NCBI GenBank assembly: GCA_964408995.1
Contig: CAYPBP010000002.1
Location: forward strand, 32,491-96,490
Source of the DNA: an uncultured Gammaproteobacteria bacterium
Lineage (GTDB): Bacteria; Patescibacteriota; Microgenomatia; UBA12405
Reading direction: 5' to 3'
DNA length: 64,000 bases
Positions 1 through 64,000 of this stretch are shown piece by piece. The notes under the pieces were generated by a model, which saw nothing but the letters and a program-made list of their open reading frames with translations, had not been told where the DNA came from and did not search any database. The position numbers and the translations under genes are program-made. Every line of letters begins with the position of its first letter. Positions within the stretch are counted from its first letter, which is position 1.

Positions 1-863
1 TACTGAGTAACAGAAGGGCTGTTGTTGTACTCGACAACCTTGGCTCTAATACCAAAAGATTCAAGAGTTTCTTCAATGGTGTTAGCATTGTGCCTGACAT
101 CACCACGATCGGCTTTGGCTCCAGGGGTATCATCAAAAATAGAAATTGGTGGATATTCCCAAACTTTACTGTCTGATAATGATTGAAGAGGTGATGTTTG
201 AAGTGGTAATTGATTGTTAAGTGGTGACCTGATGACTGGTGGAATATTAACAACATTCGGATCATCTTTTATATTTTTTTCATCTTTATCTTCACGCTTA
301 AATGGAGATAGTTCTGACAAGAATAAGCCAGCTTTTTTAGAAGAGGTTTTTTCTTTGCTTTTATTACCAATAGTATATTTTTTAATAGCTTTAAAAACAG
401 TTACTAGAAACTTAACAATTTGACCAATATTGGTGTCGAAAAGAATAACAAAACCAGCAACACCAGAAAAAAAGAAAATGAAAAAACGAGGTATTTCTCC
501 GACTAAACTATCGATTTGTTCGGTGAAAAAAGCACCAATTGTCCCCTGTTTTAATAAACCTAAAAGAGAAATAAACATAATCAGAAAACCAAAGAAAACA
601 TTTAGTTCTTTTAGAGGAATTTTAATTTTGGCGAATAAAAAAGAAATTAGTAAGAGTAAAAATGGAACAAAAACAGAAATTAAACCAAAATATTCAGTTA
701 GTTTTTGGTTTAAGACAGTTGAAAGTTCGGTTGATTGAAGAAAAGAGAATAAAGAAATTATGGAAAGGATTAAAAAGAAGATAAAAAAGATAGTTTTTAT
801 AGTCTCTGGTTTTAACCTTAGAACTGGAAATAGATGTTTTTTCTTGCGACCTCGTTTAGCCAT
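1..863 (-). CDS. ftsK: DNA translocase FtsK/SpoIIIE, N-terminal membrane and linker part, continuing beyond the window start. The ORF is not in the supplied track because it runs off the edge
   Basis: Reverse-strand translation starts MAKRGRKKKHLFPVL, has several TM segments and ends in the window with ...WEYPPISIFDD...NTIEETLESFGIRAKVVEYNNSPSVTQY, typical of the FtsK region just before the ATPase domain. Start ATG is the complement of 861-863. Confidence 0.75.
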   Translation of the reverse strand, partial: MAKRGRKKKHLFPVLRLKPETIKTIFFIFFLILSIISLFSFLQSTELSTVLNQKLTEYFGLISVFVPFLLLLISFLFAKIKIPLKELNVFFGFLIMFISLLGLLKQGTIGAFFTEQIDSLVGEIPRFFIFFFSGVAGFVILFDTNIGQIVKFLVTVFKAIKKYTIGNKSKEKTSSKKAGLFLSELSPFKREDKDEKNIKDDPNVVNIPPVIRSPLNNQLPLQTSPLQSLSDSKVWEYPPISIFDDTPGAKADRGDVRHNANTIEETLESFGIRAKVVEYNNSPSVTQ

Positions 864-916
864 AATAATAGTATATAGTATTTGATATTAATTTGAAATT
901 TTAATTAAAAACTAAA

Positions 917-944
917 AGACACTCCGCCTGGCGGGGTGTCTTTG
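917..944 (-). terminator. Rho-independent terminator downstream of proS
   Basis: Inverted repeat agacactccgcctggcggggtgtctt, followed on the minus strand by a T-rich run. Confidence 0.6.
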
Positions 945-953
945 ATATTAAAA

Positions 954-2672
954 TTATTTTAATTTGGAAATTAATTTATCAACAGAAACAATTTCACTTG
1001 CTTCTTCGTTTCTATTTTTGAACTCAATTCCACCATTTTCAAGACTTCTTTTACTGATAACTAGCCTAATTGGAACACCAATTAAATCAGCATCAGCAAA
1101 TTTAGCTCCGGCAGTAATTTCAGCTCGATCGTCAAACAAAACATCAATATTTTTATCTAATAAATCCTTATAAATTTTTTCAGCTTGATTTTTTATATCA
1201 TCTTCAAAAAGATCAAGGCCAATTAAATGAACTTGATATGGAGCAATAGATTTTGGCCAGATAATACCTTTGTCATCATGGTAAGTTTCAACAACAGTAG
1301 CCATGGCTCGACCAATACCAATCCCATAAGAACCCATATAGATTTTCTTTAAAGAACCATCTTTGTCGACGAAATTACCATCTAAAGGTTCACTGTAGGT
1401 GTAGCCAATATTGAAAATATTACCAAACTCTACGGCTTTTATAAATCTTAGTTTTGTATTGTTGCATTTTAAACAAATGTCACCATCTTTTGCTTCAGCA
1501 ATATCACCTTCAAAGTCTGGTTGATAATCACGATCAATATTTACATTTAATAAATCAATATTGAGTTTGTTTGATCCACCATAGGCGTTTTTAATTGTTC
1601 TTAAAGAATCATCAGCAACAATAATTAAATTTATTTTTGGTGCTAAATTATTTTTGATGCCAACTGGAGAAATAAAACCTGGAACAGAATGAATTAAAGT
1701 AATGATTTCTTCGTCAGTTGCATGACGTAATTCATTAGATTGAGTAATGTTTTTAAGCTTGGTTTCATTGACCATAAAATCACCACGAATAATAGCTAAA
1801 ATATAACGACCATTTTCATCAACATACATAACATCCTTAATTTGTTGCCAAAGTGGTTTATTATGAAAAGTAACACCATCTTCCATTGTTGTACCGCGAA
1901 CAGCAGCAATTTCTTGAAGCTCATTTTCAACATCATCTAAATTCATTTTTTCTTTAACAAACTGAGCAGTTTCAATATTGGCTGCATAACCACAAGTATC
2001 ACAAACAGCAATTGTGTCTTCGCCGACATCAGTTTCAACCATAAATTCATGAGAAACAGAACCGCCAATAGCACCATTATCAGATTCAACAACAACTACT
2101 TTTAAACCTAAATTTTTAGCAATTTCTTCGTAAGCTTGCCAATATTTTTGGTAAGTTATTTTTAGATCTTCTTCGTTTTCATGAAAAGAATAGGCGTCTT
2201 TCATAACAAATTCGCGAGTTCGTAAAAGTCCACCAGTTGGACGAGCTTCGTCTCGGAATTTTTGAGAAAATTGATAAATATTAATTGGTAAATCTTTATA
2301 GCTAGGAGCGAATTGATTAACTAAATCCATCATGACTACTTCAGCAGTGGCACCAAGAGTAAATTCGGCTTCATTTCGATCTTTTAAGCGCATCATTGAT
2401 GAACCAAATTTTTTATCACGATTAGCTTTTTGCCAAATATCAATTGGATGAAGAGTTGGAACAATTAATTCTTGAGCTCCAGTTTTTTCCACTTCTTTTC
2501 GAATTACATCTTCTATTTTTTTAGAAATTTTGTAACCTAGAGGTAAAAGTGAATATCGACCAGCAGCTAATTGACGAATAAATCCACCTTGAAGTAATAA
2601 TTTATGGCTAACAGCAGTGGCCTGACTAATAACAGTTTTGCTTGTTTTTCCAAATAGTTGTGAATATCGCAT
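954..2672 (-). CDS. proS: Prolyl-tRNA synthetase, bacterial type with editing domain
   Basis: 572 aa. Class II aaRS motifs, the ProRS-like N-terminus MRYSQLFGKTSKT...RQLAAGRYSLLPLG, an inserted editing domain, and a C-terminal anticodon-binding region. Confidence 0.9.
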   Translation of the reverse strand: MRYSQLFGKTSKTVISQATAVSHKLLLQGGFIRQLAAGRYSLLPLGYKISKKIEDVIRKEVEKTGAQELIVPTLHPIDIWQKANRDKKFGSSMMRLKDRNEAEFTLGATAEVVMMDLVNQFAPSYKDLPINIYQFSQKFRDEARPTGGLLRTREFVMKDAYSFHENEEDLKITYQKYWQAYEEIAKNLGLKVVVVESDNGAIGGSVSHEFMVETDVGEDTIAVCDTCGYAANIETAQFVKEKMNLDDVENELQEIAAVRGTTMEDGVTFHNKPLWQQIKDVMYVDENGRYILAIIRGDFMVNETKLKNITQSNELRHATDEEIITLIHSVPGFISPVGIKNNLAPKINLIIVADDSLRTIKNAYGGSNKLNIDLLNVNIDRDYQPDFEGDIAEAKDGDICLKCNNTKLRFIKAVEFGNIFNIGYTYSEPLDGNFVDKDGSLKKIYMGSYGIGIGRAMATVVETYHDDKGIIWPKSIAPYQVHLIGLDLFEDDIKNQAEKIYKDLLDKNIDVLFDDRAEITAGAKFADADLIGVPIRLVISKRSLENGGIEFKNRNEEASEIVSVDKLISKLK

Positions 2673-2731
2673 GACTTATTATAACTTATAGCTTCAAAAA
2701 AGATTATTTAAAATTTAGTATAATATAAGCT

Positions 2732-2929
2732 ATGGAAGAAAGACAATGTACACGTTGTCCAGTTGATAAAGATAAACTTTGTTTTAAAAAACAGATTGAA
2801 GCTATTGCTAGCGCTGACATACCCGCATCAGTTAAAAATGAAAACATTGGTTTGCTTCGAGAAATATATAGACCAACAAATTGTAGTCATATAAATCATA
2901 ACCCTCCTTTTGACAAAAAAGGATTGTAA
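2732..2929 (+). CDS. Hypothetical small Cys-containing protein (CxxC ... C ... C)
   Basis: 65-aa ORF that ends exactly where repeat copy A begins. TATAAT-like hexamer 9 nt upstream. No recognisable domain. Confidence 0.25.
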   Translation: MEERQCTRCPVDKDKLCFKKQIEAIASADIPASVKNENIGLLREIYRPTNCSHINHNPPFDKKGL

Positions 2930-3640
2930 TTTATACCTCAATTACCAACGGTAAAACCATTGGTTGGCGGCCAGTTTAAATTTTTGATATTGCAGATATG
3001 TAATAAAAATTGCAATAATAGTATGTGCTTTATATTCAAAACCCTAAAAATTTTGCAGATAAATTTAAAACAAAATCATCTAGATTGAATAACTGGGATT
3101 ATTCTAAGCCAGGTTTTTATTTCATTACGATAAAAACATTAAACGATAATAATTTTTTTGGAAAAATTATTAATGAAAAAATTGAATTATCGGCTATTGG
3201 TAAAATTGCCAATCAATATTTAATTGATATTTCTAAACATTTTTCAAATGTAATATTGGATGAATATACTATTATGCCAAATCATTTGCATATTCTATTC
3301 CTTGTAGAGACGCCAGATCTGGCGTCTCTACAAAATAATCAAAAAATCACGTTGCTAAATTATAGCCACAATAACCATCCAGATTTTTATAATCGATTGA
3401 ATCAAAAATCAAAACAATTAATTCCAAAAATTATTCAACAATATAAATCATCAGTAAAACGAATTTGTAATCAGAACAATTTATTTTTTGGTTGGCAAAA
3501 TCGTTACTATGATCAGATTATTAAATCTAAACTAGAATTAAATAATATACGTCAATATATTAAAAATAATCCTGTTAATTGGAAAAAATAATTTATACCT
3601 CAATTACCAACGGTAAAACCATTGGTTGACGGCCGGTTTT
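2928..3640 (+). mobile_element. IS200/IS605-like (RAYT-type) Y1-transposase element bracketed by a 50-bp direct duplication
   Basis: Direct repeats at 2928-2977 and 3590-3640 (taatttatacctcaattaccaacggtaaaaccattggttgRcggccRgttt, 2 mismatches). Each contains the imperfect palindrome ccaacggt/accattgg and flanks a HUH-Y transposase gene. Confidence 0.65.
3025..3591 (+). CDS. IS200-like / REP-associated tyrosine transposase (COG1943-type Y1 HUH transposase)
   Basis: GTG start. N-terminal W-x6-G-YF-T-T box (NNWDYSKPGFYFITIKT), HUH motif IMPNHLHILFLV, and C-terminal catalytic-Tyr box WQNRYYDQIIKSK...YIKNNPVNW matching the RAYT/TnpA_REP signature. Confidence 0.8.
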   Translation: MLYIQNPKNFADKFKTKSSRLNNWDYSKPGFYFITIKTLNDNNFFGKIINEKIELSAIGKIANQYLIDISKHFSNVILDEYTIMPNHLHILFLVETPDLASLQNNQKITLLNYSHNNHPDFYNRLNQKSKQLIPKIIQQYKSSVKRICNQNNLFFGWQNRYYDQIIKSKLELNNIRQYIKNNPVNWKK

Positions 3641-5347
3641 CTTGTAAATAATTTCTTCAAGATATCCTTGGACTTCTTCCCGAATAAATTCCATATTGGC
3701 TGGAGAACTAGTGGCTTGATTGAATTTATTAGTAATTTCTATTTTTAAAAAGTCCATGAGTTCGGCATTTTCTTTCATAAAGACAAAACCACGACTAAGA
3801 ATAACTGGAGGAGTTGATAATTGACCAGACTCTTTATCTAATAGTAGAACAACTGAAAACATGCCATCTTCGGCCAACAATTTACGATCCCTTAGGACAG
3901 TAGTGCCAACATCCCCGACCCCAAAACCATCAATTAAAACTTTGCGGATGGAAATATGATAATTAGTATCAACTGTACCATTGCTATTAAAAGTAGCTGT
4001 ACCATCATAGTCGGGTAAAATAACTTGGTCTTCATTGTAACCTAATTTTTTAGCCATCAATTGGTAAGATTTTAGATGACGATAATTACCACCAATTGGT
4101 AGTAAATATTTTGGTTTTAAAAGATTAATTAAAAGAGCGTGTTCTTTTTCAAAACCATGACCAGATACATGAAGTTCTAGTTTTTCTCCGTAGACAACAT
4201 CTGCTCCCAATTTTGAAAGAACATCAATCATATTATAGATATTTGAGGTTGTACCAGGAATATAATCTGGGGATGAAAAAATGACTTTGTCTCCAGATTT
4301 AACTTTGATCCTATGTTTACCCATAATCATCTTGCTAAGAGCTGAATCTGGTTGACCAGCGAAACCAGCAACTAAAAATAATAGTTTATTATCAGCAAAA
4401 TTTTTAATTCTTTCGACTGGGACAATATCAGTATCATTTAAGGTTACATAACCTAAGTCCTTGGCAATAGTTATGGCTCTATCAACCGAAAAACCAACGA
4501 TAACTATTTTTCGACCAACACTTTTACCGTATTCAATGGCTTGAGTCCAACGAACTATGTTACTAGAAATTGAAGTTACAAAAACTCGACTTTTGGCAGA
4601 AACTATTTCATTTTTAAAATTTTGAGCAATAGAACTTTCTGATGGTGACCAACCTTCATGATCAGAACCTAAGCTGTCGGACATTAAAGCAATGACTTTG
4701 CCGGTTTGACCAACCCGAGCAATGTGTGAATAATCAGCTCCTTTGCCATCTAGAGGGAAAAGATCGAATTTAAAATCGGAACCATGATAAAAAATTCCCA
4801 TCGGAGTAGTGATGGCAAAATGAAAAGTATCAGGAATAGAATGAGTAACTCGAATAGGGTCTATGTTGAAAACACCTTTATTTATAGATGGAGTTAATTC
4901 ATCATAGACTTGAAGATTAGCCCGAATTTGAACTTCACTAAGTCTGGCTTCAATAAAAGCAGCTGCTAATTTAGGAGCAAAAACTGGAATATTATTACCA
5001 ATAATAGGAAGAATAAAACGGACAGCACCAATATGGTCTTCGTGACCATGAGTGATAAAGATACCTAAGATTCTATCTTTTTTGTCTTGAAGATAATGAG
5101 TGTCAGGAATTTGAAGATCAACACCAAAGGCATCTTCTTCTGGAAAACCAACTCCACAATCGACAATAATAATTTGGCTTTTAGAAAGATCCCCACTGGG
5201 AATATATTCATAGACGAACATGTTTTGAGTAACATCCCCAAAGCCACCAAGGGAACTGATTCGGACTGAATCATTACCAGAGCGATATTCTCGAACTTGA
5301 TTTGGAGCATTAATAATATTTTTATTTGTATTTGTATTTTTAAACAT
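3593..5347 (-). CDS. rnj: Ribonuclease J (metallo-beta-lactamase / beta-CASP RNase)
   Basis: 584 aa. HGHEDHIGA zinc-binding motif and beta-CASP layout. The C-terminus ...PMVLPLVIEV is encoded by repeat copy B. Confidence 0.85.
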   Translation of the reverse strand: MFKNTNTNKNIINAPNQVREYRSGNDSVRISSLGGFGDVTQNMFVYEYIPSGDLSKSQIIIVDCGVGFPEEDAFGVDLQIPDTHYLQDKKDRILGIFITHGHEDHIGAVRFILPIIGNNIPVFAPKLAAAFIEARLSEVQIRANLQVYDELTPSINKGVFNIDPIRVTHSIPDTFHFAITTPMGIFYHGSDFKFDLFPLDGKGADYSHIARVGQTGKVIALMSDSLGSDHEGWSPSESSIAQNFKNEIVSAKSRVFVTSISSNIVRWTQAIEYGKSVGRKIVIVGFSVDRAITIAKDLGYVTLNDTDIVPVERIKNFADNKLLFLVAGFAGQPDSALSKMIMGKHRIKVKSGDKVIFSSPDYIPGTTSNIYNMIDVLSKLGADVVYGEKLELHVSGHGFEKEHALLINLLKPKYLLPIGGNYRHLKSYQLMAKKLGYNEDQVILPDYDGTATFNSNGTVDTNYHISIRKVLIDGFGVGDVGTTVLRDRKLLAEDGMFSVVLLLDKESGQLSTPPVILSRGFVFMKENAELMDFLKIEITNKFNQATSSPANMEFIREEVQGYLEEIIYKKTGRQPMVLPLVIEV

Positions 5348-5413
5348 AATATAGACGGTTATAAATAATAATTATCCAAACTATAACCCACAAAGACGTT
5401 TGGCTTTTAATTC

Positions 5414-5992
5414 TTAATTAATTTTACCTAAATAATCTCCAATTTGAGTGAAGTCATTTTGAAGAGACTTAAGCATTTGACCATTTCGCAAACCAGCTGA
5501 AGGATGGTAGACAGGAATAATAATTAAAGGTATTCCCTGCCATTTTGTTTTTACAACTTTTCCATGAACTTGACTGATAAGCTGATCTTTGAAGAAATAA
5601 TTCATGGCAAAACGGCCAAGTGTAATAATTATTTCTGGTTTTATAATTTCAAGCTGTGCTTTTAAATAAGGCACACAGACTGTTATTTCATCAGGATTAG
5701 GATCACGATTTTCTGGAGGACGGTGTTTTAAAATGTTACAAATGAAAACGTCGGATCTATTCAGATTAATCGAGGCTAAAAGTTTATCTAGTAGTTTACC
5801 TGAATTACCGACAAAAGGCAAACCTTGTAAATCTTCCTTTGCCCCTGGAGCTTCACCAATGATTAAAATTTTGGCACTGGGATTACCAAAACCAGGAACT
5901 GGATTGATGGCAGTTTTGGATAAAGAACATTTTTGGCAATCTTTAATTAGAGAAGCGATATAGTCTAGTTTTTGTTGATTTGTTAATGACAT
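5414..5992 (-). CDS. Uracil-DNA glycosylase, family 4 (UdgA-type)
   Basis: [27 protein letters not shown] and HPSAG... motifs. Cys residues for a 4Fe-4S cluster near the N-terminus. Confidence 0.85.
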
Positions 5993-6032
5993 TATTTAAA
6001 TTTCTGAGATATACGTTTTATTTATTTATTTT

Positions 6033-6065
6033 GTATATACGCCCCGTACCACGGGGCGTATATAC
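6033..6065 (-). terminator. Intrinsic terminator downstream of the Lon-like gene (repeat family E)
   Basis: 13-bp stem tatatacgcccc(g) / (c)ggggcgtatata with loop taccac, followed on the minus strand by A/T-rich sequence. A near-identical stem recurs at 52424-52455. Confidence 0.6.
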
Positions 6066-6075
6066 TTTAAAATTT

Positions 6076-7137
6076 TTACCACTGAGGTAGATAAGTTTTT
6101 ATATTAGACTCATCGACAATTATTTGTTTTACTTTACCCTCTAGAATAATTTTAGCGGCTTTACGACACATACCTTCAATATTTCTTTGAAGAGTACGAA
6201 CACCAGCATCAAAACCAAGAGGTCTGACAACTTGGGGCCACATATTATCAGCTATTTTAATATCTTGTGATGTTAAACCTGTGCTTTGTAAAGCTTTTGG
6301 CAAAAGATAATCCCTAGCAATAACTATTTTTTCTTCGTCAGTATAGGAAGGCATTTGGATAACTTCAAGTCTGTCCATAACAGCGGTGGCAATTCTGGCG
6401 GTATTGTTACAGGTAGCACAAAAAATGGCTTGTGAAAGATCGACTGGATAGTCTATGTAATGATCAACAAAATGATTATTTTGTTCTGGATCTAGAAGCT
6501 CAACTAAAACACCCATGATGGTGTTTAAAGCGTCATCAGCTACTCTATCGATTTCATCTAATAAGATAACTGGGTTATTGGTTTTACAATTTACTAAACC
6601 TTTAATTATTTGACCTGGCTCAGAGTTGGGAAGAGTACGAGAATAACCACGAAGATAATTAGGATCACCAAGACCACCAAAAGGAATTCTGATTAGTTCC
6701 CTGCCTAAAACTTGAGCAATAGATTTAGCCATAGTGGTTTTACCGGTTCCCACTAAACCAACAAACAAAAGAACTGGAGCCCGAACTGCTTGATCTGGAT
6801 TTCGAACTCTTTGAAGAGCTAAAACAGAAACATATTCTAAAATTCTTTCTTTGATAGAATCTAGACCATAGTGTTCTTCGTTTAATTTTTCTTTGGCATA
6901 AGTAAGATCTAAAATATCTTTGCTTTGATTAGACCAAGGAATAGTAACAACCCAATCAATATATTTAGAAATGTTTTGATAGTTTTGCCAAAAAGTTTCT
7001 TCGTTTTGAGAATTAATTTCTAATTGAGAAAATAACTCTTGCAATTTTATACTTAAATTATCGGGTAATTTGACAGCAGAGACTTTAGTTACAAGTTTTT
7101 GAATCGCCTCTTTAGTAGTTAAAACATTCGTTTCCAT
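6076..7137 (-). CDS. Stand-alone LonA-type AAA+ ATPase module; the Lon N-terminal domain and the protease domain are both absent
   Basis: 353 aa that align collinearly with E. coli Lon residues ~230-590: YIDWVVTIPW, HYGLDSIKERILEY, Walker A GLVGTGKT, Walker B ILLDEIDRV, and sensor/alpha-subdomain ...GVRTLQRNIEGMCRKAAK. The ORF stops where the protease domain would begin, and a terminator follows 10 bp later. Confidence 0.8.
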   Translation of the reverse strand: METNVLTTKEAIQKLVTKVSAVKLPDNLSIKLQELFSQLEINSQNEETFWQNYQNISKYIDWVVTIPWSNQSKDILDLTYAKEKLNEEHYGLDSIKERILEYVSVLALQRVRNPDQAVRAPVLLFVGLVGTGKTTMAKSIAQVLGRELIRIPFGGLGDPNYLRGYSRTLPNSEPGQIIKGLVNCKTNNPVILLDEIDRVADDALNTIMGVLVELLDPEQNNHFVDHYIDYPVDLSQAIFCATCNNTARIATAVMDRLEVIQMPSYTDEEKIVIARDYLLPKALQSTGLTSQDIKIADNMWPQVVRPLGFDAGVRTLQRNIEGMCRKAAKIILEGKVKQIIVDESNIKTYLPQW

Positions 7138-7172
7138 ATTAAAAGTATATGCTATTTAAATCCCAATGTCAT

Positions 7173-7661
7173 TTACACAAAATACTCTTTGACTTCGGAA
7201 AAAGTTTTACCAGCAAGAAAGTTGTTAGCAGAAAAACTTTCATTAGTTACATCTTTTCCAAACCAGTCTGGTGCTTTAAAAGAATCCATTTCTTCTTTTG
7301 AAGAAAATTCTACTTCCACAAAAGCAACTCCAGTTAAATCTGCTTTAAAAATATCTAGTTCAGCCATTAAATTATTATCAAGAGGAATATTGTATCTAAT
7401 TTTTTCTAAAGATCTTTCAGTTAGGGGCCAAAGTTTATTAAATTCATGTTCGGTTAAATAAATATTTACTTCTTCAAAAGCAGAATAGTCACCTTCTTTT
7501 ATGGGTGTTTTTTTAGTTAATTCAAATTTGTCACCTTTTTTTCTTATTCTTAGAGGTGGTTGAGATGAAGAGATATAACCTTGTTTAATTTGACAAGATG
7601 AAAAGGCAGATAAATCATCAGGAATTTTTTTGACTAAAAAAGTTTTTTCGATTTCTAACAT
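7173..7661 (-). CDS. CYTH-domain protein (CyaB / triphosphate-tunnel metalloenzyme family)
   Basis: 162 aa. MLEIEKTFLV start, QGY, RIRKKGDKFELTKK, and the acidic VEVEF motif, as expected for the CYTH fold. Confidence 0.7.
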   Translation of the reverse strand: MLEIEKTFLVKKIPDDLSAFSSCQIKQGYISSSQPPLRIRKKGDKFELTKKTPIKEGDYSAFEEVNIYLTEHEFNKLWPLTERSLEKIRYNIPLDNNLMAELDIFKADLTGVAFVEVEFSSKEEMDSFKAPDWFGKDVTNESFSANNFLAGKTFSEVKEYFV

Positions 7662-7680
7662 TTACTTATTTTAGCAACAA

Positions 7681-7702
7681 AAACCCCGACTTGCGTCGGG
7701 GT
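7681..7702 (-). terminator. Intrinsic terminator downstream of pnp
   Basis: aaccccgacttgcgtcggggtt hairpin, followed on the minus strand by ttttgttgc. Confidence 0.65.
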
Positions 7703-7723
7703 TAAAATTTTAAAATTTTATTT

Positions 7724-9928
7724 TTATCTTCGTGGGGGCCTAAAACCGCCATTAGAACGAGGTGGAGTGAAATTTCTAAAACCACCAGTGCGATTGTCTT
7801 GTTGATTATCAAAACCTTCTTCACGAGGTTGACCTGGATGAGCAGCTTTGAATTCTGGAGAAGATAATTTTATTTGATGATTATCATTGAACCCAGCGAT
7901 TTTGACGTTTAATCTGTCACCAACTTTAATAATTGAAGATGGATCGGATAAGAAACCTCCAGTCATTTCAGAGACATGTAATAAAGCTTCTCGGCCTGGT
8001 AAGAATTCAACAAAAGCACCAAATTGTTCGACTCGGGTAACAATACCTTCATAATCTTCACCAATTTGAACTTCTTTAATCATGGATTCGATTTCATAAG
8101 CAGCTTTGTCGATATCTTCCTTGCTTTGGGCAGAAATTGAAGCTTGACCATCATCATCGATATCAATTTGAACTCCATATTTTTGCATTAGGGCTTTGAT
8201 GGTTTTACCACCACTACCAATAACTTCACCGATTTTATCTTCTGGAAGACTAACCATGACAATTTTTGGAGCAAATTCTGACAACTCAGTTCGAGGAGCG
8301 GCTAAAACTGATTCCATTTTTTCTAAAATTTGAAGTCGAGCTTTAGTGCTGGCAGCAAAAGTATCAGTAATCATTTTTAAAGTGATGCCTTCTCTTTTGA
8401 TGTCTAATTGAATAGCAGTAATACCATCTTTGGTTCCAGTGATTTTGAAATCCATGTCACCAAAATGATCTTCGATGCCAGCAATGTCGGTTAATAAAAC
8501 ATAATCTTCATCAGTTTTGGCAACTAAGCCAATAGAAATTCCGGCAACTTTATCTTTAATTGGAACACCAGCGTCCATTAGAGACATGGTGGAACCACAA
8601 GTAGAAGCCATTGAAGAAGAACCATTTTGAGATAAAACTTCAGAAGTTAAAACAATAGTATAAGGAAAATCTTGTTCAGATGGAATAACAGGAAGTAGAG
8701 CTTTTTCTGCAAGAGCACCATGACCAACTTCTCTTCGACCTGGGCGACCAACTCGACCGGTTTGACCAGTAGAAAAAGGAGCAGCAGAATAATAGTGAAT
8801 ATATCTTTTGGTGGTTTCGCCACTAGAATCTTCTAAATATTGTTTATCTGCTAAAGGAGCAAGAGTAGTAACAGTGATAGCTTGAGTTAGACCTCTTTGG
8901 AAGAAAGCAGAACCATGAACGCATGGAAGAACTCCAGCTTCAACACCTAATTCTCTGACTTGGTCCATTTTTCTTTTGTCGTAACGATTACCTTTTAGAG
9001 TGTTTTCGCGGACATATTTTTTGATAATAGAATCAACTGCAGCAATGACATGGTTTTTGGAAACTTCTTCTGATTTAATTTTAGTTTCATAAGTTTCTAA
9101 AACTTGATCAATAATTTTTTCTTGACCAATCATATGAGCTCCATCAACACCAGCTTCTAAAAAGGCTTCAACTTGGGTTTTAATACTAGTTTCAATCTCA
9201 CTAATTAAAGTGGCAGATGGACCGGCTGGCTCATATTTAATTTTGGCTTTGCCACAAACTTTTGACCAGTCAGCAATTTCAATATTAATTTGATCACCAG
9301 TATTTTTGGCTAATTCAATAGCTTTTAGAGCAATATCGTTTTTGACAATATTAGCATCAGCTTCAATCATGTTTACACCAGAAGGGCCGGTGCAAACTAA
9401 TAAATCTAAATTAGAAGTTTCTAATTCTTTTTGACTTGGATTTAGAACTAATTGATCGTTGATTAAAGCAACACGAACAGCCGAAACTGGACCATTGAAA
9501 GGAATATCAGAAATAGCTAGTGCGGCCGAAGCGGCAGTGAAAGCTGGAATAATGACATCATTGGTCTTGTCATTACTTAAAACAGTAACGATGATTTGAA
9601 CTTCATTTAAAAAGTCTGAAGGGAATAAAGGTCTTAGAGATCGGTCGATAATTCGGCCAAAAAGAATGGCTGTATCAGATGGACCACCATCTCGTTTCAT
9701 CCATTTACTACCTTTGACGATACCACCAGCGTAAAGCTTGTCAACAAATTCGATGGATAAAGGAAAATAATCCTTTGATTCATCAGTTTTACCCATAATA
9801 ACGGTGGCTAAAACAGTAGTGTTGCCGTATTGAGCCACGACAGAGGCATTGGTTTGAGGAGCGAGCTTACCAGTAGATAAACTAATTTTTTTATCGCCCA
9901 CTAAAATATCTTTTGTATATGTTTCCAT
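7724..9928 (-). CDS. pnp: Polynucleotide phosphorylase
   Basis: 734 aa. Two RNase PH domains, KH (GEVIGSGGKTIKAL) and S1 (GIVTRVEQFGAFVEF) domains, plus an R/G-rich C-terminal tail. Confidence 0.92.
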   Translation of the reverse strand: METYTKDILVGDKKISLSTGKLAPQTNASVVAQYGNTTVLATVIMGKTDESKDYFPLSIEFVDKLYAGGIVKGSKWMKRDGGPSDTAILFGRIIDRSLRPLFPSDFLNEVQIIVTVLSNDKTNDVIIPAFTAASAALAISDIPFNGPVSAVRVALINDQLVLNPSQKELETSNLDLLVCTGPSGVNMIEADANIVKNDIALKAIELAKNTGDQINIEIADWSKVCGKAKIKYEPAGPSATLISEIETSIKTQVEAFLEAGVDGAHMIGQEKIIDQVLETYETKIKSEEVSKNHVIAAVDSIIKKYVRENTLKGNRYDKRKMDQVRELGVEAGVLPCVHGSAFFQRGLTQAITVTTLAPLADKQYLEDSSGETTKRYIHYYSAAPFSTGQTGRVGRPGRREVGHGALAEKALLPVIPSEQDFPYTIVLTSEVLSQNGSSSMASTCGSTMSLMDAGVPIKDKVAGISIGLVAKTDEDYVLLTDIAGIEDHFGDMDFKITGTKDGITAIQLDIKREGITLKMITDTFAASTKARLQILEKMESVLAAPRTELSEFAPKIVMVSLPEDKIGEVIGSGGKTIKALMQKYGVQIDIDDDGQASISAQSKEDIDKAAYEIESMIKEVQIGEDYEGIVTRVEQFGAFVEFLPGREALLHVSEMTGGFLSDPSSIIKVGDRLNVKIAGFNDNHQIKLSSPEFKAAHPGQPREEGFDNQQDNRTGGFRNFTPPRSNGGFRPPRR

Positions 9929-9954
9929 GATTAATTATAACTATAAACTAGCAA

Positions 9955-10224
9955 TTATTTTTTAAGACCGAGAGATTTGATAATTTCGGTGTATCTTTCA
10001 GGACTATGTGCTGAAATATAACGAAGTAAACGTCGTCTTTTAGAGATTTTGCTTAAAATTCCGCGTTTAGCTGGAGAATCGTGTTTGTTTTCAGTCAAAT
10101 GAGATTGAAGTTTTTCGACTTCCTTGGTTAAGATTGCGATTTGGACTTCTGGAGAACCAGTGTCGCCCTTATCTTGAGCATACTTATCAATAATTACTTT
10201 CTTTTCTTCTTTGGTTAATGCCAT
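9955..10224 (-). CDS. rpsO: 30S ribosomal protein S15
   Basis: 89 aa, MALTKEEKKVIIDKY...GDTGSPEVQIAILT...RRLLRYI. Classic rpsO-pnp gene pair. Confidence 0.95.
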   Translation of the reverse strand: MALTKEEKKVIIDKYAQDKGDTGSPEVQIAILTKEVEKLQSHLTENKHDSPAKRGILSKISKRRRLLRYISAHSPERYTEIIKSLGLKK

Positions 10225-10310
10225 AGATTATTTGGCTATTATCGGTTAATGTTTAATGTTTTGGAATGGCTACCAAAAGACCGAATATAGTCAGAAACGA
10301 TTATAACACA

Positions 10311-11213
10311 TCAATTAAAATTTAAGCTATCTACTATTTTTGAATCATAACAACTATCACCAGTTGAGTTTTTGGCAAGATTACATGCTTGTCCAAGTTC
10401 AAATAAGACTAATTTTCCTTTTGTTTGGTTATATCTTAATTTAACCATAAAATTCATAGGACATTCGCTTTCACCTAACTCTTTTCCATCTCCCAATATG
10501 CTGACATCAAAAGCTTCAGTGGTGTCAATTTTAGTTTTTTTACCAAGTTTACAACCTGAACCATATTTTGATTTAATAAATTGTTCTAGTTCCTCATCGT
10601 TTTTAATATTAGCAGCATAAATCTTTAGAGAAGTAATATTACCGCTAGATACCTTATCTTCTTCTATTAATTCAAAGTTAGTTTTTAATTTTTCACATCT
10701 AGAAAAATTACTTATTCCTTCTGATGTTTTTTGTTCACCGGTTAAACTATAAAAATTATCCGCTGCTAAATAAATAGTTTCCTTATTTTCAAAAAAATTA
10801 ATAGAAACATTGCCACTATTTGGTCTATAAGAATCAGGTTCTTTTTTGCATTCTACAGATCCACTTGCAAATTTTGGAATAGTTAAAGAAAAACCAAACT
10901 TATTGTTGGTATATAAATTATTATTGGCATCTTTTTCAATTAAAGTAGATTCTGTGGAAGCGAGGGTTGGAATGATAGTCGGAATTGTTTCTTCATTATC
11001 AGTTGTTTCTTGAGTTAAATCTGTGGTTAATTCTGTCGTTTGTTTGTTGTTTAATTGGTTAATTTTATTATTCAAAAGAAAATAAAAACCAATAATTAAA
11101 GCTAAAATAACAATAATCGAAGCAACAAATAAATATTTAAAAATGTTTGATTTCTTAACAGGTTCTATTGATTGAATTGGTTGAATCTCTGGATTTTGAT
11201 TTATATTGTCCAT
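10311..11213 (-). CDS. Hypothetical membrane-anchored, Cys-rich extracytoplasmic protein
   Basis: 300 aa with an N-terminal TM helix (IFKYLFVASIIVILALIIGFYFLL) and 8 Cys in the extracellular part. No recognisable domain. Confidence 0.4.
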   Translation of the reverse strand: MDNINQNPEIQPIQSIEPVKKSNIFKYLFVASIIVILALIIGFYFLLNNKINQLNNKQTTELTTDLTQETTDNEETIPTIIPTLASTESTLIEKDANNNLYTNNKFGFSLTIPKFASGSVECKKEPDSYRPNSGNVSINFFENKETIYLAADNFYSLTGEQKTSEGISNFSRCEKLKTNFELIEEDKVSSGNITSLKIYAANIKNDEELEQFIKSKYGSGCKLGKKTKIDTTEAFDVSILGDGKELGESECPMNFMVKLRYNQTKGKLVLFELGQACNLAKNSTGDSCYDSKIVDSLNFN

Positions 11214-11280
11214 ATAGTTTATATATTAAATCTTTATTGATTAAATTCAATTGGATATTGAAAAAATATCAAAAAAAATC

Positions 11281-11346
11281 CCGCATTAACGGGACTAAAA
11301 CCCACTCCTCTCAGATTTCATCTGAGGGACCTCCCTTGACAAGGAG
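11281..11346. repeat. Structured GC-rich multi-hairpin element (repeat family D, copy 1); could serve as a 3'UTR or terminator
   Basis: Three consecutive hairpins: cccgcattaacggg, cctctcagatttcatctgaggg and cctcccttgacaaggagg. On the minus strand the last is followed by a U-run. A related copy lies at 57500-57548. Confidence 0.45.
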
Positions 11347-11359
11347 GCTTTAAATATTT

Positions 11360-11551
11360 TTATTGACCATTGTTAGATTCACGCATATTTTCGGTGTAAA
11401 CACAACCGTCACCATCGAGAACAATAACCTCTCCAGGTTCTAATTCTATTCTTTTTAAGATTTCATCCAAATTTACCCTTCCTTCTTTGTGTGGTGAATT
11501 AATATCCCCAATTTCTCCATTTGGTTTTATATCTTTTTCGATTAATGGCAT
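11360..11551 (-). CDS. Hypothetical small protein
   Basis: 63-aa ORF between the DHH-like gene and the hairpin element. No recognisable motif. Confidence 0.3.
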   Translation of the reverse strand: MPLIEKDIKPNGEIGDINSPHKEGRVNLDEILKRIELEPGEVIVLDGDGCVYTENMRESNNGQ

Positions 11552-11556
11552 TTTAT

Positions 11557-12420
11557 TTAAGCGGTTGGGATCGAATCAGTTGGTTGGAATGGTTGATTAG
11601 TTTGACTTGATTTTTGGACTGGTTGGGTTGGTGACTGAACTGGTTGAGTTTGTGTTTCGCTTTGAGGAGGTTGAGATTGGACTGGTTGAGTTTGATTTGG
11701 TTGAACTGGAGGAACAAATTCAGTTAATTGAGTAGCACGTAAACAAGTAGCACCAGCTTCAAAAGTTTCTGGAGAAACATTAATTGAGAAAGATTGAGTA
11801 GCAACACGAAGAGCAATTAAAAGATTTTTAGCTGCATCTGGAGTTAGCTCTAGACCAAGCATAGGTAATAAGAAAGATAAAATTTCAGAAAAAGGAGCAT
11901 CTTGATCAATAATATTGGCTTTAGCCCATGACTTATTACCAATAGTTGGAGAGATGTTAATCCAATTACCTTTGTTAACCATATTAGAATTGACACCTAA
12001 GCTGGATTCGTCACCGAACATGAAGTTAATATCTGAAGAACCACCAGATTGATTATTGATAATAATTTGATCGTTAGAAACATTGACAGAACCGTCTTTG
12101 GTTTGAACAACTAAATTTAATTTGCCATTGTCTTGGTTGTAGGTAACTTTTTCAATTTGATCTAAAGGATAGTCAAGGGTGACAACTAGGTCGTTTTGAC
12201 CATAAACATCAGTCAAAAGTTCTAATCCACTTAATTTAGTGTAATTAGCATCAGTTTTTTGAGGACAAAAAACTTTTGGAGTAATATTTGATTTTTTTAG
12301 GAGAAGAGCTAGTGCCAAGGCTGAACCGATGCTATCAACACTAAGTTGAGGCACAACGATAAGAGCTGATTTGGCAGCACTGATTAAATTCTTGATTTCA
12401 GTAACTTGATAGTTTTTCAT
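11557..12420 (-). CDS. DHH-family-like (NrnA-like) protein with a degenerate metal-binding motif and a P/Q-rich C-terminal tail
   Basis: The N-terminal ...ALIVVPQLSVDSIGSALALALLLKK resembles DHH motifs I-II (HxxPDGDAIGS) but lacks the His/Asp residues. The C-terminal TQPVQSQPPQ repeats are encoded by ggactggttgag DNA repeats. Confidence 0.35.
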   Translation of the reverse strand: MKNYQVTEIKNLISAAKSALIVVPQLSVDSIGSALALALLLKKSNITPKVFCPQKTDANYTKLSGLELLTDVYGQNDLVVTLDYPLDQIEKVTYNQDNGKLNLVVQTKDGSVNVSNDQIIINNQSGGSSDINFMFGDESSLGVNSNMVNKGNWINISPTIGNKSWAKANIIDQDAPFSEILSFLLPMLGLELTPDAAKNLLIALRVATQSFSINVSPETFEAGATCLRATQLTEFVPPVQPNQTQPVQSQPPQSETQTQPVQSPTQPVQKSSQTNQPFQPTDSIPTA

Positions 12421-12500
12421 AAGAAGACCTGCTAGCTTTTAATTCTTATAAGAACCTTACGGTTCTTTTAACGTTCAATGAATAGCTGCGCTATAGCTAT

Positions 12501-13934
12501 CTACTTCGTGTTATAGGCTATTATAACATCATTTATCTTAAAATCAATATAGGGCTTGAAAGTCATGCCACATTCAGTTCCAGACTTGATTTTTTCGATA
12601 ATATTTTTAGCTTGGTGGATACCTTCAACCTTGGTATCTTTGATGATTTTGTCATCACGTTTTAAGTGAATTAAATCCCCTTTACAGATTTCTCCTTTAG
12701 TACATTGAACGCCAGAAATACGAACTTTATCGATTTTGAATTCAGCTTTAATCAAACCTTCTCCAAGAACAGTTTCGTCAATGGTAGGTTCTAAAAGATG
12801 TAAAACTTGGTTTTGAATATCTTCAATAATTTCATAAATAATTCTGGATTCAAAAATTCTGACCTTAGTATTCTCGGCTATTTGAGCAATGTGCTTTGGG
12901 GTAGAAACATTGAAGGCAAAAATTTGAGCTTTGGAAGCTTCGGCCAAGAAAACATCATTGTCAGAAACAGCACCAATCCCAGAAGAAATTACAATTACAT
13001 CTTCATTAAAGCTATTTTCTAGAGCTTCTAAAGTACCCCTAACATCGGCTTTTAAGATTACTTTTAACTTAGGATTTTCTTCGGTAGATTCGAGTAAAAC
13101 TCGTTGTTCTTTACTTGGTTGTAAACATTCAGATTTAGTAGAAATAACGAGGCTGCTAACTGGTGGAACTTTTTCAAAGCCTAAAACTTCAACTGGAGTG
13201 CTAGGACCAGCTTCTTTTAGAGAAACACCATTACAATCTATCATGGCTTTAACTTTACAAAGAATGTCTTCACAGTAAACAATGTCACCAACACGGAGAG
13301 TACCGTTGTTGACGATTAAGGAAGCCACTGGACCTCTAGCTTTATCGAGACGAGATTCGATAATAACAGCTTCAAAACAACCAGCTGGATCAGCTTGTAA
13401 CTCAAGAATTTCAGCATTTAATAAAATCATTTCTAAAAGATCTTCAATACCTTGACCAGTTTTGGCAGAAACTGGAAGAACAGCTAATTGACCACCATAT
13501 TCTTCGGGAGTATAGCCTAATTCAACTAATTGACCTTTAACTTTATCAGGAGAAGCATTTTCTAAATCAATTTTGTTCATGGCCACAATGAAAGGAATAT
13601 CGGTTTTTTTGATATGTTCGATACATTCTTTGGTTTGAGGCATGATGCCTTCGACAGCAGAAACAACTAAAATTATCATGTCGGTGGCTTTGGCACCACA
13701 AGCACGCATGTTTATAAAAGCAGCATGGCCGGGAGTATCGATAAAAGTGATTAGTTTAGCTTCGCCGTTTTTTTCAGTAACTTTAGCTTGATAAGCACCA
13801 ATGTGTTGAGTAATACCACCGGCTTCTTTTTTCCAGACATTAGTAGAACGAATCTTGTCTAAAAGAGAGGTTTTACCATGATCAATATGACCCATGACGG
13901 CAACGATCGGTGGACGAGTTAATTTATTAGTCAT
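12501..13934 (-). CDS. infB: Translation initiation factor IF-2 (short form: G domain plus C-terminal domains)
   Basis: [17 protein letters not shown] and NKID G-motifs. I place the start at the ATG (complement of 13932-13934), preceded by GGGGAG 9 nt upstream. The track's longer version begins with GTG inside a hairpin. Confidence 0.88.
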
Positions 13935-13939
13935 ATTTT

Positions 13940-13972
13940 CAATCTCCCCTAGCCCCTCTTTCACAAGAGGGG
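13940..13972. repeat. Family A GC-rich palindromic element, copy A1, in the nusA-infB intercistronic region
   Basis: caatctcccctagcccctctttcacaagagggg. The same ~35-nt motif occurs at 49741, 57555 and 61263. Confidence 0.7.
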
Positions 13973-13982
13973 AAAATTTAAT

Positions 13983-14987
13983 CTATTTTTTAGTTGAAGC
14001 TGGTTTAGTATCAGAACCAAGTTTGATTTCTAGACCAACTAATTGACCTGCCAAACGAACGTTTTCTCCACCACCACCAATAGCTAGAGCTAATTGTGAT
14101 TCTGGAATAGTAACGTTGGCATAATTGTCTGTTATTTCAATAATTTTGACGTCTTGGGCTGGAGAAAGAGCTTGAGCAATAAATTGGCTCAAGTTTTGAG
14201 AAAAACCAACAACGTCAACTTTTTCTTCGCTTGGAAGTTCACCTAAAATGGCTTGAATTCGAGAACCTTTTTGACCAATACAAGAACCAACAGGATCAAT
14301 GCCTGGTTGACTTGAAGAAACAGCAATTTTAGTTCTTTCACCTGGAGTTCTGGCAATGCGCTCAATTATGACTGAACCATTAGCAACTTCTGGAACTTCA
14401 CGAGCAAACAACTCTTTGACAAAATTATTATCTCTTCTTGAGAGAATGATTTCACTACGACCATTGTCGTCATGAGTAATTTCTTTTAATAAGAAGAATT
14501 TTTTAGCACCTAAAGGTAATATTTCATTTCTAATTTGTTCGTCTTTTGGACAAATTCCTTCGGTCTTGCCAACTCCAACAACCATTTTATAAGAATCATT
14601 TTTTAAAACAACACAAGAAATTAGAGTGCCAAGCTTTTTTTCAAATTCGGCCACAACTGATTCTTTTTCAGCTTCGTGAATTTTTTGATCAATAACTTGT
14701 TTGGCAGTTTGAGCAGCAATACGACCAAAACCTGGAGGAGTAACATCAGTTTTATTATCACCATCAACTTTGAAAACTCTAAAAGAGCCAATTTCTGGAG
14801 ATAATTCAGCCACAAATTGATCTTCTTCTGGAACTATGATGCCGTGTTCTTTTTGATCACGTTTATAAGCAAAAATTAAACCAAGCTCGATAGAATCCAA
14901 AATAGATTGAACATCAATATTTCTTTCACCGGCAATTTGAGCTACGGCAGCTGCAAACTCTGTTTTAGGTAGTTTTTTTAAGTCCAT
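13983..14987 (-). CDS. nusA: Transcription termination/antitermination factor NusA
   Basis: 334 aa with N-terminal domain, S1 and KH domains (GIDPVGSCIGQKGSRIQ). AAGGAGAA SD upstream of the ATG. nusA-infB synteny. Confidence 0.9.
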   Translation of the reverse strand: MDLKKLPKTEFAAAVAQIAGERNIDVQSILDSIELGLIFAYKRDQKEHGIIVPEEDQFVAELSPEIGSFRVFKVDGDNKTDVTPPGFGRIAAQTAKQVIDQKIHEAEKESVVAEFEKKLGTLISCVVLKNDSYKMVVGVGKTEGICPKDEQIRNEILPLGAKKFFLLKEITHDDNGRSEIILSRRDNNFVKELFAREVPEVANGSVIIERIARTPGERTKIAVSSSQPGIDPVGSCIGQKGSRIQAILGELPSEEKVDVVGFSQNLSQFIAQALSPAQDVKIIEITDNYANVTIPESQLALAIGGGGENVRLAGQLVGLEIKLGSDTKPASTKK

Positions 14988-15017
14988 TTTGAATTCTCCT
15001 TGGCAATGATTTAAAAA

Positions 15018-15040
15018 AGGGGCTTTGTAGGCCCCTTAAA
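15018..15040 (-). terminator. Intrinsic terminator downstream of dnaJ, upstream of nusA
   Basis: aaggggctttgtaggcccctt hairpin. On the minus strand it reads ggggcctacaaagcccc followed by tttttt. Confidence 0.6.
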
Positions 15041-15085
15041 CAAAAACACTGCAAAAATTATTATGTCTAGATTATACCAGAAATT

Positions 15086-15943
15086 TTACAAATCGAGCTG
15101 TTTTAATAGATCTTTTTGACGACTGGAAAGACGAGTTGGAATTTCAACAAAAAGACGAATATAAAAATCACCTTGACCATAACCATTAACATCTTTAATC
15201 CCCTGACCCTTAAGGCGAACCAAAGTGTTTGGTTGAGTGCCTGGTTTGACTCTAACTTTAAGAGAATCTTTTAGAGTGGGAACTTCAATAGTATCACCGA
15301 AAATGGCTTGAGTAAGGCTAATATTGGCATTTATATAAACGTCATTACCATCACGTTTAAAAACTTTATCAGGTTGGACATCAATATAAAGAACAAAATC
15401 AGAAAAACGAATTTTTTGACCATCATCAACACCAGCTGGAATTTTAATAGTCTTCTTTTTACCTCCAATTAAAACTTCTTTTTGAACACCGTTGGCAGCT
15501 TCTAGAAAAGAAACACTAATTTTGTAGGTTTCTAATTGTCTGCCTCGGCTTTGTTGACCACCAAAAGATCCACCAAAGAATTGTTCAAAAATATCAAAAG
15601 GATTATTGAAACCTTCAAAATCAAAACTGGCACCACTAAAAGGATTACCACCAGAGGAACTAGTATAAGTGAAAGGGCCATTTTGGCTGGTATAAGTGTG
15701 ACCACCCATACCACCTGAGCCTTGATCAAAAGCAGCATGACCAAATTGGTCATAAGCAGACTTTTTTTGATCATTACTCAAAACTTCATAAGCTTCGTTG
15801 ATTTCTTTGAATTTTTCCTCGGCATCAGGAGATTTATTCTTATCTGGATGAAACTTTAAAGCCGACTTTCGATAAGCGCTTTTGATTTCATCCTTGCTGG
15901 CGTTTTTGGAAACACCTAAAGTTTCATAAAAATCTTTTTTCAT
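15086..15943 (-). CDS. dnaJ: DnaJ-class co-chaperone (J domain, G/F-rich region and C-terminal substrate-binding domains; no CxxCxGxG zinc finger, CbpA-like)
   Basis: [11 protein letters not shown]...HPDKN J domain, then a GGMGGH/FGG G/F region. No Cys-repeat. I place the start at the MKKDFY Met. Confidence 0.85.
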
Positions 15944-15954
15944 AAAAACCATTC

Positions 15955-15982
15955 ATTCACCCCCGCTGTTGCGGGGGTGAAT
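15955..15982 (-). terminator. Hairpin between dnaK and dnaJ (attenuator or terminator)
   Basis: tcacccccgctgttgcgggggtga, a perfect 10-bp stem, followed on the minus strand by a T-rich run. Confidence 0.55.
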
Positions 15983-15993
15983 AGTAATATTTT

Positions 15994-17907
15994 TTATTCT
16001 ACCACTTCCCCTTCTTCAACTTTTTTATCATCAGCTTTAACTTCTTCGGCTTCTTTTGGCTCGGCATCTTTTGATTCAGCTTCTGGTCCGCCAGTTGGAG
16101 GTTGTTGTTGCTCATAGATAGCAGCACCAACAGTTTGAAGAATTTGACCTAACTCTTCTGAAGCTTTGTCCATTTCATCTTTGGTAGCATCAGTTTTGGC
16201 TAAAATATCTTGAGAAGATTTGATTTGTTCTTCAATTTTGGCCTTATCTTCTGGTTTAACTTTATCGGCAAAATCTTTTAAAGTTTTTTCACCAGAGAAA
16301 ATGGTGCCATCTAATTTATTTCTAGATTCAGCTAAACCTTTTTTCTCTTCATCTTCTTGAGCATGAGCTTCGGCTTCTTTTTTCATTTGCTCAATCTCTT
16401 CCTCTTTGAGATTAGTAGCATTTTGAATAGTAATGCGTTGCTCTTTGCCAGTGCCTTTGTCTTTGGCAGAAACTGAAAGAATGCCGTTACTGTCGATATC
16501 GAAAGTAACTTCGATTTGAGGCATACCACGAGGTGCAGGTGGAATTCCGTCTAAAATAAATCTACCAAGAGATTTATTGTCAGTAGCCATTGGACGCTCA
16601 CCTTGAAGAACATTGATTTCAACTTGAGGTTGATTGTCAGCATAGGTAGTAAAGATTTGAGATTTTTTGGTAGGAACAGTAGTATTTCTCTCGATTAGAG
16701 GAGTTCTAACTCCACCGGCAGTTTCAATACCAAAAGTTAAAGGAGTGACGTCCAAAAGAACTACATCTTTAACTTCACCAGTTAAGACAGCTCCTTGAAC
16801 AGCAGCACCAATAGCCACAACTTCATCTGGATTAACAGTGTTGTTTAAATCTTTACCAAAGAAGTTTTTAATCACCTCTTGGACTTTTGGCATACGGGTC
16901 ATACCACCGACCATAATGACTTCTTTGATGTCCGACTTAGTAACTTTGGCATCTTTTAGAGCTTTTTCGACTGGAGCAATAGTTTTTTGAATTAAATCAT
17001 CAACTAATTTTTCCAATTCAGATCGAGTCATTTTCTTGGTCAAGTGAAGTGGGTTACCATCTTTTTGAGTGATGAATGGTAAATTGATTTCAGTTTCAGC
17101 AGCAGAGCTTAATTCGATTTTAGCTTTTTCGGCAGCTTCTCGGACACGTTGTAGAGCTTGAGGATCTTTACTTAAATCAACCCCATTTTGTTTTTGGAAA
17201 TCATCAGTAATCCAAGTAATAATTTTTTGATCAAAATCATCACCACCAAGGAAAGTATCACCGTTGGTAGCTTTAACCTCAAAAATACCATCGCCGATTT
17301 CAAGAATGGAAATATCAAAAGTACCTCCACCTAAATCATAAACAGCAACTAATTCGTTACCTTTTTTGTCCAAACCATAGGCTAGTGCAGCTGCAGTTGG
17401 TTCATTAACAATTCTTTGAACATTAAGACCAGCAATTTCACCGGCTTGCTTGGTAGCTTGTCTTTGAGAATCGTCAAAATAAGCAGGAACAGTGATGACA
17501 GCATCAGTGACTTTTTCACCTAAATATTTTTCAGCATCAGCTTTGGCTTTTTGCAAAATCATAGCTGAAATCTCTTGAGGAGTATAGACTTTTCCCTCGA
17601 CCTCAACAGAAGCAGTATTGTCTTTACCAGCAACTATTTTATAAGGAGCAACACTTTGAGTTTTTTTAACTTCTGGATCGTCCATACGTTGACCCATTAA
17701 ACGTTTGACACTATAGATAGTGTTTTTTGAATTAAGAACCATTTGGCGTTTGGCTAAATCGCCAACCAATTTTTTGACTGGTTCAACGATAGAAGGGATA
17801 GTATTTCGACCTTCTGAGGTAATGATGACTTTAGGGACACCGCCCTCCATAACAGCAACGCAGGAGTTAGTGGTTCCTAAATCGATTCCGATTATTTTGT
17901 TTGACAT
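15994..17907 (-). CDS. dnaK: Chaperone DnaK (Hsp70)
   Basis: 637 aa. [22 protein letters not shown] and the conserved substrate-binding domain. Confidence 0.97.
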
Positions 17908-17972
17908 AGTTGTTTAGTGCTTTAGATCGTTAGATCGTTAGAGCTTTAGTTAGTTAATAAATAAATAAATAA

Positions 17973-18464
17973 TTAATTAATAATGTTTTGGTCAGTTAAC
18001 ATACCAACCGAGACTTGGGCAGGTCGGATAACATGACCATTTAATTTATAACCTAATTTTTTGACATCAACGACAAAGTTTTCCTTGCCTTTGGTAGTTT
18101 CGATACATTCCATAGATTGAGGATCAAATTCCAAACCAACTGGATTAATTTCTTCCAATCCTTCTATTTTAAGGACTGAATTAAATTTATCAATGGCCAT
18201 TTTTAAACCATCATCGTTGAGATGTTTTTGAGCTAAATAAAAATCGTCTAGAACATCAACCATTTTACTTAGAATAGAAGTAGTAGCCAAAGTAATAAAC
18301 ATTTGACGTTGAGCTTCAATTCTTTTTTCTAAATTAGAATAATCAGCTAAAGATCGGGCTAATTTATCGGCCATAATAGCTGATTCTTGCTCTAATTCAG
18401 TTATTTTTTGAACTAAATTGATGTCTGAAGTGTCGGTATTTTTTACTTTTTTATCTTTTGTCAT
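17973..18464 (-). CDS. grpE: Nucleotide exchange factor GrpE
   Basis: 163 aa. Coiled-coil N-terminus and the C-terminal beta domain ...GYKLNGHVIRPAQVSV. Confidence 0.85.
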   Translation of the reverse strand: MTKDKKVKNTDTSDINLVQKITELEQESAIMADKLARSLADYSNLEKRIEAQRQMFITLATTSILSKMVDVLDDFYLAQKHLNDDGLKMAIDKFNSVLKIEGLEEINPVGLEFDPQSMECIETTKGKENFVVDVKKLGYKLNGHVIRPAQVSVGMLTDQNIIN

Positions 18465-18472
18465 AGATTTTA

Positions 18473-19210
18473 TTAACGACTAATAGTTGAAAGAAGTTCG
18501 GCGAAGTAATCGACGACTGGAACCACATATGGGTAGTGACATCGAGCTGGGCCGATAACTCCTAAGATTCCTCGATGAGGACCGGCTTCATAAGTTTGAT
18601 AAACAAAACCACATGGCTCGAGATGTTCGAGACCAAGATCTTCACCGATTAAAAGATGGACTATCTCAGGAGATTCTGGATTAAGATTACCAGCTTTGCT
18701 GACAATTTCAAACCAGAAAGTAGCATTATCGATTAAAGATAAAACTGTTTTGGTAACATCGATGTTAAAAAACTCTGGTTCTTCTAATAAATTTGAAGCA
18801 CCATAGTTATAAACAGAACCTTGATCGGTGGTGGCAATGGCCATGGAACGAGTTCGAGTAGCTAACTCTTTGGTAGTTTCGCGAAGTAAGCGATCGAATT
18901 CGTTTCGATATTCCCAAACCTTTTCTTTGGCTCCAATTTCATCGCTAACTGATAAATTTTTTGGGGTCATTAAATTACGGACGTAATATTTAAGACCCAT
19001 GGAAGTTGGAGTGCGACCAGAAGAAAGATGTCCTTTTTTTAAAAACCCCAGCTGGGTAAGAGCCATCATCTCATTTCTTATGGTAGCAGAAGAGATACCA
19101 AGGGAATATTTTTTTTCGAGGGTTTCAGAACCGACAGCATTGGCGGTTTCAATAAATTCCTCGGCGATACATTTAAGTATCTTTATTTGTCTTTGAGTTA
19201 AATCGGCCAT
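18473..19210 (-). CDS. hrcA: Heat-inducible transcription repressor HrcA (short form)
   Basis: N-terminal winged-helix region LTQRQIKILKCIAEEFIETANAVGSETL...SSATIRNEMMALTQLGFL. Order hrcA-grpE-dnaK-dnaJ. Confidence 0.8.
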   Translation of the reverse strand: MADLTQRQIKILKCIAEEFIETANAVGSETLEKKYSLGISSATIRNEMMALTQLGFLKKGHLSSGRTPTSMGLKYYVRNLMTPKNLSVSDEIGAKEKVWEYRNEFDRLLRETTKELATRTRSMAIATTDQGSVYNYGASNLLEEPEFFNIDVTKTVLSLIDNATFWFEIVSKAGNLNPESPEIVHLLIGEDLGLEHLEPCGFVYQTYEAGPHRGILGVIGPARCHYPYVVPVVDYFAELLSTISR

Positions 19211-19211
19211 A

Positions 19212-19248
19212 TTAGCAATATAATAGACCGACTGCTAAATTGTGTCAA
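19212..19248 (-). promoter_or_regulatory. Sigma70-type promoter of the hrcA operon, overlapped by a CIRCE-like inverted repeat (HrcA operator)
   Basis: On the minus strand: TTGACA (complement of 19243-19248), a 17-nt spacer, then TATTAT (complement of 19220-19225). The inverted repeat TTAGCAATA-N9-GACTGCTAA at 19212-19238 matches CIRCE TTAGCACTC-N9-GAGTGCTAA at 15 of 18 positions. The -10 lies about 9 nt from the ATG, implying a leaderless mRNA. Confidence 0.5.
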
Positions 19249-19375
19249 GAGGTAAATTTTTTGCAAGAGAAAGCCGGCGGTTGTTTTGTTTTTACACAAA
19301 ATACCTATCCGGCAAGTTCTCTACATATGTTGAATCTAAAATTCGGAGTGATAGCGGTTTTTGTTGATGGAACTT

Positions 19376-19666
19376 TTATTTCTTCAAAGTAAAAAATAGG
19401 AATACAGAAATAGCAGTCACTAGAAATAGATTAAGAATATTAAGAAGGCTGAAAAAAGCTAGAAGAATTAAGGATAGAATATAAAAAGAAATTAAAAGAT
19501 TTAATTTGTGATTTTTGGAAAAAACATAACAGGCAGAAATTAAACCACAAAAAATAATTAGAAAGAAAATTATTTTCGACCAAAGAGAAGTGGGAGCAAC
19601 AACATTAATAAAGATTAAAAAAATTCCCCAAAAAGTAAGAGAATAGTAGAAAAACTTTTTATTCAT
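19376..19666 (-). CDS. Hypothetical small membrane protein (3 predicted TM helices)
   Basis: 96-aa hydrophobic ORF overlapping the rmuC stop by 8 nt. Confidence 0.4.
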   Translation of the reverse strand: MNKKFFYYSLTFWGIFLIFINVVAPTSLWSKIIFFLIIFCGLISACYVFSKNHKLNLLISFYILSLILLAFFSLLNILNLFLVTAISVFLFFTLKK

Positions 19667-20744
19667 GGAGTTTTAAATTTGGATCAGTTTCTTCAGTTTT
19701 AATTTTGTTAACAATTTTGACTAATTGATTGGTACGAGTGGTGTCGACGGCAGTATATTTCTTTTGAAGAGATTCAATGCTGGTACCAATGTCTTTAAAG
19801 CCTTGATTATAATTATCGAATTCTTCGGCAAATTTTTTGATATAACCAATAATATTGGCAACATTTTTTTGATAACGGAAATTATCGTAAGCTTGATGAA
19901 CCATTCTTAGAATAGCAGTGAACGAAAAAGGTCCAGCCAAAATAACTTTTTTGCTCATGGCATCTTGTAAAAGATCTGGGAAACGGTCATAAATAAAACT
20001 GAAAATCATTTCATTTGGGATAAATAAAATGACAAAATCAACAGTATTTTTTTCGGGGTTAATATATTCACGACTAGTCACCTCTTTGATTTTGGTTTTA
20101 ATATCTTGCTCAAATAATTTTTTGAGTCTTTCCTTTTCTTCTTTATTATCAGCCTCACTCATTTTGACTAAATTTTGATAGGGGAATTTGGAATCAACAT
20201 TAATCATCATGCCATCTGGCATATAGACGGTAAAATCGGGGCGAGAAGAGTCACCACTGACTTGTTTGTTGTAACTAACACCACTGACAAAACCAGACAT
20301 TTTTAATAAGTCCTCGGCCACCTGCTCACCAAATTGACCTCGCATTTGATTGTTGCTCAAAACATTTTTGAGACCTTCGGTGGTAGTTTTTAATTGATTG
20401 GTTAGAGTTTTTTGTTCTTCTAATCGCTCTGATAAAGCAGAAAAAGAACCAGTGCGTTTGATTTCCACTTCTTCCATTTTTTTATTATTTTTTTCAATTT
20501 CAGTTAGGGCTCTTTTGACTAAATCCTCAATCGCCTGTTTTTTGTTGTTCAAATCGGTGCCGATTTTTTGATCGGCCAGAGTGATTAATTGTTGACTAGC
20601 GTTTTTTAAGGCTTCGGGAAAAACTTGATTTAAGCTGTTACTAATTTCTTTTGATAGCTGGTCTGAATCAGGTTTTTTTGATTTGAAAATTAAAAAAAGT
20701 AGAGTGGCAAGAATTAGAAGTAAAAGGATGTAAACAAAAGTCAT
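19659..20744 (-). CDS. rmuC: DNA recombination protein RmuC
   Basis: N-terminal TM helix, long coiled-coil, then the RmuC core ...RGQFGEQVAEDLL...RPDFTVYMPDG..INVDSKFP...PNEMIFSF. Confidence 0.75.
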   Translation of the reverse strand: MTFVYILLLLILATLLFLIFKSKKPDSDQLSKEISNSLNQVFPEALKNASQQLITLADQKIGTDLNNKKQAIEDLVKRALTEIEKNNKKMEEVEIKRTGSFSALSERLEEQKTLTNQLKTTTEGLKNVLSNNQMRGQFGEQVAEDLLKMSGFVSGVSYNKQVSGDSSRPDFTVYMPDGMMINVDSKFPYQNLVKMSEADNKEEKERLKKLFEQDIKTKIKEVTSREYINPEKNTVDFVILFIPNEMIFSFIYDRFPDLLQDAMSKKVILAGPFSFTAILRMVHQAYDNFRYQKNVANIIGYIKKFAEEFDNYNQGFKDIGTSIESLQKKYTAVDTTRTNQLVKIVNKIKTEETDPNLKLHE

Positions 20745-20867
20745 AAGTTATTGTACTATATTCACCCACTAGACATTTACTAGACATTGAATATATAATT
20801 ACTTTGTGAACGATAAGGTTCACTTGACTTTGTTCAGAATCCCGACGAGAGTTGGGATTTTTGATTT

Positions 20868-21470
20868 TTAAGACCTTTTTAGATTTAACCTGTATTCAAA
20901 ATCTTCAACAAACAAAATATCTTTTATTATTTTATTTGTTTTACAATCTATCAACTCTCTACCTACATGGTTTCTGGCACCAAAAACATAAATATCTTTT
21001 TTTAATTCTTTATTTATATATTCACAAACATAGGCCATATCTCCATCTCCAGAAAATACTATAGCAGTATCGTAATTATCTTTTTCTTTAATTAAATCAA
21101 CAGCCATTTCAATATCTAAATTACATTTTTTTATAAAACCAGTTTCATATTTATCGTCTGGAATATATTTCACTCTTTTTGAAATAATTTCAAAACCACT
21201 ATACCTGGCTTGTTTGATAATTTTTTCTGACCATGGAGTTAATTTTGTTGATTTATCTTTTTGGCCATAATCTTCACCATAATAAAAACGACGAAGATAC
21301 TTTTTTCCTTTGGACATATGCCCCACAAGTTGGCCTAATTTATTTATTCCTACTGGCCAATTTAAAGAATCTTGCCAACGATCGACATTAGCAAAATCAA
21401 TAATAATTATATTTCTATCTAAAGTTTTTGATAATAAATTTAAAAATTTTGTAATTTCAGTTTTATTCAT
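20868..21470 (-). CDS. NYN-domain (LabA-like) protein, a predicted RNase-fold protein
   Basis: IIIIDFANV, DIEMAVDLI and DTAIVFSGDGDMAYVCEYI match the NYN/LabA acidic motifs. Confidence 0.65.
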   Translation of the reverse strand: MNKTEITKFLNLLSKTLDRNIIIIDFANVDRWQDSLNWPVGINKLGQLVGHMSKGKKYLRRFYYGEDYGQKDKSTKLTPWSEKIIKQARYSGFEIISKRVKYIPDDKYETGFIKKCNLDIEMAVDLIKEKDNYDTAIVFSGDGDMAYVCEYINKELKKDIYVFGARNHVGRELIDCKTNKIIKDILFVEDFEYRLNLKRS

Positions 21471-21841
21471 TTATGTAATTAATTTTACACTAGTTCAGTT
21501 ATACGATTTCATCGTACAACTAACTTCCTTTTTCATAAAAAATAATACCGAATAAAACCCAAAGTGTAAATAGTTAGATTTACAGTGTTTCAATATTCCA
21601 TTTATTAGAATAGGTAATTGTTTTCTAAAAAAATATTACATTGAAACTTCTAATGATTCATTTCCTTCGATCTCACAATCTCTTTGACATTGGATATCAT
21701 TTTTACTACAACTACTGACACAAGATATCGATCGAGTTTTATTAAAAAATAAAAAATAAATTACAGTTATAATCACAAAAATCCAATATAATTTTATTGA
21801 CCAATGCATAATTTATAATATCACTAAAGAAATATATAATT

Positions 21842-22561
21842 TTAAGATTTTTTTGTTTTATTTTTAATTAGTTTTTTCCAATCTTTTTCTGATAATAGTT
21901 TTTGATTATCTTCATTAGCTTCTTTGTCTGGAACAAAAAAATCAATCATCGCGATACAACCTTTAATAGCGTTAATATAATTATTATCCGTTTTTATATT
22001 GAGTTTTTTAACACTTTCGTTTAATTCTTCTTCAAACTTAATTACTTCACTTGCTGCTTTTTTAATTTTAACTTTACTACAAGGAAGCAATGAAATCGGA
22101 TATTTCATAGTTGGATATTTTGTTAAAGCCTCAACTGATACTGTCTCAACAACCTTTCCGTATTCACTAAGAATTTCTTTGGCTTGGTCAATATTTAAAA
22201 CAGAACCATCATCAATATTGTTTCTTCTATTCTTATTACCTTCATAAAGACCATAAATTATTGGGCTACCCACTACAAAAAGCCAAAATAAAAAACTGTC
22301 TTGGTATTCTTTTGTTGAAGGTTGATAATCTTGGACAGTATCACAACTACCACGAAGCGGATCGTCATCACAATTTTCAGAGTGAGTTCCCAAACCACTG
22401 CTTATAATAAAAGCAACAATTACGATACCTAGTAAAGCACTACCGATAGACTTGAATATATTCTTTGATTTTTCTCCATAATCTCTAGCTAATTTATAAA
22501 AATTAAAAAGAAAAAAAGCTCCAACAATAAAACCAATTGCTTTAAATATTCCGTCTGTCAT
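21842..22561 (-). CDS. Hypothetical membrane protein
   Basis: 239 aa with three N-terminal TM helices and a Cys-containing loop (CDDDPLRGSCDTV). Confidence 0.4.
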   Translation of the reverse strand: MTDGIFKAIGFIVGAFFLFNFYKLARDYGEKSKNIFKSIGSALLGIVIVAFIISSGLGTHSENCDDDPLRGSCDTVQDYQPSTKEYQDSFLFWLFVVGSPIIYGLYEGNKNRRNNIDDGSVLNIDQAKEILSEYGKVVETVSVEALTKYPTMKYPISLLPCSKVKIKKAASEVIKFEEELNESVKKLNIKTDNNYINAIKGCIAMIDFFVPDKEANEDNQKLLSEKDWKKLIKNKTKKS

Positions 22562-22564
22562 AAG

Positions 22565-22996
22565 TTATTTTACCCCAGTGGAGCCGAAGCCCCCACGGTC
22601 GGCATTACCCATTGATTCGACTTCTTCAAATTCTAAGTTTTCGCATTTGATTAATAATAGTTGACAAAGACGAGTGGCCTTTTCAATGGTGACTGCTTTG
22701 TCGGTGAAATTGTAAGCGGCAAAATGATATTCATCATTGTCACCACAATAATCTAGGTCAAAAATACCAATTCCATTGACACCCATAATCCCCAACTTGT
22801 GAGTGGAACTTCTGGGGACTTGCATGATGAAATAACCATCAGGAATTTTGATGGCAACATTCATAGGGATATAAGCAATTTGTTTGGGCTCGATTATCAT
22901 GTCAACTCGAGAGCATAAATCAACGGCCACTGCACCAGCAGTTTTGTATGATGGAAGTGGAAGAGTTTTGTCAAAACGTTTGATTTGTAATTTCAT
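22565..22996 (-). CDS. dut: dUTP diphosphatase
   Basis: 143 aa. AGAVAVDL and the C-terminal RGGFGSTG motif. Confidence 0.9.
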   Translation of the reverse strand: MKLQIKRFDKTLPLPSYKTAGAVAVDLCSRVDMIIEPKQIAYIPMNVAIKIPDGYFIMQVPRSSTHKLGIMGVNGIGIFDLDYCGDNDEYHFAAYNFTDKAVTIEKATRLCQLLLIKCENLEFEEVESMGNADRGGFGSTGVK

Positions 22997-23000
22997 ATGG

Positions 23001-26000
23001 TTATTTTAAAAGAGAATGAAGATGGTCTTTGTCTTGGCAATCTTCACCAATTTGGTTAAATTCTAAATTAATAATTTTTTGATAAGTTTTTTGAATTAAA
23101 TCTTTTAAGTTGTCGATATCATTTTGGGAAAATTCAAAACTATTTTGAATAAATTTATTTCGAGTTTTACTTTTTTGAATGAAATGAATGGTTCCCTTAT
23201 TAATAACATATTTAAAAGTTAAATCGAGATCGGATAATATTTTATAAAAAACTAATTGCCTAAAATAATCCCCGTCTTTGGACAATTCCTTATATTTTCC
23301 ATCTGGATTTCCAGTTTTAAAATCAATGACTTCGGCCACTTGTTTGCCGTTAATTTTTTGATCACTAATTTTTATTTCATCAATTTTTCCAGTGATAGGA
23401 ATTTTGTCTAGATAAACATTATTGGGAGCAAAATCAAAATCAGTTAGAGTATTTTTATCAAATGTTGATTGATAATTATTATAATATTCAGTTAAAATTT
23501 CTTGGCCTTTTTGAAGTGATTCCGATTCATCTTCTTTGGATAATTTTTCTTTTTTAATAAATTCAGAAAAACGATTAAGGATCTCTTCGATAGTTACCAA
23601 ACGATTATCATCTCTTAAAGTGTCGAGGAGAAAAGAAAGTGAATCATGGACGGCCGAGCCAAGACTAGAATGTTTGTCCCGAACTCCTGGGATTCTTAAA
23701 ATGGTTTTGTGGTAAAAACAAAAAGGACAACGGAGATAAGAATTAAGATGAGTGACATTAAATTTATATTTATTTTTTAGATAATCGACTAAGTATTCTT
23801 CAAAGTCAGATTTGATATCAAGTTTAGTTAATGCTTTTGGAAAAATATTTTTGAGAGCCGATTCACTGTTGATACTGGAATCTGTAACTTCTTCGATAAT
23901 TTCTGGATCGATTTCGGAAATGAACATGGATGGAAGTTGATCACGACCACTTTCTGATTTGGTGGAATAGGAAATATAAATTTGTTTTTTGGCACGAGTT
24001 AGAGCCACATAAAAAAGTCGACGTTCATCCTCACAATCTCTTTCATTTTCTAAAAGAGTGGATTGGAGTTTTAGAATTCCTAGAGGAAGTTTTAATTTAT
24101 TTTGATTGGTAACATTCCCCCATTTTTTGTCAGTAACTTTATATAAAAAGACATGTTCAAATTCGAGACCTTTTGATTTATGGACTGTCATTAATTTAAT
24201 TGACTTGACTGATTCGCCACTTATTTCTGGAGCAGTTAAACTGAGTGTATTTTCTTTGATTAAATTTAGATAATTCAAAAAATCTTTTAGAGAATATTCT
24301 TTTTCTTGGGCCAATCTTTTTAACTCTGAATAAAAAGTGTTTAAGAAATTAATTAATTCCAAATTATTACTGGTTAAAACAAAATCTAAATATTTGAAAC
24401 GACGAATGACCTTATTAAAGAAACGATCAGTGCTTAAATTTTCTAACCATTTTTTGGCCAGAGTAATTCGTTTGACAAATTTTTTAATTCTTTTAACGCC
24501 AAGTTTTGATAAGTCAGTTTCGATTTTGGAGAAATTTGAAGATGTAAAAAGAAGTGAAACTAAATTGATTTTTTCCCTAAAGGCAAAGTGAGTCAATTTG
24601 AATAAATCAAAGGATGGAATTTTTAGATAATTAGAAGCCAGAATTTTATAGAGTAAATCACTTTTTTCGGAATTGACAATAAACTCTAATAAAAAGATTA
24701 ATTGAGAAATATATTTGTTGTCTAAAATATTTTTATCAATATTTAATTGATATTTAATATTTAAATTTTTGAAATGTTCAATGAGGTCAAAAATGTCATT
24801 GTTATTGCGATAAAGAACAGCGATTTCTTGAGGGTCAACTTTTTTGTCGAGTAATGATTTAATTTTGGTGGCAATAAAATAATTTTCTTCGTTGAGACTT
24901 GGAGATTTGAAAATGTTAATTGGAGTGGCATCAAAATCAACTTTGGATTCGAGACTTTTATCAATTTCATCGATAAAATTAGTGATACGATTTTTATTAT
25001 TTTTGATAACACTTTCAGATGAAGCCAAAATTAAACGATGAGATCGATAATTATTTTTTAGGACAACTAGAAGTGGTTTATATTTTTTGTAGAAGCTATA
25101 AACATTTTCAATTGAAGCCCCTTGGAAACGGAAAATTGATTGGTCATCGTCGCCGACAACAAAGAGATTTGGGATTTCATAATATGAGCCCAGAAGATCA
25201 ATGACTTCGTTTTGAGCCGAATTGGTGTCTTGATATTCATCAACTAAAATATATTGATATTTCTCTTGATATTGTAATAGAAGATCGGGGTTTTCTTTGA
25301 AAGCGGTTAGGACAAAAAGAATCATATCTTCAAAATCGTAGAGACCGGATTTTTTTAGTTCTTCTTGATATTGTGAATAAACTGAGTGAAGTTCGAGTTG
25401 TTTTAAAGAATCTTTGGCTAGAGATTCAAAGAAATTCTTAACTTCGTTTTTGAAATTTACAATTGGATTTTTGGCAGCACCGACAACAAAGCCGCCTTTT
25501 TCGTAAAGAACTTTTAATGAAAAGAGATGGTAATAGACTTCTGGGGATATTTTTTGACTGTTAGTTAAAATTTCTTCAAAGATTGGCAGAAGTTCGGCTT
25601 CTAGATTTTTACTAAATTTGAGAGCTAAAAGACGGGAAACTAAATCTTGATTTTTTTCTAAAAAATTTAGTTGATTGTTAACAAGAGTCAATAAAGCTTT
25701 TGGACTGACACCTTCTTTTTTTAGAGATTGAATTGATGAAATAATGTCGCGTTGATAAAAGAAAGAATCACCCCATGGTTTTAGAGTGGAACCATCTTTG
25801 AGAGAAGAGATAAGTTTTTGAATTAACTCGACCCTTTCGACTTCTTCAATATTTTTGACATTTTTGGCAAAGATAAAATATTGAGGGTTATTTTTTATAA
25901 CTTCATTACAAAAAGAATGAAAAGTATGAATGCGAACTTTGTAGGCTTCGGAGCCAATTATTTTGATTAAACGATCACGCATAGCAACGGTACCGGTGTC

Positions 26001-26198
26001 AGTGAAAGTTAAACAAAGAATATTTTGAGGAGGAGTTTGAGTTTGGACTAAAATGTTAGCAATACGTAAAGCGATGGTTTGAGTTTTGCCAGTACCAGCT
26101 CCAGCAATAACCATAACTGGACCTTCGATGGTGTCGACAGCCAGTTTTTGCTCGGGGTTTAATTTTTGATATTCTGATAAAAAAGATTTATTGTCCAC
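23001..26198 (-). CDS. UvrD/PcrA-family SF1 helicase fused to a C-terminal PD-(D/E)xK (RecB/AddB-type) nuclease domain (AddA-like helicase-nuclease)
   Basis: N-terminal AGAGTGKTQTIALRIANIL Walker A and the UvrD motifs. C-terminal GKIDEI...VIDFKTG...YFRQLVFY nuclease motifs (the D-[FY]-K-T-G signature). Confidence 0.75.
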   Translation of the reverse strand: MDNKSFLSEYQKLNPEQKLAVDTIEGPVMVIAGAGTGKTQTIALRIANILVQTQTPPQNILCLTFTDTGTVAMRDRLIKIIGSEAYKVRIHTFHSFCNEVIKNNPQYFIFAKNVKNIEEVERVELIQKLISSLKDGSTLKPWGDSFFYQRDIISSIQSLKKEGVSPKALLTLVNNQLNFLEKNQDLVSRLLALKFSKNLEAELLPIFEEILTNSQKISPEVYYHLFSLKVLYEKGGFVVGAAKNPIVNFKNEVKNFFESLAKDSLKQLELHSVYSQYQEELKKSGLYDFEDMILFVLTAFKENPDLLLQYQEKYQYILVDEYQDTNSAQNEVIDLLGSYYEIPNLFVVGDDDQSIFRFQGASIENVYSFYKKYKPLLVVLKNNYRSHRLILASSESVIKNNKNRITNFIDEIDKSLESKVDFDATPINIFKSPSLNEENYFIATKIKSLLDKKVDPQEIAVLYRNNNDIFDLIEHFKNLNIKYQLNIDKNILDNKYISQLIFLLEFIVNSEKSDLLYKILASNYLKIPSFDLFKLTHFAFREKINLVSLLFTSSNFSKIETDLSKLGVKRIKKFVKRITLAKKWLENLSTDRFFNKVIRRFKYLDFVLTSNNLELINFLNTFYSELKRLAQEKEYSLKDFLNYLNLIKENTLSLTAPEISGESVKSIKLMTVHKSKGLEFEHVFLYKVTDKKWGNVTNQNKLKLPLGILKLQSTLLENERDCEDERRLFYVALTRAKKQIYISYSTKSESGRDQLPSMFISEIDPEIIEEVTDSSINSESALKNIFPKALTKLDIKSDFEEYLVDYLKNKYKFNVTHLNSYLRCPFCFYHKTILRIPGVRDKHSSLGSAVHDSLSFLLDTLRDDNRLVTIEEILNRFSEFIKKEKLSKEDESESLQKGQEILTEYYNNYQSTFDKNTLTDFDFAPNNVYLDKIPITGKIDEIKISDQKINGKQVAEVIDFKTGNPDGKYKELSKDGDYFRQLVFYKILSDLDLTFKYVINKGTIHFIQKSKTRNKFIQNSFEFSQNDIDNLKDLIQKTYQKIINLEFNQIGEDCQDKDHLHSLLK

Positions 26199-26256
26199 TA
26201 AGCTATTCTATCAATTACTAATCGAAAGAAGATAAATCAGATGATATATTCAGTTA

Positions 26257-26877
26257 ATGAATAAAAAAATTATCTTATTTGATATTGATGAAACTTTAAT
26301 GGGACTAGATAAGATGGCAGTAATGTTTTATGAAAAGTTGGCAAAGCAACTTGAAGTAACAACCGAGGAAATTATTGAATTGAAAGAACAATACAAATTA
26401 ACACTAAATAAATCTGGTGATTATTTACATAGTAATTTAATATTATTTCTTAAAGAGATAACAGGTAAAAAGGAAAAAGAAATAGAAGATCCATTTGAAG
26501 ATAAAGAAAATTATAAAAAATCGTTACACCCTGAGGTAAAAGAAAATATAGAAAAAATAAGTAAAGATTTTAGAATAGGAGTCTACTCTGAGGGATTTTA
26601 TGAATACCAAAAAAAGAAAGTTTTTTGGTCTGGAATTGGAGATTTTTTTGATGAAGAACTTATTTTTATAACTCAAAATAAATCTGACCCTGAGTTTCTT
26701 AAAACATTACCAGAGGGAGCAATCATTATTGATGATAAAAAAGAAAAAATTCAAAAGTTAAAAGAAGCTGGAAGATTTAATTTTGTTTGGATTAATAGAA
26801 AAAATGATGAAGTTATGGATGATGTTAAAACAGTTAAAAACTTAAATGAATTTGCTGACTTACTTGGACAGCTCTAA
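26257..26877 (+). CDS. HAD-superfamily hydrolase (paralog 1)
   Basis: Motif I FDIDETL, motif II Ser (GVYSEG), motif III Lys, motif IV IIDDKKE. Confidence 0.65.
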   Translation: MNKKIILFDIDETLMGLDKMAVMFYEKLAKQLEVTTEEIIELKEQYKLTLNKSGDYLHSNLILFLKEITGKKEKEIEDPFEDKENYKKSLHPEVKENIEKISKDFRIGVYSEGFYEYQKKKVFWSGIGDFFDEELIFITQNKSDPEFLKTLPEGAIIIDDKKEKIQKLKEAGRFNFVWINRKNDEVMDDVKTVKNLNEFADLLGQL

Positions 26878-26894
26878 TTTGTTATAAATGGGTA

Positions 26895-27521
26895 ATGGAA
26901 AAACAAATTATTTTATTCGACTTAGATGATACTTTATTTAGTAAAACGGAATATCTTAAAAGATTGAATGATAATTTGGCCAGGGAATGTAATACTTCAA
27001 GTGAACAAATTGCTGATTTTGGAAATAAATATTTTGAAAGTTTAGGAAACTCTAACGATTTTCATATAAAGAAATATTTGGAATATTTAGATCAAAATTT
27101 TAATAAAGAAATTGATTTGGAAAATTTTACTACTGATAAGTTGAAAATTTATTCTGGATCTTTGTTTTCAGACACTATTCCTGTTTTAGAAAAATTGAAA
27201 GATAATTTTAGATTGGGTATTTATTCTCAAGGATTTGATGATTGTCAAAGAATTAAAATTAATGAATCTGGAATTGGAAATTATTTTGATGAAGAACTTA
27301 TTTTTATTGCTAGAAATAAATCAGATCCTAAGTTTATTGAAAGATTACCAGATGGATCAACAATAGTTGATGATAAAAAAGAAAAGTTTGAAGCATTAAA
27401 AGAAACTGAAAGATTTAATCTTGTTTGGATTAACAGAAAAGACGATGAGGTAATGGATGGAATAGAAACAATTAGAAACTTAGAAAAATTAGTTGATTTG
27501 GTTAAAGTGAGAGCGGTTTAG
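26895..27521 (+). CDS. HAD-superfamily hydrolase (paralog 2; tandem duplicate of 26257-26877)
   Basis: FDLDDTL ... IVDDKKEKFEALKETERFNLVWINRKDDEVMD, collinear with paralog 1 (shared GIG-YFDEELIFI and FVWINRK blocks). Confidence 0.65.
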   Translation: MEKQIILFDLDDTLFSKTEYLKRLNDNLARECNTSSEQIADFGNKYFESLGNSNDFHIKKYLEYLDQNFNKEIDLENFTTDKLKIYSGSLFSDTIPVLEKLKDNFRLGIYSQGFDDCQRIKINESGIGNYFDEELIFIARNKSDPKFIERLPDGSTIVDDKKEKFEALKETERFNLVWINRKDDEVMDGIETIRNLEKLVDLVKVRAV

Positions 27522-27537
27522 GTTAAATTTATTTAAA

Positions 27538-27756
27538 TTAATCTACTTTTTCAGTTAGAGAGTCAGCTCTTGAAGAAGTTATTACTTCTTGATTTGATAA
27601 GTTACCTTTTAGAATTACTTCTCCTTTTTCAGGATAGACCGGTGCTTGAATAACTGTAAATACTTCACGTGGATTACTATTTTTATCTAAAAAAACAGAT
27701 TTTACTCTAACTTTATTTCCAGCAATAATTCCTAATTCATATGGTGATGGTGTCAT
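27538..27756 (-). CDS. Hypothetical small protein
   Basis: 72-aa ORF just upstream of gatB. No motif recognised. Confidence 0.3.
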   Translation of the reverse strand: MTPSPYELGIIAGNKVRVKSVFLDKNSNPREVFTVIQAPVYPEKGEVILKGNLSNQEVITSSRADSLTEKVD

Positions 27757-27783
27757 AATTTTGTATTTTAATTAAAAATAAGT

Positions 27784-29235
27784 CTATTTTAAAAGTTTTT
27801 CTAAAATTTCTTTAGCTATGGATGGATTGGCAGAACCATTAGAGGCTTTCATAAGTTGACCAATTAAAAAGCCAATTGAAGCAGGATTCTTTTTGTAATC
27901 CTCCACCGCTTTTGGATTGTTAACAATCACCTCTTTTGCAATTTTTTCTATTTCAGAAGAATCAGAAACTTGGATTAAACCTTTAGATTTAGCAATTTCG
28001 ACTGGATTGACTCCGCTTTGGTAACTTTCAATGATTACTTGTTTGGCAACAGTTGAGGAAATTTCTGATTTGGAAACGGCAGTAAATAAATCAAAGAAAA
28101 ATTGAGAATTAATTTTTGATTCATCTAGATTTTCTCCATTTTCATTTAAGTAAGTTTTGATGGCACCTAAAAATAAATTAGCAGTAAATTTGGCGAACTC
28201 TGGTGAATTATTATCGCCTAAAGCTTTTTCATACATTTTTGAAAAAGTTAAATCTTCGGTAATTACTTGAGCATCATAATCACTTAAACCAAGAGTATTT
28301 TTATATCTTTCTAATTTTTGATCTGGAAGTTCTGGAAGAGAGGCTTTAATAGCAGCAATTTGGTCATCAGTAAAAGTAATTTGAGGAATATCTGGCTCGG
28401 GGAAATAACGATAATCAGAAGAACCTTCTTTTTCGCGTTGTAAAAAGGTTTGATTTTTATCAGCATCCCAACCTCTAGTAGTTTTATTAGTTTTTGATTT
28501 TACTTCACCTGTTTTTTGGAATTCTTCGAGTTGACGATTAAGCTCAAAATCGATAGCATTTTGAACACCAGTTAAAGAAGCCACATTTTTGATTTCGGCC
28601 AATGGTGTATAAACTTTTTTATTGTCATCAGTTTCTATTTCTAAATTAATAGTTGGCTCACAGCGCATACTACCCTCTTCAATGTCAGCATCGGAAATAC
28701 CGATATATCGGACGATTTGTTGGATTTTGAGTAAATAATCTTTAGCCATTTTTGCGGAGATAATATCTGGCTCAGAAACGATTTCCACCAAAGGAACACT
28801 GGAACGGTTGTAATCAATTAAAGTTAGATCTTGTCCATTTTCATTAATGTGAATAGACTTGCCAGTATCCTCTTCCATGTGAGCCCTGTTGATTCTAATT
28901 TTGTGACCATCAATTTCTATAAATCCGTTAACAACAAATGGTTTTTCTAATTGAGTAATCTGGTAACTTTTTGGTAAGTCTGGATAAAAATAATTTTTTC
29001 TTTCAAAAAAACTTGTTTGATTTGGAGTGCAGTTTAGGGCTAGACCAAGTTTGACACACCACTGGCACGCCACCATATTTGGTACAGGAAGAGCACCCGG
29101 AAGTCCAAGACAAGTTGGACAAGTGTGAGTATTAGGCTTTACATGGAAATGAGAAGCATCACAACTGCAAAACATTTTAGATTTAGTTTTTAATTCAATG
29201 TGGACTTCAAGACCGATGATGGGAGTTACTTTCAT
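27784..29235 (-). CDS. gatB: Asp/Glu-tRNA amidotransferase subunit B
   Basis: MKVTPIIGLEVHIEL...CPTCLGLPGALP and the C-terminal GatB/YqeY domain. Confidence 0.95.
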   Translation of the reverse strand: MKVTPIIGLEVHIELKTKSKMFCSCDASHFHVKPNTHTCPTCLGLPGALPVPNMVACQWCVKLGLALNCTPNQTSFFERKNYFYPDLPKSYQITQLEKPFVVNGFIEIDGHKIRINRAHMEEDTGKSIHINENGQDLTLIDYNRSSVPLVEIVSEPDIISAKMAKDYLLKIQQIVRYIGISDADIEEGSMRCEPTINLEIETDDNKKVYTPLAEIKNVASLTGVQNAIDFELNRQLEEFQKTGEVKSKTNKTTRGWDADKNQTFLQREKEGSSDYRYFPEPDIPQITFTDDQIAAIKASLPELPDQKLERYKNTLGLSDYDAQVITEDLTFSKMYEKALGDNNSPEFAKFTANLFLGAIKTYLNENGENLDESKINSQFFFDLFTAVSKSEISSTVAKQVIIESYQSGVNPVEIAKSKGLIQVSDSSEIEKIAKEVIVNNPKAVEDYKKNPASIGFLIGQLMKASNGSANPSIAKEILEKLLK

Positions 29236-30695
29236 AATTGTGGCCTTTTTAAATGGAAATCAGTAATTTTTTGATATTGGTGACCAATAGAAAGAATTTT
29301 TGATTCTTCAAAAAAGTTACCAATTAATTGGAAACCAACTGGAAGATTGTCTTTGGTAAAACCACAAGGAATAGCTAGCGATGGAACTCCGGCAACGTTA
29401 ATACAAACTGTGTAAACATCGGCTAAATACATTTCAAGTGGATTATCAGCTTTGGCACCAATTTCCCAAGCTGGAGTTGGAGAAACTGGAGCTAGAATAA
29501 CATCAACTTCGTTTAGAATATCCGTAAATTCTTTTTTGATTAGAGTTCTGACTTTGGCAGCTTTGGTGTAATAAGCATCATAATAACCAGAAGACAGAGC
29601 ATAAGTACCAATAATAATACGACGTTTAACTTCTGGCTCCATAAACTCACCTCTAGTGTTCATATAATAAGAAACGATATCAGTGTCGGGACCATTGCTT
29701 TGACCAAAACGAAGACCATCGTATCTAGCCATATTAGCTGAAATTTCTGAGGGAACCAAAATGTAATAAGCAGCGATACCTAGATCAGTACTAGGAAGAG
29801 AAACTTCTTTTAAGATAGCTCCTTTACTTTCAAACAATTTGGCTGCTTCCATAACTTTATTTTTGACTTCTTCATTTATAGCACCAGTGAAATATTCTTT
29901 TGGAAGGCCAATTTTTAAGCCAGATAAATTTACACTGTCTAATAGAGCCGAATAGTCAGGAATATCTTGATTTATGGAAGTGGCATCGTGGGGGTCATTG
30001 CCAGCAGTAATTTTGGTAACAGCGGCAATATTTTCGACTGATCTGGCAAAAACTCCGGGACAGTCAAAAGAAGAAGCCATAGCAGTAATACCGTAACGAG
30101 AATTAAGACCATAAGTTGGTTTTAGACCAGAAACTCCACATAGTGAGGATGGTTGACGAATGGATCCACCAGTGTCGGTGCCAAGAGCAAAATTACATAG
30201 ATCAGCAGCCATGGCAGCAGCTGAACCGCCAGAAGAACCACCTGGAACTAATTTTTGATTCCAAGGATTTTTAGTGGTGAAGAAACCTGAGTTTTCAGTG
30301 GAACAACCAAAAGCAAAAGGATCGGTGTTGGTTTTGCCAATAATTATGGCATCTTGATCAATTAGTTTTTGGTAAACAGTGGACGAATATTGAGGAATAT
30401 AATCTTTTAGAACTTGTGAACTAGAAGTGGTTTGAATTCCTTTGGTTAAATAGATGTCTTTAACAGCCATGACTGAACCGGCTAATTGACCTAGAGTTTC
30501 ATTCTTGGCAATTTTTTGATCAATACCTTCTGCTTGAGACAGGGCTTCTTTCTCGGTGATAGTAATAAAAGCTTTAATTTGGGGATCAATTTTTTTGATT
30601 CTATCTAAGAAAAATTGGACTATTTCTTGGGCAGTGATTTTTTTATCTAAAAGTAATTGTCTTAATTCTTTGATTGATAAAGTAGAAAAGTCCAT
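29232..30695 (-). CDS. gatA: Asp/Glu-tRNA amidotransferase subunit A (amidase)
   Basis: Amidase signature GGSSGGSAAAMAADLCNFALGTDTGGSIRQP. I place the start at MDFSTL, 1 nt after the gatC stop. The track's longer start overlaps gatC. Confidence 0.93.
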   Translation of the reverse strand: MDFSTLSIKELRQLLLDKKITAQEIVQFFLDRIKKIDPQIKAFITITEKEALSQAEGIDQKIAKNETLGQLAGSVMAVKDIYLTKGIQTTSSSQVLKDYIPQYSSTVYQKLIDQDAIIIGKTNTDPFAFGCSTENSGFFTTKNPWNQKLVPGGSSGGSAAAMAADLCNFALGTDTGGSIRQPSSLCGVSGLKPTYGLNSRYGITAMASSFDCPGVFARSVENIAAVTKITAGNDPHDATSINQDIPDYSALLDSVNLSGLKIGLPKEYFTGAINEEVKNKVMEAAKLFESKGAILKEVSLPSTDLGIAAYYILVPSEISANMARYDGLRFGQSNGPDTDIVSYYMNTRGEFMEPEVKRRIIIGTYALSSGYYDAYYTKAAKVRTLIKKEFTDILNEVDVILAPVSPTPAWEIGAKADNPLEMYLADVYTVCINVAGVPSLAIPCGFTKDNLPVGFQLIGNFFEESKILSIGHQYQKITDFHLKRPQL

Positions 30696-30696
30696 A

Positions 30697-30996
30697 TTAT
30701 TTTTTGATAGTGTTGGTAACGACAAAATAGCCATCTTTAGTTTGATTGGCAGTGGAAAGAGCTTCTGTTTGGGAAAGTGAATCTGTAACTATATCTTGAC
30801 GTAAAACATTTAATTGAAGATTGACTTGATAAGTTGGCTTGATATTGGTGGTATCAACTTTATTCAAAACATCAAAATATTCTAAAACAGATTCCAGTTG
30901 AGGTAAGAAAGTATTTTTTTCAGAATCAGTTAGTTTAATTCTGGCTAATTTGGCAATATGATCTAAATCGGATAAAGAAATCTTTGGGTCGGCCAT
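30697..30996 (-). CDS. gatC: Asp/Glu-tRNA amidotransferase subunit C
   Basis: 99 aa. DLDHIAKLARIKLTDSEK...LESVLEYFDVL. Confidence 0.85.
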   Translation of the reverse strand: MADPKISLSDLDHIAKLARIKLTDSEKNTFLPQLESVLEYFDVLNKVDTTNIKPTYQVNLQLNVLRQDIVTDSLSQTEALSTANQTKDGYFVVTNTIKK

Positions 30997-31009
30997 AGTC
31001 TATTTTACC

Positions 31010-32053
31010 TTATTTTCTTAAAATTTTGGCTTTGAGACGAAGGAGTTTCCAGCGAACTTTATCAACAGTGTTATAAACTTTATATAAAGCTGGGTTGATA
31101 ATTAAATCAAAAGTACCCACATATTCGACTAATTGACCACCATATCCTTGTTTAAATCGATGAAAACCATAACCATTTTCGTTTTCTTTGGCCCTTGGAC
31201 CAAGACAGCCCCACATATCAAAAGATTTGCATTTTAATTTTTGACCAAGACGAATTACTTCCCACATTAACAAAGTTGGAGCCATGGCTTGTCGATTAAC
31301 ATCAAGAGAAGCACCATAAGGATAAAAAATCTTGTCCCCTACTTTAAATATCATAAAAGCAGAAAGAACTTGGTTTTGGTAAGAAGCCAACATAATGTGA
31401 ATCATGCCAGTGTCTTTTAATTTTTTCCATAAATCTCGATGGTATTGTTGAGAATGAAGATAGAAACCTTGGCGCTTGGTGGTGTCAAAAAGTAATTTTA
31501 AATAAATTTCAAAACCTTTGTCGTCAGTTTGCTCACGAACTTCAACACCATAACGATTGGCAACTCGAATATTGTAACGAGTTTTGGGATGCATTGATTC
31601 TAAAATTTGAGTTTCTGATTGATTTAAATTGACTAATAAATTGTGAGAGTAAAAAGCAACTTTAGGTGATTTTTTGAGATGACTAAAATGAGGTTTTTGA
31701 TTAACTAAAGTTTCATTGCCAAGACTATCAAAATTTTTATAAACAAAATTTGGCTCAAATTTTACAAAAATAGCTTTTTCTTGTTTGGCAATTTTTTTTA
31801 TTTCTTCAATCATTTGATCATCTATCTCTGGGCCACGAAGAATGGTGCCGATGGACAATTTGGTTTTAGGAATTCTATGGAAACTAATAGAATATGCAGA
31901 AACCATTTTTTCTTTATCATCAAAAACACCAAATCGATAGACTTTGTGGCCTTGAGAAGTTTGAAAATCTCCCCAATCCCAAGTTTGAACTGGATGCTTT
32001 ATCAAAGAATCATATTTTTCTTTGTCTTTAATATCCAAGATTTTAGTAAGCAT
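31010..32053 (-). CDS. FemAB-family aminoacyl-tRNA-dependent peptidoglycan cross-bridge transferase
   Basis: 347 aa with the conserved KTRYNIRVANRYGVEV block and a GNAT-like duplicated fold. Confidence 0.7.
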   Translation of the reverse strand: MLTKILDIKDKEKYDSLIKHPVQTWDWGDFQTSQGHKVYRFGVFDDKEKMVSAYSISFHRIPKTKLSIGTILRGPEIDDQMIEEIKKIAKQEKAIFVKFEPNFVYKNFDSLGNETLVNQKPHFSHLKKSPKVAFYSHNLLVNLNQSETQILESMHPKTRYNIRVANRYGVEVREQTDDKGFEIYLKLLFDTTKRQGFYLHSQQYHRDLWKKLKDTGMIHIMLASYQNQVLSAFMIFKVGDKIFYPYGASLDVNRQAMAPTLLMWEVIRLGQKLKCKSFDMWGCLGPRAKENENGYGFHRFKQGYGGQLVEYVGTFDLIINPALYKVYNTVDKVRWKLLRLKAKILRK

Positions 32054-32129
32054 AATATAAGTTTATCAAAAAACCCTTTGGTACTTCGTACCACCTTTCC
32101 ATTGACAGGGCACTTTTATTAATAGATAA

Positions 32130-34001
32130 TTATTCCCATTCGGTGGTGCCGGGTGGTTTGGAAGTTAAATCGTAGGCTATTCTGGAAATATTAGGAGTAT
32201 TTTTTAGTATCTCATTAACTAACTCCTCTAAAACTTCTTCTGGAATATCTTTGCCAGGTAGAGCTGGAACACCAGTCATAAAATCGTTAGTAATAAATGT
32301 TCTAATGGCAATCGAACGATTACCATTAACACTAAAAGCAATTGGGAAAGAGACAATGGGAACTTGAGATAAAGTTCTGACTAAAGAATGTTTAAATAAA
32401 ATTTTATTGGCAATATCATCGGCTGTTTGAAGTTGTTTAATAGTTTCTACATCAAGGTATGTTTGAGTAATTTCTTTTATTGGGCCATCAACTTTAGGAC
32501 CAAAAATATAAGCAACTCGATTAATTTGATGAATTTTTTTGGGGATTTCTTGAGCCAAAGCAAATAATTTACCCCAATCTTTTTTACCACTGATAGCAGC
32601 TAGATAGCTATAAGTTCGACCATCTCCTTGAACACCAACTGTTTGAATTGGAAGAAGGGTGACAGATAAATCAGTGGAACAATATTGTTTTAAGGATTCA
32701 TTGATAGCATCAAAATCATCAGTTATAAAAGGTTTATCGGCACAAATTATTCTGACAGCTAAGCCAGGACCGGGAAATGGTTGTCGCCAAACAAGTTCAA
32801 TGGGGATACCTAAGCTGGCACCCAAGGCTCTAACTTCATCTTTATGATAATCTTTTAATGGTTCAATTACTCTGCCCTCGTCTCTTAATTTTCTGACTTC
32901 TGGAGTGTCATTATGGTGAGTCTTAATAGTGGCAGCATTACCGCTGACAACATGAGAAGCACTTTCAATTAAGTCAGGTCTCAAAGTCCCCTGGGCCAAA
33001 ATAACATCTTTGGGATCTAGTTTTAAATCTTGGATAGCTTTTTTTGAAACTCTCATAAAAGTATCGCCAATAATGGCTCTTTTTTCTTCTGAGTTAGTGA
33101 TTTTTTTAAGAGGTCCGACTATTCTTCCTTTAAATTCAGAGGTGCCATTATAGAAATCATTTGAGGCATCAACGACAACTATATTAACTCCAATATCTTT
33201 TAAGATTTTTTTGACATTAACACTTTCATCTTTTCTCATGAAACCATTATCGATATGGAGAGCATAAATATTTTTTGGATCAATTGCTTTGGCTAATAGA
33301 ACTGCACAAACAGTTGAGTCAACTCCACCACTAACTAACATTAAAACTTTTTTATTACCAACTGCATTTTGAATATAATCAATGGCCTGTTTTTGACGAT
33401 CCTCAACCGTGTAATCACCACTAAAACCAGCAATGGAATACAAGAAATTTTTGATAATTTTTTTACCATTTAAACTTAAATCGACTTCTGGATGAAATTG
33501 AACACCATAGAGTTTTTTGGAAGGATTTTCAATGGCAGCAATAATATTATTGTTAGAAAAAGCAATGGCTTTGAAACCTGGGGCTAAAGTATCTGGGGTG
33601 ACACTGTCACCATGGCTCATAAGAACTTGTTCTTTTTTGTCTAATCCAGAAAATAAAGAAGAATCTGGATTAACATCAATAGTGCAAGGACCATCTTCTC
33701 TGGTGGTACCTTTAATGACTTTGCCACCACTTGAGTAATTCATTAATTGCATGCCATAACAAACTCCTAAAACTGGAATATCAAGAGAAAAAATATTTGG
33801 ATCATATTTAGGAGCATTATCATCATCAACACTGTTGGAACTACCAGAAATAATAATGGCTTTATAGTTTTTTAAAACAGATGAAGGAGTATCTAGGGGT
33901 AAAATTATTGATTCTACTCCAAACTCACGAGATCGACGGTCGATTACTTTACCATATTGAGCACCAGCATCAAGAATAGCTAATTTTTCATTATTTGACA
34001 T
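32130..34001 (-). CDS. guaA: GMP synthase (glutamine-hydrolysing)
   Basis: GATase-1 GVCYGMQLM, PP-loop SGGVDSTVCA and the C-terminal ...YDLTSKPPGTTEWE. 623 aa, about 100 aa longer than usual. Confidence 0.9.
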   Translation of the reverse strand: MSNNEKLAILDAGAQYGKVIDRRSREFGVESIILPLDTPSSVLKNYKAIIISGSSNSVDDDNAPKYDPNIFSLDIPVLGVCYGMQLMNYSSGGKVIKGTTREDGPCTIDVNPDSSLFSGLDKKEQVLMSHGDSVTPDTLAPGFKAIAFSNNNIIAAIENPSKKLYGVQFHPEVDLSLNGKKIIKNFLYSIAGFSGDYTVEDRQKQAIDYIQNAVGNKKVLMLVSGGVDSTVCAVLLAKAIDPKNIYALHIDNGFMRKDESVNVKKILKDIGVNIVVVDASNDFYNGTSEFKGRIVGPLKKITNSEEKRAIIGDTFMRVSKKAIQDLKLDPKDVILAQGTLRPDLIESASHVVSGNAATIKTHHNDTPEVRKLRDEGRVIEPLKDYHKDEVRALGASLGIPIELVWRQPFPGPGLAVRIICADKPFITDDFDAINESLKQYCSTDLSVTLLPIQTVGVQGDGRTYSYLAAISGKKDWGKLFALAQEIPKKIHQINRVAYIFGPKVDGPIKEITQTYLDVETIKQLQTADDIANKILFKHSLVRTLSQVPIVSFPIAFSVNGNRSIAIRTFITNDFMTGVPALPGKDIPEEVLEELVNEILKNTPNISRIAYDLTSKPPGTTEWE

Positions 34002-34044
34002 AAATTGATAGGAAATTTTATCACAGATCTGAGGCTAATAATTT

Positions 34045-35982
34045 TTAATAAATATCTGGGTCGTAGATGATGTCATCATCATTTCTTGATTTTGGGTGAC
34101 GATAATCACGAATAATTTCGATACTTTCTTCAAACTCAACTAAATCACCTGGGATATCTGCTAAAAAGCGACTTGGTTCGTTTAAACTGCTTTTGCCAAA
34201 AAACAAACGACGAGAGGCATAAGAAATATAAAGATAATCCTTGGCCCTGGTAATGCCCACATAACAAAGACGACGCTCTTCTTCTATTTGAGCTTCATCA
34301 ATTAAACATCTTGAATGAGGCAAAATTCCTTCTTCAAATCCAACCATAAAAACGACTTCAAACTCTAGACCTTTGGCGCTGTGAAGAGTCATTAATTTAA
34401 CTCCATCTCTGTTTTCTTTTTTCTTATTTTTTTCTTGAAGAGAATATTCTTGCTGGACTAAAGTTATGTTTTCTAAAAAGGCAGTTAAACTTGGATAAGC
34501 AGTGGCGACAGATTTTAATTCTTTAATATTTTCAATTCTCTTTTGATCTTCTTCATCTTTGGTATCGAATTTATCAAGATAACCAGAATTGACAACTAAA
34601 GATTCTAGAATTTGAAGAGAAGTTAAATTTTTTAAATCAATATTTTTTATATGTTCTAAAAGAAGAGATTTTTTACGTTTACCTAAAGCTTTTTGGATCC
34701 TTTCTTCGGAGATATGATCGGATGGATTACTGGTAAAACGAAGCATGGATAAAATATCTTTGACTTCGGCTCGCTCGTAGAAACGAATGCCACCTAATAA
34801 AACATAAGGGATATTAAGTCGTAAAAAAGCTTCTTCCAAAACACGAGACTGAGCATTCATTCGATAAAGAACAGCCATATTCCTTAATGGAATTTTCATA
34901 TTATCATTGATGAATTTTATTTTTTGAGCAATAAAATCAGATTCAGCAACTTCGGATTCGGCTTCAAAAATTTTGATTTTATCTTGGGAAAACTTTTTGG
35001 TAAATAATTTTAAAATTGGATGAGAATTATTTTTGGAAATAACTGAATTGGCAGCATCGAGAATAATCTGAGTCGAACGATAATTTTCTTCGAGATTAAT
35101 AACTTTAGTATTTTTAAAATCAGCAGTAAAACTAATAAGATTACGATAATCGGCTCCACGCCAACCATAGATGGCTTGAGAAGCATCGCCGACAACTGTA
35201 ATTTGTTTATATTTTTGAGCTAAAAGCTTGGTTAAAAGATATTGGATTTGATTGGTGTCTTGATACTCATCAACCATAATGAATTTATAGATTTCTTGAT
35301 ACTTAGCTAAAACCTGTGGATGTTCTAAAAATAATTCAACTGTTTTAAATAAAAGATCATTAAAATCGAGAGCATGAAATTCAAATAATTTTTTTTGATA
35401 AAGAGAGTAAATTTTACTGGCATAATCTTGCCAAAAACCATGGCTTTGAGCAATCATATCTTTTGGAGTTTGAAAAGAATTTTTAGCGGCTTCGATGTAA
35501 TAGAGAACACTTGATGGTTTAAATTCTTTGGTAGTTAGTCCTAATTCGTGAAGAATATTTTTAATTAAATTTTCTTGATCATTAGAATCGTAAATAACAA
35601 AAGTTGGAGGAATGCCAATATTGTTACCATCAATTCTTAAAACTCGACAACAAAAAGAATGAAAAGTTCCCGCCGACAGCTTCGCAGTCTTGGCGGGCAG
35701 GCCCGCTTCGTATCCAGATTTGGCGGGCAAACCGACTTTATTTTTTTCTTTTGAAATTAATTGTTCCATTCTCTTTTTCATTTCATCAGCGGCTTTGTTG
35801 GTGAAAGTTAAAAGTAAAACTTCTGATGGTTTAGCAATTTTTTGTTGGATGAAATAAGCCACCCGATGAGTTAGAACACGAGTTTTACCTGAGCCAGCAC
35901 CAGCCAATAGAAGCAAGGGTGAACCAATATGAGTCACCGCTTCTTTTTGAGGTGGATTTAAACCGTCTAGAATATTAACCAT
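34045..35982 (-). CDS. uvrD: UvrD/PcrA-family DNA helicase
   Basis: LNPPQKEAVTHIGSPLLLLAGAGSGKTRVLTHRVAYF, TFTNKAADEM and the downstream SF1 motifs. Contains a GC-rich in-frame insert at 35668-35736. Confidence 0.88.
   Translation of the reverse strand: MVNILDGLNPPQKEAVTHIGSPLLLLAGAGSGKTRVLTHRVAYFIQQKIAKPSEVLLLTFTNKAADEMKKRMEQLISKEKNKVGLPAKSGYEAGLPAKTAKLSAGTFHSFCCRVLRIDGNNIGIPPTFVIYDSNDQENLIKNILHELGLTTKEFKPSSVLYYIEAAKNSFQTPKDMIAQSHGFWQDYASKIYSLYQKKLFEFHALDFNDLLFKTVELFLEHPQVLAKYQEIYKFIMVDEYQDTNQIQYLLTKLLAQKYKQITVVGDASQAIYGWRGADYRNLISFTADFKNTKVINLEENYRSTQIILDAANSVISKNNSHPILKLFTKKFSQDKIKIFEAESEVAESDFIAQKIKFINDNMKIPLRNMAVLYRMNAQSRVLEEAFLRLNIPYVLLGGIRFYERAEVKDILSMLRFTSNPSDHISEERIQKALGKRKKSLLLEHIKNIDLKNLTSLQILESLVVNSGYLDKFDTKDEEDQKRIENIKELKSVATAYPSLTAFLENITLVQQEYSLQEKNKKKENRDGVKLMTLHSAKGLEFEVVFMVGFEEGILPHSRCLIDEAQIEEERRLCYVGITRAKDYLYISYASRRLFFGKSSLNEPSRFLADIPGDLVEFEESIEIIRDYRHPKSRNDDDIIYDPDIY
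35668..35736. repeat. GC-rich palindromic/tandem element (family C) in-frame within uvrD
   Basis: ttcccgccgacagcttcgcagtcttggcgggcaggcccgcttcgtatccagatttggcgggcaaaccgac, which encodes VGLPAKSGYEAGLPAKTAKLSAG between helicase motifs Ia and Ib. GC far above the local background. Confidence 0.6.
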
Positions 35983-35994
35983 GAGTAGAATTAA

Positions 35995-38094
35995 CTATAG
36001 TTGGTAAAGCTTAGTTTTACCAGACTGAAAAATAACTTGAGCGCCTATTTTTTGAAAATTAGATTCATTTAAGTTGGGATATTTTTCATATTCTTTGGTG
36101 CCAACAAAAATATATTTAATATTATATTTTTGAATTAAACTTTTTAATATATCAATATCTTTACTTTCATAGATAGATTCAACATCGTTTTGACGCTGTT
36201 TTGGTTTGTCATAGCCACCACGCCAAAGCCATTCATGAACAATCCAACCTTGGACTGTTGGTAAACCAGTATTAACAGAAACTTGATTGAAAGTAGTGTA
36301 ACTATCACCAACTGCTTCAAGCATTACTGGTTGACCAGATATATTTTGATTAATCCAATTGATAACTTTAAAATTATCTGGATAATCATTTTTTAAATAA
36401 TTTAATCCCCATAAACCTTTGTAATCTTTTAGACTATAAAAAGATTTAATAGCAAAATAAGGATAGATTAAATGAATAGCAAAAATTAAAGTGAATAATA
36501 TTCCATATAAAGTTTTAAGCCATTTTGATTTTAATAATAATCTGGTTTTATAAAAAACATAACCAGAGACTAAAGAGTACATAATAAAGGCTTGGTAAGT
36601 TAATTTAAACATGGTATTAGCTCGACGATATTCATTAATATAAATATCTTTTAGATAAATTAACTCTGGAATAAAGACTAAAATAGTAGCAGTAATAATA
36701 ACAGCTAAGATAAATAAATCAGAATTAAATAAATTTCTAATTTCTAATTTCCAATTTTTAAAAAAGAATTTTTTAATAAATAAAAATATTAATGGTAAAC
36801 AAATTAACCAAAAACCACCATATAAAATAAACAATTGATAAAAAGGAGTATGACTATCAGCGATATTAATACCCTCGCCCATGGGAATAAAATTTAGGGA
36901 AAAAGGAATAGAAAAAATAAACCAACAAAGAATAGTTAAAAATCCATTGATAAGTGTTTTTTTAAGAGCAGTTTTATAATCATTTTTTAAATTTAAAAAT
37001 AAAGTAAAAATAGCAAAGAGAAGACCGTAAATGGCAAAGTCCCAAGCATTGGTCATATAAGCAATTGAAAGATTAAAACCAGAAATAATAACTAAAGAAA
37101 AATTAATTAATGAAAATCCAACAAAACTAGAAGCAATTAAAAAAGCCATAAAAAATAAAATGATAGGAATGTCATTCATATGACCATGAAGATCGGCAAC
37201 TATAAAACTATAAGCAGGGAATTCATGGATTGTTTTATCTTGAGTCTCGGGATCATAACCAATAAAACGAGTGGCATCTGGATACCAATAAGTATTGGCT
37301 GATTCTAAAATAGCTGATTTGGTTAAAACTAATTTTTCATTATTTTTAATATTTGTTTTGGCAATTTTATAAACAGAGTGAAGGTTGCCACCAAAAGTTA
37401 GAAGTAAGACCGAAATAAGACCAGCGATAATTATTTTTTGAAAGTTAATTTTTTTTAAAGACAAAAAAACTAAATTAGAAGCGATAGAAAAAGTGGAAGA
37501 AAAAGTTAGGGCACAAACAGTGGCAATTGAAAGATTGTAAGTAATAGCTGAACTGATATTACTTAATTTAGTAAGAACGGCAAAAATGAGATGACCAAAA
37601 TAGTAGTAATTAATAACTTCACCAGAAAACCACATATCTTGAGGTGGTAAAAATTTTGACCTTAAAGCAGAATTGACAAATCCCCAATCCATGAATTTTT
37701 CAAGACCTTCTATGTCTGGAGCAAATCCCCTGACCAAAGACCAAGTAAATAAAATTAATAAGAAAACTATTTCTTGAAAAATAAAAGTTTTGTAATTGGC
37801 TTTGATTGTTTTTAGAAAGTTTGAGAAACGATTTTTGGATTTAAGAAAAATAACATTGACTATTAAAATTGAAAATATTATTAAAATTAAAAAAATATTA
37901 GTAAATGGCAAAAGCTTAAAAACTCCACCGATGAAAACTAAATAAGTTAAAACAATAATAGAAATAACTTTTGAAAAGATGTAACCCTTATCCCAAAATT
38001 TATTAAAAAGATAAAAAGTGACAGGTAAGGAAATTAGACCTAGTCCAAAAATCAAAAAGTACCAAGAAAAAATAAAACTAAAATCGGCTAACAT
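35995..38094 (-). CDS. Polytopic GT-C-fold membrane glycosyltransferase-like protein (paralog 1, 699 aa)
   Basis: More than 12 TM helices, a Gly/Trp-rich first loop with acidic residues, and a soluble C-terminal domain. Confidence 0.5.
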   Translation of the reverse strand: MLADFSFIFSWYFLIFGLGLISLPVTFYLFNKFWDKGYIFSKVISIIVLTYLVFIGGVFKLLPFTNIFLILIIFSILIVNVIFLKSKNRFSNFLKTIKANYKTFIFQEIVFLLILFTWSLVRGFAPDIEGLEKFMDWGFVNSALRSKFLPPQDMWFSGEVINYYYFGHLIFAVLTKLSNISSAITYNLSIATVCALTFSSTFSIASNLVFLSLKKINFQKIIIAGLISVLLLTFGGNLHSVYKIAKTNIKNNEKLVLTKSAILESANTYWYPDATRFIGYDPETQDKTIHEFPAYSFIVADLHGHMNDIPIILFFMAFLIASSFVGFSLINFSLVIISGFNLSIAYMTNAWDFAIYGLLFAIFTLFLNLKNDYKTALKKTLINGFLTILCWFIFSIPFSLNFIPMGEGINIADSHTPFYQLFILYGGFWLICLPLIFLFIKKFFFKNWKLEIRNLFNSDLFILAVIITATILVFIPELIYLKDIYINEYRRANTMFKLTYQAFIMYSLVSGYVFYKTRLLLKSKWLKTLYGILFTLIFAIHLIYPYFAIKSFYSLKDYKGLWGLNYLKNDYPDNFKVINWINQNISGQPVMLEAVGDSYTTFNQVSVNTGLPTVQGWIVHEWLWRGGYDKPKQRQNDVESIYESKDIDILKSLIQKYNIKYIFVGTKEYEKYPNLNESNFQKIGAQVIFQSGKTKLYQL

Positions 38095-38096
38095 AA

Positions 38097-38672
38097 TTAT
38101 TTAATAAAAAATACAAAATTAAAAACAGTTCTGATTATTTCATTTAAAAAATCTGGGAAAAATAAATTTCTAGTTATGAACCAAATAATAATTCCAAACA
38201 AGATTCCACCAAGCATGTCTATTGGGTAATGAAAACCAGCTAAGACCCTAAAAGTGAGAAGTGGTATGACTATAATGAAAAATAAAGGTAATGAAATAAC
38301 TTGAGTAGAAATGATGAATAATAAAAAGAAAATTGTTTTTGTGGTGTGACCTGAAGGAAAAGAACCTGAGTAATACCAATTATTAACTAAACCAATTGGA
38401 GCAATTGAACGACGATTGAACATAGGACGAATCCAATATTTTTGTTTTTTCAAATATCTTTCGACTGTTTCAGCAATAACTGTGGCGATAAAAAGACGGC
38501 CAAAGAAATTAATATCAAAACTAATTAATTTATAAGAAATAAAGAAAAAGAATAACCAAATAGAGTAATTCAAAACAATCAAAGAAAACTCGCCTAATAA
38601 ATTGCGTTCAAAAATAGTTAAACAATCTTTTTTTGGTTGCCAAAAAATAAGCTTTTTTAGGTTTAAAGACAC
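38097..38672 (-). CDS. PAP2-family phosphatase (undecaprenyl/polyprenyl-diphosphate phosphatase-like)
   Basis: KxxxxxxRP (YWIRPMFNRR), SFPSGHT and RVLAGFHYPIDMLGG motifs. Confidence 0.75.
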   Translation of the reverse strand: MSLNLKKLIFWQPKKDCLTIFERNLLGEFSLIVLNYSIWLFFFFISYKLISFDINFFGRLFIATVIAETVERYLKKQKYWIRPMFNRRSIAPIGLVNNWYYSGSFPSGHTTKTIFFLLFIISTQVISLPLFFIIVIPLLTFRVLAGFHYPIDMLGGILFGIIIWFITRNLFFPDFLNEIIRTVFNFVFFIK

Positions 38673-38696
38673 ATAAACAGTTTACCATAAAGGTTA

Positions 38697-40496
38697 TTAT
38701 TTAAACTTTTTGAAAATAATTACTTTGGGATGATCGTAGACTGAAAAAGCCTCTTCAGCAATATCATCACGAAGATAAACTCCAGGATAAAGACAAGTAT
38801 TATCAACTTCAAACCATTTATTTTTAGTTTGAGAATAGGGAAAGTTGGTTGGCCCAATATAAATACAATTTTTTAAAAATGGAAGGGATAGGCCAGGATA
38901 AGAGTTAAATTCAATTTCTTTTTTGAAATCTGATTTGCCGTCAAAAAGATCTTGATAATATTTGGTAGCAATTGGATATCTGTTTGGAACAAGAGGAATA
39001 GAAGACCAGAGACGATTGGAAGTAAGAAAAATATAATCAGTCTTTTTTAAGGTTGAATTTATTTTTTGCCATTTTTCAGAAGTATCCGGATCATAAAGAT
39101 GAAGATTTTGGTTTTGGTAAGGATTAAAAGATAGAGGTAAAGCATCATCCCAATATTCATTGGCGATAGTTGAGGATGATGGAATATTTTTATAAATCCA
39201 ATTTGAGGCTTGAACGCGAGAGTGAGGTCGAGTGTAGATTGATATAAAGATAATGGCATAAGAAAAATGAAAGAACAAAATAAGATAAAGTATTTTTTTT
39301 GATAAATTATTTTGAAAGATTAAAGTGACAATTATGGTTATAAATGGATATATGACCAAGAAATATCTCATAGTAGCAGTGAACTGATTGCCTTGTTGTA
39401 TGAAAAGAAAAATAGTCCAAAAAATACAAAGGAAAATTGTAAAATTTTTAGAATTTAAAAATATTTTCTTAAAAACCCTCTTGTTGTCCCGCAGATGCGG
39501 GACAACTTTCTCCCTTAAAAAAGGAGACGTTATTTTTTGATATATATATTTTATAAAAAACAAAAGAAAAACAAAAGATAAAGGTAAACCTAGTCCCCAT
39601 AAAACAATATTTTTTAGCGGATATAAAATTGGAGTTTTACTGAGCCATTGAATTTCTGGGGGATAAAAAACATCTTTATTAATTAAAATTGATTTTAAAT
39701 ATACAAGACTTTTTATAAAGTCTGGATTAATCTTAATTAAAGAAATGAAACTATATGGCTGAAAAATACGAAAAACAATAAAAGAAATAAAAAGAGATAT
39801 AAATATTTTTAAAAAGATAAGAGTCTTCTTTTTAAAAATTTGATAAATAAAAAACAATAAAATAACAGGAGAAAAAAGAAATGCAGAAATTTTACAAGTT
39901 AAACTTAGACCAAAGGTAATAGAAGCAAAAATTAAAAAAATATTCTTATTAGTTTTTAGCCAATAAGAAAAACAAACAAATGATAGTAATATAAAAAAAG
40001 TAAGAAAAGTATCAACGGCAAAAAAATGTGAAAGTTGAATTGGCAAAACAGTAAAAGCATAAAGTAAACTTGGTAAAAATAAGAAAAACTTTTTGTTTTT
40101 GGAAATGAATAATTTTGCTAGAAAATATAAACTGAAAATATTGAGGGAATCAAAAACAGATGATAAAGCGCGACCTAATAAATGAATTTTGTCATAGCCT
40201 TCTATATTAAAAATATTACCCAATGTTTTAACTAAAAATAATGGGAAGGTGCCATAAACAAAAAAATTAAATTGTTGATAATTAAACGGATTTAAGGGTG
40301 AAGATTTGGTATCAAAATATTGAACAATGGAACTGGGAAATTCAATCGTAGAAATTATCATGGTTAAAAATCTTTCGTCTGGATGAAGATGCTGATTTTG
40401 ATCCCAATTTAGTCCAAAGAGACGAATTGATAGAGCTAAACAAAAGATAATAAAAACTATAAAAAGATGATGATTAAATATTTTTTTGACAAACAT
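38697..40496 (-). CDS. Polytopic GT-C-fold membrane glycosyltransferase-like protein (paralog 2, 599 aa)
   Basis: N-terminal loop GLNWDQNQHLHPDERFL (a DE motif after TM1), many TM helices, and a C-terminal domain homologous to that of paralog 3. Contains the in-frame GC-rich hairpin at 39483-39506. Confidence 0.55.
   Translation of the reverse strand: MFVKKIFNHHLFIVFIIFCLALSIRLFGLNWDQNQHLHPDERFLTMIISTIEFPSSIVQYFDTKSSPLNPFNYQQFNFFVYGTFPLFLVKTLGNIFNIEGYDKIHLLGRALSSVFDSLNIFSLYFLAKLFISKNKKFFLFLPSLLYAFTVLPIQLSHFFAVDTFLTFFILLSFVCFSYWLKTNKNIFLIFASITFGLSLTCKISAFLFSPVILLFFIYQIFKKKTLIFLKIFISLFISFIVFRIFQPYSFISLIKINPDFIKSLVYLKSILINKDVFYPPEIQWLSKTPILYPLKNIVLWGLGLPLSFVFLLFFIKYIYQKITSPFLREKVVPHLRDNKRVFKKIFLNSKNFTIFLCIFWTIFLFIQQGNQFTATMRYFLVIYPFITIIVTLIFQNNLSKKILYLILFFHFSYAIIFISIYTRPHSRVQASNWIYKNIPSSSTIANEYWDDALPLSFNPYQNQNLHLYDPDTSEKWQKINSTLKKTDYIFLTSNRLWSSIPLVPNRYPIATKYYQDLFDGKSDFKKEIEFNSYPGLSLPFLKNCIYIGPTNFPYSQTKNKWFEVDNTCLYPGVYLRDDIAEEAFSVYDHPKVIIFKKFK
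39483..39529. repeat. GC-rich palindrome (family B, copy 1) in-frame within the GT-C gene
   Basis: gttgtcccgcagatgcgggacaac, a 10-bp stem, then tttctcccttaaaaaaggagacg. Encodes ...REKVVPHLRDNK... Related to gtcccgcagcggcgggac at 51477-51494. Confidence 0.6.
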
Positions 40497-41103
40497 AAAA
40501 TACGTGAGGGTAAAAAAGACTAAAATATTTACCTTGTTTAATTATTTTAAAATTATTTTTTATTAATAGACTTTCTAATTGTAAATCAGATAGAAAATAA
40601 AGTGAAGAAAATTTGGTCATAATTAAATCGTGAATATAATTCCAATAGTATTTTAAAAGTGGTTTTGTGTTTATATCTTTGATAATTAAAAGTCCGTTTT
40701 TATTAAGCTTAAAAAAAGAATCTTTTAAAAAGATATTTTTTTGAGATGAATTAATGTGATGAAGTAAATCAATGGCAACAATAGCATCAAATTTTGATTG
40801 ATTATTGTCAATTAGATTTGAAGTTTCAAAAGAAATATTAGTTATGTTAGAAGAAACTTTTTTGGCCAAGGCAACCCTTACGGGGTTTAACTCTAGACCA
40901 ATAACTTTTCTTTTTTTGTTTTTGGCAAAAAATATTGAAGTAAATCCATATCCACAACCAACATCTAGAATATAACCTTTTTGAGGTAAAAGTTTATCTA
41001 TTTTTAAAACAGGCAAAATAATAAATCTAAGAAAAACATAAATTCTTGGCCAAAGAAATGGATATAAATTAATTATTGGAAAATATTTTTTGATAGTCAT
41101 CAT
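40474..41103 (-). CDS. Class I SAM-dependent methyltransferase
   Basis: Motif I ILDVGCGYGFTS. Confidence 0.75.
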   Translation of the reverse strand: MMTIKKYFPIINLYPFLWPRIYVFLRFIILPVLKIDKLLPQKGYILDVGCGYGFTSIFFAKNKKRKVIGLELNPVRVALAKKVSSNITNISFETSNLIDNNQSKFDAIVAIDLLHHINSSQKNIFLKDSFFKLNKNGLLIIKDINTKPLLKYYWNYIHDLIMTKFSSLYFLSDLQLESLLIKNNFKIIKQGKYFSLFYPHVFYVCQKNI

Positions 41104-42649
41104 AAGTGAGATTATTAATTTTTTTGTAAATTCTTATGGTCGGATTATCAAAAACAGACCAAGTTTCTTCAGCGTTTTCAGAGTTTAAAATAAAATCTTT
41201 TTGGTTATTAAATTTTTTAATTTCTTGAAATCCTAATTTACCTGAAAATAAATTTTGATAATATTTAAAAGATAAAGGATAGTTTTTGTTATTTTGATTT
41301 TTAAAAACTCGGCGAGAAGGAATAATGATGTAATCACTTTTAAATAAATCCATTAATAAATCATTTTGGTTTTGGTTATTGTAAAAATCAAAATGATTAA
41401 CATTAATTTTTGAATTGGAAATGGGAATATTAACTACATTGCCAGATTCTGAAAAAACATAAGAATTTAAAGGAATATTGGAATTAATCCAACTTGAAGC
41501 AACTACCCTGTTGTCTGGCTTAAAATATTTTGAAACAAAATAAATACCAGGACTAATCATTAGCATAACTAAAACAAAAGTTAGATAATTATTTTTAATT
41601 TTTTTTATAAAATAGAGACAAAAAAATGAACCAATAAAAAATAATGGTGACATAAAACGAGACCATTTAATAAAGAGTTGGCCACTGTAAAGAAAATAAA
41701 TTACTGAAGGAAATAAAATTATTAATAATTTATTTTTATTAGTTGATATTAATTTTTTAGTATTTAGTATGAAAATAATAAATCCAATAAAAGAAAACAA
41801 ATAAATGAATATGCCATTGGCATATGGAAAAATATTTTTAAACTGGAAAATATAAGGAATAGTATTTTCAAACTGACGAGTGTAAAAAACTTTTGACTGA
41901 CCAGTGGCAATTGAAGTTTCATAAATCATAGTTGATTTAAAGTTAGAAAAATCAATAAGATTAAATGGTGAAAAGAGAATTGATAATAATAAAAATAGAA
42001 ATGTAAAAATTATTGAACTTAAAATGAAATTAAGAAATTTTTTATTTTTTAATAAAACTAAAAATAAAGATAAATAGATTGGTAAGACAAAAAAGACAGC
42101 TGTTATTTTTGAAGCAAGACCGAGTGCACTAATTAAAATAGAAAAAAATAAATATATTTTTTTTTGATTTTTAAGATAATTTAGAGATAAATAAATGTTG
42201 ACTGAAAATACAAAAATCAAAATCGATTCGGTGGTACCAAAGTGAGCAGACTGAATAAGCCCTGGAGTAAAAATAAGGAGTAAGGCAAATAAATAAGCAA
42301 TTTTTTTTAAAGAAAAAATATTTTTAGCAATTAAATAAAAAAATAAAATTGATAGAGATGAAAAAAGAGCTGACCAAAAACGCATGGTCAAAACTATACT
42401 AGAAAAATCATGTTTAAAAGTGGTAAAAAAAGTTAAAAAAAGTGGAAACTGACCATAGGCAAAGAAATTGGGATGGAGATTTTCAAAACTCATCTGAGCC
42501 ACTGAGGTGGCCATATTATTTTCATCAGGATTAAAGAAAAAATCATTGCCCCAATTTAGAAAACAAAAACGAGTAAATATCGTAAGTATTAATAGAAAAA
42601 TTGGAATTAATAGTTTTTTATCTTTATTAAATTGCATAGACAATACCAA
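41069..42649 (-). CDS. Polytopic GT-C-fold membrane glycosyltransferase-like protein (paralog 3, 526 aa)
   Basis: GNDFFFNPDENN loop after TM1, many TM helices, and a C-terminal ...KYYQNLFSGKLGF...EETWSVFDNPTIRIYKK similar to paralog 2. Confidence 0.55.
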   Translation of the reverse strand: MVLSMQFNKDKKLLIPIFLLILTIFTRFCFLNWGNDFFFNPDENNMATSVAQMSFENLHPNFFAYGQFPLFLTFFTTFKHDFSSIVLTMRFWSALFSSLSILFFYLIAKNIFSLKKIAYLFALLLIFTPGLIQSAHFGTTESILIFVFSVNIYLSLNYLKNQKKIYLFFSILISALGLASKITAVFFVLPIYLSLFLVLLKNKKFLNFILSSIIFTFLFLLLSILFSPFNLIDFSNFKSTMIYETSIATGQSKVFYTRQFENTIPYIFQFKNIFPYANGIFIYLFSFIGFIIFILNTKKLISTNKNKLLIILFPSVIYFLYSGQLFIKWSRFMSPLFFIGSFFCLYFIKKIKNNYLTFVLVMLMISPGIYFVSKYFKPDNRVVASSWINSNIPLNSYVFSESGNVVNIPISNSKINVNHFDFYNNQNQNDLLMDLFKSDYIIIPSRRVFKNQNNKNYPLSFKYYQNLFSGKLGFQEIKKFNNQKDFILNSENAEETWSVFDNPTIRIYKKINNLTYDDYQKIFSNN

Positions 42650-43565
42650 TTATTATCAGCCCCCATGTTAGGACTGAAAGTAAAAGAGGTATATCAGTAG
42701 CAATTGCCCTTTCTGGTCTCTCACCTTCTTGCATCTCAAAAATAATTTGACCATAACGCATGATGCCAAAAATAACTGGTAGAAGAGTGATCATATACCA
42801 TTTTCTATTAAGAGCATTTGGGAAATTTTCTAAAATAAAATTGTGTAATACACCAGAACCAGCAAAACTAATTGATTCTTCGAAAAAAGTAAACATGGCA
42901 TAAGTAATTAAAGTACAAACAGCAAACATAGTGGTGTAAAAATTTAATAAATTTTTACCATAACCAATTAAAGAAGATCTCGTCTTAATGCCAGTATTTA
43001 TTAACTCACTACGTCTTTTTCCGCTAGCAATAAATAAAGATAGAAAAATGACAGTTAACATAATCCAAACTGGAAGATGATAACCAGTAACAATTTCTCC
43101 AGCATAAGCTCTTATTATAAAAAATAAGGCTATGCCAACAATGTCTATAATGGCTTTCTTTTTGAATAAAAATGAATAAGAATATTGAAGTAAAATAAAA
43201 ATTAAAGAAATAATAAAGAAAGCATAATTAGTAAAAACAGCAATTCCTAAACCAGAAAAAAGAAGACAAAAAGAAATAAAAATAGCTAAATGTTCTGGAA
43301 TCTCACCGCTGGCAATAGGTCTATATTTTTTAACAGGATGAAGTCGATCTTTATCTATATCGATAAGGTCGTTAATGATATACGAAGAAGAAGACAATAA
43401 ACAAAATGTTACAAAAGCGAGAAAGTTTTTGATAAATAACTCAATATTAAATAATTGACCATTTAAAATTAAGGCAGCAAAAATACTTAAATTCTTTATC
43501 CATTGAATTGGACGAAGTTCTTTGAAAATAGAAACTATAATCTTATGCTTTGGCATTGATAACAT
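42627..43565 (-). CDS. UbiA-family prenyltransferase (decaprenyl-phosphate phosphoribosyltransferase-like)
   Basis: NDLIDIDKDRLHPVKKYRPIASG (NDxxDxxxD) and a second Asp-rich motif. 8-9 TM helices. Confidence 0.75.
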   Translation of the reverse strand: MLSMPKHKIIVSIFKELRPIQWIKNLSIFAALILNGQLFNIELFIKNFLAFVTFCLLSSSSYIINDLIDIDKDRLHPVKKYRPIASGEIPEHLAIFISFCLLFSGLGIAVFTNYAFFIISLIFILLQYSYSFLFKKKAIIDIVGIALFFIIRAYAGEIVTGYHLPVWIMLTVIFLSLFIASGKRRSELINTGIKTRSSLIGYGKNLLNFYTTMFAVCTLITYAMFTFFEESISFAGSGVLHNFILENFPNALNRKWYMITLLPVIFGIMRYGQIIFEMQEGERPERAIATDIPLLLSVLTWGLIIIGIVYAI

Positions 43566-43602
43566 ATCATACCATTGAAAAGTCTTCTGCTTAAATTTAA
43601 TT

Positions 43603-44916
43603 TTATTTTTTCTTTAGAGTTAAGAATGAAAAAGAAACAAAAAGAAGAGATATTATGGATAATAAAATTGTTGGAACTAAGCTTCCAGTGACTGGAACTC
43701 CAGAACTAGTGCTTGGTAGAGTCGTAGTATTACGAGCAACTGCTGTAGGAATTGCGGTTGGAATTAGAGTTGGAACTACAGTTGGTTTAACTGTAGGAAT
43801 TGCGGTTGGAATTAGAGTTGGAGTTGGAGTAGTAGCTGATGGTGAAGCCGAATAAGATAATGGACTATCAGTGGCTAAAACAGTAAATTTTCTAGAAATA
43901 ATTTTTTCAATTCCATCTTGTATAACAGTAACTGTAATTGTGTGTTCACCTGGAGTTAAGTTTTTGGGTGGTGACCAATTCCAAGAACCATCGTCTTTTG
44001 TTTTAACTTCGCCAGTGTAAACAACTGGTGATTCAACTTTTATTTTAATTTTGGAATTGGCAGGACCAGTACCAAAAAAATCGGGCTTTTTGGTTGATAA
44101 AGATTCATTATCTTTTGGATTTAAAATATCTAGCTCTTTAGCTTTTGGCATTGGATCGATAACAGGTAAGGAACCAACATTAGATTCAGAATCAAAATTA
44201 ACAGAAGAAGCTGAAAATTCATTTTGACCTAAAATAATGTCTGGACTAGGATTATTTCTAGAGGTATTGGAACTGATTTGAGTTATATTTTTTTCTTTAT
44301 CTATAACAACAATTTCTTGAGGTGTATTTTCTTTTGGAGTGAATCTATCAGTTGTCTCTTCATTAAAACTATTAGCTAAAGAAATATTCCAATTACCTGA
44401 AGATGTTACTAGAGCAGATAAGGGTGAAGCACCTGGAATATTAATAAACACTATTACCTTACTAGCTGCTTTTAATTCTGGAGTAAAAACTCTTCCCCAA
44501 GCTAAATTAGAAGATGGGGCTAAAGAATTTGGTTTCTGGGCTGTTTTGAATTTGTACAAAGACTCATTGTATTTTTTACCATCACTAATGATTGTATATT
44601 TATATTCAGTTTCGTCTTCTAGGTTAGAGATATCAAAATAATGTATTTTTGTTTTTTCATTGTCATCATTAGTAACTCCATTTCTAATGTTTTGATTATT
44701 AATTGATAAATTAGACAAACATTCAGCTTCTGTTGTAAAAGAAATAGAAACTGAATTATTAGTTATATTTGTTATTTGAGTGTTTTTAGGGATACAGTCA
44801 CTACTAGCTTTGGAAACAACATTGGTGCCGTTATTGTTTAAAACAACACCGACATAAATTCCTCCTATTAAAATAATAAGACCTAAGATAGTAGGAATTC
44901 TTTTTTCTTTAAGCAT
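43603..44916 (-). CDS. Cell-surface protein with FN3/Ig-like domains, a P/T-rich stalk and a sortase-like C-terminal sorting signal
   Basis: N-terminal TM/signal, beta-rich repeats, (IPT/PTV) repeats, and a C-terminal ...LPSTSSGVPVTG + hydrophobic helix + KKK. Confidence 0.5.
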   Translation of the reverse strand: MLKEKRIPTILGLIILIGGIYVGVVLNNNGTNVVSKASSDCIPKNTQITNITNNSVSISFTTEAECLSNLSINNQNIRNGVTNDDNEKTKIHYFDISNLEDETEYKYTIISDGKKYNESLYKFKTAQKPNSLAPSSNLAWGRVFTPELKAASKVIVFINIPGASPLSALVTSSGNWNISLANSFNEETTDRFTPKENTPQEIVVIDKEKNITQISSNTSRNNPSPDIILGQNEFSASSVNFDSESNVGSLPVIDPMPKAKELDILNPKDNESLSTKKPDFFGTGPANSKIKIKVESPVVYTGEVKTKDDGSWNWSPPKNLTPGEHTITVTVIQDGIEKIISRKFTVLATDSPLSYSASPSATTPTPTLIPTAIPTVKPTVVPTLIPTAIPTAVARNTTTLPSTSSGVPVTGSLVPTILLSIISLLFVSFSFLTLKKK

Positions 44917-45369
44917 TTAAGGGTTTAAACCATATGATGTTTCATCATAATTTAATTCATCTGATGTTTCATCATAATTTAATTCATCTGATGTTTCATC
45001 ATAATTTAATTCATCTGATGTTTCATCATAATTTAATTCAATTAGTTCAACTGGGGTTGGTTCTGGAGTTGGTGTGGGTGTAGGAGTTGGTGTGGGTGTA
45101 GGAGTTGGATTGAAAACTGAAAAACTAAAATTTTCTTCTATATTTTTATTTCTTGATTCAATTTCGGACATTACAGATAAATCTAGATTCGGATTTATTT
45201 CTTTTAATAAAGAATTGTTTTCAACTTCTTTTTGAGGTTTTAGTAAGTTAAAATAACTTTTTTGGATTAAAAAAATAAAAACCGTCATCAAAGTAAGAAA
45301 AGAAATCAAAACAAAGTATAAAGAGAGTTTATTCTTTTTCATTATTGTCTGATAAAAAATATAAATCAT
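44917..45369 (-). CDS. Membrane-anchored repeat protein ((PT)n linker plus 4 repeats of ELNYDETSD)
   Basis: N-terminal TM, PTPTPTPTPTPTPEP, then four tandem nonapeptide repeats. Confidence 0.45.
   Translation of the reverse strand: MIYIFYQTIMKKNKLSLYFVLISFLTLMTVFIFLIQKSYFNLLKPQKEVENNSLLKEINPNLDLSVMSEIESRNKNIEENFSFSVFNPTPTPTPTPTPTPTPEPTPVELIELNYDETSDELNYDETSDELNYDETSDELNYDETSYGLNP
44932..45039. repeat. Tandem 27-bp coding repeat, 4 copies
   Basis: (c)atctgatgtttcatcataatttaattc, 4 copies, encoding ELNYDETSD on the minus strand. An adjacent 18-bp-period (PT) repeat lies at 45056-45112. Confidence 0.85.
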
Positions 45370-45964
45370 TAGAGAAATTTACTTTTATGTTCTTTGAATT
45401 AATTTGATTATCTTCTTTGGATGGCTGACTTAGTCTAATATTAGTAGTATTAATAACACGACGATTATTGAGTAATTTTTTGATCATGGCTATGACAGAA
45501 GAATATTCACCCTCACTATTAACATTAATCTGATAAGTTTTAACAGAATTATTTGTGGGGTCTTTGCCTTCATTCAAATTTAAGCTAATTTGCTTTATGT
45601 TTAAAGATGATTCTTTGGATATAGTACCTAGATTAGAGGCACTGTCGTAATATCTAGCTAAAGAAGGAATGGCATCTTCAATTAAGTAAGTTTTTTCTTG
45701 AATTTGAGAGTAAGATTCTTGGGCTTTAATAATATTTTCAACTTTTAAATCGACTTTTTTTATAAAAGATTCTTTTGACTTAATGTCTCCAATTAGAGAA
45801 GAAATTGTAGTGGTTGTTGGCATGATGGCAAAAAACAAGAATATAGCAACTAAACTAAAAGTACCACCAACTTCTAAATAATTCAGAAATTTTTCTTTTT
45901 CTGCTTGTTTCCTAATGTAATTATACATCGGCCGAAGCTGAAACCAAGTTTTATTATTTGTCAT
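45329..45964 (-). CDS. PilO-like type IV pilus assembly protein (tentative)
   Basis: Short cytoplasmic N-terminus, one TM helix, then a coiled-coil periplasmic domain. Sits next to the PilN-like gene. Confidence 0.35.
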   Translation of the reverse strand: MTNNKTWFQLRPMYNYIRKQAEKEKFLNYLEVGGTFSLVAIFLFFAIMPTTTTISSLIGDIKSKESFIKKVDLKVENIIKAQESYSQIQEKTYLIEDAIPSLARYYDSASNLGTISKESSLNIKQISLNLNEGKDPTNNSVKTYQINVNSEGEYSSVIAMIKKLLNNRRVINTTNIRLSQPSKEDNQINSKNIKVNFSNDLYFLSDNNEKE

Positions 45965-46539
45965 GTTTTACTGGCGGTTTGGGCCGATTTAAAAAGTAAA
46001 GTTAGAGAGATAGAATATTGATTTTCTTTCTCTTTTTTTTCAATTTTATTAATATTAACTTGATCAATACTAGGATTAACCATTAGGTTAGTGATAAAAG
46101 AAACTATACTTTCTTCTCTATAAGCGATAAGGGAAGTATTTATAGTGACTGTTTTTGATTTTTCATCTTTTGAAATTGATAACATCTCATAAAACAAATC
46201 TTCTGGAGTACTAGTCACTAAAGAATCTATTTGCTTATGGTATTCTGGTTGATTGTTGTAAGAATTTTTAATGTAGCTTAATTTTTGTTGTAATTTAACA
46301 AAATCTCCTTCAAAAGGAATAACGCTTTCTAAAATTGCTTGTTTTTGTCTAGATATTTCTGAAAGATCTGAATTTTTACGATCAAGCCAAAAACGAGAAA
46401 CAAAAGCTGAAATAACAATAAACTCAGTGATAATAATAGTTGCCCTACCTGCGGTAGTAATCCAATTGAAAAAGCGAACCCCAAACGAATTTGGATTCTC
46501 TGATTCAGGTAAAAGAGAAATTTCTTTCTTTATAGCCAT
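45961..46539 (-). CDS. PilN-like type IV pilus assembly protein (tentative)
   Basis: N-terminal ...EISLLPE (compare the PilN INLLP motif) followed by a TM helix and a periplasmic domain. Confidence 0.35.
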   Translation of the reverse strand: MAIKKEISLLPESENPNSFGVRFFNWITTAGRATIIITEFIVISAFVSRFWLDRKNSDLSEISRQKQAILESVIPFEGDFVKLQQKLSYIKNSYNNQPEYHKQIDSLVTSTPEDLFYEMLSISKDEKSKTVTINTSLIAYREESIVSFITNLMVNPSIDQVNINKIEKKEKENQYSISLTLLFKSAQTASKT

Positions 46540-46556
46540 ACATTCAGTATATACGA

Positions 46557-48170
46557 CTATTTATGGAAAATGAAATCTTTAAATCTTAAATAATATTTTT
46601 GATAGTCTTTTACTTCTTCTAACTTGAGAAAGTGAACAGAAAAGATATAAGTAGCTAAAGCAATTATAGAAGAAATTGCGGTAAGAGTTAAAACTGGAAT
46701 AACACGAGCTGTATCAAGGATAAAAAGATCTAAAAATTTTATAGACAACCAACCAACTATTCCCATTAGAACAGAAGAAATAACTATTTTGTAAAACTTT
46801 ATTAACATTAAAGGCCAATTGAAACCTTTAACAATCCTAACAAACATAATTAATAAACCTAAAAGCTGAACTACATTACCAATTGAAGCACTAATAGCTA
46901 GGCCGACAACTCCAAGATTAGTGAAATTAACAAAATAGAAACTGGTAGAAATGGTTATTACTAGAGAAACAGCTGAAACAAAAAATGGAACTTTAGTGTT
47001 GTGGAAAGCATAAAAAGCTCTAATTAGAATTTGAATTACAGCCTGACAAATTATGCCTGGAGTCAAAAAGGCTAAAATCTTAGCAGTTAAAAGAGTGGCC
47101 GACCAGGGAAATTGACGAGATCCATAAAGAATTCTAATGATAGAAACTCTTTCAATAAGAATTAAAACAGTAATAGGAATAGCAATAAATAAACTTTGAA
47201 TTATGATTTTACTAACAGTATTTCTAAACTTTTCTAATTCATTTTTAGCAATATTTTTGGAAAGTATTGGTAGAGATGCTTGACCAACTGTAGTGCCAAA
47301 GATACGGCTTGGCCAATACATAAATTGAAGAGCTAAATTTAAAAGGGAAATTGAGCCAGATGCTAGAGAGCTGGCAAAAAATAAAGTGACAGTATTTTCA
47401 ATTTCACCTAAACCAAGGGATAGAATTCTTGGTACCATAAGACGAAAAACTTCCCTAACTCCATTTAATTTTGTCCTGATAATAGGATAGTAAACAAAAC
47501 CTTGATGACGAACTACTGGAATTTGAATGGCTAAATGAAAGAAAGCACCAACAACAACACCAATGGCAACTCCATAAATACCAAACATAGGAGCTAGGGC
47601 AAAGATACTAATTATTATAAAAAAGTTATAAATAATAGGTGAGAGAGCAGGAACTATAAAGACTTGGTTAACCTGAAGAATGGCAGTAATGAAATTACTG
47701 AGTAAGAAAAAAATTTGGGCAATAAGTAGAATTCGACTAAGACTAGCCATTAAAACTAATTGATCCGGGAAAAAACCACCAGCAATTATTTTTGAGATGG
47801 GATTAATGAAAATAAAAGCAATTACAGCAATTACAAAAAAAGCAATTAAAAGAAGATTGATAACTGTAGAGGCAATTTCATCAGCAACTTTTTTGTTTTT
47901 ATGAAGATAACTTGAAAAAACAGGAATAAATGAAGCTGATAAAACTCCAGTAACTAATAATTTAAAAATTAGGTCTGGAAGACGAAAAGCAGCATTATAA
48001 ACATCAAGATCAGCTACACAACAAGAAAAGAAATGAGCGTATAAAAAACGATTTCTTAAAAGACCAAGAATTGAAGAAATACTAAAAGTAATAGCTAAAA
48101 CTAATGAAGCCGACAAAATAGTACTCTGTTTTCTTTGAGTTATTAATCTGATTCTTTCTTTTAATGTCAT
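46557..48170 (-). CDS. murJ: Lipid II flippase MurJ/MviN
   Basis: 537 aa, 14 TM, MOP-superfamily N-terminal pattern ...ILGLLRNRFLYAHF. Confidence 0.8.
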   Translation of the reverse strand: MTLKERIRLITQRKQSTILSASLVLAITFSISSILGLLRNRFLYAHFFSCCVADLDVYNAAFRLPDLIFKLLVTGVLSASFIPVFSSYLHKNKKVADEIASTVINLLLIAFFVIAVIAFIFINPISKIIAGGFFPDQLVLMASLSRILLIAQIFFLLSNFITAILQVNQVFIVPALSPIIYNFFIIISIFALAPMFGIYGVAIGVVVGAFFHLAIQIPVVRHQGFVYYPIIRTKLNGVREVFRLMVPRILSLGLGEIENTVTLFFASSLASGSISLLNLALQFMYWPSRIFGTTVGQASLPILSKNIAKNELEKFRNTVSKIIIQSLFIAIPITVLILIERVSIIRILYGSRQFPWSATLLTAKILAFLTPGIICQAVIQILIRAFYAFHNTKVPFFVSAVSLVITISTSFYFVNFTNLGVVGLAISASIGNVVQLLGLLIMFVRIVKGFNWPLMLIKFYKIVISSVLMGIVGWLSIKFLDLFILDTARVIPVLTLTAISSIIALATYIFSVHFLKLEEVKDYQKYYLRFKDFIFHK

Positions 48171-48208
48171 GCAATGAATTATAACTAATTATTTAACAGA
48201 TTATATAG

Positions 48209-48237
48209 TTGTAAATATGTGACTAATAAGATAAAAT
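48209..48237 (+). promoter_or_regulatory. Candidate sigma70 promoter of rpsT
   Basis: TTGTAA (48209-48214), a 17-nt spacer, then TAAAAT (48232-48237). The ATG at 48245 is only 7 nt downstream, suggesting a leaderless transcript. Confidence 0.35.
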
Positions 48238-48244
48238 ATTCCTC

Positions 48245-48559
48245 ATGCCAATAAGCTCATCTGCAAAAAAATCATTAAGAAAAGCCTTAAAAAATAATAA
48301 GGAAAATGTTTCTTTTAAAAACAAACTAAGAACTATTGTTAAAAAGTTTTTAGCTAAGCCAACAGCTGAAGGACTAAAAGAAGTTTATTCTGTATTAGAT
48401 AAGGCTGTTAAAAAGAATCTTTTTCATAAAAATAAAACTGCTAGACTTAAAGCTAACTATTCTAAGAAAGTTGGAGTTGAGGTCAAAGTGGTTAAAAAAG
48501 CTCCAGCTAAGAAAAAAGTGGTTAAAAAAGCTGCTAAAAAATCAAACAAAAAAATGTAA
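48245..48559 (+). CDS. rpsT: 30S ribosomal protein S20 with a K/A-rich C-terminal extension
   Basis: MPISSSAKKSLRKALKNNKEN...LFHKNKTARLKANYSKK. Confidence 0.85.
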   Translation: MPISSSAKKSLRKALKNNKENVSFKNKLRTIVKKFLAKPTAEGLKEVYSVLDKAVKKNLFHKNKTARLKANYSKKVGVEVKVVKKAPAKKKVVKKAAKKSNKKM

Positions 48560-48645
48560 AAGCCACTAGTTTGGATAATTCCAAATAATGTGGCAAAATA
48601 AGGGTATCGAAAGATACTCTTTTTTGTTTCTTAGGAACTAAAAAT

Positions 48646-50079
48646 ATGAACTCAAAAAAATTTTTTATAACTACCCCAATTTATTACATTAACGATATTC
48701 CTCATATAGGACATACCTGTAGTACTGTGGCGGCGGATATTGTGGCCCGATTTCACAGAGCAAAAAATGAAGAAGTATTTTTTCTAACTGGCACTGATGA
48801 ACATGGACAAAAAGTAGCTGAACCAGCAATCAAAGCAAATCTAAATCCAAAAGAATATTGTGACAGTATTGCTCCCCGATTTGAAGAAGCTTGGAAGGCT
48901 TTAAATATTAGTCATGATTTTTTTATTAGAACAACCGATTCTAGACATGAAAAAATAGTCAATGAATTTTTACAAAAAATTTATGACAAGGGTGATGTTT
49001 ATAAAGCAAAATATGAAGGCTGGTATTGTGTCGGCTGTGAAAAGTTTTTAACTGAAGTGGAATTAGTTGACAAACATTGTTCTCTTCATCCACCAGAGAA
49101 AACTGTTTTTAAAAGTGAAGAAAATTGGTTTTTTAAATTAAGCAAATATATTCCTCAAATTATTAAATTAATTGAGGATGATAAAACTAATTATATTTTC
49201 CCTGAAGGAAAAAGATTAGAAATATTATCAAAACTTAAAAAAGAAGAAATTAGAGATATTTCAATTTCCAGAGAAAACGTGGAATGGGGCATTCCTACAC
49301 CTTGGGATTCTAAACAAACTGTCTATGTGTGGTTTGACGCTTTAATTAATTATTACAGTGCAACTCAATTTGTTGAAGGTAAAAAAGATTTTTGGCCAGC
49401 AAGTGTTCACTTATTAGCTAAAGATATTTTGTGGTTTCATACAGTTATTTGGCAAGCCATGCTTTTATCAGCTGACTTACCATTACCTATAAAAACTTTT
49501 ACTCATAGTTTTTATTTAATTGATGGTAATAAAATGTCAAAATCTTTGGGAAATGTAATTAGCCCAGGTCAATTAGTAGAAACTTTTGGAGTTGATGGAT
49601 CTAGGTATTTAATTGCCAGATCTTTTCCTGGAGAAAATGATAGTGATGTAGGAATTGAAAGATTTAAGGAAAAATATAATGCTGATTTAGCAAATAATTT
49701 AGGGAATTTAATTTCTAGAGTAGCAAAGTTAGCTGAAGGCCAATCTCAATCTTCCCCCGACCCCTTCTTTGACAAGACGGGGAGTTTTAATGAAGAATTT
49801 GAAAACTTAATTGAGAAATTTGATTTTAATCAGGCGATTGCTTTAGTTTTTGATAAATGGATTGATAGTTCAAATTTAAAATTGAATCAAACTACACCAT
49901 GGAAATTAGAAAAAGATAATACTGATAGAATTACAGTCTTAAATGAATGTATCAAAAACATTTTGAAAGCTGCTTTCCATTTGCAAATTTTTATGCCAGA
50001 AGTGGCCCAAAAAATTGAAAATTGTTTCAAAGATGAAGTTAAACCACTTGAGGAATCTTTATTTCCAAGAATAAAATAA
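48646..50079 (+). CDS. metG: Methionyl-tRNA synthetase (short form, no C-terminal tRNA-binding appendix)
   Basis: HIGH (PHIGHTCS) and KMSKS (KMSKSLGN). Contains the in-frame family A element at 49741-49783. Confidence 0.95.
   Translation: MNSKKFFITTPIYYINDIPHIGHTCSTVAADIVARFHRAKNEEVFFLTGTDEHGQKVAEPAIKANLNPKEYCDSIAPRFEEAWKALNISHDFFIRTTDSRHEKIVNEFLQKIYDKGDVYKAKYEGWYCVGCEKFLTEVELVDKHCSLHPPEKTVFKSEENWFFKLSKYIPQIIKLIEDDKTNYIFPEGKRLEILSKLKKEEIRDISISRENVEWGIPTPWDSKQTVYVWFDALINYYSATQFVEGKKDFWPASVHLLAKDILWFHTVIWQAMLLSADLPLPIKTFTHSFYLIDGNKMSKSLGNVISPGQLVETFGVDGSRYLIARSFPGENDSDVGIERFKEKYNADLANNLGNLISRVAKLAEGQSQSSPDPFFDKTGSFNEEFENLIEKFDFNQAIALVFDKWIDSSNLKLNQTTPWKLEKDNTDRITVLNECIKNILKAAFHLQIFMPEVAQKIENCFKDEVKPLEESLFPRIK
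49741..49783. repeat. Family A GC-rich palindromic element, copy A4, in-frame in metG
   Basis: caatctcaatcttcccccgaccccttctttgacaagacgggga, which encodes QSQSSPDPFFDKTG in the anticodon-binding domain. Confidence 0.65.
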
Positions 50080-50080
50080 G

Positions 50081-50800
50081 ATGATTGACACTCATGCTCA
50101 TCTAGATATATTGTGCGACACTGATAAGGAAATAGATAAAATTATTTTGGCTGGAGCCAGAATTGAAGATTCAAAAAATAACCTAATTTTAGGCAAAAAA
50201 TATCCAGATAAACTTTTAATTACGGTCGGAATTCATCCTCAAGAAATTAATGATTCCCCTGCTGAACTTAAGAGGATAGTGGATAAAAACTATAAAGACA
50301 TTGTGGCAATTGGCGAGTGTGGTTTAGATTTTTCAACTGATACTGATAAGAAAAAACAAGAAAAGATTTTTAGAGATCAAATAGAATTGGCTAAAAAATA
50401 TAAACTACCATTAATAATTCATGCTAGAAAAGCAGTTAATGAAGTGATTGAAATTTTAAAAGAGTATAAAGATTTGTCTGGAGTGTTTCATTGTTATACC
50501 GGAGGAAATAAAAGAATTAAAAGAATAATTGATCTTGGAGAAAATTGGTATTTTGGAATTGATGGAAATGTGACTTACGAAAAAGGATTAGTAGATGTGG
50601 TTAAAAATATACCAAAAGATAGACTTATACTAGAAACAGACTCCCCTTATTTAACTCCAGTACCTTTTAGGGGTGAAATTAACAGTCCAAAGAATATGCT
50701 TTATATTTATAAAAAAGTGGCCGAAATTTGGAATAAAAGTTTTGAAGAAACAGAAAAGATTATCGATGAAAACGCAAAAAAATTATTTAAGATCGTCTAA
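50081..50800 (+). CDS. tatD: TatD-family metal-dependent DNase/hydrolase
   Basis: MIDTHAHLD, GECGLDF. A conserved metG-tatD gene pair. Confidence 0.9.
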   Translation: MIDTHAHLDILCDTDKEIDKIILAGARIEDSKNNLILGKKYPDKLLITVGIHPQEINDSPAELKRIVDKNYKDIVAIGECGLDFSTDTDKKKQEKIFRDQIELAKKYKLPLIIHARKAVNEVIEILKEYKDLSGVFHCYTGGNKRIKRIIDLGENWYFGIDGNVTYEKGLVDVVKNIPKDRLILETDSPYLTPVPFRGEINSPKNMLYIYKKVAEIWNKSFEETEKIIDENAKKLFKIV

Positions 50801-50995
50801 ACCATTACCATCAAGTAATAGAAGTATAAAACCTAGTCCAACAGAAGTTAGATAACTTAATAACTCATTTCCAGGGAAAACAAAAAGATCCATAAGCCCC
50901 CAAACACCTCGCCAAATGATGATTATAGCAAGTAAGTTGATTATTATACGTAAATTTTTTCGAGTTGATAAAAATTTTCTAAGCTTTTTAAGCAT
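50783..50995 (-). CDS. Hypothetical small membrane protein
   Basis: 70 aa with two hydrophobic segments. Weak support. Confidence 0.25.
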   Translation of the reverse strand: MLKKLRKFLSTRKNLRIIINLLAIIIIWRGVWGLMDLFVFPGNELLSYLTSVGLGFILLLLDGNGLDDLK

Positions 50996-50999
50996 ATTA

Positions 51000-51236
51000 T
51001 TAAAATTCTGAAATGATGTTTTCTAATTCTTTTAGAGATGGGTATTTATCCATAAAAGCAACTTCACCATCGATTAGAAGAATGGTATTGCCTTGCAAAC
51101 CCATAGTTATAACTTTGGACATGTCTTTTATATATTCTGGATCATAATCTATTTGAAGACGTCTGCAGACTTCTTCTATATTAGAAAATAACTGTTTACC
51201 TTTTGGAGTGCCTCTATCAAATAATTGAATACGCAT
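51000..51236 (-). CDS. Small thioredoxin-fold protein lacking the CxxC active site
   Basis: 78 aa, collinear with the redox-active-disulfide-protein-2 family (MKIxVLGxGCAKCK...), but the CxxC position reads TPKG. Confidence 0.45.
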   Translation of the reverse strand: MRIQLFDRGTPKGKQLFSNIEEVCRRLQIDYDPEYIKDMSKVITMGLQGNTILLIDGEVAFMDKYPSLKELENIISEF

Positions 51237-51237
51237 A

Positions 51238-51429
51238 TTATTTTTCTGGTTTAATTACTAAATTTTTTGGAGCAGGTAATGATTCATCAACAACTAAATC
51301 TTGTGGAACCCAAGCTGAATCGTTAAGATCTTCTGGTTTTAAATCTTGTGGAACCCAAGCTCCATCACTTAATTCTTCTGCTAGAATTCCTTGGTCTGGA
51401 ATGGATTTAAAAAATCTTTTTTCAACCAT
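51238..51429 (-). CDS. Hypothetical small acidic protein with an internal AWVPQDL duplication
   Basis: The 63-aa ORF has a 19-bp DNA repeat, atcttgtggaacccaagct, occurring twice. Confidence 0.3.
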   Translation of the reverse strand: MVEKRFFKSIPDQGILAEELSDGAWVPQDLKPEDLNDSAWVPQDLVVDESLPAPKNLVIKPEK

Positions 51430-51472
51430 AAGTTATTATAACAAATCCACCCCTACCCCTCCTTTGATCCTC

Positions 51473-51509
51473 CTTCGTCCCGCAGCGGCGGGACTACGGA
51501 CGGACGAAG
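51473..51509. repeat. GC-rich palindromic element (family B, copy 2) downstream of folD
   Basis: cttcgtcccgcagcggcgggactacggacggacgaag. Alternative nested stems, preceded by a C-rich tract. Confidence 0.55.
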
Positions 51510-51525
51510 CAATAGGGGGTAATTT

Positions 51526-52371
51526 TTATTCTTTATTTTGTTTTTTAAAAATTTCAACAGTATTAAATAAAAGTGAAGCAATAGTCATGGGACCAACACC
51601 ACCTGGAACTGGGGTTATAAAACTGGCAATTTGGGAAACTTCATCAAAATCAACATCACCAATTAATTTACCAGTTTTTGGATCTGGACTTAGACCAATA
51701 TCAACAACAATGGCACCATCTTTGACAAAATCTTTGGTAATTAATTTTGATTTTCCAACTGAAGTGACTAAAATATCAGCTTTTTTACAAATATCTTGAA
51801 GATTTTGAGTGTGACTATGACAAATAGTTACAGTACTATTTTTACCTAATAATAAGGCAGAAAGTGGTAATCCAATAAAATGACTTCGACCAACTATTAC
51901 CGCGTTTTTTCCGCTAAAATCAACATTATATTCTTCTAATAATTTAATGACACCAAAGGGAGTAGCAGAAGCAATAGCTTGGGGTTTTTTTTGAAAAAGT
52001 AGACCTAAATTAAGAGCCGTTAAACCATCGGCATCTTTTTTGGGATCGATATTATCTAAAACTTCTGCGGTATCAATCTGTGGTGGAAATGGTAATTGAG
52101 TCATAAAAGCAGTAACCTTATCATCATTGTTTAGTTTTTTAACTAGAGCAATAACCTCGGCAGTAGTTGAAGATTGAGGTAAATGATGAATTTCACCATC
52201 AATACCAATTTCAGCAGCTTTTTTTTGTTTCATCTGATCGTATTGAAGACTGGCTGGATCATCCCCGACTAAAATTATATCTAGTTTAGCTTTTTTTGAA
52301 TATTTTTCTAATTCAATTTTTAAATTATTGGAAATTTTTTGAGCTGTGGCTTTGCCATCTAGGATTGTCAT
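51526..52371 (-). CDS. folD: Bifunctional methylenetetrahydrofolate dehydrogenase/cyclohydrolase
   Basis: MTILDGKATAQKI..., GRSHFIGLPLSALLL, PGGVGPMT. Confidence 0.9.
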   Translation of the reverse strand: MTILDGKATAQKISNNLKIELEKYSKKAKLDIILVGDDPASLQYDQMKQKKAAEIGIDGEIHHLPQSSTTAEVIALVKKLNNDDKVTAFMTQLPFPPQIDTAEVLDNIDPKKDADGLTALNLGLLFQKKPQAIASATPFGVIKLLEEYNVDFSGKNAVIVGRSHFIGLPLSALLLGKNSTVTICHSHTQNLQDICKKADILVTSVGKSKLITKDFVKDGAIVVDIGLSPDPKTGKLIGDVDFDEVSQIASFITPVPGGVGPMTIASLLFNTVEIFKKQNKE

Positions 52372-52423
52372 AATTTAGTTTATCAAGTTTTAAAGTTATA
52401 AAGTTTTTAAAGTTAATTAATTA

Positions 52424-52455
52424 TTTATTTAATTATATACGCCCCTCGGTGCGGG
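52424..52455 (-). terminator. Intrinsic terminator downstream of map (repeat family E, copy 2)
   Basis: tatatacgcccctcggtgcggggcgtatata, the same 12-bp stem as at 6033-6065. Confidence 0.6.
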
Positions 52456-52467
52456 GCGTATATATGT

Positions 52468-53223
52468 TTATTTAGTTAAAATTTCAGAACCAGTTTTAGT
52501 AATTAAAACTGTATGTTCAAATTGGGCTGATAATGAGCCATCCATAGTTCTAATTGTCCAACCATCATTTTTATCAATAGTGATTTGAGAATTTAAAGAA
52601 GCGTTAATCATTGGCTCGATGGTAAAAATCATGCCTTCTTTTAAAACTGTTTTTTCTTGTTCAGTGTCAAAATGAAAAACAAAAGGATCTTCATGAAAAT
52701 CAATACCAACTCCATGACCACCAAGCTCGCGGACAATACTATAACCTTTCTTTTTGACAATTGGCTCGATAACTTTACCAACACAATCATTTAATAATTT
52801 GCCTGGTTTTAGAGATTTGATTGAATCATCTAAACATTTTTTAGTGGTTTCAATTAAATCTTTAGCCTCTTTACTGATTTTCCCAACTGGAAAAGTGGCG
52901 GAAACATCGCCGTAATAACCATTTAGAATAGTGGTGACATCAATATTAACAATATCCCCTTCTTTTAGAATATCTGTTTTACAGGGAATGCCATGACAAA
53001 CAACATTATTAATTGAAGTACAAATACTTTTAGGGAAACCACTGTAATTTAGTGGAGCTGGAATGGCTTTGGCGTTGATAATAAATTGATGAGCTAATTT
53101 ATTGATTTCTTCAGTTGAAATACCTGGTTTTACAAACTGGGAAAGATATTTAAGAGTAGTGGCGGCCAATTTAGACGACTTTCTGATACCTTCAATTTGA
53201 TTTTTGTCTTTAATAATAATCAC
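52468..53223 (-). CDS. map: Methionine aminopeptidase type I
   Basis: 251 aa with the pita-bread metal ligands (D..D..H..E..E pattern) and the typical MetAP-I N-terminus. Confidence 0.93.
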   Translation of the reverse strand: MIIIKDKNQIEGIRKSSKLAATTLKYLSQFVKPGISTEEINKLAHQFIINAKAIPAPLNYSGFPKSICTSINNVVCHGIPCKTDILKEGDIVNIDVTTILNGYYGDVSATFPVGKISKEAKDLIETTKKCLDDSIKSLKPGKLLNDCVGKVIEPIVKKKGYSIVRELGGHGVGIDFHEDPFVFHFDTEQEKTVLKEGMIFTIEPMINASLNSQITIDKNDGWTIRTMDGSLSAQFEHTVLITKTGSEILTK

Positions 53224-53229
53224 AAGTTA

Positions 53230-53874
53230 TTATATAACGGTTTTCTTAAATTCTATATAAGAATAGGCAAAAACAAAAACAGTAACCAAAAGAACTGGAA
53301 TTAAGATAAAAAATATTGCATATTGAGGAAAAGGTAGACTTAAAAGACTTAAAAGAGCAACTAATTTAAATAATTTGCCACCAATTTGATGAGTTTTGTC
53401 CCAAACTGTAACATTTGACATAGTCCAAGGGGTACGAATACCAACAAACCAATTTTGTTTGGCATGTAACATTAGAACTCCAGCATAATAAAAAAGAAGA
53501 GCAAAAGCGGGTGAAAGAATTTGAATCATATTAAAGCGAAAACCTAAATTCCAAATAATAGTAATTAAATAAATGTAAAAGAAAAAAGAAAAAATTAAAT
53601 TAATAAAATTTTGAAAATAATTTTTGAATTGATCAAAGTTTTTTTTGTAAGGATCGATTTTGGGTAAACTAATAAAAAGAAAAAATAAAGATACTGATAA
53701 AACTGGCATAAAAAAGAGACCAAAAGCTTTTGAAGAGTAACCATCAGCTTGCCCACTAACACCCCAATGAGTGGCAATTTGTGATGGCATAATTGGGTAA
53801 AAATAAAAAGCAACAACAAAAGAAAGTAAAATTAAAACAACAGGAAATATAATAGAAAGTTTTTTTGTTTTCAT
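53230..53874 (-). CDS. SdpI/YhfL-family membrane protein (DUF1648-like N-terminus)
   Basis: HWGVSGQADGYSSK and GIRTPWTMSNVTVWDKTH motifs, 5-6 TM helices. Confidence 0.55.
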   Translation of the reverse strand: MKTKKLSIIFPVVLILLSFVVAFYFYPIMPSQIATHWGVSGQADGYSSKAFGLFFMPVLSVSLFFLFISLPKIDPYKKNFDQFKNYFQNFINLIFSFFFYIYLITIIWNLGFRFNMIQILSPAFALLFYYAGVLMLHAKQNWFVGIRTPWTMSNVTVWDKTHQIGGKLFKLVALLSLLSLPFPQYAIFFILIPVLLVTVFVFAYSYIEFKKTVI

Positions 53875-53901
53875 AAATTCATTATATGCTAAAATTCAGC
53901 C

Positions 53902-54654
53902 ATGGAAAACACTTCATGGCAAAAAGTAAGTAAATGGTACAACAAAACGGTTGGTACGGACGGTCATTATTACCATCAAGCCATAATATTACCAAACTTA
54001 AAAAGACTTTTGAAACTTGATAAAAATAGCTCTCTTCTTGATTTAGCTTGTGGACAGGGAATATTAGAAAGATATCTAGATAAAGAAATTGATTATATTG
54101 GAATTGATTTGGCTAGTAATTTGATTGCTGAGGCTAATAAGAAAAAAATAAATATTAATCATAAGTTTTTAGTGGCTGATGTGAGTAAAGAATTACCAAT
54201 TAATAAAAATGATTTTGATGCTGGTGCAATAATTTTGGCCTTACAAAATATAAAAAAACCATTTGGAGTGATTAGAAACTTTTCTAAACATTTAAAAAAA
54301 GATGGTCAATTGATAATTGTTTTAAACCATCCAATTTTTAGAATCCCCCGTCATAGCAGTTGGGGTGAGGATATGACTAACAATAAAATTCAATATCGAA
54401 GGGTTGATGATTATATGACACCTTTGGAAATTCCAATTGTGACAAATCCTGGGAAAAAAGAAAGTGAAAATACTTGGTCTTATCACTATCCCCTGTCAGC
54501 TTATAGTGAAATGCTTTTTGATAATGGATTTTTTATTGAGAAAATTGAAGAGTGGGTCTCTGATAAAAAAAGTACTGGGTCTAATGCTAGGGTGGAAGAC
54601 AGGGCTAGAAAAGAGTTCCCTTTGTTTATGGCAATTGTGGCTAGAAAAAATTAA
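53902..54654 (+). CDS. Class I SAM-dependent methyltransferase
   Basis: Motif I LLDLACGQG. Rossmann layout. Confidence 0.75.
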   Translation: MENTSWQKVSKWYNKTVGTDGHYYHQAIILPNLKRLLKLDKNSSLLDLACGQGILERYLDKEIDYIGIDLASNLIAEANKKKININHKFLVADVSKELPINKNDFDAGAIILALQNIKKPFGVIRNFSKHLKKDGQLIIVLNHPIFRIPRHSSWGEDMTNNKIQYRRVDDYMTPLEIPIVTNPGKKESENTWSYHYPLSAYSEMLFDNGFFIEKIEEWVSDKKSTGSNARVEDRARKEFPLFMAIVARKN

Positions 54655-55112
54655 TTTTCTTTGATAAAAATTTGGCAGTGCCAAATTTCGGGAATTGATT
54701 TATTTTGAGGATGATTTACAAACCAAATATAATCTAGATTAGGAAACTGTTTTTTAATTTCTGATTCGATTGTCTCAAATGAAGGCTCTCCTAGCTTACT
54801 CCATAAACAATAATGTTTTACATTTGGAAGATGTTGAATTAATTTACTATAAGGAAATCTATTGGGAGTAATTTTGATTTCTTGATTTCCAATTTCATCA
54901 ATAATCCTTTGGATGTATTGCTGACGAGGAAAACTTTTTCGAAAGTTATCATAAGCTTGATTATCTTCTTTAAAACGAGTTATATTATTTCTAAATATCC
55001 CAATTTTATCTTTTAGGGCAACCAACTCTGGCCAATTTTTTGGGAATTTTGAATCTGAAAACCTAGTTATCATATTTAACCAACAATTAATTGTTTGCCA
55101 AAAGCAATACAA
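54651..55112 (-). CDS. Hypothetical protein
   Basis: 153 aa (or shorter from the internal Met MITRF). No motif recognised. Confidence 0.3.
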   Translation of the reverse strand: MYCFWQTINCWLNMITRFSDSKFPKNWPELVALKDKIGIFRNNITRFKEDNQAYDNFRKSFPRQQYIQRIIDEIGNQEIKITPNRFPYSKLIQHLPNVKHYCLWSKLGEPSFETIESEIKKQFPNLDYIWFVNHPQNKSIPEIWHCQIFIKEN

Positions 55113-55699
55113 GTTTGACGAGTTTCAACTAAAGAAAAACCCTTAAACTCAAGAGCTTCTTGAAAACTCTTTGTAACTTCGGCGATATCTTTGACATCAA
55201 TTGATCTAACAAAAGTTTCAGGATTAATAGTTTTTAAAAGTTCGACGGCATTGATTGGTTGGTTAAGATTTCCAAGTGGTGTTGATTTCGTTTGTGAACC
55301 TTTTGGAGTGGTGGGGCTGGTTTGACCAGTGGTTAAACTGTAAAGAAAATTATTAGAGACAAAAACAGTAATATCGATATTGGCCCGAGCAGCAGTAATT
55401 AAATGATTTAGACCTTCACCATAAATACCACCATCTCCACCAATAGCACAAACAGTAAGATTGGGGTTGGCTATTTTTTCGCCCATAGCCATGGCAATAC
55501 AACGACCATGAAGAGTATGAACTCCGTAGGTTTTTAAAAAATCAGCCATATTACCAGCACAACCAATGTCATAGTTCATGACAAGATCAGATGTTTTGAT
55601 TTTAAGGTTATTGAAAGCAGTTTGAAGAGCAGCAAAAACTAAATAATTATGACAACCAGGACACCAAGTTGGAGCTATTTGGGATTTATAATTAATCAT
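55076..55699 (-). CDS. 2-oxoacid:ferredoxin oxidoreductase, beta (TPP-binding) subunit
   Basis: CPGCH, GDGG and TPP-binding fold motifs. Confidence 0.85.
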   Translation of the reverse strand: MINYKSQIAPTWCPGCHNYLVFAALQTAFNNLKIKTSDLVMNYDIGCAGNMADFLKTYGVHTLHGRCIAMAMGEKIANPNLTVCAIGGDGGIYGEGLNHLITAARANIDITVFVSNNFLYSLTTGQTSPTTPKGSQTKSTPLGNLNQPINAVELLKTINPETFVRSIDVKDIAEVTKSFQEALEFKGFSLVETRQTCIAFGKQLIVG

Positions 55700-57426
55700 A
55701 GTGTTAAACCCTCTGCCCTTCGGGCATCTCCCTTAACAGGGCGACTTTTTAATAATTTAATAATTTCTTCTGGAAAGAATGGACGACCATTGTTTTTGTT
55801 AATAATTTTGCTTGGACTAAATTCAAATTGAGACTTTAAAAGAGTGACTAATTGATTAGTTTCATTATTTTCGATGACAATAATTTTTTCAAAAGCATCA
55901 ATTATTTTTTTAATATCTGGATTGATTGGCCAAAGAGTTTTTATTTGTAAGAAAGCGAAGTCTTCTTTATTTTTTATTAATTTCAAAGCTTCTAAAATGG
56001 CACCTTTTGGAGAACCCCAACTAATAATTAATTTAGTGGCTTTTGAAGATCCAAATAAATTTGGCTTTGGACAAATTTTTAAAGCAGTTTTTAATTTTAA
56101 TAATCTTTTTTGAGACATTTTTTCGGAAAGAGAGGCATCTTCCGTTGAAAAACCAACTTCATCATGTTCGTAACTATTGGCTAAAAATTCACCATTTGGA
56201 GTACCTGGAAGAGTAAGAGGAGAAATACCGTCTTTGGTAAAGGCATATCGTTTGAAACTGTTTTCTTCAACTTCATTTAAGATTTTACCTTTGTCTATTT
56301 TTACTTCCATACTTGGAAAATATTTGGTACTAGCACTTGATTCGGCAACTAGTTTGTCACTTAAAACAATGACTGGTGTTTGAAGAATAGCCGCTAAATC
56401 TAAAGATTTGTGACCTAATTCAAAAGATTCATTAATATCACCTGGGGCGACAACAACTTTTGGGAATTCACCATGACCAGAATAAATGGCATGAAATAAA
56501 TCTCCTTGACTAGTCCAAGTGGGTAAGCCAGTGGCTGGACCTGGACGAGATACTAAATAATAGACCATACCGATTTCAGAAATGCCACAAAAACTAACAG
56601 CTTCGTTCATAAGGGCAAATCCACCACCTGAAGTGCCCGTAGCAGCTCTAGCACCAGCAAAAGCGGCACCAGCAGCCATGTTGGCAGAAGCAATCTCGTC
56701 TTCTGGATGATTTACGTTTAATTTAAATTCTGTTTGTTTACTAGCTAGGAAATGAAGAGCACCAGTGGCTGGAGTCATAGGATAGGCTGAATAAAAATTG
56801 CCACCACCTTTGATAAATCCCCAACCATAAGCTTCGTTACCATCATAAAAACCTTTTTTGGTTTTTTTAGTTGGTTTTTTTATTTTGATTTGATATTTAG
56901 AAAAATTTTCTTTGGCATAATTATAAGCAAGAGTAAAAGCAGCTAAATTTACATCAGCATGTTTTCCATAAGATTGAGAGATGTGATTTTTAGCTAAATC
57001 AATATCTAAATCATAAAGATAAGCAGCAACACCTAGACAAAGAGTATTCATAACCAAGGGATTGCCGGCTTGAGTAGCCATATCTTTTAGAGGTAGATTT
57101 AAGAAATTAGCTTTGCTTTTAACTTCGGTAAAGTCTTCATCAGAAAAAACTAAAGTCTTTTTAGTAAATTCGTCTTGATGTTGTTGCCAATGGTTTGGAT
57201 AAACTGAAAAGAATAAATCAACATTAAAGTGAGTTGAAAAAACTTCTTGATCAGAGAAAGTAATTTGATAGGTATTATGACCACCTCTAACCAAAGATGG
57301 ATATTCACTGTAATCAGATAGATGGAAACCATGATCAATTAAGAGTTTTGAAAAAATTTGACCAGCAGACTTGATTCCGGAACCAGCCGGACCAGAGATT
57401 TTGATGGTGGAAAAATTTAAGCTCAT
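55696..57426 (-). CDS. 2-oxoacid:ferredoxin oxidoreductase, fused gamma-alpha subunit
   Basis: N-terminal gamma-domain (GPAGSGIKSAGQIF) followed by the alpha-subunit core (YPMTPATG). A 4-bp overlap with the beta gene. Confidence 0.85.
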   Translation of the reverse strand: MSLNFSTIKISGPAGSGIKSAGQIFSKLLIDHGFHLSDYSEYPSLVRGGHNTYQITFSDQEVFSTHFNVDLFFSVYPNHWQQHQDEFTKKTLVFSDEDFTEVKSKANFLNLPLKDMATQAGNPLVMNTLCLGVAAYLYDLDIDLAKNHISQSYGKHADVNLAAFTLAYNYAKENFSKYQIKIKKPTKKTKKGFYDGNEAYGWGFIKGGGNFYSAYPMTPATGALHFLASKQTEFKLNVNHPEDEIASANMAAGAAFAGARAATGTSGGGFALMNEAVSFCGISEIGMVYYLVSRPGPATGLPTWTSQGDLFHAIYSGHGEFPKVVVAPGDINESFELGHKSLDLAAILQTPVIVLSDKLVAESSASTKYFPSMEVKIDKGKILNEVEENSFKRYAFTKDGISPLTLPGTPNGEFLANSYEHDEVGFSTEDASLSEKMSQKRLLKLKTALKICPKPNLFGSSKATKLIISWGSPKGAILEALKLIKNKEDFAFLQIKTLWPINPDIKKIIDAFEKIIVIENNETNQLVTLLKSQFEFSPSKIINKNNGRPFFPEEIIKLLKSRPVKGDARRAEGLTL

Positions 57427-57499
57427 CTGACTATTTTACTACATATTTGTTGAATTTTATAAAAAATGATTAAAACTCCCTTTGCCCTTAATAAAAACC

Positions 57500-57548
57500 C
57501 ACCTTCCCTGAAGGGCCCCTTCCTCCCTTGAAAAGGGAGGTCTATAAA
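57500..57548. repeat. Family D multi-hairpin element (copy 2) in the korA / DEAD-helicase divergent intergenic region
   Basis: aaaacccaccttccctgaagggccccttcctcccttgaaaagggagg, similar to 11300-11346. Confidence 0.5.
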
Positions 57549-57554
57549 GTTTTT

Positions 57555-57589
57555 CAATCTCCCCCTGCCCCCTCTTTCACAAGAGGGGG
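57555..57589. repeat. Family A element, copy A2 (intergenic, directly after the family D copy)
   Basis: caatctccccctgccccctctttcacaagaggggg. Confidence 0.7.
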
Positions 57590-57714
57590 TGAAAATAAAT
57601 TTTATATTTGCAATTGATGGTGATTATGATAGACTACAAGCTGATTTAGGCAAATTGGTGCATTTATACTTTGTGGGCACCGCAAGTTTTTAGGTTACGG
57701 CCGAAAAACAGTGT

Positions 57715-58956
57715 TTGGGTCAACAAAATATTATGTATCAAAATAAATTCACCAATAGGTTTGGTGGAAAAACTCAACAACGACCAAATAGTGGTCGAAC
57801 AAGATTTGGAAGACGAAATAGTGGAAGAAGAGGTCGAAGCTTTGAAAGTAAGATTGATAATTCAATGTTTATTAAAAAGGCTTGTCCTGTTTTAAAAATT
57901 GAAGAAACAATTGTAAAAAATACTTTTGAAGATTTTGGATTTGATAAAGTTTTACTGAAAAATATCCAAGATAAGGGTTATATAAAACCAACTCCAATTC
58001 AAGATGAAATTATCCCTTATGTTTTAGACAATAGAGATGTTTTGGGAATAGCTAACACTGGAACTGGAAAGACAGCTGCTTTTGCCCTGCCTTTGATTGA
58101 TCAAATTTTATTAAATCCTAATAAAAGAATTTTAATCTTAACTCCAACTAGAGAATTAGCCCAACAAATTAAACAAGAAATCAGATCTTTTACTTTTGAT
58201 CTTAGAATTTATATTGCCCTAGCCATTGGCGGAGCTTATATTAGAGAACAAATTTTAGATATTAAACGAGATCCACATATTATTGTGGGGACTCCTGGAC
58301 GTATTAAAGATTTGGCTAAAAGAAAGGTGGTTAATTTTTCAAAATTAACAACTATTGTTTTGGATGAAGTTGATCGAATGTTGGACATGGGATTTGTGGA
58401 AGATATTAAAGAAATCGTTTCTCAAATTCCTAAACCACATCAAACTTTGTTTTTCTCGGCAACAGTTGATAGAAAAATAGAACCTTTGATTAATTCATTT
58501 TTAATTGACCCAGCAAAAGTCTCGGTTAAAACTCAAGAAAGTTCTAAAAATGTAGAACAAGATGTGGTTTACTCTAGACGAGAAGATAAAGAAAAAACTT
58601 TAATTAGTTTATTAAAAACAGAAGGTTTTAAAAAAGTATTAATTTTTGGAGGAACTAAATTGGTGGTTGAAAGATTATCGAATAGTTTAAAGCGAGAAGG
58701 TTTTAAATGTGGTTCACTTCATGGAGATAAAGCTCAATACCAAAGACAAACAACTTTAAGAATGTTTAAAGAAAACCAACTTGATATTTTAGTGGCAACT
58801 GATGTGGCCGCTAGAGGTTTGGATGTAGCTGACATTACTCACGTAATTAATTTTGATAAACCAAATAATTACGAAGATTATGTTCACCGAATTGGTAGAA
58901 CTGGTCGAGGAGATAAAACTGGGGTCGCTTTGACTTTTATTGAAAATAGATATTAA
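57715..58956 (+). CDS. DEAD-box ATP-dependent RNA helicase with an R/G-rich N-terminal extension
   Basis: Q-motif, GTGKT, DEVD, SAT and HRIGRTGR motifs. Long 5' UTR with several hairpins. Confidence 0.9.
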   Translation: MGQQNIMYQNKFTNRFGGKTQQRPNSGRTRFGRRNSGRRGRSFESKIDNSMFIKKACPVLKIEETIVKNTFEDFGFDKVLLKNIQDKGYIKPTPIQDEIIPYVLDNRDVLGIANTGTGKTAAFALPLIDQILLNPNKRILILTPTRELAQQIKQEIRSFTFDLRIYIALAIGGAYIREQILDIKRDPHIIVGTPGRIKDLAKRKVVNFSKLTTIVLDEVDRMLDMGFVEDIKEIVSQIPKPHQTLFFSATVDRKIEPLINSFLIDPAKVSVKTQESSKNVEQDVVYSRREDKEKTLISLLKTEGFKKVLIFGGTKLVVERLSNSLKREGFKCGSLHGDKAQYQRQTTLRMFKENQLDILVATDVAARGLDVADITHVINFDKPNNYEDYVHRIGRTGRGDKTGVALTFIENRY

Positions 58957-59684
58957 ATTTTTTTAATATATTTTTTACCAGTCAATGCTTTTGATAAGGC
59001 TTCGCGGTAAGCAATCTTTGGAAGAGTATCTTTATTAGCTTCCAAATACTCTAAGACTTCTTTTTTGTGAAATTTAACTAAAGATCGAAGTAACCAAGAA
59101 ACCGCTTTGGTAATTAAAATTTCTTTTTCTAATTTTAATTTTTCAATATTAGTAAAAGCTAATTTTGATAATTTAAAATCGTCTGATTGGCTAAGAGATT
59201 TGGTTAATAAAACTAAGGAAGCTCGACGCTTATTAATATTTTTATCAACTACAAATTTATTAATAATTTTTTTCCACTCTGACCAATTAGATAATAAGAT
59301 ATCACTGGTAAAATTTGATTGACACAGGACATCATTTTCAGCCCAACCACAGGTATAGTTTAACCAAGTGTCTAAATGTTGTGGATCAAATTTGTATTTT
59401 AATTTGAGATATTGATTAACTAGATTGGCAGCTATAGCAATTTCAGTGTAAGTGGTGCCAAACTTATAAAGTGAATTGATTAAATCAATTAATTGATCTT
59501 GATTTAAATTATTTTCTTTGACTAAATTTTTGGCCAAATCTTTTATCTCAATTGTTGAAAAATCATGATAAATTTTATTAGTCCCTAAATATCTTTTGAC
59601 CCAATCTTTCTCTGCCTCACTTGATTTTGACTTATGAGCAGCAAGAATTTTAAGAAGATTTAAATGAATTGGATTGGTAACCAT
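58953..59684 (-). CDS. DNA alkylation repair enzyme-like HEAT-repeat protein (AlkD/AlkC family, tentative)
   Basis: All-alpha 243-aa protein with W/R-rich helices (WLLRSL, CGWAENDVLC). Confidence 0.45.
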   Translation of the reverse strand: MVTNPIHLNLLKILAAHKSKSSEAEKDWVKRYLGTNKIYHDFSTIEIKDLAKNLVKENNLNQDQLIDLINSLYKFGTTYTEIAIAANLVNQYLKLKYKFDPQHLDTWLNYTCGWAENDVLCQSNFTSDILLSNWSEWKKIINKFVVDKNINKRRASLVLLTKSLSQSDDFKLSKLAFTNIEKLKLEKEILITKAVSWLLRSLVKFHKKEVLEYLEANKDTLPKIAYREALSKALTGKKYIKKI

Positions 59685-59691
59685 TATTAAA

Positions 59692-60432
59692 TTACTTTAA
59701 TAAAGACGCCGCTTCTTGATCCAAAACTACAACTACATCTGGATGATTTTGAAGTATTGAAGCAGGAACATCTTGGGTAACTGGACCTTGGAGAGCCTTG
59801 GCCACAATTTCAGCTTTTCTGGACTTGTTGGCCAAAAAGAAAAGAGTTCTACCTTCAAAAATATCAGCCATGCCCATAGTGAAAGCGTAATGATTTTCAA
59901 CAATTTCTGGATAGTCAACTTTATTAGCTTCGATAGTGCTAGGAATAAGATCGACTTGGCCCATACGACCATCAAAATTACTATAAAGTGGTGGCTCATT
60001 GAAGCCTAAATGACCATCCATACCAATGCCTAACATGACAATATCAGCACCACCAGTGCTTTTAAGTTTGCCCATATAAGCAGCTAAATCTGGATTAGCA
60101 CCATTAACATAATTGATATTAGTTTCTGGAATTGGAACTTTGGAAAATAAATTTTTGTTTAGAAAATAAGCAAAAGAAGCTGGATGATCAGTTTTTAAGC
60201 CCTTATATTCATCTAGATGAAAAGCTCTAACTCGAGACCAATCAATTCCCTGTTCTTTTGATAAGCAATCTAAGAATTCAATCATAGTTGAGCCGGTAGC
60301 CAAAACTATGTTGACAGTTTTGGATAAATCTTTTTGAAGCTCGATAATTTTTTGAGCTACAAGAGAAGCTGATTTTGAAGCAAAATCATCAGAATTAGTT
60401 ATATTGATGTTCATAATAAGCAAGATTAACAC
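59692..60432 (-). CDS. nagB: Glucosamine-6-phosphate deaminase
   Basis: LATGSTM, FHLDEY and GIGMDGHLGFNEP motifs. Confidence 0.85.
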   Translation of the reverse strand: MLILLIMNINITNSDDFASKSASLVAQKIIELQKDLSKTVNIVLATGSTMIEFLDCLSKEQGIDWSRVRAFHLDEYKGLKTDHPASFAYFLNKNLFSKVPIPETNINYVNGANPDLAAYMGKLKSTGGADIVMLGIGMDGHLGFNEPPLYSNFDGRMGQVDLIPSTIEANKVDYPEIVENHYAFTMGMADIFEGRTLFFLANKSRKAEIVAKALQGPVTQDVPASILQNHPDVVVVLDQEAASLLK

Positions 60433-60599
60433 AACAAATAAATAAATGAAATCTTTTTAATAATTAATGGTTAATAATAAAGTTGGAATAAGACAAAAAT
60501 AAATTTTTCTTTTATTGGTATCAACAAAAAATCCAATCCAAAGATCATACCAAGCAAAAGAAAACTTAAAACGATTATTTTTAAAAAAAATTATTTCTT

Positions 60600-61802
60600 T
60601 CATTTTTTCTTCTCTTTTAAATATTTTTTATCTTTTAGTTTTTCAGGCAAAAGGCTTTCTTTTGTGTACATTTCATAGTCTTTGCCATAATCTAATTCTT
60701 TCATTAACTTAGTTTCGGCGTTGCGGAGATTAAGCGGTATTGGTAGATTACCAAACTGCTGAACATCGGCAAGAGCGGCTAAATAAGCATCATAAGCAGA
60801 ACGATCTTTAGGACTTTTGGCTAGATAAACAACTCCATGAGCTAGGTTTTCTCGACACTCTGGATAGCCAATTGTTTCAACAGCTCTGAAAACTTCATTG
60901 GCCATCATTAAAGCTGAAGAATTGGCAATACCAATATCTTCACTGGCAAAAATAACCATACGACGGGCAATAAATTTTGGGTCTTCGCCAGCATCAATCA
61001 TTCTGGCTAAATAATAAAGAGCAGCATCTGGATTACTGGCTCGCATAGATTTTATAAAAGCAGAAATGGTATTGAAGTGATCCTCCCCTTTTTTATCGAA
61101 ACGTAAAAAACTATTTTGAAGAGTTGATTTTAAGTTTTCTTTAGAAAGATCGTTATATAAAGTGAAAGCATTATCAATCATGGTTAGAGCCTGACGAGCA
61201 TCACCATTGGCCATTTGAATTAGCCATTCTTTGGCATCTTTTTTGATAGTTAATTTTTTATTCAATCTCCCTAAATCCCTCTTTGACAAGAGGGACTTAT
61301 TAATGACATCAATTGCTCTAGTGATTATTTTGTCAATATCTTCATCTGACAATTCTTTGAGGGTGAAAACTCGACAACGAGATAAGAGTGGAGAAATAAC
61401 TTCAAAACTGGGATTTTCGGTGGTGGCACCGATTAAAGTTAGAAGACCGGATTCTACATAGGGTAGCAAAAAATCTTGTTGAGCTTTATTAAAACGATGA
61501 ATTTCGTCTAAAAAAAGAATTACTCTTTGAATAGGTCTGGCTTGAGCAATAATTTTTTTAATATCGTCTTTGCTAGCAGAAACAGCTGATAATTCAAAAA
61601 TCTGGGCATCTGTTTCTTTGGCAATAATTTTGGCTAAAGTGGTTTTACCAACCCCTGGAGGACCCCAAAAAATCATAGAAAAGAATTGTTTGGATTCGAT
61701 TAATTTCCTTAAAGGTTTTCCCTCCCCAACTAAATGAGATTGACCAATAAATTCATCAAGGTTTTTAGGACGTAGAAGAGAGGCTAGCGGTTGAGTAAGC
61801 AT
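60600..61802 (-). CDS. rarA: Replication-associated recombination protein A (MgsA/RarA AAA+ ATPase)
   Basis: LRPKNLDEFIGQ, Walker A GPPGVGKTT, and the MgsA C-terminal helical domain. I place the start at MLTQPL. Contains the in-frame family A element. Confidence 0.9.
   Translation of the reverse strand: MLTQPLASLLRPKNLDEFIGQSHLVGEGKPLRKLIESKQFFSMIFWGPPGVGKTTLAKIIAKETDAQIFELSAVSASKDDIKKIIAQARPIQRVILFLDEIHRFNKAQQDFLLPYVESGLLTLIGATTENPSFEVISPLLSRCRVFTLKELSDEDIDKIITRAIDVINKSLLSKRDLGRLNKKLTIKKDAKEWLIQMANGDARQALTMIDNAFTLYNDLSKENLKSTLQNSFLRFDKKGEDHFNTISAFIKSMRASNPDAALYYLARMIDAGEDPKFIARRMVIFASEDIGIANSSALMMANEVFRAVETIGYPECRENLAHGVVYLAKSPKDRSAYDAYLAALADVQQFGNLPIPLNLRNAETKLMKELDYGKDYEMYTKESLLPEKLKDKKYLKEKKK
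61263..61295. repeat. Family A element, copy A3, in-frame in rarA
   Basis: caatctccctaaatccctctttgacaagaggga, which encodes (reverse strand) ...KSLLSKRDLGRL... in the linker between the AAA+ and C-terminal domains. Confidence 0.65.
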
Positions 61803-61866
61803 GTTTTGGGTTTTATTTGGGTAATAACCCATTTTAACATACTAAAAATAATTTTTAGTTATTATC

Positions 61867-62787
61867 TTAATTACTAGTAAGTTTATTTTGTTTTATTCTT
61901 CTGATATATAAGATAACTAAAATTATTGGGATTATTATTGGTATATACACAACCGCCCAAATAATTAGAGAAGCAATTCCCCTAAACATTCCAACCAGAG
62001 ATCTAACTGCTTCTTTGAAAACTACTGTTGGTCGCCATTCATTGGTTGGAGCATAAGGAAGAGATAACTCATCGGTTGATAAATAAATTGTAATTTTGCT
62101 TAACTTAGCTGATTGTTCATAATATTTTTGTTGACCTTTTAAATTGTCAATTTGTGATTGTAAATTTATCAACTCTTGTTGAACATTCATCAGATCATTT
62201 ACTTTTTCTGCTTTTTGGAGAATATCTTCATATTTTGTTTTTGTTTTATTTAAAACCTCGATACGAGCATCTATATCCATATATTGATCAGTAACATCAT
62301 TACCACTAACTGATTCAGAAACAACTTTTACAGCCATATTTTTAAAAGCATTCATGGCTTCTTTTCTTTTATCTTCTGGTATACGAACTGAAATACTACC
62401 ATTAGCAGCACCCTCAGGTTTTGTTAAATTTAAATTTATTAAAAAACCTCCAAAACTTTTGGTTGTTTCTTCTATCTCATTTATTGTTTTACTAACATCT
62501 TTTACTTGAAGTGATAGACCTGTATCCTGGATAACTAATCTATCTGTACTTTCTGATGGAGCAATATTATTTCTTAAAGAACTAAGGCCTGATTTAGCGG
62601 AACCAAAACTGACTGTATTAGCTGTAGGTGCATAAGCCATATCAGTCATTACAGAACTATTTTTGGTGTTATTTATTGATAGATTCTTTGCAAAGAAAGT
62701 ATTTTTTAGCCAAAGAGTAACTATAACTAATAGAATAATTACAGCCCAATTTTTTTTAAGAAAGTTAATCATAAAATAGTCTAACAT
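61867..62787 (-). CDS. DUF4349-like membrane-anchored protein
   Basis: N- and C-terminal TM helices, a central coiled coil, and the pattern ...ISVRIPEDK...DVTDQYMDIDARI. Confidence 0.45.
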   Translation of the reverse strand: MLDYFMINFLKKNWAVIILLVIVTLWLKNTFFAKNLSINNTKNSSVMTDMAYAPTANTVSFGSAKSGLSSLRNNIAPSESTDRLVIQDTGLSLQVKDVSKTINEIEETTKSFGGFLINLNLTKPEGAANGSISVRIPEDKRKEAMNAFKNMAVKVVSESVSGNDVTDQYMDIDARIEVLNKTKTKYEDILQKAEKVNDLMNVQQELINLQSQIDNLKGQQKYYEQSAKLSKITIYLSTDELSLPYAPTNEWRPTVVFKEAVRSLVGMFRGIASLIIWAVVYIPIIIPIILVILYIRRIKQNKLTSN

Positions 62788-62797
62788 AACTAATAAA

Positions 62798-63469
62798 CTA
62801 GAGATATTTGATAGTCAAATCAGAGATTATAGTGTTGGAATCTAGGGATAAAATAAAATCTATAGCCTTAACAACTTGATGAGGCTCCATGGCTTTTGAT
62901 AAATCACAGTTAGTACCATCGGTAAATTTAGTTTTCATAACCCCTGGATGAATATCAACAACTTTAATACCAAAAGAGGCTAACTCTGGTTGAACAGATT
63001 CGGAAAAACCTTTTAATCCCCACTTTGATGCATGGTAAACCGAATTAAAAGCTTTTGGACGAAGTCCGGCAGTTGAATTAATATTAATAATAGTACCTGA
63101 TTTTTGTTTCTTTAAAAAAGGAACCAGAGCTTGAGTGGTAAAAACTGGACCAATAGTATTAATTTCAAAAACTTTTTTAATTATTTCTGGATTGTTTAAT
63201 TCGATTTCGCCATCAATATAAAGACCAGCACTATTTATAAAGCAATTAATTTGACGATATTTTTTGATAATTTTTTTGATAACACTAGAGACTGATGAAT
63301 AATTGGAAACATCGCAAAGATAATAATTACATTCAAGCCTTTGGGAAACTTTTTTCATAACTTCTTCATCTATGTCTAGAATAACAACTTGATAGTGATT
63401 GGAAAAATAAGCAGCTAGCTCTCGACCAAGACCATTGGCACCACCAGTAATACAAATAACTTGTTTCAT
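62798..63469 (-). CDS. Short-chain dehydrogenase/reductase (SDR)
   Basis: TGGANGLGRELA (TGxxxGxG), catalytic YHASK. Confidence 0.85.
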   Translation of the reverse strand: MKQVICITGGANGLGRELAAYFSNHYQVVILDIDEEVMKKVSQRLECNYYLCDVSNYSSVSSVIKKIIKKYRQINCFINSAGLYIDGEIELNNPEIIKKVFEINTIGPVFTTQALVPFLKKQKSGTIININSTAGLRPKAFNSVYHASKWGLKGFSESVQPELASFGIKVVDIHPGVMKTKFTDGTNCDLSKAMEPHQVVKAIDFILSLDSNTIISDLTIKYL

Positions 63470-63519
63470 TATTTAAGTTTACAATAAAAATTAATAAAAT
63501 AGTTTGGTTTATAATTAAA

Positions 63520-64000
63520 CTTAGATGAAAATACTATTTATTTTGATAACAACTTTAGCATTAAGATTAATTGGAATTAATCAATCATTATGGTTAGATG
63601 AAGCAATTTCGGCTAATGTGGCTAAGATGCCAATGTTAGAAATTGTTAAAAATTTTTCTATAAATGATTTTCATCCCCCACTTTATTATCTATTTTTAAA
63701 TTTTTGGACAAAAATTTTTGGAAGTAATGTGGTTCTTTTAAGATTAAGTTCGGTTTTATTTTCTTTAATTACAATTTATTTTGTTTATTTAATTGGTGTT
63801 CAAATTAAAAACAAGAAAATAGGAATATTAGCAGCTTTATTTTTGGCAATTAATCCTTTGTTCGTTTATTTTTCACAAGAACTAAGAATGTATGCCATGG
63901 CGACAATGTGGTTGACCATTGGATTTTATTTTTTTGTAAAGATCAAAGAGAAAAAAAATAAAATATCTGATTTGATTATTTTTAATTTAATGATGGCTTT
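63520..64000 (+). CDS. GT-C family 39 (ArnT/PMT-like) glycosyltransferase, 5' part continuing beyond the window
   Basis: LALRLIGINQSLWLDEAISA...HPPLYY...SQELRMYA, the typical GT39/PMT_2 N-terminal signature. Confidence 0.7.

Follow-up and report, generated by a model that had tools for sequence, protein, structure and literature searches.

A GC-rich in-frame segment of a Shapirobacteria-type uvrD gene very probably consists of tandem copies of a dispersed 33-nt hairpin element

The question raised by this locus is why an intact helicase gene carries, between two of its conserved motifs, a short segment of GC-rich DNA. The window (the whole stretch of 64,000 nucleotides that was analysed) has a GC content of 31.4%, and the segment has 59%. 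The gene that hosts it encodes an intact uvrD/pcrA-type superfamily 1 helicase of 645 aa on the minus strand (ORF 34045..35982). The Pfam profile UvrD-helicase matches this ORF over the full length of the profile with an E value of 6e-86, UvrD_C matches with 1e-62, and comparison with the PcrA structure 1pjr gave 8e-140. The nearest helicase relatives are annotated as Candidatus Shapirobacteria, and 120 Shapirobacteria orthologues with 69-94% identity were collected.

As the first-pass annotation had described, the segment comprises 69 nt in frame, and its coordinates and translation were reproduced as 23 codons of the minus-strand ORF. In the protein, TFTNKAA (motif Ia) precedes its product, VGLPAKSGYEAGLPAKTAKLSAG, and GTFHSF (motif Ib) follows it. 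The segment is among about a dozen GC peaks of the window (40-nt windows, at least 58% GC) and, at 59% over 79 nt, is among the longest of them. The two paired tracts reported earlier are both present as all-GC 6-bp stems, CCCGCC..GGCGGG at 35669-35697 and GCCCGC..GCGGGC at 35701-35728, with a central GCGGGCagGCCCGC at 35693-35706, and all-GC 6-bp stems of this kind occur in five places only across the 64 kb. The reported direct repeat was likewise found; it covers 24 nt with 75% identity at a spacing of 30 nt (35685-35708 and 35715-35738), and Tandem Repeats Finder called no array over the segment because the two units are too diverged. The 10-mer TTGGCGGGCA, allowing at most one mismatch, occurs 3 times against 1.0 expected, a count equalled by 12 of 100 shuffles and not significant, and single-sequence folding of the segment was also not significant (z of -0.9 as RNA and -1.6 as DNA). 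Since the segment is statistically unremarkable in isolation, the case rests on comparison with other sequences, and the hairpin is backed by covariation and not by folding energy.

The features to which the text refers are the following.

35668-35736, minus strand: GC-rich segment, 69 bases, in frame
35732..35736, minus strand: GTCGG, Val-Gly codons, read from the sequence; the equivalent position is GCGGGC in L007, L071 and L049
35702..35731, minus strand: unit A, a truncated and diverged 30-nt tandem unit; mRNA strand TTTG CCCGCC AAATCTGGATACGAA GCGGG
35669..35701, minus strand: unit B, a complete 33-nt hairpin element; mRNA strand CCTG CCCGCC AA GAC T GC GAA GC T GTC GGCGGG
35647..35668, minus strand: motif Ib codons directly 3' of the hairpin; mRNA AAC UUUU CAU UCUUUUU GUUGU, with a U-rich tract from 3 nt past the stem

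Very probably, the segment is made up of two tandem copies, the one complete and the other truncated, of a GC-rich hairpin element of 33 nt that is dispersed in Candidatus Shapirobacteria and in related low-GC, probably CPR, genomes. The element unit consists of YYTG, a 6-bp GC stem (CCCGCC/GGCGGG), an AA bulge, a variable covarying stem of 3 bp, a U.U mismatch, a GC/GC stem and, in most copies, a G-N-A triloop, so that its 33 nt form an imperfect palindrome whose 11 base pairs are interrupted by the bulge and the mismatch. At the uvrD site, the consensus from the DNA of 61 loci reads GCGGGC-CTG-CCCGCC-AA-NNN-T-GC-NNN-GC-T-N'N'N'-GGCGGG. An apex of the form GC-GNA-GC occurs in 20 of the 31 copies, and the broader form R-N-A in 27. 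Conservation extends beyond the stem for about 4 nt on the 5' side (YYTG; C/T-C/T-T-G/A) and partly for 1-2 nt on the 3' side (T/TC), and the flanks are otherwise unrelated.

Unit B was recognised by the covariance model R1, which was built from element copies located elsewhere and matches 35667-35701 on the minus strand with 59.5 bits (E about 5e-13), its sole match within the window. The sequence of unit B equals the family consensus and is identical to copies in L072 (RadA) and L088 (23S rRNA). It encodes (G)LPAKTAKLSAG, and its 3' arm provides the Ala-Gly codons of the conserved AGTFHSF of motif Ib. Unit A encodes (G)LPAKSGYEAG; it has kept the outer stem of 5-6 bp (35701-35728) and lost the inner one, and R1 does not match it because it is too truncated to score. 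A 30-nt internal unit like unit A is present once in L057 and three times in L007. GTCGG at 35732..35736 is read as the decayed form of a GCGGG arm on the 5' side of unit A. Unit A also resembles the 5' half of the single unit of L121, so that either L121 lost a unit by unequal exchange or the lineage of the window gained a fresh copy 3' of GCGGG.

To place the segment in the protein, we compared the helicase with its orthologues and with known structures. The loop between motifs Ia and Ib is the single hypervariable spot among the 120 orthologues, most of which are shorter there, and many close orthologues have short loops that lack the insert (for example KNKENIFAG). PcrA (1pjr) and E. coli UvrD have approximately 17-19 residues fewer in this region, and the insert corresponds to the gap of both alignments; the earlier statement that the region is shorter in other PcrA/UvrD proteins is thus roughly right. 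The number of units varies as well: only one LPAK unit is present in P0001, the nearest orthologue (94%), against two in P0033/L057 and four in L007, while quite different peptides occupy the loop in other lineages. Peptides ending in LWAG, LLAG or LTAG, found in many orthologues, are decayed copies of the element. The loop states are distributed patchily on the uvrD tree. In an AlphaFold2 prediction based on 67 sequences, residues 81-100 form a coil with pLDDT below 50, preceded by a helix at 62-80 and followed by a strand at 103-106. On the strength of this low-confidence coil and the alignment gap in PcrA and UvrD, the added stretch of 23 residues is predicted to form a disordered, tolerated surface loop.

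The first-pass annotation had also described the translation as a duplicated GLPAK peptide. LPAK is indeed encoded by both units; the peptide, however, is incidental. L010, P0078 and P0045 translate the 5' arm in a different frame (SGPARLNAKLLAG), and what is conserved is the DNA or RNA hairpin. Orthologues with the same extended loop had been named as an observation that would speak against an inserted element. This reasoning is invalid, as L057, L007, L014, L049 and others carry the same nucleotide element. Orthologues with the same loop sometimes read the element in a different frame, as in L010.

To follow the element outside uvrD, metagenomes were scanned with the pattern CCCGCCAA-N3-TGC-N3-GCT-N3-GGCGGG, in which only the bulge and the outer and apex stems are fixed. 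The scan returned 40 loci, about 33 of them on low-GC contigs and only 4 in uvrD, and the same 29-33 nt hairpin was found at about 25 unrelated low-GC loci outside uvrD. These copies lie mostly inside long ORFs, in at least 5 of the 6 frames and in both orientations. The host genes encode SHMT, RadA (two copies), RarA, MurB, LigA, a class II RNR (two contigs, same site), ComEC-type proteins, a VirB4-like ATPase and QueH; these names derive from translations, with RadA alone confirmed by search and the others recognised from sequence. The host of the RadA copies (L072) belongs to Shapirobacteria according to named homologues, and the remaining host contigs, whose taxonomy was inferred from low GC and gene content, are probably CPR. 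RNA genes are affected as well: on contig Ga0256830_1000693 the hairpin is present in two 178-nt insertions of the 23S rRNA gene, and a further copy lies 53 nt upstream of the tmRNA gene. The 178-nt unit (L088) is AT-rich, confined to one contig, and contains the hairpin.

The copy number is apparently very low, with one site in the 64-kb window and one copy outside uvrD in about 1.1 Mb of DNA around uvrD from 66 other genomes. When the motif and the other palindromes of the uvrD site were searched in the window and in these 1.1 Mb of uvrD-centred loci, nothing was found outside uvrD except one copy in L012, which was detected with R1. The repeat search suggested by the first-pass annotation therefore gave no second copy in the window; its success lay in the approximately 25 unrelated metagenome loci, most of them inside other genes. 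Together with the orthologue alignment, which was the other check proposed and which showed a hypervariable loop, many close orthologues lacking the insert and a closest relative with one unit, this search supports the earlier description of an in-frame GC-rich family element in a core gene. A scan of viral contigs for the element gave 0 matches, leaving a phage vector without support. An Rfam 15 scan of 35300-36100 with E values up to 10 showed nothing overlapping 35667-35736, and a literature search on palindromic, MITE or in-frame elements in CPR, Patescibacteria or Microgenomates found nothing relevant and no description of a 33-nt element.

These loci also bear on a purely local origin, in which slippage or template switching in a permissive loop produced a segment unrelated to other sequences, or in which GLPAK is an adaptive peptide repeat of UvrD. 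The loop is a hotspot for repeats in other genomes, with a perfect palindrome of 28 nt in L004, one of 29 nt in L008, CTACGAT three times in L017 and CACTCAG three times in L058, and L007 carries three perfect 30-nt units. Even so, a local origin is scarcely credible: identical stretches of 29-33 nt occur at about 25 unrelated loci in several reading frames, close relatives have another peptide or none at this place, and disorder is predicted for the peptide itself; slippage would account for the tandem copy number, not for the origin of the unit. The sequences compared show the element to be a dispersed, frame-neutral palindromic one. Its length is exactly 11 codons and its consensus is free of stops in all six frames, so it would add an 11-residue peptide at any genic landing site and leave the frame unbroken. 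We considered whether the absence of stops is a special adaptation and rejected this; it is true for 19 of the 31 copies and common to 25% of composition-matched shuffles, and the property is accordingly weak evidence.

The stem was then evaluated by covariation. The inner triplet pairs of the uvrD copies include GAC/GTC, GTC/GAC, CAC/GTG and AAA/TTT. Among the 31 distinct copies, 97% of the cells are paired, each of the three stem pairs that the search pattern leaves unconstrained has double changes (13 cells), and the covariation score was reached by 0 of 500 shuffles. The copies resident in uvrD, which were gathered by protein homology alone, provide a cleaner test, with 95.8% of cells paired, double changes in five pairs (15 cells), and none of 500 shuffles matching; where a single side of a pair has changed, the outcome is mostly a U.G wobble on the mRNA strand (8 cells). 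The copy in L121, a 94%-identical relative, reads CCTGCC..ATC.AC...GT.GAT.GGCAGG and keeps all 11 pairs despite three GC-to-AT double substitutions. Such compensatory evolution in orthologous resident copies is unexpected for purely selfish inert DNA and hints that the hairpin is constrained, either at the level of the host or by a mechanism.

The constraint could mean that the hairpin is kept for a host function at the nucleic acid level. It might, for example, attenuate or terminate transcription inside the gene, act as a determinant of RNase action or stability, or make translation pause on the uvrD mRNA, and the other copies would then be a re-used module. This reading is compatible with a dispersed element, and as a separate explanation we regard it as unlikely. 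The pairing retained in L121 through its double substitutions and the highly paired resident copies with their U.G wobbles are in its favour, as are UUUUCAUUCUUUUU, which starts 3 nt past the stem, and the T runs directly after the copies in L085 and L094. On the other hand, the hairpin is wholly absent from many close orthologues, and copies occur in both orientations relative to host genes and also in rRNA. The U-rich tract consists of the conserved TFHSFCC codons and is less U-rich in the element-bearing L057, and neither the terminator scan nor Rfam gave a call or match at the site.

Filled and empty sites were also compared. L012 has a copy at 8523-8557 (46.8 bits with R1) in a DUF2298 membrane-protein gene adjoining uvrD while its uvrD loop is empty, the opposite of the configuration in the window. 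In the one filled/empty comparison that gave the insert size, L012 against L057, exactly 33 nt are inserted, and the insertion point is the apex of a different hairpin, CCCTGCCCTG^TCAAGGGAAGGG. Similar positions at hairpin apices were observed for L072 (second copy), L103 and L102, and in L032 and P0073 a further insertion lies within the apex of the element itself. Removing the 33 nt from uvrD gives GCG GGA ACT and restores AGTFH. In uvrD, L081 and L076 each border of the element carries GCGGG, and the stem arms act as inverted repeats; a target-site duplication was sought at all sites and none was consistent, most sites besides these three having no duplication. A longer related element was not seen in any locus, and neither a transposase nor a parent element was identified.

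Within uvrD itself no de novo insertion was observed. The close relatives L014 (filled) and L122 (empty) were considered as a clean insertion in this gene and rejected, since the whole loop is replaced. Their flanks are near-identical (about 90% in the alignment shown) and the whole loop differs, so this closest filled/empty pair is a cassette replacement, and the loop alleles appear to have been exchanged by homologous recombination through the conserved motifs.

The same comparisons weigh on the idea that the element is a recognition motif of the host, used for example in DNA uptake or in the binding of a genome-maintenance protein, whose dispersed copies arise and persist by selection or biased conversion and not by transposition. 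Uptake sequences (USS/DUS) occur in both orientations and mostly inside genes, and the element resembles them in these respects. It is also near-identical on contigs that span 30-51% GC, and copies are found inside ComEC-type genes, the latter probably by coincidence. Nevertheless, its density of about one per 64 kb or lower differs from that of uptake signals, which occur about once per kb; the exact 33-nt insertion relative to the empty allele is not a point mutation of existing sequence; and nested and tandem copies are typical of insertion or slippage. We consider a recognition motif very unlikely.

For the dispersed element, we infer a sequence of steps as follows. It would spread as DNA, either as a single-stranded hairpin handled by a putative trans-acting enzyme or by template switching, with an apparent preference for landing in the apices of existing hairpins or beside GCGGG. 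Tandem units could then arise when the repeated arms slip or exchange unequally, or when the element inserts again 3' of GCGGG. AT mutation pressure would decay the resident copies while the stem is kept, and homologous recombination via the conserved flanking motifs would shuffle the loop alleles between lineages.

A broader proposal is made tentatively, with confidence somewhat short of even. CPR bacteria of the Shapirobacteria type may harbour a class of hairpin elements that has not been described before, ultra-short (33 nt, 11 codons), rich in GC and free of stops. Its members would be mobile between loci and genomes, favour hairpin apices or positions 3' of GCGGG, and colonise disordered loops of essential proteins ('safe harbours') and rRNA expansions, where their further evolution would be constrained so that the hairpin is kept. 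Much of the length variation in CPR core proteins would then come from these elements and from the other hairpin families, at least two, that were seen at the same hotspots. If true, this class would offer a tractable model for selfish DNA turning into coding sequence. The decay series, which begins with a perfect hairpin, passes through stems with compensated GC-to-AT changes and ends in ordinary 'xLWAG' codons, shows inserted DNA being absorbed into a protein stepwise, and the preservation of the stem in orthologous copies raises the question of whether the host or the replication machinery maintains the hairpin. In practical terms, hairpins of this kind cause lineage-specific indels in marker genes (uvrD, radA, 23S rRNA) that can mislead alignments, phylogenies and annotation, and they flag permissive loops of essential proteins.

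Among known systems, the element behaves like the Rickettsia palindromic elements (RPE) and is sized like REPs, and it lacks the defining features of either. RPE-1 to RPE-10 are Rickettsia-specific elements of about 100-150 bp (Ogata et al. 2000, summarised in PMC10969869), and in R. conorii nearly half of about 44 RPE copies are reported inside ORFs (PMC10969869). Like RPE, the element is a dispersed palindromic repeat of reduced AT-rich genomes, is found in frame in unrelated, intact housekeeping genes with its peptide at permissive surface positions, and also has copies in or near RNA genes. Its approximately 25 distinct metagenome loci outside uvrD, and its in-frame copies in intact genes of unrelated function (uvrD, SHMT, RadA, RarA, MurB, LigA, RNR, ComEC-type, QueH), agree with RPE behaviour. 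The length of 33 nt, the Candidatus Shapirobacteria-type hosts and the lack of any sequence relationship to RPE-1 to RPE-10 do not, and unlike RPE the element is GC-rich and apparently very low in copy number per genome. In-frame 'selfish' palindromes were long thought peculiar to Rickettsia, and an independent, much smaller CPR analogue suggests that they recur in reduced AT-rich genomes with little intergenic space.

The likeness to REP/REPIN sequences (RAYT, IS200/IS605-like Y1) lies in an imperfect palindrome of 20-40 nt that is dispersed and shows compensatory stem changes. Both are plausibly handled as single-stranded DNA hairpins, and the insertion of other elements into REP palindromes parallels the nesting in the 33-nt element. 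The 5' YYTG, however, differs from the GTAG/GTGG of REPs, and the element is mostly intragenic and rare with direct tandem units, whereas REPs are extragenic, number tens to hundreds per genome and often form inverted doublets. MITEs are about 50-500 bp and derive from IS elements, which does not fit a 33-nt unit with no longer related element in any locus, and the very low copy number is unlike classical REP, RPE or MITE families in general. The features of an intrinsic terminator were also not found: the site was not called by the promoter/terminator scan, it lies inside an intact conserved gene, and the U-rich codons begin 3 nt past the stem.

Yeast mitochondria provide a further parallel. 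Their mobile GC clusters are short GC-rich palindromes in a very AT-rich genome; they occupy intergenic sites and rRNA genes, lie in frame in the protein gene var1, and are polymorphic between strains. They belong to a eukaryotic organelle and to other sequence families and prefer AG-flanked targets; GC-rich palindromes at rRNA and in-frame sites are shared with our element, and no homology is implied. At the level of structure, d(GCGNAGC) reportedly gives extraordinarily stable single-stranded DNA mini-hairpins, as described by Hirao, Yoshizawa and co-workers. The GC-GNA-GC apex is of this type, a structural motif and not a genetic element, and would be consistent with a single-stranded DNA intermediate.

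Alignment of two loci (L014 10150-10340 versus L122 2432-2600) showed flanks about 90% identical on either side of the uvrD loop, the hypervariable segment between helicase motifs Ia and Ib, with the whole loop of 45-70 nt replaced. The "empty" loop allele of the orthologue P0060 resembles the allele of a different clade (P0003, P0013). Because a loop was replaced between near-identical flanks and the P0060 allele is like that of another clade, the sequences suggest that uvrD loop alleles have been swapped by recombination.

Perfect palindromes, GTAGAGACGCCCCGACGGGGCGTCTCTAC and GTAAGGGCGAATCATGATTCGCCCTTAC, occupy the same uvrD site in other Shapirobacteria, including L005:
L008 10229-10257, perfect palindrome at the uvrD site
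L004 about 10236-10263, perfect palindrome at the uvrD site
The former sequence encodes ETPRRGVST, and the latter encodes VRANHDSPL, with a compensatory variant in L005. Nearly the same GTAG...CTAC palindromes are intergenic in viral loci (L107-L120, contigs of about 50% GC), one of them being followed by a T run. In some lineages (L017, L006, L022, L058), the loop holds 7-nt tandem repeats rather than hairpins: CTACGAT x3, which encodes TIYDLRSK, and CACTCAG x3.

A second insertion hotspot, empty in the window, was observed in a DUF2298 membrane-protein gene:
about 37380-37505 (-), loop LKKINFQKIIIAG of the DUF2298 membrane protein (gene 35995..38094)
In orthologues, the loop is filled with PSLSREGxRRAGGF (L001, L003, L006), PCPVKGRVREGF (L014, L057) or IPSEVEGSL... 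(L051), and in L012 it holds the LPAK element, a dispersed 33-nt GC-rich hairpin, read in another frame. All of these fillings are encoded by GC-rich hairpins.

The LPAK hairpin also lies at the centre of an AT-rich 178-nt unit, two copies of which interrupt the 23S rRNA gene of one contig, one of them at LSU model position about 583:
L088 1015-4670, 23S rRNA gene
L088 3114-3291 and 3998-4175, 178-nt units
In that contig, a further copy of the hairpin, bordered by the same adjacent sequence, lies just upstream of the tmRNA gene (L091 11310-11344).

The window contains four copies of a second hairpin family, CCCCTCTTT(C/G)ACAAGAGGGG:
13954-13977, second-family hairpin
49763-49786, second-family hairpin
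57570-57589, second-family hairpin
61277-61300, second-family hairpin
These sites comprise the nusA/infB junction, MetRS, one intergenic position and RarA. The MetRS and RarA copies are in frame (peptides SPDPFFDKTG and KSLLSKRDL, respectively), and the RarA loop concerned is the one that holds the LPAK element in RarA of metagenome locus L084. SPFFDKTG is present in the linker of one RadA orthologue. Two segments of Shapirobacteria RadA (orthologues P0121-P0240) differ in length between orthologues, with 19 residues at the least and 67 at the most:
query residues about 178-196 and about 400-430, RadA variable segments
The peptides that fill them are of the kind typically produced when GC hairpins are translated (SPLNKGRSL, PSLEKGGQ, GLRQGYGGQ, DPPTASQ..RAG).

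Other GC-rich palindromic or hairpin sequences were found in the window:
51444-51524, palindromic stretch (81 nt, 59% GC), CTTCGTCCCGCAGCGGCGGGACTACGGACGGACGAAG, just downstream of folD (minus strand)
55706-55748, hairpin TGCCC-TTCG-GGGCA, within ORF 55696..57426
57497-57542, intergenic double hairpin, CCTTCCCTGAAGGG..CCTCCCTTGAAAAGGGAGG
The ORF encodes a 2-oxoacid:ferredoxin oxidoreductase-like protein of 576 aa, whose C-terminal tail ..RPVKGDARRAEGLTL is encoded by the hairpin; this hairpin has the appearance of a further translated element or of a read-through terminator. The double hairpin, when reverse-complemented, resembles the element encoding PSLSREGxRRAGGF.

Follow-up and report, generated by a model that had tools for sequence, protein, structure and literature searches.

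What does a cluster of lipid-linked sugar genes do in a bacterium with a tiny genome? The host is a member of Candidatus Shapirobacteria (CPR/Patescibacteria), a Gram-positive-type organism without O antigen. Most likely, the conserved cluster produces a ribose-type sugar on a lipid carrier within the cell, and three membrane glycosyltransferases attach it to a surface molecule on the outside. Pathways of this type are already known (tuberculosis cell wall; Kelly et al. 2024, PMC11127046), and a literature search found no description of one in the Shapirobacteria lineage. Reading the whole pathway from predicted protein functions, we consider the cluster to be probably an extracytoplasmic pentofuranosylation system that depends on a polyprenyl-phosphate 5-phosphoribosyltransferase (PPPRS).

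Organization and conservation of the cluster

The original prediction described six consecutive minus-strand genes with short or overlapping junctions in the window (the whole stretch of 64,000 nucleotides analysed). The six ORFs were confirmed at the same positions (Table 1), with junctions from g1 to g6 of 2, 24, -23, -35 and -23 nt; the UbiA, GT-C(a), methyltransferase and GT-C(b) genes overlap each other by 23-35 nt. The database protein for g5 has 522 aa, which places its start at the ATG at 42637 and not at the TTG at 42649. Tight packing on the same strand runs past the six genes both ways, reaching MurJ (48170) on one side and, at a minimum, GuaA (32130) on the other, and thus the junctions alone do not delimit an operon; promoter and terminator scans of the region were uninformative. 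Two HAD hydrolase genes lie 9 kb from the cluster (26257-27521).

Table 1. Positions and predicted roles of the cluster genes and their neighbours in the window
Feature	Position	Strand	Assignment
g6	42627..43565	-	PPPRS, DPPR-synthase type, UbiA fold
g5	41069..42637	-	GT-C(a), PMT_2-type polytopic glycosyltransferase, C-terminal extracytoplasmic alpha/beta domain
g4	40474..41103	-	Class I SAM methyltransferase, hydrophobic N-terminus, accessory
g3	38697..40496	-	GT-C(b), g5 paralog with the same C-terminal domain
g2	38097..38672	-	PAP2 lipid phosphatase
g1	35995..38094	-	DUF2298 / Chlor_Arch_YYY, third GT-C-fold enzyme, no g3/g5 paralog
g7	43603..44916	-	Surface protein, candidate acceptor
PTsmall	44917..45369	-	Small bitopic protein, context gene, possible second acceptor
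PilO-like	45329-45964	-	Bitopic protein, conserved upstream context only
PilN-like	45961-46539	-	Bitopic protein, conserved upstream context only
MurJ	46557..48170	-	MOP-superfamily flippase
Fourth GT-C	63525..64000	+	PMT_2 type, N-terminal 158 aa only; outside cluster

A synteny comparison found the cluster conserved among related loci. Of the non-redundant related loci, 57 contain UbiA as well as DUF2298, and every one of them has one or more GT-C genes of the g3/g5 type between the two. A block of ~20 kb is equally conserved in the lineage, unrelated genes (MurJ, UvrD, GuaA and FemAB) included, so that a shared gene order inside Shapirobacteria says little about functional coupling. Independent PPPRS loci of other phyla follow the same logic with parts swapped: PPPRS-HAD-GtrA in Lactococcus, GT39/PMT-epimerase-PPPRS-PHP-LPG_synthase_TM in Haloarchaea, GT39 x3-PPPRS-FAD oxidoreductase-SDR in Chondrinema and GT4-PPPRS-PAP2 in Marivivens.

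Part of the cluster varies from strain to strain. The class I methyltransferase call for g4 holds (47-54 bits against Methyltransf_23/31/25), with no specific NCBIfam family and no close PDB relative. Its place in the core of the set does not: a g4-like gene is found in 10 of the 57 related loci, at the same position in 4, and g4 is an optional, strain-variable accessory. A variable slot lies between GT-C(b) and PAP2, and among related loci it holds only glycan-type genes, namely GT4 (44 loci), SDR epimerase (15), an extra PMT_2 GT-C (13), FkbM or class I methyltransferases, and DUF362. Where a relative has a GalE-like SDR in this position, the sugar installed is probably an epimer.

The predicted donor synthase

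The original prediction likened the UbiA-family gene to decaprenyl-phosphate ribosyltransferases and noted its NDxxDxxxD motif; both are present in g6, the motif as NDLIDIDKD. It scores 90 bits against Pfam UbiA and 212 bits against NCBIfam NF008978, decaprenyl-phosphate phosphoribosyltransferase (cutoff 207); the models for quinone and haem prenyltransferases all trail by more than 150 bits. Among solved structures, g6 matches Rv3806c (PDB 8j8j) with an E-value of 1.4e-40 and the next UbiA enzyme at 7e-9, some 30 orders of magnitude away, and thus groups with DPPR synthase rather than with quinone prenyltransferases. The PRPP, Mg and 5'-phosphate residues of Rv3806c have been defined by experiment (PMC10994848). 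R22, K28, Y70, N73, D77, K87, R90, Q135, Y138 and K143 are identical in g6, while Y157 is replaced by F and K208 by S; the mapped substrate positions are 95-100% conserved across 57 g6 orthologs, except at the S197 site. The conserved residues include PRPP-specific ones that set Rv3806c apart from UbiA enzymes. By its sequence, g6 belongs to the DPPR-synthase family, and its predicted product is polyprenyl-P-ribose-5-P, made from PRPP. It is the sole lipid-sugar synthase in the 64-kb window, where no GT2, GLF or GtrA was found.

The predicted membrane glycosyltransferases

Three GT-C paralogs had been predicted. All three are GT-C enzymes, and only g3 and g5 are paralogous (27% identity over their full length, E-value 5e-29); g1 has no detectable sequence similarity to either and has only the fold in common with them. 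The PMT_2 scores of g5 (43.8 bits) and g3 (27.0 bits, barely over the cutoff of 26.1) are marginal; both proteins also match the PMT family, and in NCBI records the orthologs are called "glycosyltransferase family 39 protein". The motifs noted after TM1, HPDERF in g3 and NPDENN in g5, are in place, with P39-D40-E41 of g3 invariant among 60 orthologs, as is the common C-terminal domain (KYYQDLF...SVYDHP in g3, KYYQNLF...WSVFDNP in g5). By fold, g5 matches GT-C enzymes only, best ALG12, Pmt and ArnT, which use polyprenyl-P-monosaccharides, and oligosaccharyltransferases; its C-terminal alpha/beta domain resembles that of AglB. The highest structural similarity of g3 and g5 is to Pmt4, Pmt2 and ArnT.

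The third enzyme, g1, was assigned to DUF2298 (PF10060, 316 bits) and to TIGR03662 Chlor_Arch_YYY (471 bits, cutoff 300), and its NYYYFGH motif is invariant. Foldseek matches of its AF2 model (pLDDT 74, pTM 0.78) are DPY19 (1.7e-5), AftA (4.4e-5, TM 0.44/0.50), STT3 and PglB. For both g5 and g1, the fold matches of high probability are GT-C glycosyltransferases and not transporters. Together with the family of g6, the GT-C fold favours what the original prediction had at its core, and supports the reading that a polyprenyl-phosphate-linked sugar donor is made for extracytoplasmic GT-C enzymes in a genome from outside the actinobacteria.

One pathway or two modules

The PAP2 lipid phosphatase call for g2 was upheld by its score (33 bits, cutoff 27.2) and by the motifs K75x6RP, PSGH106 and R142x5Hx3D, 100% conserved in 74 orthologs. 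In 75 of 78 loci, the gene directly upstream of DUF2298 is PAP2; among the 57 loci with both UbiA and DUF2298, this is so in 54. By analogy with Rv3807c, g2 is a putative 5'-phosphatase that would convert polyprenyl-P-ribose-5-P to polyprenyl-P-ribofuranose. PAP2 active sites usually face outward, which counts against such a role.

An alternative that we judge unlikely, though it has to be weighed, is that two modules lie side by side. UbiA with GT-C(a) and GT-C(b) would handle pentofuranose. In the separate PAP2-DUF2298 module, PAP2 would serve to recycle carrier lipid, either Und-PP or some different lipid phosphate, and DUF2298 would depend on a GT2 synthase encoded elsewhere for its hexose or galactofuranose donor. 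Some further phosphatase would then take off the 5'-phosphate, unless it is kept. Among named NCBIfam families, g2 indeed comes closest to undecaprenyl-diphosphate phosphatases, all far below cutoff, the variable slot parts GT-C(b) from PAP2, and the HAD hydrolases 9 kb off fit such a scheme. In other phyla, DUF2298 adjoins GT2 polyprenyl-P-sugar synthases, GLF, GtrA or FAD oxidoreductase, with UbiA beside it at none of 9 loci, and thus g1 may use another donor made elsewhere in the genome; LysM on some DUF2298 orthologs suggests a peptidoglycan-side role. However, GT-Cs with polyprenyl-monophosphate donors release polyprenyl-P, so that no pyrophosphatase is needed, and PPPRS loci in other phyla keep an adjoining phosphatase, a PAP2 in Marivivens and M. 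tuberculosis (PMC11127046). Moreover, the window lacks a GT2 or GLF donor synthase, and the PAP2-DUF2298 pair has remained linked to UbiA in 54 of 57 loci although the genes in between turn over heavily.

In the single pentofuranosylation pathway that we prefer, g6 would move ribose-5-phosphate from PRPP onto polyprenyl phosphate at the cytoplasmic face, and g2 would strip the 5'-phosphate to give polyprenyl-phospho-beta-D-ribofuranose, a step suggested by intact catalytic motifs, conserved linkage and the Rv3806c/Rv3807c precedent. In this strain, membrane-associated g4 may modify the lipid-linked sugar or an acceptor precursor before export, a speculative step since g4 is an optional accessory. 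A flippase would carry the donor across the membrane, and outside, g5, g3 and probably g1, all with the GT-C fold, would transfer the pentofuranose to a surface acceptor; donor and acceptor are predicted.

Sugar, flippase and acceptor

The original prediction described the glycosyltransferase pathway as arabinan- or mannan-like. An arabinan requires DprE1/DprE2, neither of which is present in the window or within ±10 kb of ~80 related loci, and a mannan-like product is without support in a window that has no polyprenyl-phosphate-hexose synthase. With no epimerase and no DprE1/DprE2 in the window, the sugar is most likely ribofuranose, the default product. DprE1/DprE2 or a polyprenyl-P-hexose synthase may sit elsewhere in the genome, and if DprE1/DprE2-like enzymes there epimerise the ribosyl lipid to polyprenyl-P-arabinofuranose, the GT-Cs would transfer arabinofuranose, either to build up an arabinan-like polymer or, in the manner of TfpW, onto protein. 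We regard this as rather improbable. In its favour, PPPRS, PAP2 and GT-C form the mycobacterial aftB-ubiA-Rv3807c arrangement (PMC11127046), the best TM-scores of g1 are to the arabinosyltransferase AftA, a Bacteroidota plasmid joins PPPRS to DprE1/DprE2-like genes and to several of GT39 type, and an SDR gene (62798-63469) adjoins the fourth GT-C gene, which runs divergently from it. This SDR is generic, with DprE2 not among its best matches. The fourth gene is GT39-type as predicted (PMT_2, 56 bits on the 158-aa fragment; WLDEA after TM1), starting at 63525 rather than 63520.

A reading without glycosylation would make g6 a standard UbiA prenyltransferase for quinone, haem O or lipid, and would place the large membrane proteins as transporters or structural components in a co-directional housekeeping array. 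It could draw on UbiA-family genes of CPR genomes having been read as ubiquinone genes (PMC11484240), on the long same-strand array and on the uninformative promoter and terminator scans, but it is already disfavoured and highly improbable given the NCBIfam and PDB placement of g6 with phosphoribosyltransferases, its PRPP-specific residues and the GT-C folds of g5 and g1.

No dedicated flippase was found, and the cluster has none of MATE or GtrA type. MurJ (TIGR01695, 265 bits, cutoff 235.6; Pfam MurJ, 246 bits) is the sole flippase-type gene nearby, in conserved synteny, and is most likely the housekeeping lipid II flippase.

Quite plausibly, the acceptor is a peptidoglycan-associated glycopolymer or lipoglycan. 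Possibly it is instead the Pro/Thr-rich stalk of g7, an adjacent sortase-type surface protein that begins with a TM segment or signal anchor, contains an Ig-like domain (Big_13, 30 bits) and ends in an LPXTG-like signal (SSGVPVTG) followed by a TM segment and KKK. All 48 g7 homologs have a PT-rich stalk (40-60% P/T/S), PSTSSG[VIM]PxTG, a TM segment and basic residues, and in 46 of 57 loci g7 is found no more than two genes upstream of UbiA. Some other acceptor seems unlikely. Next to g7, PTsmall matches no Pfam family and carries a (PT)n tract and an acidic ELNYDETSD x4 repeat; its position is conserved in relatives, as is the order of the PilN-like (26.4 bits, cutoff 22.8) and PilO-like (19.8 bits, below cutoff) genes. 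No prepilin or pilin gene was found in the window.

Comparison with known systems

Gtr-type systems (GtrA flippase, GtrB GT2 synthase, GT-C) likewise pair a lipid-monophosphate sugar donor with an extracytoplasmic GT-C, and Lachnospiraceae GLF-GT2-DUF2298 loci have DUF2298 in the GT-C place beside a small GT2 polyprenyl-P-sugar synthase, with UDP-galactopyranose mutase or GtrA as alternative neighbours. The donor synthase of Gtr-type systems is a nucleotide-sugar-dependent GT2, and a phosphatase is not required, whereas here the synthase is a PRPP-dependent UbiA-fold enzyme. The GT39/PMT_2 enzymes (protein O-mannosyltransferases, ArnT) resemble g3 and g5 in their PMT_2 and PMT matches and in the D-E pair after TM1, but their scores are marginal, there is no synthase for polyprenyl-P-mannose or Ara4N in the vicinity, and g3 and g5 have a distinct conserved C-terminal domain (KYYQxLF...SVFDxP).

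In Pseudomonas aeruginosa group IV pilin O-arabinosylation, the GT-C TfpW, with PPPRS and DprE1/E2 homologs, transfers a lipid-linked pentofuranose that derives from PPPRS to Ser/Thr of a surface protein (PMC11127046). Going by its description, this system is paralleled here by the Pro/Thr-rich surface protein and PilN/PilO-like genes directly upstream, although the window has neither a pilin gene nor DprE1/E2 and the protein put forward as acceptor is a wall protein of sortase type.

Kelly et al. (2024, PNAS, PMC11127046) established by experiment that PPPRS, a phosphoribose phosphatase, a flippase and a GT-C install Ribf, that a single SDR epimerase switches Ribf to Xylf, and that DprE1/E2 homologs go with Araf systems. 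As in Citrobacter youngae O1/O2 (ORF12-15; PMC11127046), the cluster combines a UbiA-fold PPPRS that would use PRPP to make polyprenyl-P-Ribf, a phosphatase and outside GT-Cs, and the optional SDR epimerase that alters the sugar there has a counterpart in the variable slot of relatives. Here, however, the phosphatase is a separate PAP2 rather than a HAD domain fused to PPPRS, the cluster lacks a MATE or GtrA flippase, three GT-Cs of two families (PMT_2-like and DUF2298) replace one GT136 with a beta-rich CBM, g5 ends in an alpha/beta domain that resembles the one of AglB, and the host is a Gram-positive-type CPR bacterium without O antigen. The mycobacterial decaprenyl-phospho-arabinose pathway (aftB-ubiA/Rv3806c-Rv3807c, DprE1/DprE2, Emb/Aft GT-Cs) likewise has PPPRS and PAP2 together beside GT-C genes, its Rv3806c matches g6 (1.4e-40) with substrate residues conserved, and in both systems several GT-Cs would draw on one lipid donor.

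A predicted phosphoribosyltransferase-dependent glycosylation cluster

The six minus-strand genes at 35995-43565 (g1 to g6) are present as the original prediction described them, with short or overlapping junctions (2, 24, -23, -35 and -23 nt), and most likely encode an extracytoplasmic glycosylation system that depends on a polyprenyl-phosphate 5-phosphoribosyltransferase (PPPRS), uses ribofuranose and includes an accessory methyltransferase. The core of the proposed pathway, a polyprenyl-phosphate-sugar donor feeding enzymes of the GT-C membrane glycosyltransferase fold, is supported by the family of the UbiA-fold enzyme g6 and by the GT-C matches. The cluster is the inner part of a far longer, tightly spaced same-strand array that runs from MurJ through PilN-like, PilO-like and small PT-rich genes to g7 (437 aa), the six genes, a UvrD-type helicase and GuaA. 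When 33900-48700 was scanned for promoters and terminators, counts did not exceed those in shuffled sequence, and thus the limits of the operon are not defined.

The window has a G+C content of about 30% and housekeeping genes all along it, and no tRNA or Rfam matches were found within it. Exact or near-exact database proteins came from MAGs of Candidatus Shapirobacteria or Woesebacteria (CPR, Microgenomates). Many Shapirobacteria-like contigs (L007, L008, L013-L016 and others) bear the record title 'uncultured Gammaproteobacteria bacterium', one (L057) is titled 'Candidatus Methanoperedens sp.', and contigs so titled evidently represent mislabelled or contaminated bins. A fourth GT-C gene predicted outside the cluster does exist and is of the PMT_2 type, with its start at 63525 rather than 63520; together with the SDR gene beside it, it may form a second glycosylation unit (62798-64000). 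Two further ORFs are possibly a transposase remnant, as judged from its family match, and probably a spurious call, respectively (see table).

Positions of features in the window and in loci of relatives or other phyla
Locus	Feature	Position	Strand	Remarks
Window	ORF, 188 aa	3025-3591	+	weak IS200-like Y1 transposase match, C-terminal part only (E 4e-5); possible remnant
Window	two tandem paralogous HAD-type hydrolases	26257-27521	+	206 and 208 aa
Window	g1, DUF2298 protein	35995-38094	-	
Window	g2, PAP2 protein	38097-38672	-	191 aa
Window	g3, GT-C(b)	38697-40496	-	
Window	g4, methyltransferase	40474-41103	-	
Window	g5, GT-C(a)	41069-42637	-	start corrected to 42637
Window	g6, UbiA-fold enzyme	42627-43565	-	312 aa
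Window	g7, Big_13 surface protein	43603-44916	-	
Window	small bitopic protein	44917-45369	-	(PT)7 tract, then four tandem acidic ELNYDETSD copies; no Pfam match
Window	MurJ	48170	-	
Window	ORF, 198 aa, TTG start	51203-51799	+	no Pfam match; overlaps FolD gene; probably spurious
Window	FolD	51526-52371	-	
Window	generic SDR	62798-63469	-	223 aa; divergent from fourth GT-C
Window	fourth GT-C, PMT_2 type	from 63525	+	cut by window end
L003	DUF2298 ortholog with LysM	14918-17245		also database proteins P0152, P0154, P0156, P0157, P0160
L005	second PT-rich surface protein	4753-6297		
L024	second PT-rich surface protein	1671-2708		
L075	second PT-rich surface protein	2486-3361		
L085	NF005560 oxidoreductase	678-1952		upstream of UbiA
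L086	GLF and GT2 before DUF2298	8018-12265		
L088	GLF and GT2 before DUF2298	8054-12400		
L092	GLF and GT2 before DUF2298	5809-10508		
L089	NF005560 oxidoreductase	12135-13430		beside DUF2298
L090	NF005560 oxidoreductase	8716-10008		beside DUF2298
L094	NF005560 oxidoreductase	1247-2578		beside DUF2298
L089	LPG_synthase_TM	13427-14407		adjoins GT2/DUF2298
L096	LPG_synthase_TM	8567-9532		haloarchaeal plasmid
L099	LPG_synthase_TM	8611-9609		haloarchaeal plasmid

Predicted donor synthase and candidate phosphatase

The g6 protein matches Pfam UbiA and scored 212 bits against NCBIfam NF008978 (decaprenyl-phosphate phosphoribosyltransferase; curated cutoff 207), while quinone, haem and chlorophyll prenyltransferase models gave 43 bits or less. 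Among all PDB chains its best match was Rv3806c (8j8j; E 1.4e-40), followed among UbiA enzymes by 4tq3 (7e-9), and g6 thus groups with DPPR synthase and not with quinone prenyltransferases. In the cryo-EM structure of Rv3806c, N73, D77 and Q135 contact Mg2+/ribose, K28, Y70 and Y157 contact the 5'-phosphate, and R22, K87, R90, Y138, K143 and K208 contact the pyrophosphate (PMC10994848). Ten of these 12 residues, all save Y157 and K208, are identical in g6 in a HMMER alignment; Y157 is replaced by F, a substitution also present in some mycobacteria (PMC10994848), and K208 by S, beside a conserved R196. Except for the K208 site, the substrate positions are 95-100% conserved among the 57 g6 orthologs of related loci. 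Given its family membership and active-site conservation, we infer that g6 is a PPPRS. The result is a caution against taking CPR 'ubiA' genes for quinone biosynthesis genes.

The g2 protein scored 33 bits against Pfam PAP2 (cutoff 27.2) and carries the PAP2 motifs KX6RP/PSGH/SRX5HX3D as K75KQKYWIRP, PSGH106 and (F)R142VLAGFHYPID, the catalytic motifs being invariant in 74 orthologs. Its best named NCBIfam matches are undecaprenyl-diphosphate phosphatases, whose cutoffs exceed 229 and which it matched at about 30 bits. The phosphatases that accompany PPPRS at other loci (HAD, PHP and 'divergent PAP2') showed no similarity to g2. That g2 is a candidate 5'-phosphatase in the role of Rv3807c rests on linkage and precedent: aftB, ubiA (Rv3806c) and Rv3807c (PAP2) lie side by side in M. 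tuberculosis (PMC11127046; also established knowledge), and a PAP2 gene directly follows PPPRS on a Marivivens plasmid. Hydropathy and the positive-inside rule suggested that the active site of g2 faces the cytoplasm, but the underlying TM calls were crude and this topology is not relied upon. HAD enzymes act as phosphoribose phosphatases in other PPPRS systems. At a distance of 9 kb from the cluster, on the other strand, the window has a tandem pair of HAD-type hydrolases, for which only nucleotidase-type family matches below cutoff were found.

Three GT-C enzymes

Three GT-C enzymes had been predicted as paralogs; the three enzymes stood but the paralogy did not, since only g3 and g5 are related by sequence (27% identity from end to end, C-terminal domain included; E 5e-29). 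PMT_2 (PF13231; gathering score 26.1) matched g5 at 43.8 bits and, marginally, g3 at 27.0, PMT (PF02366; threshold 22.7) matched them at 38.3 and 23.9. Both have a P-D-E motif after TM1, with the acidic D-E pair expected of GT39/PMT_2 enzymes in the first extracytoplasmic loop, and about 60 orthologs of each keep this motif without exception. The g1 protein has no sequence-level paralogy to either. It scored 470.7 bits against TIGR03662 'Chlor_Arch_YYY' (cutoff 300.25), and it has the YYYxG motif of that family within N162-Y-Y-Y-F-G-H168, a stretch that does not vary among 25 orthologs and that 33 distant DUF2298 members conserve.

The sequences of g5 and g1 gave no matches to PDB chains even at E=1, and therefore a comparison of folds was needed. 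The AF2 model of g1 is moderate (pLDDT 74, pTM 0.78) and is poor in the conserved loops. All of its high-probability Foldseek matches were GT-C proteins, including DPY19 (1.7e-5), AftA (4.4e-5; TM 0.44/0.50), STT3 and PglB, and transporter matches had probabilities below 0.1. As modelled, then, g1 is a GT-C-fold enzyme but not a paralog of g3 and g5, and none of the large proteins falls into an unrelated transporter family. Membership of g3, g5 or g1 in CAZy GT136 appears unlikely because g3 and g5 match PMT_2 and g1 matches DUF2298, and no gene of the cluster qualified as an Emb/Aft-family arabinofuranosyltransferase (GT53, GT85, GT89). In some DUF2298 orthologs, of 770-781 aa, the protein ends in a LysM peptidoglycan-binding domain, which hints at an enzyme acting at or near the peptidoglycan.

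Conservation and a variable slot in Shapirobacteria

Related loci comprised five contigs found via g5 homologs and 80 of 276 relatives from a DUF2298 alignment profile search; these 80 are all Shapirobacteria-level (49-78% identity) and hold no cross-phylum information. ORFs were called and matched to the window proteins, and 57 non-redundant loci hold both UbiA and DUF2298. All 57 have at least one g3/g5-type GT-C between the two genes, and 46 have both types. PAP2 directly precedes DUF2298 in 54 of the 57 (75 of 78 overall), and a PT-rich Big_13 protein lies at most two genes upstream of UbiA in 46. The cluster, about 7.5 kb long, occupies the same place throughout the Shapirobacteria sample. 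MurJ, UvrD, FemAB and GatA/B are likewise syntenic across the related loci, and conserved order alone is therefore no proof of function in this lineage.

More telling than order is that glycan genes are concentrated, and turn over, strictly inside the UbiA-to-DUF2298 interval. A slot between GT-C(b) and PAP2 holds zero to four extra genes, including a GT4 glycosyltransferase (44 loci, on the opposite strand in all), a GalE-like NAD-dependent SDR epimerase/dehydratase (15 loci), an extra PMT_2 GT-C and FkbM methyltransferases (13 loci each), DUF362 (5 loci), class I methyltransferases and others. Such turnover of glycan-modifying genes resembles that of O-antigen or wall-polysaccharide serotype loci. 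The methyltransferase g4, although present in the cluster as predicted, is not a core part of it: a g4-like gene occurs in only 10 of the 57 loci, in four of them at the window's own position, and this rarity marks g4 as an accessory gene. The window thus holds a 'minimal core plus methyltransferase' version of the cluster.

DUF2298 outside the lineage

The DUF2298 family comprises 6,434 clusters at 50% identity (E below 1e-3), and the literature mentions found included no functional account of it. A profile built from distant representatives reached proteins of Lachnospiraceae (Anaerocolumna, Herbinix, Mobilitalea). UbiA lay beside DUF2298 in none of nine contexts from other phyla, so that the link between PPPRS and DUF2298 was not confirmed outside the lineage; these nine contexts show the pairing to be specific to Shapirobacteria. 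This specificity keeps in play the alternative that the cluster consists of two adjacent modules, a pentofuranose unit of UbiA with GT-C(a) and GT-C(b) and a separate PAP2-DUF2298 unit, which we consider rather unlikely compared with a single PPPRS-dependent system.

The outside contexts support a general role for DUF2298 as the GT-C component in systems that use lipid-monophosphate sugars, and a concrete function is thereby proposed for the family. In four of the nine, the gene immediately upstream of DUF2298 encodes a GT2 of about 240 aa, its best NCBIfam matches (ArnC, PgfS, PpgS, AglJ and Dol-P-hexose transferase) all being below cutoff, and UDP-galactopyranose mutase (GLF) is present in three of these four. 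In Lachnospiraceae such as Anaerocolumna aminovalerica, GLF and this polyprenyl-P-sugar synthase-type GT2 precede DUF2298, which suggests a lipid-linked galactofuranose donor for DUF2298 in these cultured bacteria. In three of the nine contexts, all non-CPR, DUF2298 adjoins an NF005560/PRK07233 FAD oxidoreductase (NAD_binding_8/Amino_oxidase, about 425-443 aa), with GtrA, LPG_synthase_TM and a 315-aa GT2 nearby; glycan context was absent in two. The same oxidoreductase, absent from the window, lies upstream of UbiA in L085, the most divergent Shapirobacteria-like locus, and the L085 and L090 proteins share 32% identity (E 4e-69). Like UDP-galactopyranose mutase, it has an FAD/NAD-binding NAD_binding_8 domain, and the donor sugar of DUF2298 may be its substrate for modification.

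That partners related to furanoses recur, GLF in Lachnospiraceae and a predicted ribofuranose lipid here, is suggestive. A bolder proposal, which we offer tentatively and think improbable as a whole, is that DUF2298 is a furanosyltransferase GT-C family using polyprenyl-phosphate donors, of ribofuranose in Shapirobacteria (PPPRS and PAP2) and of galactofuranose in Lachnospiraceae (GLF and GT2), and that, acting alongside the two PMT-like GT-Cs, it would produce either a pentofuranose wall glycopolymer, conserved across the class but variable between strains, or sortase-anchored adhesins bearing O-linked pentofuranose. If so, an 'arabinogalactan-like' lipid-linked furanose pathway would be a core feature of the CPR envelope, and the serotype-like hypervariable slot may govern host or phage recognition.

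Sugar, flippase and acceptor

Among the ORFs of the 64-kb window there is no sugar epimerase, no FAD oxidase of the DprE1 type and no GT2 synthase, GLF or GtrA. The arabinan- or mannan-like product originally envisaged is not borne out, since a DprE1/DprE2 pair was found neither among the window ORFs nor in the families that fill the slot in about 80 relatives, and the partner polyprenyl-phosphate-mannose GT2 synthase was not found in the window. The SDR beside the fourth GT-C, considered as DprE2, gave only generic SDR matches. If the reasoning of Kelly et al. is followed, ribofuranose is most likely what a PPPRS system installs when it lacks an epimerase, whereas an epimer is the probable product in the 15 relatives that have a GalE-like SDR.

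No GtrA, MATE, EamA or LPG_synthase_TM protein is encoded in the cluster or window. MurJ was rejected as a dedicated flippase because this MOP-family neighbour passes the MurJ equivalog cutoff and is treated as housekeeping.

The LysM domains, the slot GT4 and the flanking MurJ and FemAB point to a peptidoglycan-associated polymer or lipoglycan as the acceptor. These same features (LysM on some DUF2298 orthologs, a cytoplasmic GT4 often in the slot, and MurJ and FemAB flanking the region) argue against an alternative for which there is nonetheless a lead, namely that the acceptor is a protein such as g7. Ser/Thr-rich segments are glycosylation targets of PMT-type GT-Cs and TfpW. In g7 and 48 homologs, a Pro/Thr/Ser-rich stalk (40-60%) is followed by 'PSTSSG[VIM]PxTG', a TM segment and KK(K), an end predicted to be an LPXTG-like sorting signal with V, I or M replacing L. 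A second PT-rich surface protein (275-514 aa), which the window lacks, is encoded between the Big_13 gene and UbiA in more than 20 relatives; it ends in 'PSPTRIxLP(Q/S/E)(A/S)G(V/F)(D/E)FP' and a TM segment ('LPxAG/LPxSG') and directly precedes UbiA in many of them, which also favors a protein acceptor. TfpW-like pilin glycosylation was dismissed, as the window has no prepilin (G|FTLxE-type) gene.

CPR/Patescibacteria, most of them obligate epibionts, have genomes of about 1 Mb, and to our knowledge almost nothing is known of their surface chemistry. If the proposed system is correct, Shapirobacteria display a pentofuranose (ribofuranose-type) glycan or glycoprotein, which could plausibly determine how they attach to hosts and how susceptible they are to phages.

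Comparison with known PPPRS systems

In Citrobacter youngae, a UbiA-fold PPPRS fused to a HAD phosphatase makes undecaprenyl-P-ribofuranose from PRPP, a MATE protein is predicted to flip it, and in the periplasm the O antigen receives alpha-ribofuranose from a GT-C enzyme, the founder of GT136 (Kelly et al., PNAS 2024, PMC11127046). One SDR epimerase turns the ribofuranose donor into xylofuranose, arabinofuranose systems have DprE1/E2 homologs, and candidate systems with several GT-Cs occur in Gram-positive bacteria (PMC11127046). A tblastn search of plasmids with g6 found PPPRS genes in many phyla, and their annotated neighbourhoods follow the same logic with interchangeable parts. Lactococcus cremoris pF27D has a hypothetical 462-aa protein, PPPRS, a HAD-IB phosphatase and GtrA inside a wall-polysaccharide cluster; two haloarchaea have a GT39 or Dol-P-Man mannosyltransferase, NAD epimerase, PPPRS, PHP phosphatase and LPG_synthase_TM; Chondrinema has DUF2723 and three GT39 genes around PPPRS, an FAD-binding oxidoreductase and an SDR; and Marivivens has EamA, GT4, PPPRS and PAP2. 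In the haloarchaeal plasmids, LPG_synthase_TM (MprF flippase-like) adjoins PPPRS and the PHP phosphatase, and it is a candidate flippase family for polyprenyl-P-sugars. BLAST and HMM comparisons of g1, g2, g3 and g5 with the PPPRS-locus partners on plasmids of five other phyla gave no significant similarity save a weak PMT_2-core match to a haloarchaeal GT39. Of the genes at these loci, PPPRS alone has an ortholog in the window.

The literature searched held nothing that ties CPR/Patescibacteria to DPPR synthase or polyprenyl-phosphoribose. A three-component system as in Kelly et al. would be expected to have a dedicated flippase of the MATE, GtrA or SMR type in its locus, and the window's cluster has none; a GT-C-fold transferase, likewise expected, is encoded with the PPPRS. 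The predicted system follows a mechanism already established in mycobacteria, Pseudomonas and Citrobacter, and is set apart by its CPR lineage, by class-wide conservation with a serotype-like slot and, possibly, by the recruitment of a DUF2298 GT-C.

Follow-up and report, generated by a model that had tools for sequence, protein, structure and literature searches.

A palindrome in a GT39 glycosyltransferase gene of a CPR bacterium is probably the second hairpin of a bipartite mobile element

RPEs are hairpin repeats that, as Ogata and colleagues reportedly found in 2000, lie in frame within many functional protein genes and also occupy spacers; we know of no transposase demonstrated for them. 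Yeast mitochondrial genomes are very AT-rich and contain small GC-rich palindromic insertions, known as GC clusters and byp elements, which are found in coding sequence as well; the ribosome skips byp elements, which may lie out of frame. Both REPs and RPEs have been documented within ORFs, and REP superfamilies tagged with GTAG or CGTC exist (PMC3733652).

We analyzed a 64,000-nt stretch of DNA (the window) in which a first-pass annotation had described a palindrome inside a membrane glycosyltransferase gene and a related copy after folD as an independent "family B". We find it likely that the hairpin in the glycosyltransferase gene instead forms the second stem-loop in a non-autonomous mobile element of 57 nt that belongs to a larger family, was inserted in frame and now codes for part of a loop. 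Members of this family are 35-60 nt long and consist of a conserved hairpin (H1, consensus CCTCCTTGTCAAGGGAGG), an optional second hairpin (H2) whose sequence varies and whose pairing is kept, and a G-rich tail (GGWGGGTTT); their G-tract content is GGGAGGGG-TTA-GGGGTGGG. This H1-H2-tail family, from genomes of Shapirobacteria/Microgenomates (CPR), is previously undescribed. Searches of the literature, on the topic and on sequence words, returned no description of it, Rfam gave no match to the whole window at gathering thresholds, and searches with three copies in E-value mode gave chance-level matches only. No tRNA or tmRNA was found.

The family resembles several described systems. Like REPs and REPINs, it consists of GC-rich imperfect palindromes of 20-40 nt, present in many copies, some of them inside ORFs; as in REP/REPIN-RAYT systems, there is a RAYT gene in the genome and no target duplication. 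Unlike in REPs, H1 and the canonical H2 have no GTAG or CGTC tag; the hairpin in the glycosyltransferase gene has GTTG, and only the copy after folD has GTAG. REPs are mostly extragenic and often form inverted doublets, whereas about half of the family is intragenic and its copies are mostly single and co-oriented. In REP-RAYT systems the repeats flank the RAYT gene, whereas the palindrome at the RAYT gene of the window differs from the family elements. RPEs and the family are both short hairpin repeats found in spacers and in frame in genes, where the peptide occupies tolerated surface or loop positions. They are set apart by their description, RPEs being about 100-150 bp long and restricted to Rickettsia and the family being 35-60 nt long and from CPR; in addition, the family has two parts, the second hairpin being hypervariable, and its orientation is strongly polar with respect to GC skew. 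IS200/IS605-family single-strand transposons and their miniature derivatives (background in PMC6006769) share with the family a definition by hairpins, the lack of target duplication and an orientation by replication strand, and their enzyme class, HUH Y1, is that of the RAYT in the window. The family is far shorter, and no autonomous parent, conserved target tetranucleotide or left/right end pair was found for it. MITEs have terminal inverted repeats and target-site duplications, whereas the ends of the family (CCTCC... and ...GGGTTT) are not inverted repeats and its flanks show no duplication. As with yeast GC clusters and byp elements, the members are GC-rich palindromic mini-insertions in AT-rich genomes and enter coding sequences too; unlike in byp elements, the intragenic copies examined are in frame and stop-free, and the host lineage and the sequences are unrelated.

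The features at the glycosyltransferase gene are as follows.
38697..40496, minus strand: host gene for a 599-aa GT39/PMT_2 (GT-C fold) membrane glycosyltransferase (single intact ORF; PMT_2/PMT domains).
39477..39533, minus strand: 57-nt (19-codon) in-frame insertion encoding ITSPFLREKVVPHLRDNKR (orthologue alignment; covariance-model match at 39469-39530).
39509..39527, minus strand: H1 of this copy, TCTCCTTTTTTAAGGGAGA, a degenerate form of the hairpin conserved in the family (fold; covariance model).
39483..39506, no strand assigned: H2 of this copy, the reported "family B" palindrome (perfect 10-bp stem, 4-nt loop).
39473..39482, minus strand: G-rich tail AAGAGGGTTT, the 3' end of this copy (same tail in the related loci L001 and L002 and in the window copy at 55706-55743).

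The perfect 10-bp stem that had been reported was recovered as GTTGTCCCGC-AGAT-GCGGGACAAC. It lies within the open 599-aa frame and is read as ...EKVVPHLRDNKR..., so that its translation inside a GT-C-like membrane protein was also correct. The end coordinate given earlier, 39529, takes in a second, weaker hairpin that was not described there and that corresponds to H1. On the minus strand the insertion reads as degenerate H1, then H2, then tail, and its GC content is 47%, compared to 26% for the gene.

Full-length orthologues of the GT39 protein were found in Candidatus Shapirobacteria. The 57-nt insertion is present in the window and in two orthologues, P0001 (98% identity) and P0002 (83%); a third, P0003 (79%), has a different GC-rich insert of 54 nt at the same site. 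In all, the site is filled in 4 proteins and empty in 36 orthologues (≤69% identity). The peptide is thus shared at ≥83% identity, replaced by another at 79% and absent at ≤69%. The first-pass annotation had proposed a short palindromic element lying in frame, absent from paralogues; it is indeed an insertion, missing from 36 of 39 orthologues, and the paralogue at 41069..42649 lacks the segment. H1, H2 and tail are all missing from the empty orthologues, which argues for arrival as a single unit or at a single site. At the orthologous site, L001 has another GC-rich sequence of equal architecture, and L002 differs from the window in H2 by a compensatory G-C to C-G flip. A profile search of genome contigs found no B core in at least 80 GT39-related loci (the matches listed had ≤57% identity). 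Loops between transmembrane helices differ in length among the GT39 orthologues, and there are other indels within the protein. An AlphaFold2 model of the protein (mean pLDDT 84) places the insertion in a loop that joins two helices and is predicted with low confidence, lower than for any other internal loop; pLDDT is below 50 at residues 330-335.

The hairpins at 39483-39506 and 51477-51494 cannot be attributed to chance, given the shuffle counts and fold z-scores. The motif GTCCCGCNNNNGCGGGAC, allowing up to 2 mismatches, had 3 matches compared to 0 in 100 shuffles, and there were 5 perfect GC-rich hairpins with 10 bp or more compared to 0 in 30 dinucleotide shuffles. The predicted RNA folds, a check that the first-pass annotation had called for, were significant at both sites: dG was -27.8 kcal/mol (z -5.7) for the GT39 insert and -42.7 (z -4.5) for the folD block. 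The two hairpins are identical at 16 of 18 core positions. An intrinsic terminator at the GT39 hairpin was considered and rejected: the consensus scan was silent, the sense-strand stem is 10 nt (AACAAGAGGG) from TTTTT, and the position is mid-gene.

We searched the window with a covariance model (R1) built from 24 copies, none of them from the window. There are at least nine family copies in the window, all on the minus strand, as are the top 11 R1 matches. The copies other than the GT39 insert are listed here.
11293..11350, minus strand: canonical copy (H1, H2 and tail), intergenic (43.8 bits, E 3e-13).
55700..55747, minus strand: copy that supplies the last 16 codons of the POR alpha gene (39.8 bits, E 8e-12).
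57489-57543, minus strand: copy with H2, upstream of the POR gene (22.8 bits, E 7e-6).
57550-57590, minus strand: adjacent copy without H2, upstream of the POR gene (13.6 bits, E 0.012).
61258..61297, minus strand: copy without H2, inside the MgsA-like AAA+ gene 60600..61832, sense (18.9 bits, E 1.6e-4).
49742..49783, minus strand: copy without H2, inside metG (48646..50079, plus strand), antisense (16.7 bits, E 9e-4).
13935..13974, minus strand: copy without H2, intergenic (12.5 bits, E 0.028).
32066..32112, minus strand: decayed copy between guaA and femAB, CCCTGTCAATGG..TGGTACGAAGTACCA..AAGGGTTTTTT (10.8 bits, E 0.11).

After the copy at 11293..11350 comes a terminator-like hairpin that has a T8 run. 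The copy in the POR alpha gene is an insertion relative to the related loci L087 and L088, and the GAGGG of its tail is 9 nt upstream of the ATG of the next gene. Relative to the same two loci, the metG copy appears as a 6-aa insert, SSPDPF; the same copy is present in L038. The density of the family reaches about one copy per 7 kb. Pairing in H2 is maintained across the family while its sequence changes: both bases change in 5 of 8 pairs, and there were 23 double-change cells compared to 7.2 in shuffles, with none of 500 shuffles reaching the observed value. G-C to C-G flips in H2 occur at orthologous sites (GT39 and DUF2298).

Judged from its sequence, the GT39 insert is probably a diverged member of this large bipartite family in AT-rich CPR contigs. 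R1 matched it over the full model length with a degenerate H1 (10.9 bits, E about 0.1), a weak match when taken alone. It is the 8th-best R1 match in the window and is on the same strand as all stronger matches, and the orthologous insert in L001 scored E 0.007. The insert also has TTAAGGGAGA...AGAGGGTTT in common with the window copy at 55706-55743, and an H2 of the B type (CCCGC-NNCT-GCGGG) is the H2 of canonical copies in three other loci (L193, L246 and L197). The proposal of an independent family B was not supported; GTCCCGC..GCGGGAC is most likely one variant of the hypervariable H2 of the bipartite element. The broader suggestion of several palindrome lineages stands for family A, for a GTAG palindrome in the RAYT gene and for a uvrD/tatD element. 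A 16-base B core was tried as a diagnostic mark and discarded, since it is common by chance in GC-rich DNA; scans of viral contigs with two patterns gave chance matches only.

The second site that had been reported is in the spacer after folD.
51442..51520, minus strand: GC-rich intergenic block after folD (sequence, fold and R1).

The gene folD is at 51526..52371 on the minus strand, and the hairpin (GTCCCGC-AGCG-GCGGGAC, 51477-51494) lies in the 96-nt spacer that follows it, with GTAG directly 5' of the stem. The hairpin is as first described; the GC-rich block around it, given earlier as 51473-51509, is larger (~51442-51520). The hairpin is nested between CCCCCTATTG (51510-51519) and TCAAAGGAGGGG-TA-GGGGTGGATTTG (51442-51467), the latter matching the right half of family members without H2. 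The two B hairpins are therefore placed differently, one after H1 and the other 5' of the right arm of H1. R1 scored the folD copy at 7.6 bits (E 1.4), on the same strand as the window copies, and its layout is rearranged, so that its membership was assigned partly by eye. This copy is also lineage-specific, as had been claimed: the block is missing and the spacer empty in L087 and L088, and in L088 the next gene starts 21 nt after folD.

The orientation of the family tracks GC skew and not gene direction; on short contigs, skew serves as a proxy for replication direction. Within 28 multi-copy contigs, 75 of 80 copies were on the majority strand. In 36 of 39 contigs the G-rich strand of the element was the one with negative GC skew, whereas gene orientation split 20 to 17. 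In the window, the minus strand, which bears all 9 counted copies including that in the GT39 gene, has a masked GC skew of -0.047. Only about 5 close inverted pairs were present among the family copies.

Approximately half of the copies (34 of 66) are inside ORFs of at least 120 codons. The 29 copies in ORFs of 150 codons or longer (17 sense, 12 antisense) use five of the six frames, the sixth of which contains TGA. All intragenic copies examined are in frame and stop-free, which argues for translation. A sense-only bias among the first 12 copies, which had hinted at a role at the RNA level, disappeared in the larger sample. Near-identical elements were found in unrelated genes, such as the POR gene of the window and a PMT paralogue in L003. 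A site in a DUF2298 gene is filled in L003, L038 and L042, with three different H2 sequences, and empty in the window and in L001; the three H2 sequences at this one site are also readable as a structure conserved under selection. Neither a target-site duplication nor a conserved target motif was found in the copy flanks, and no transposition intermediate was found. A pair of elements flanking 5.8 kb in L189 was set aside as an assembly artefact, the whole contig being an inverted duplication.

These results bear on three other explanations. It is conceivable, and in our judgment unlikely, that the hairpins are functional mRNA structures under selection, such as processing or stabilizer sites, sites of translational pausing or coupling, or attenuators with the SD-like AAGGGAGG and anti-SD-like CCTCC arms; the GT39 copy would then be a regulatory element of a long cell-envelope operon. 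The strong and significant folds, the covariation of H2 with its compensatory change between the window and L002, the co-orientation of all window and GT39-syntenic copies with the operon, and the tail of the copy at 55700-55747, at Shine-Dalgarno distance from the next start codon, are all consistent with such a role. However, in the wider sample of long ORFs, antisense (12) and sense (17) copies were judged equally common, orientation followed GC skew, and presence or absence was patchy among close relatives. Moreover, the compensatory changes are G-C to C-G flips, while RNA helices usually change by way of G-U pairs; Rfam gave no match, and the hairpins are not terminator-like.

That "family B" is an independent REP-type palindrome, a GTAG or GTTG tag plus a GC-rich stem, mobilized by RAYT and landing twice at older H1-type elements, seems to us decidedly unlikely. 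The near-identity of the two cores, the GTAG directly before the folD copy and GTTG before the GT39 copy, the same layout in the RAYT-associated palindrome, the different positions of the two hairpins relative to H1 and the known tagged REP superfamilies (PMC3733652) all point in this direction. Yet neither the window nor 1.4 Mb of related loci contained further B copies, and elsewhere this hairpin type occurs only as H2 of canonical elements without a GTAG tag. The core alone is also common by chance, and the joint absence of H1, H2 and tail from empty GT39 orthologues indicates one unit or one site. Very improbable is an ordinary lineage-specific expansion of a glycosyltransferase loop that is palindromic by accident, together with an unrelated terminator after folD. 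Variable inter-helix loops and other indels in the protein fit this explanation, but perfect GC-rich hairpins were missing from shuffles, the insert departs in GC content from its gene, at least 8 other copies have its architecture and strand in common, and related elements lie in unrelated genes; the folD block, for its part, is missing in relatives and lacks a proper U-tract.

With the GT39 hairpin read as part of a mobile element, a transposase gene in the window is relevant.
3025..3591, plus strand: RAYT-like Y1 (HUH) transposase gene (PF01797, 24.1 bits; cut-off 23).

Its match to NF047646 REP_Tyr_transpos (E 3e-11) was below the cut-off. The product has the HUH motif NHLHIL and RYYDQII, and its 72 homologues include several named RayT by JGI. 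The gene is single-copy and syntenic. A different palindrome, GTAGAGACGCC..GGCGTCTCTAC, lies beside or within it, and in this palindrome GTAG is followed by a stem, a CAGAT-containing loop and CTAC; a 50-nt direct repeat flanks the gene in the window, and in L258 the flanks have GTAGAGACG palindromes. No H1-H2 elements flank the RAYT gene in the window or in L258, and tblastn against all loci found RAYT in only 2 others, neither adjoining family copies. A decayed H1-like sequence is present at 2901-2925, near the gene. An HUH tyrosine transposase may mobilize the family; because the palindrome linked to this RAYT is not of the H1-H2 type, its product can be proposed only as a candidate mobilizer.

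The family behaves as REP- or RPE-like mobile DNA that probably moves as single-stranded DNA. We suggest that the element would spread through single-stranded DNA at replication forks, as do REP and IS200/IS605-type hairpin elements. The GT39 insertion would date from a common ancestor that the window organism shares with relatives whose protein is as little as about 79% identical. The 19 extra residues would be a passenger that the protein tolerates, in a disordered loop linking two transmembrane helices, and the perfect palindrome would be kept by templating of one arm on the other at the DNA level rather than by selection on protein or mRNA. More tentatively, and with considerable doubt, these elements could represent a replication-polar class of hairpins in Shapirobacteria/Microgenomates that moves as single-stranded DNA under a vertically inherited RAYT-like driver, colonizes coding sequences as freely as spacers and contributes element-encoded loop peptides to a measurable share of CPR proteins. 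The polarity and G-tracts of the family might also have been co-opted by the host, for example as strand-orienting signals or as hairpin/G-quadruplex switches.

CPR bacteria (Patescibacteria) have tiny genomes packed with genes, in which mobile DNA is usually said to be scarce. CPR proteins with lineage-specific GC-rich "loops", such as that in the GT39 protein, can be misaligned, wrongly annotated for domains or wrongly predicted in structure. The link between orientation and GC skew provides a testable handle on the mechanism of transposition, through single-stranded DNA at the fork, and could mark the direction of replication in fragmented CPR assemblies. With about one copy per 7 kb, half of them intragenic and in five frames, the family would mean that selfish hairpin DNA shapes CPR proteins, in parallel with the effect of RPEs in Rickettsia.

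The window is AT-rich (~31% GC), and its proteins best match those of Candidatus Shapirobacteria (CPR/Patescibacteria). As the first-pass annotation had described, the palindrome GTTGTCCCGC-AGAT-GCGGGACAAC is located at 39483-39506, where it is read as VVPHLRDN within an intact 599-aa ORF (38697..40496, minus strand) for a GT39/PMT_2 (GT-C) protein. A related copy, GTCCCGC-AGCG-GCGGGAC, was likewise found at 51477-51494, in the spacer 3' of folD. The GT39 hairpin sits within a long cell-envelope gene cluster on the minus strand that includes murJ, pilN/O-like, UbiA, two GT39/PMT_2 genes, methyltransferase, PAP2 and DUF2298. There were three matches to the core motif (≤2 mismatches) and none in shuffles, and five perfect GC-rich hairpins of ≥10 bp compared to none in 30 shuffles. 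The reported feature is real; chance and ordinary loop growth are excluded as its origin. Predicted folding, a check proposed in the annotation, was much stronger than for shuffled sequence both for the GT39 insert (z -5.7) and for the folD block (z -4.5).

We aligned 39 orthologues of the GT39 protein. Extra residues between two helices were present only in the three closest, and the segment was absent from all 36 orthologues at ≤69% identity. As anticipated, the in-window paralogue also lacks it. Sharing of the peptide by orthologues had been put forward as evidence against a palindromic element; the peptide is indeed identical in P0001 (98%) and P0002 (83%), but P0003 (79%) has a different GC-encoded peptide there and the other 36 have none. 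By these comparisons the segment is an insertion, 57 nt long in the DNA. Two hairpins form in tandem on its sense strand: H1 (TCTCCTTTTTTAAGGGAGA), then H2, which is the reported palindrome, with AAGAGGGTTT 3' of them. In the related contig L002, a G-C pair of the H2 stem has flipped to C-G, a compensatory change, and the orthologous site of L001 has a decayed copy whose H2 is different. In an AlphaFold2 prediction (mean pLDDT 84) the insertion is the internal segment of lowest confidence, a predicted loop between helices 304-323 and 349-369.

Three-way orthologue comparisons over ~40 kb brought out more inserts that are GC-rich and in-frame. The POR gene of the window ends in an element (CGCCCTGTTAAGGGAGATGCCCGAAGGGCAGAGGG) of which an almost unchanged copy occurs in another gene, a PMT paralogue, of L003. 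At one DUF2298 site, L003, L038 and L042 each carry a canonical element with an H2 of its own, and neither the window nor L001 has any element there. H1 has the layout (C)CCTCC(T/C)TGTCAAGGGAGG(G). It is followed either by T, a variable GC hairpin (H2) and the tail GG(A/T)GGGTTT, or, in the form without H2, by TTA and GGGGTGGGTT. Scanning JGI metagenome contigs with the H1 consensus gave at least 120 loci. AT-rich contigs hold ~75 of the 130 matches listed, nearly all of these with identical downstream architecture. One 6.7-kb metagenome contig (L189) is in its entirety an inverted self-duplication, probably an amplification or assembly chimera, and was left out of counts. H1 is conserved in sequence, and H2 covaries strongly: five of eight pairs are altered on both sides, and the observed score was reached in 0 of 500 shuffles. 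A covariance model trained on 24 non-window copies matched the window at the following sites, every one of them on the minus strand.

Covariance-model matches in the window
11293-11350, minus strand, family copy, E 3e-13
55700-55747, minus strand, family copy, E 8e-12
57489-57543, minus strand, family copy, E 7e-6
61258-61297, minus strand, family copy, E 1.6e-4
49742-49783, minus strand, family copy, E 9e-4
57550-57590, minus strand, family copy, E 0.012
13935-13974, minus strand, family copy, E 0.028
39469-39530, minus strand, GT39 insert over the full model length, E about 0.1
32066-32112, minus strand, decayed family copy at the guaA-femAB junction, E 0.11
51438-51495, minus strand, folD block, E 1.4

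A minus-strand match at 54318-54367 (E 0.18) looked spurious on inspection. Membership of the GT39 insert is weak by score alone, and is supported by architecture, strand, shared sub-motifs and the orthologous copy in L001 (E 0.007). The copy at 55700-55747 makes up the final 16 codons of POR alpha, in place of the overlapping gene junction of L087 and L088. Its GAGGG tail is 9 nt upstream of the ATG of the next gene, for which the element may now provide the ribosome-binding site. Elsewhere, guaA (32130-34001) lies between uvrD and femAB, a position where L001 and L003 lack it. A 150-aa protein (44917-45369) has C-terminal tandem NYDETSDEL repeats that are not present in its orthologues.

In L088, 21 nt separate the end of folD from the next gene, with a conserved ATTGTTATAAT box kept, and neither L088 nor L087 has the ~75-nt GC-rich block; by this comparison the folD copy is lineage-specific. 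Its B hairpin is placed 5' of TCAAAGGAGGGG-TA-GGGGTGGATTTG, unlike its position elsewhere. This sequence and the right half of copies without H2, such as that in L196, are near-identical by inspection. A 63-aa ORF 3' of the block (51238-51429), immediately preceded by a conserved TGTTATAAT box, contains an internal repeat (AWVPQDL twice); it has no counterpart in L088, and the small ORFs of L087 at this place are different.

The annotation had treated these hairpins as a lineage of their own, family B. The B-type hairpin (CCCGC-NNCT-GCGGG) serves as H2 in canonical copies of the unrelated contigs L193, L246 and L197, and B is therefore one H2 variant rather than a lineage apart. It was rightly set apart from family A, two intergenic hairpins (6033-6065 and 52434-52464) with a common 12-bp stem (TATATACGCCCC..GGGGCGTATATA), which share no sequence relation with the H1-H2 family. 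That B is an independent GTAG-type REP is possible, given the GTAG immediately 5' of the stem in the folD copy, but no free-standing B copy was found in the window, related loci or H1-matching contigs.

Approximately half of the family copies lie inside long ORFs. In ORFs of ≥150 codons there were 29 copies, 17 sense and 12 antisense, using five reading frames; the sole frame never seen contains TGA. Because of this, the family unit is defined at the nucleic-acid rather than the protein level, and intragenic survivors are the copies that leave the frame open. Within 28 multi-copy contigs, 75 of 80 copies were co-oriented. With elements masked, GC skew was negative on the strand carrying the element's G-rich strand in 36 of 39 contigs, and gene orientation relative to the elements was split 20 to 17. 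No target duplication or target motif was visible in the flanks. A function of the hairpins as RNA is disfavoured by the intragenic antisense copies, the polarity linked to GC skew and the G-C to C-G flips, although individual copies could act this way, as the tail of 55700-55747 is spaced from the next gene like a Shine-Dalgarno sequence. We infer that strand-tied orientation, hairpin dependence and lack of duplication would fit replication-coupled single-strand (HUH/Y1) transposition, a parallel drawn from what is established for IS200/IS605 and REP/RAYT systems (PMC6006769, PMC3733652).

The window encodes a RAYT-like Y1 transposase (3025-3591; PF01797 above cut-off, NF047646 E 3e-11) with HUH and RYYD motifs. 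The gene is single-copy and syntenic among relatives, and is a candidate for the enzyme acting on the H1-H2 family. Physically linked to the gene, however, is another palindrome, GTAGAGACGCC..GGCGTCTCTAC. Within the gene it forms a perfect 14-bp palindrome (TTGTAGAGACGCCAGATCTGGCGTCTCTACAA, 3302-3333) just 3' of the HUH motif. Homologues keep it, with VETPDLASL or, where the frame differs, CRDVACNVST as its translation. In L258 (4582-4609) it flanks the RAYT gene, and in L245 (1107-1134) it is in-frame within murB; it is likely the cognate GTAG-type REP. In some homologues it is duplicated, with N/Q-rich spacers. A ~50-nt direct repeat (AATTTATACCTCAATTACCAACGGTAAAACCATTGGTTGRCGGCC) brackets the gene (2929-2978 and 3591-3640) and has no further copy in the window; in L255 it occurs solely downstream of the RAYT gene.

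We found no description of the H1-H2 family in Rfam or in the literature searched. In-frame palindromic repeats are known from Rickettsia (RPEs), and some GTAG/CGTC REPs are located inside ORFs (PMC3733652). The H1-H2 family differs from both in its CPR hosts, its element size (35-60 nt), its bipartite structure with a hypervariable H2, its very high intragenic fraction and its strict polarity to the replication strand.

Other palindromic sequences were also present. A GC-rich element at 35665-35729, in the uvrD-like gene (34045..35982), gives UvrD a 12-aa insert that L001 and L003 lack. This gene and tatD of L088 (11565-11591) share an identical in-frame 27-nt stretch (CCGCCGACAGCTTCGCAGTCTTGGCGG), which has opposite orientations relative to the two genes. 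Intergenic GC-rich hairpins at 7682-7703 and 15955-15982 (9- and 12-bp stems) fall outside all of these families. Abundant palindromic repeats of their own were seen in other Microgenomates contigs, namely L039 (many sites) and L068 (GTCATCGCGAG...CTCGCAATGAC with a CCGCCAGCTGGCGG core) and in L076/L078 (CGTCACGCGTTACGCGTCACG), and thus hairpin repeat families are common in Microgenomates.
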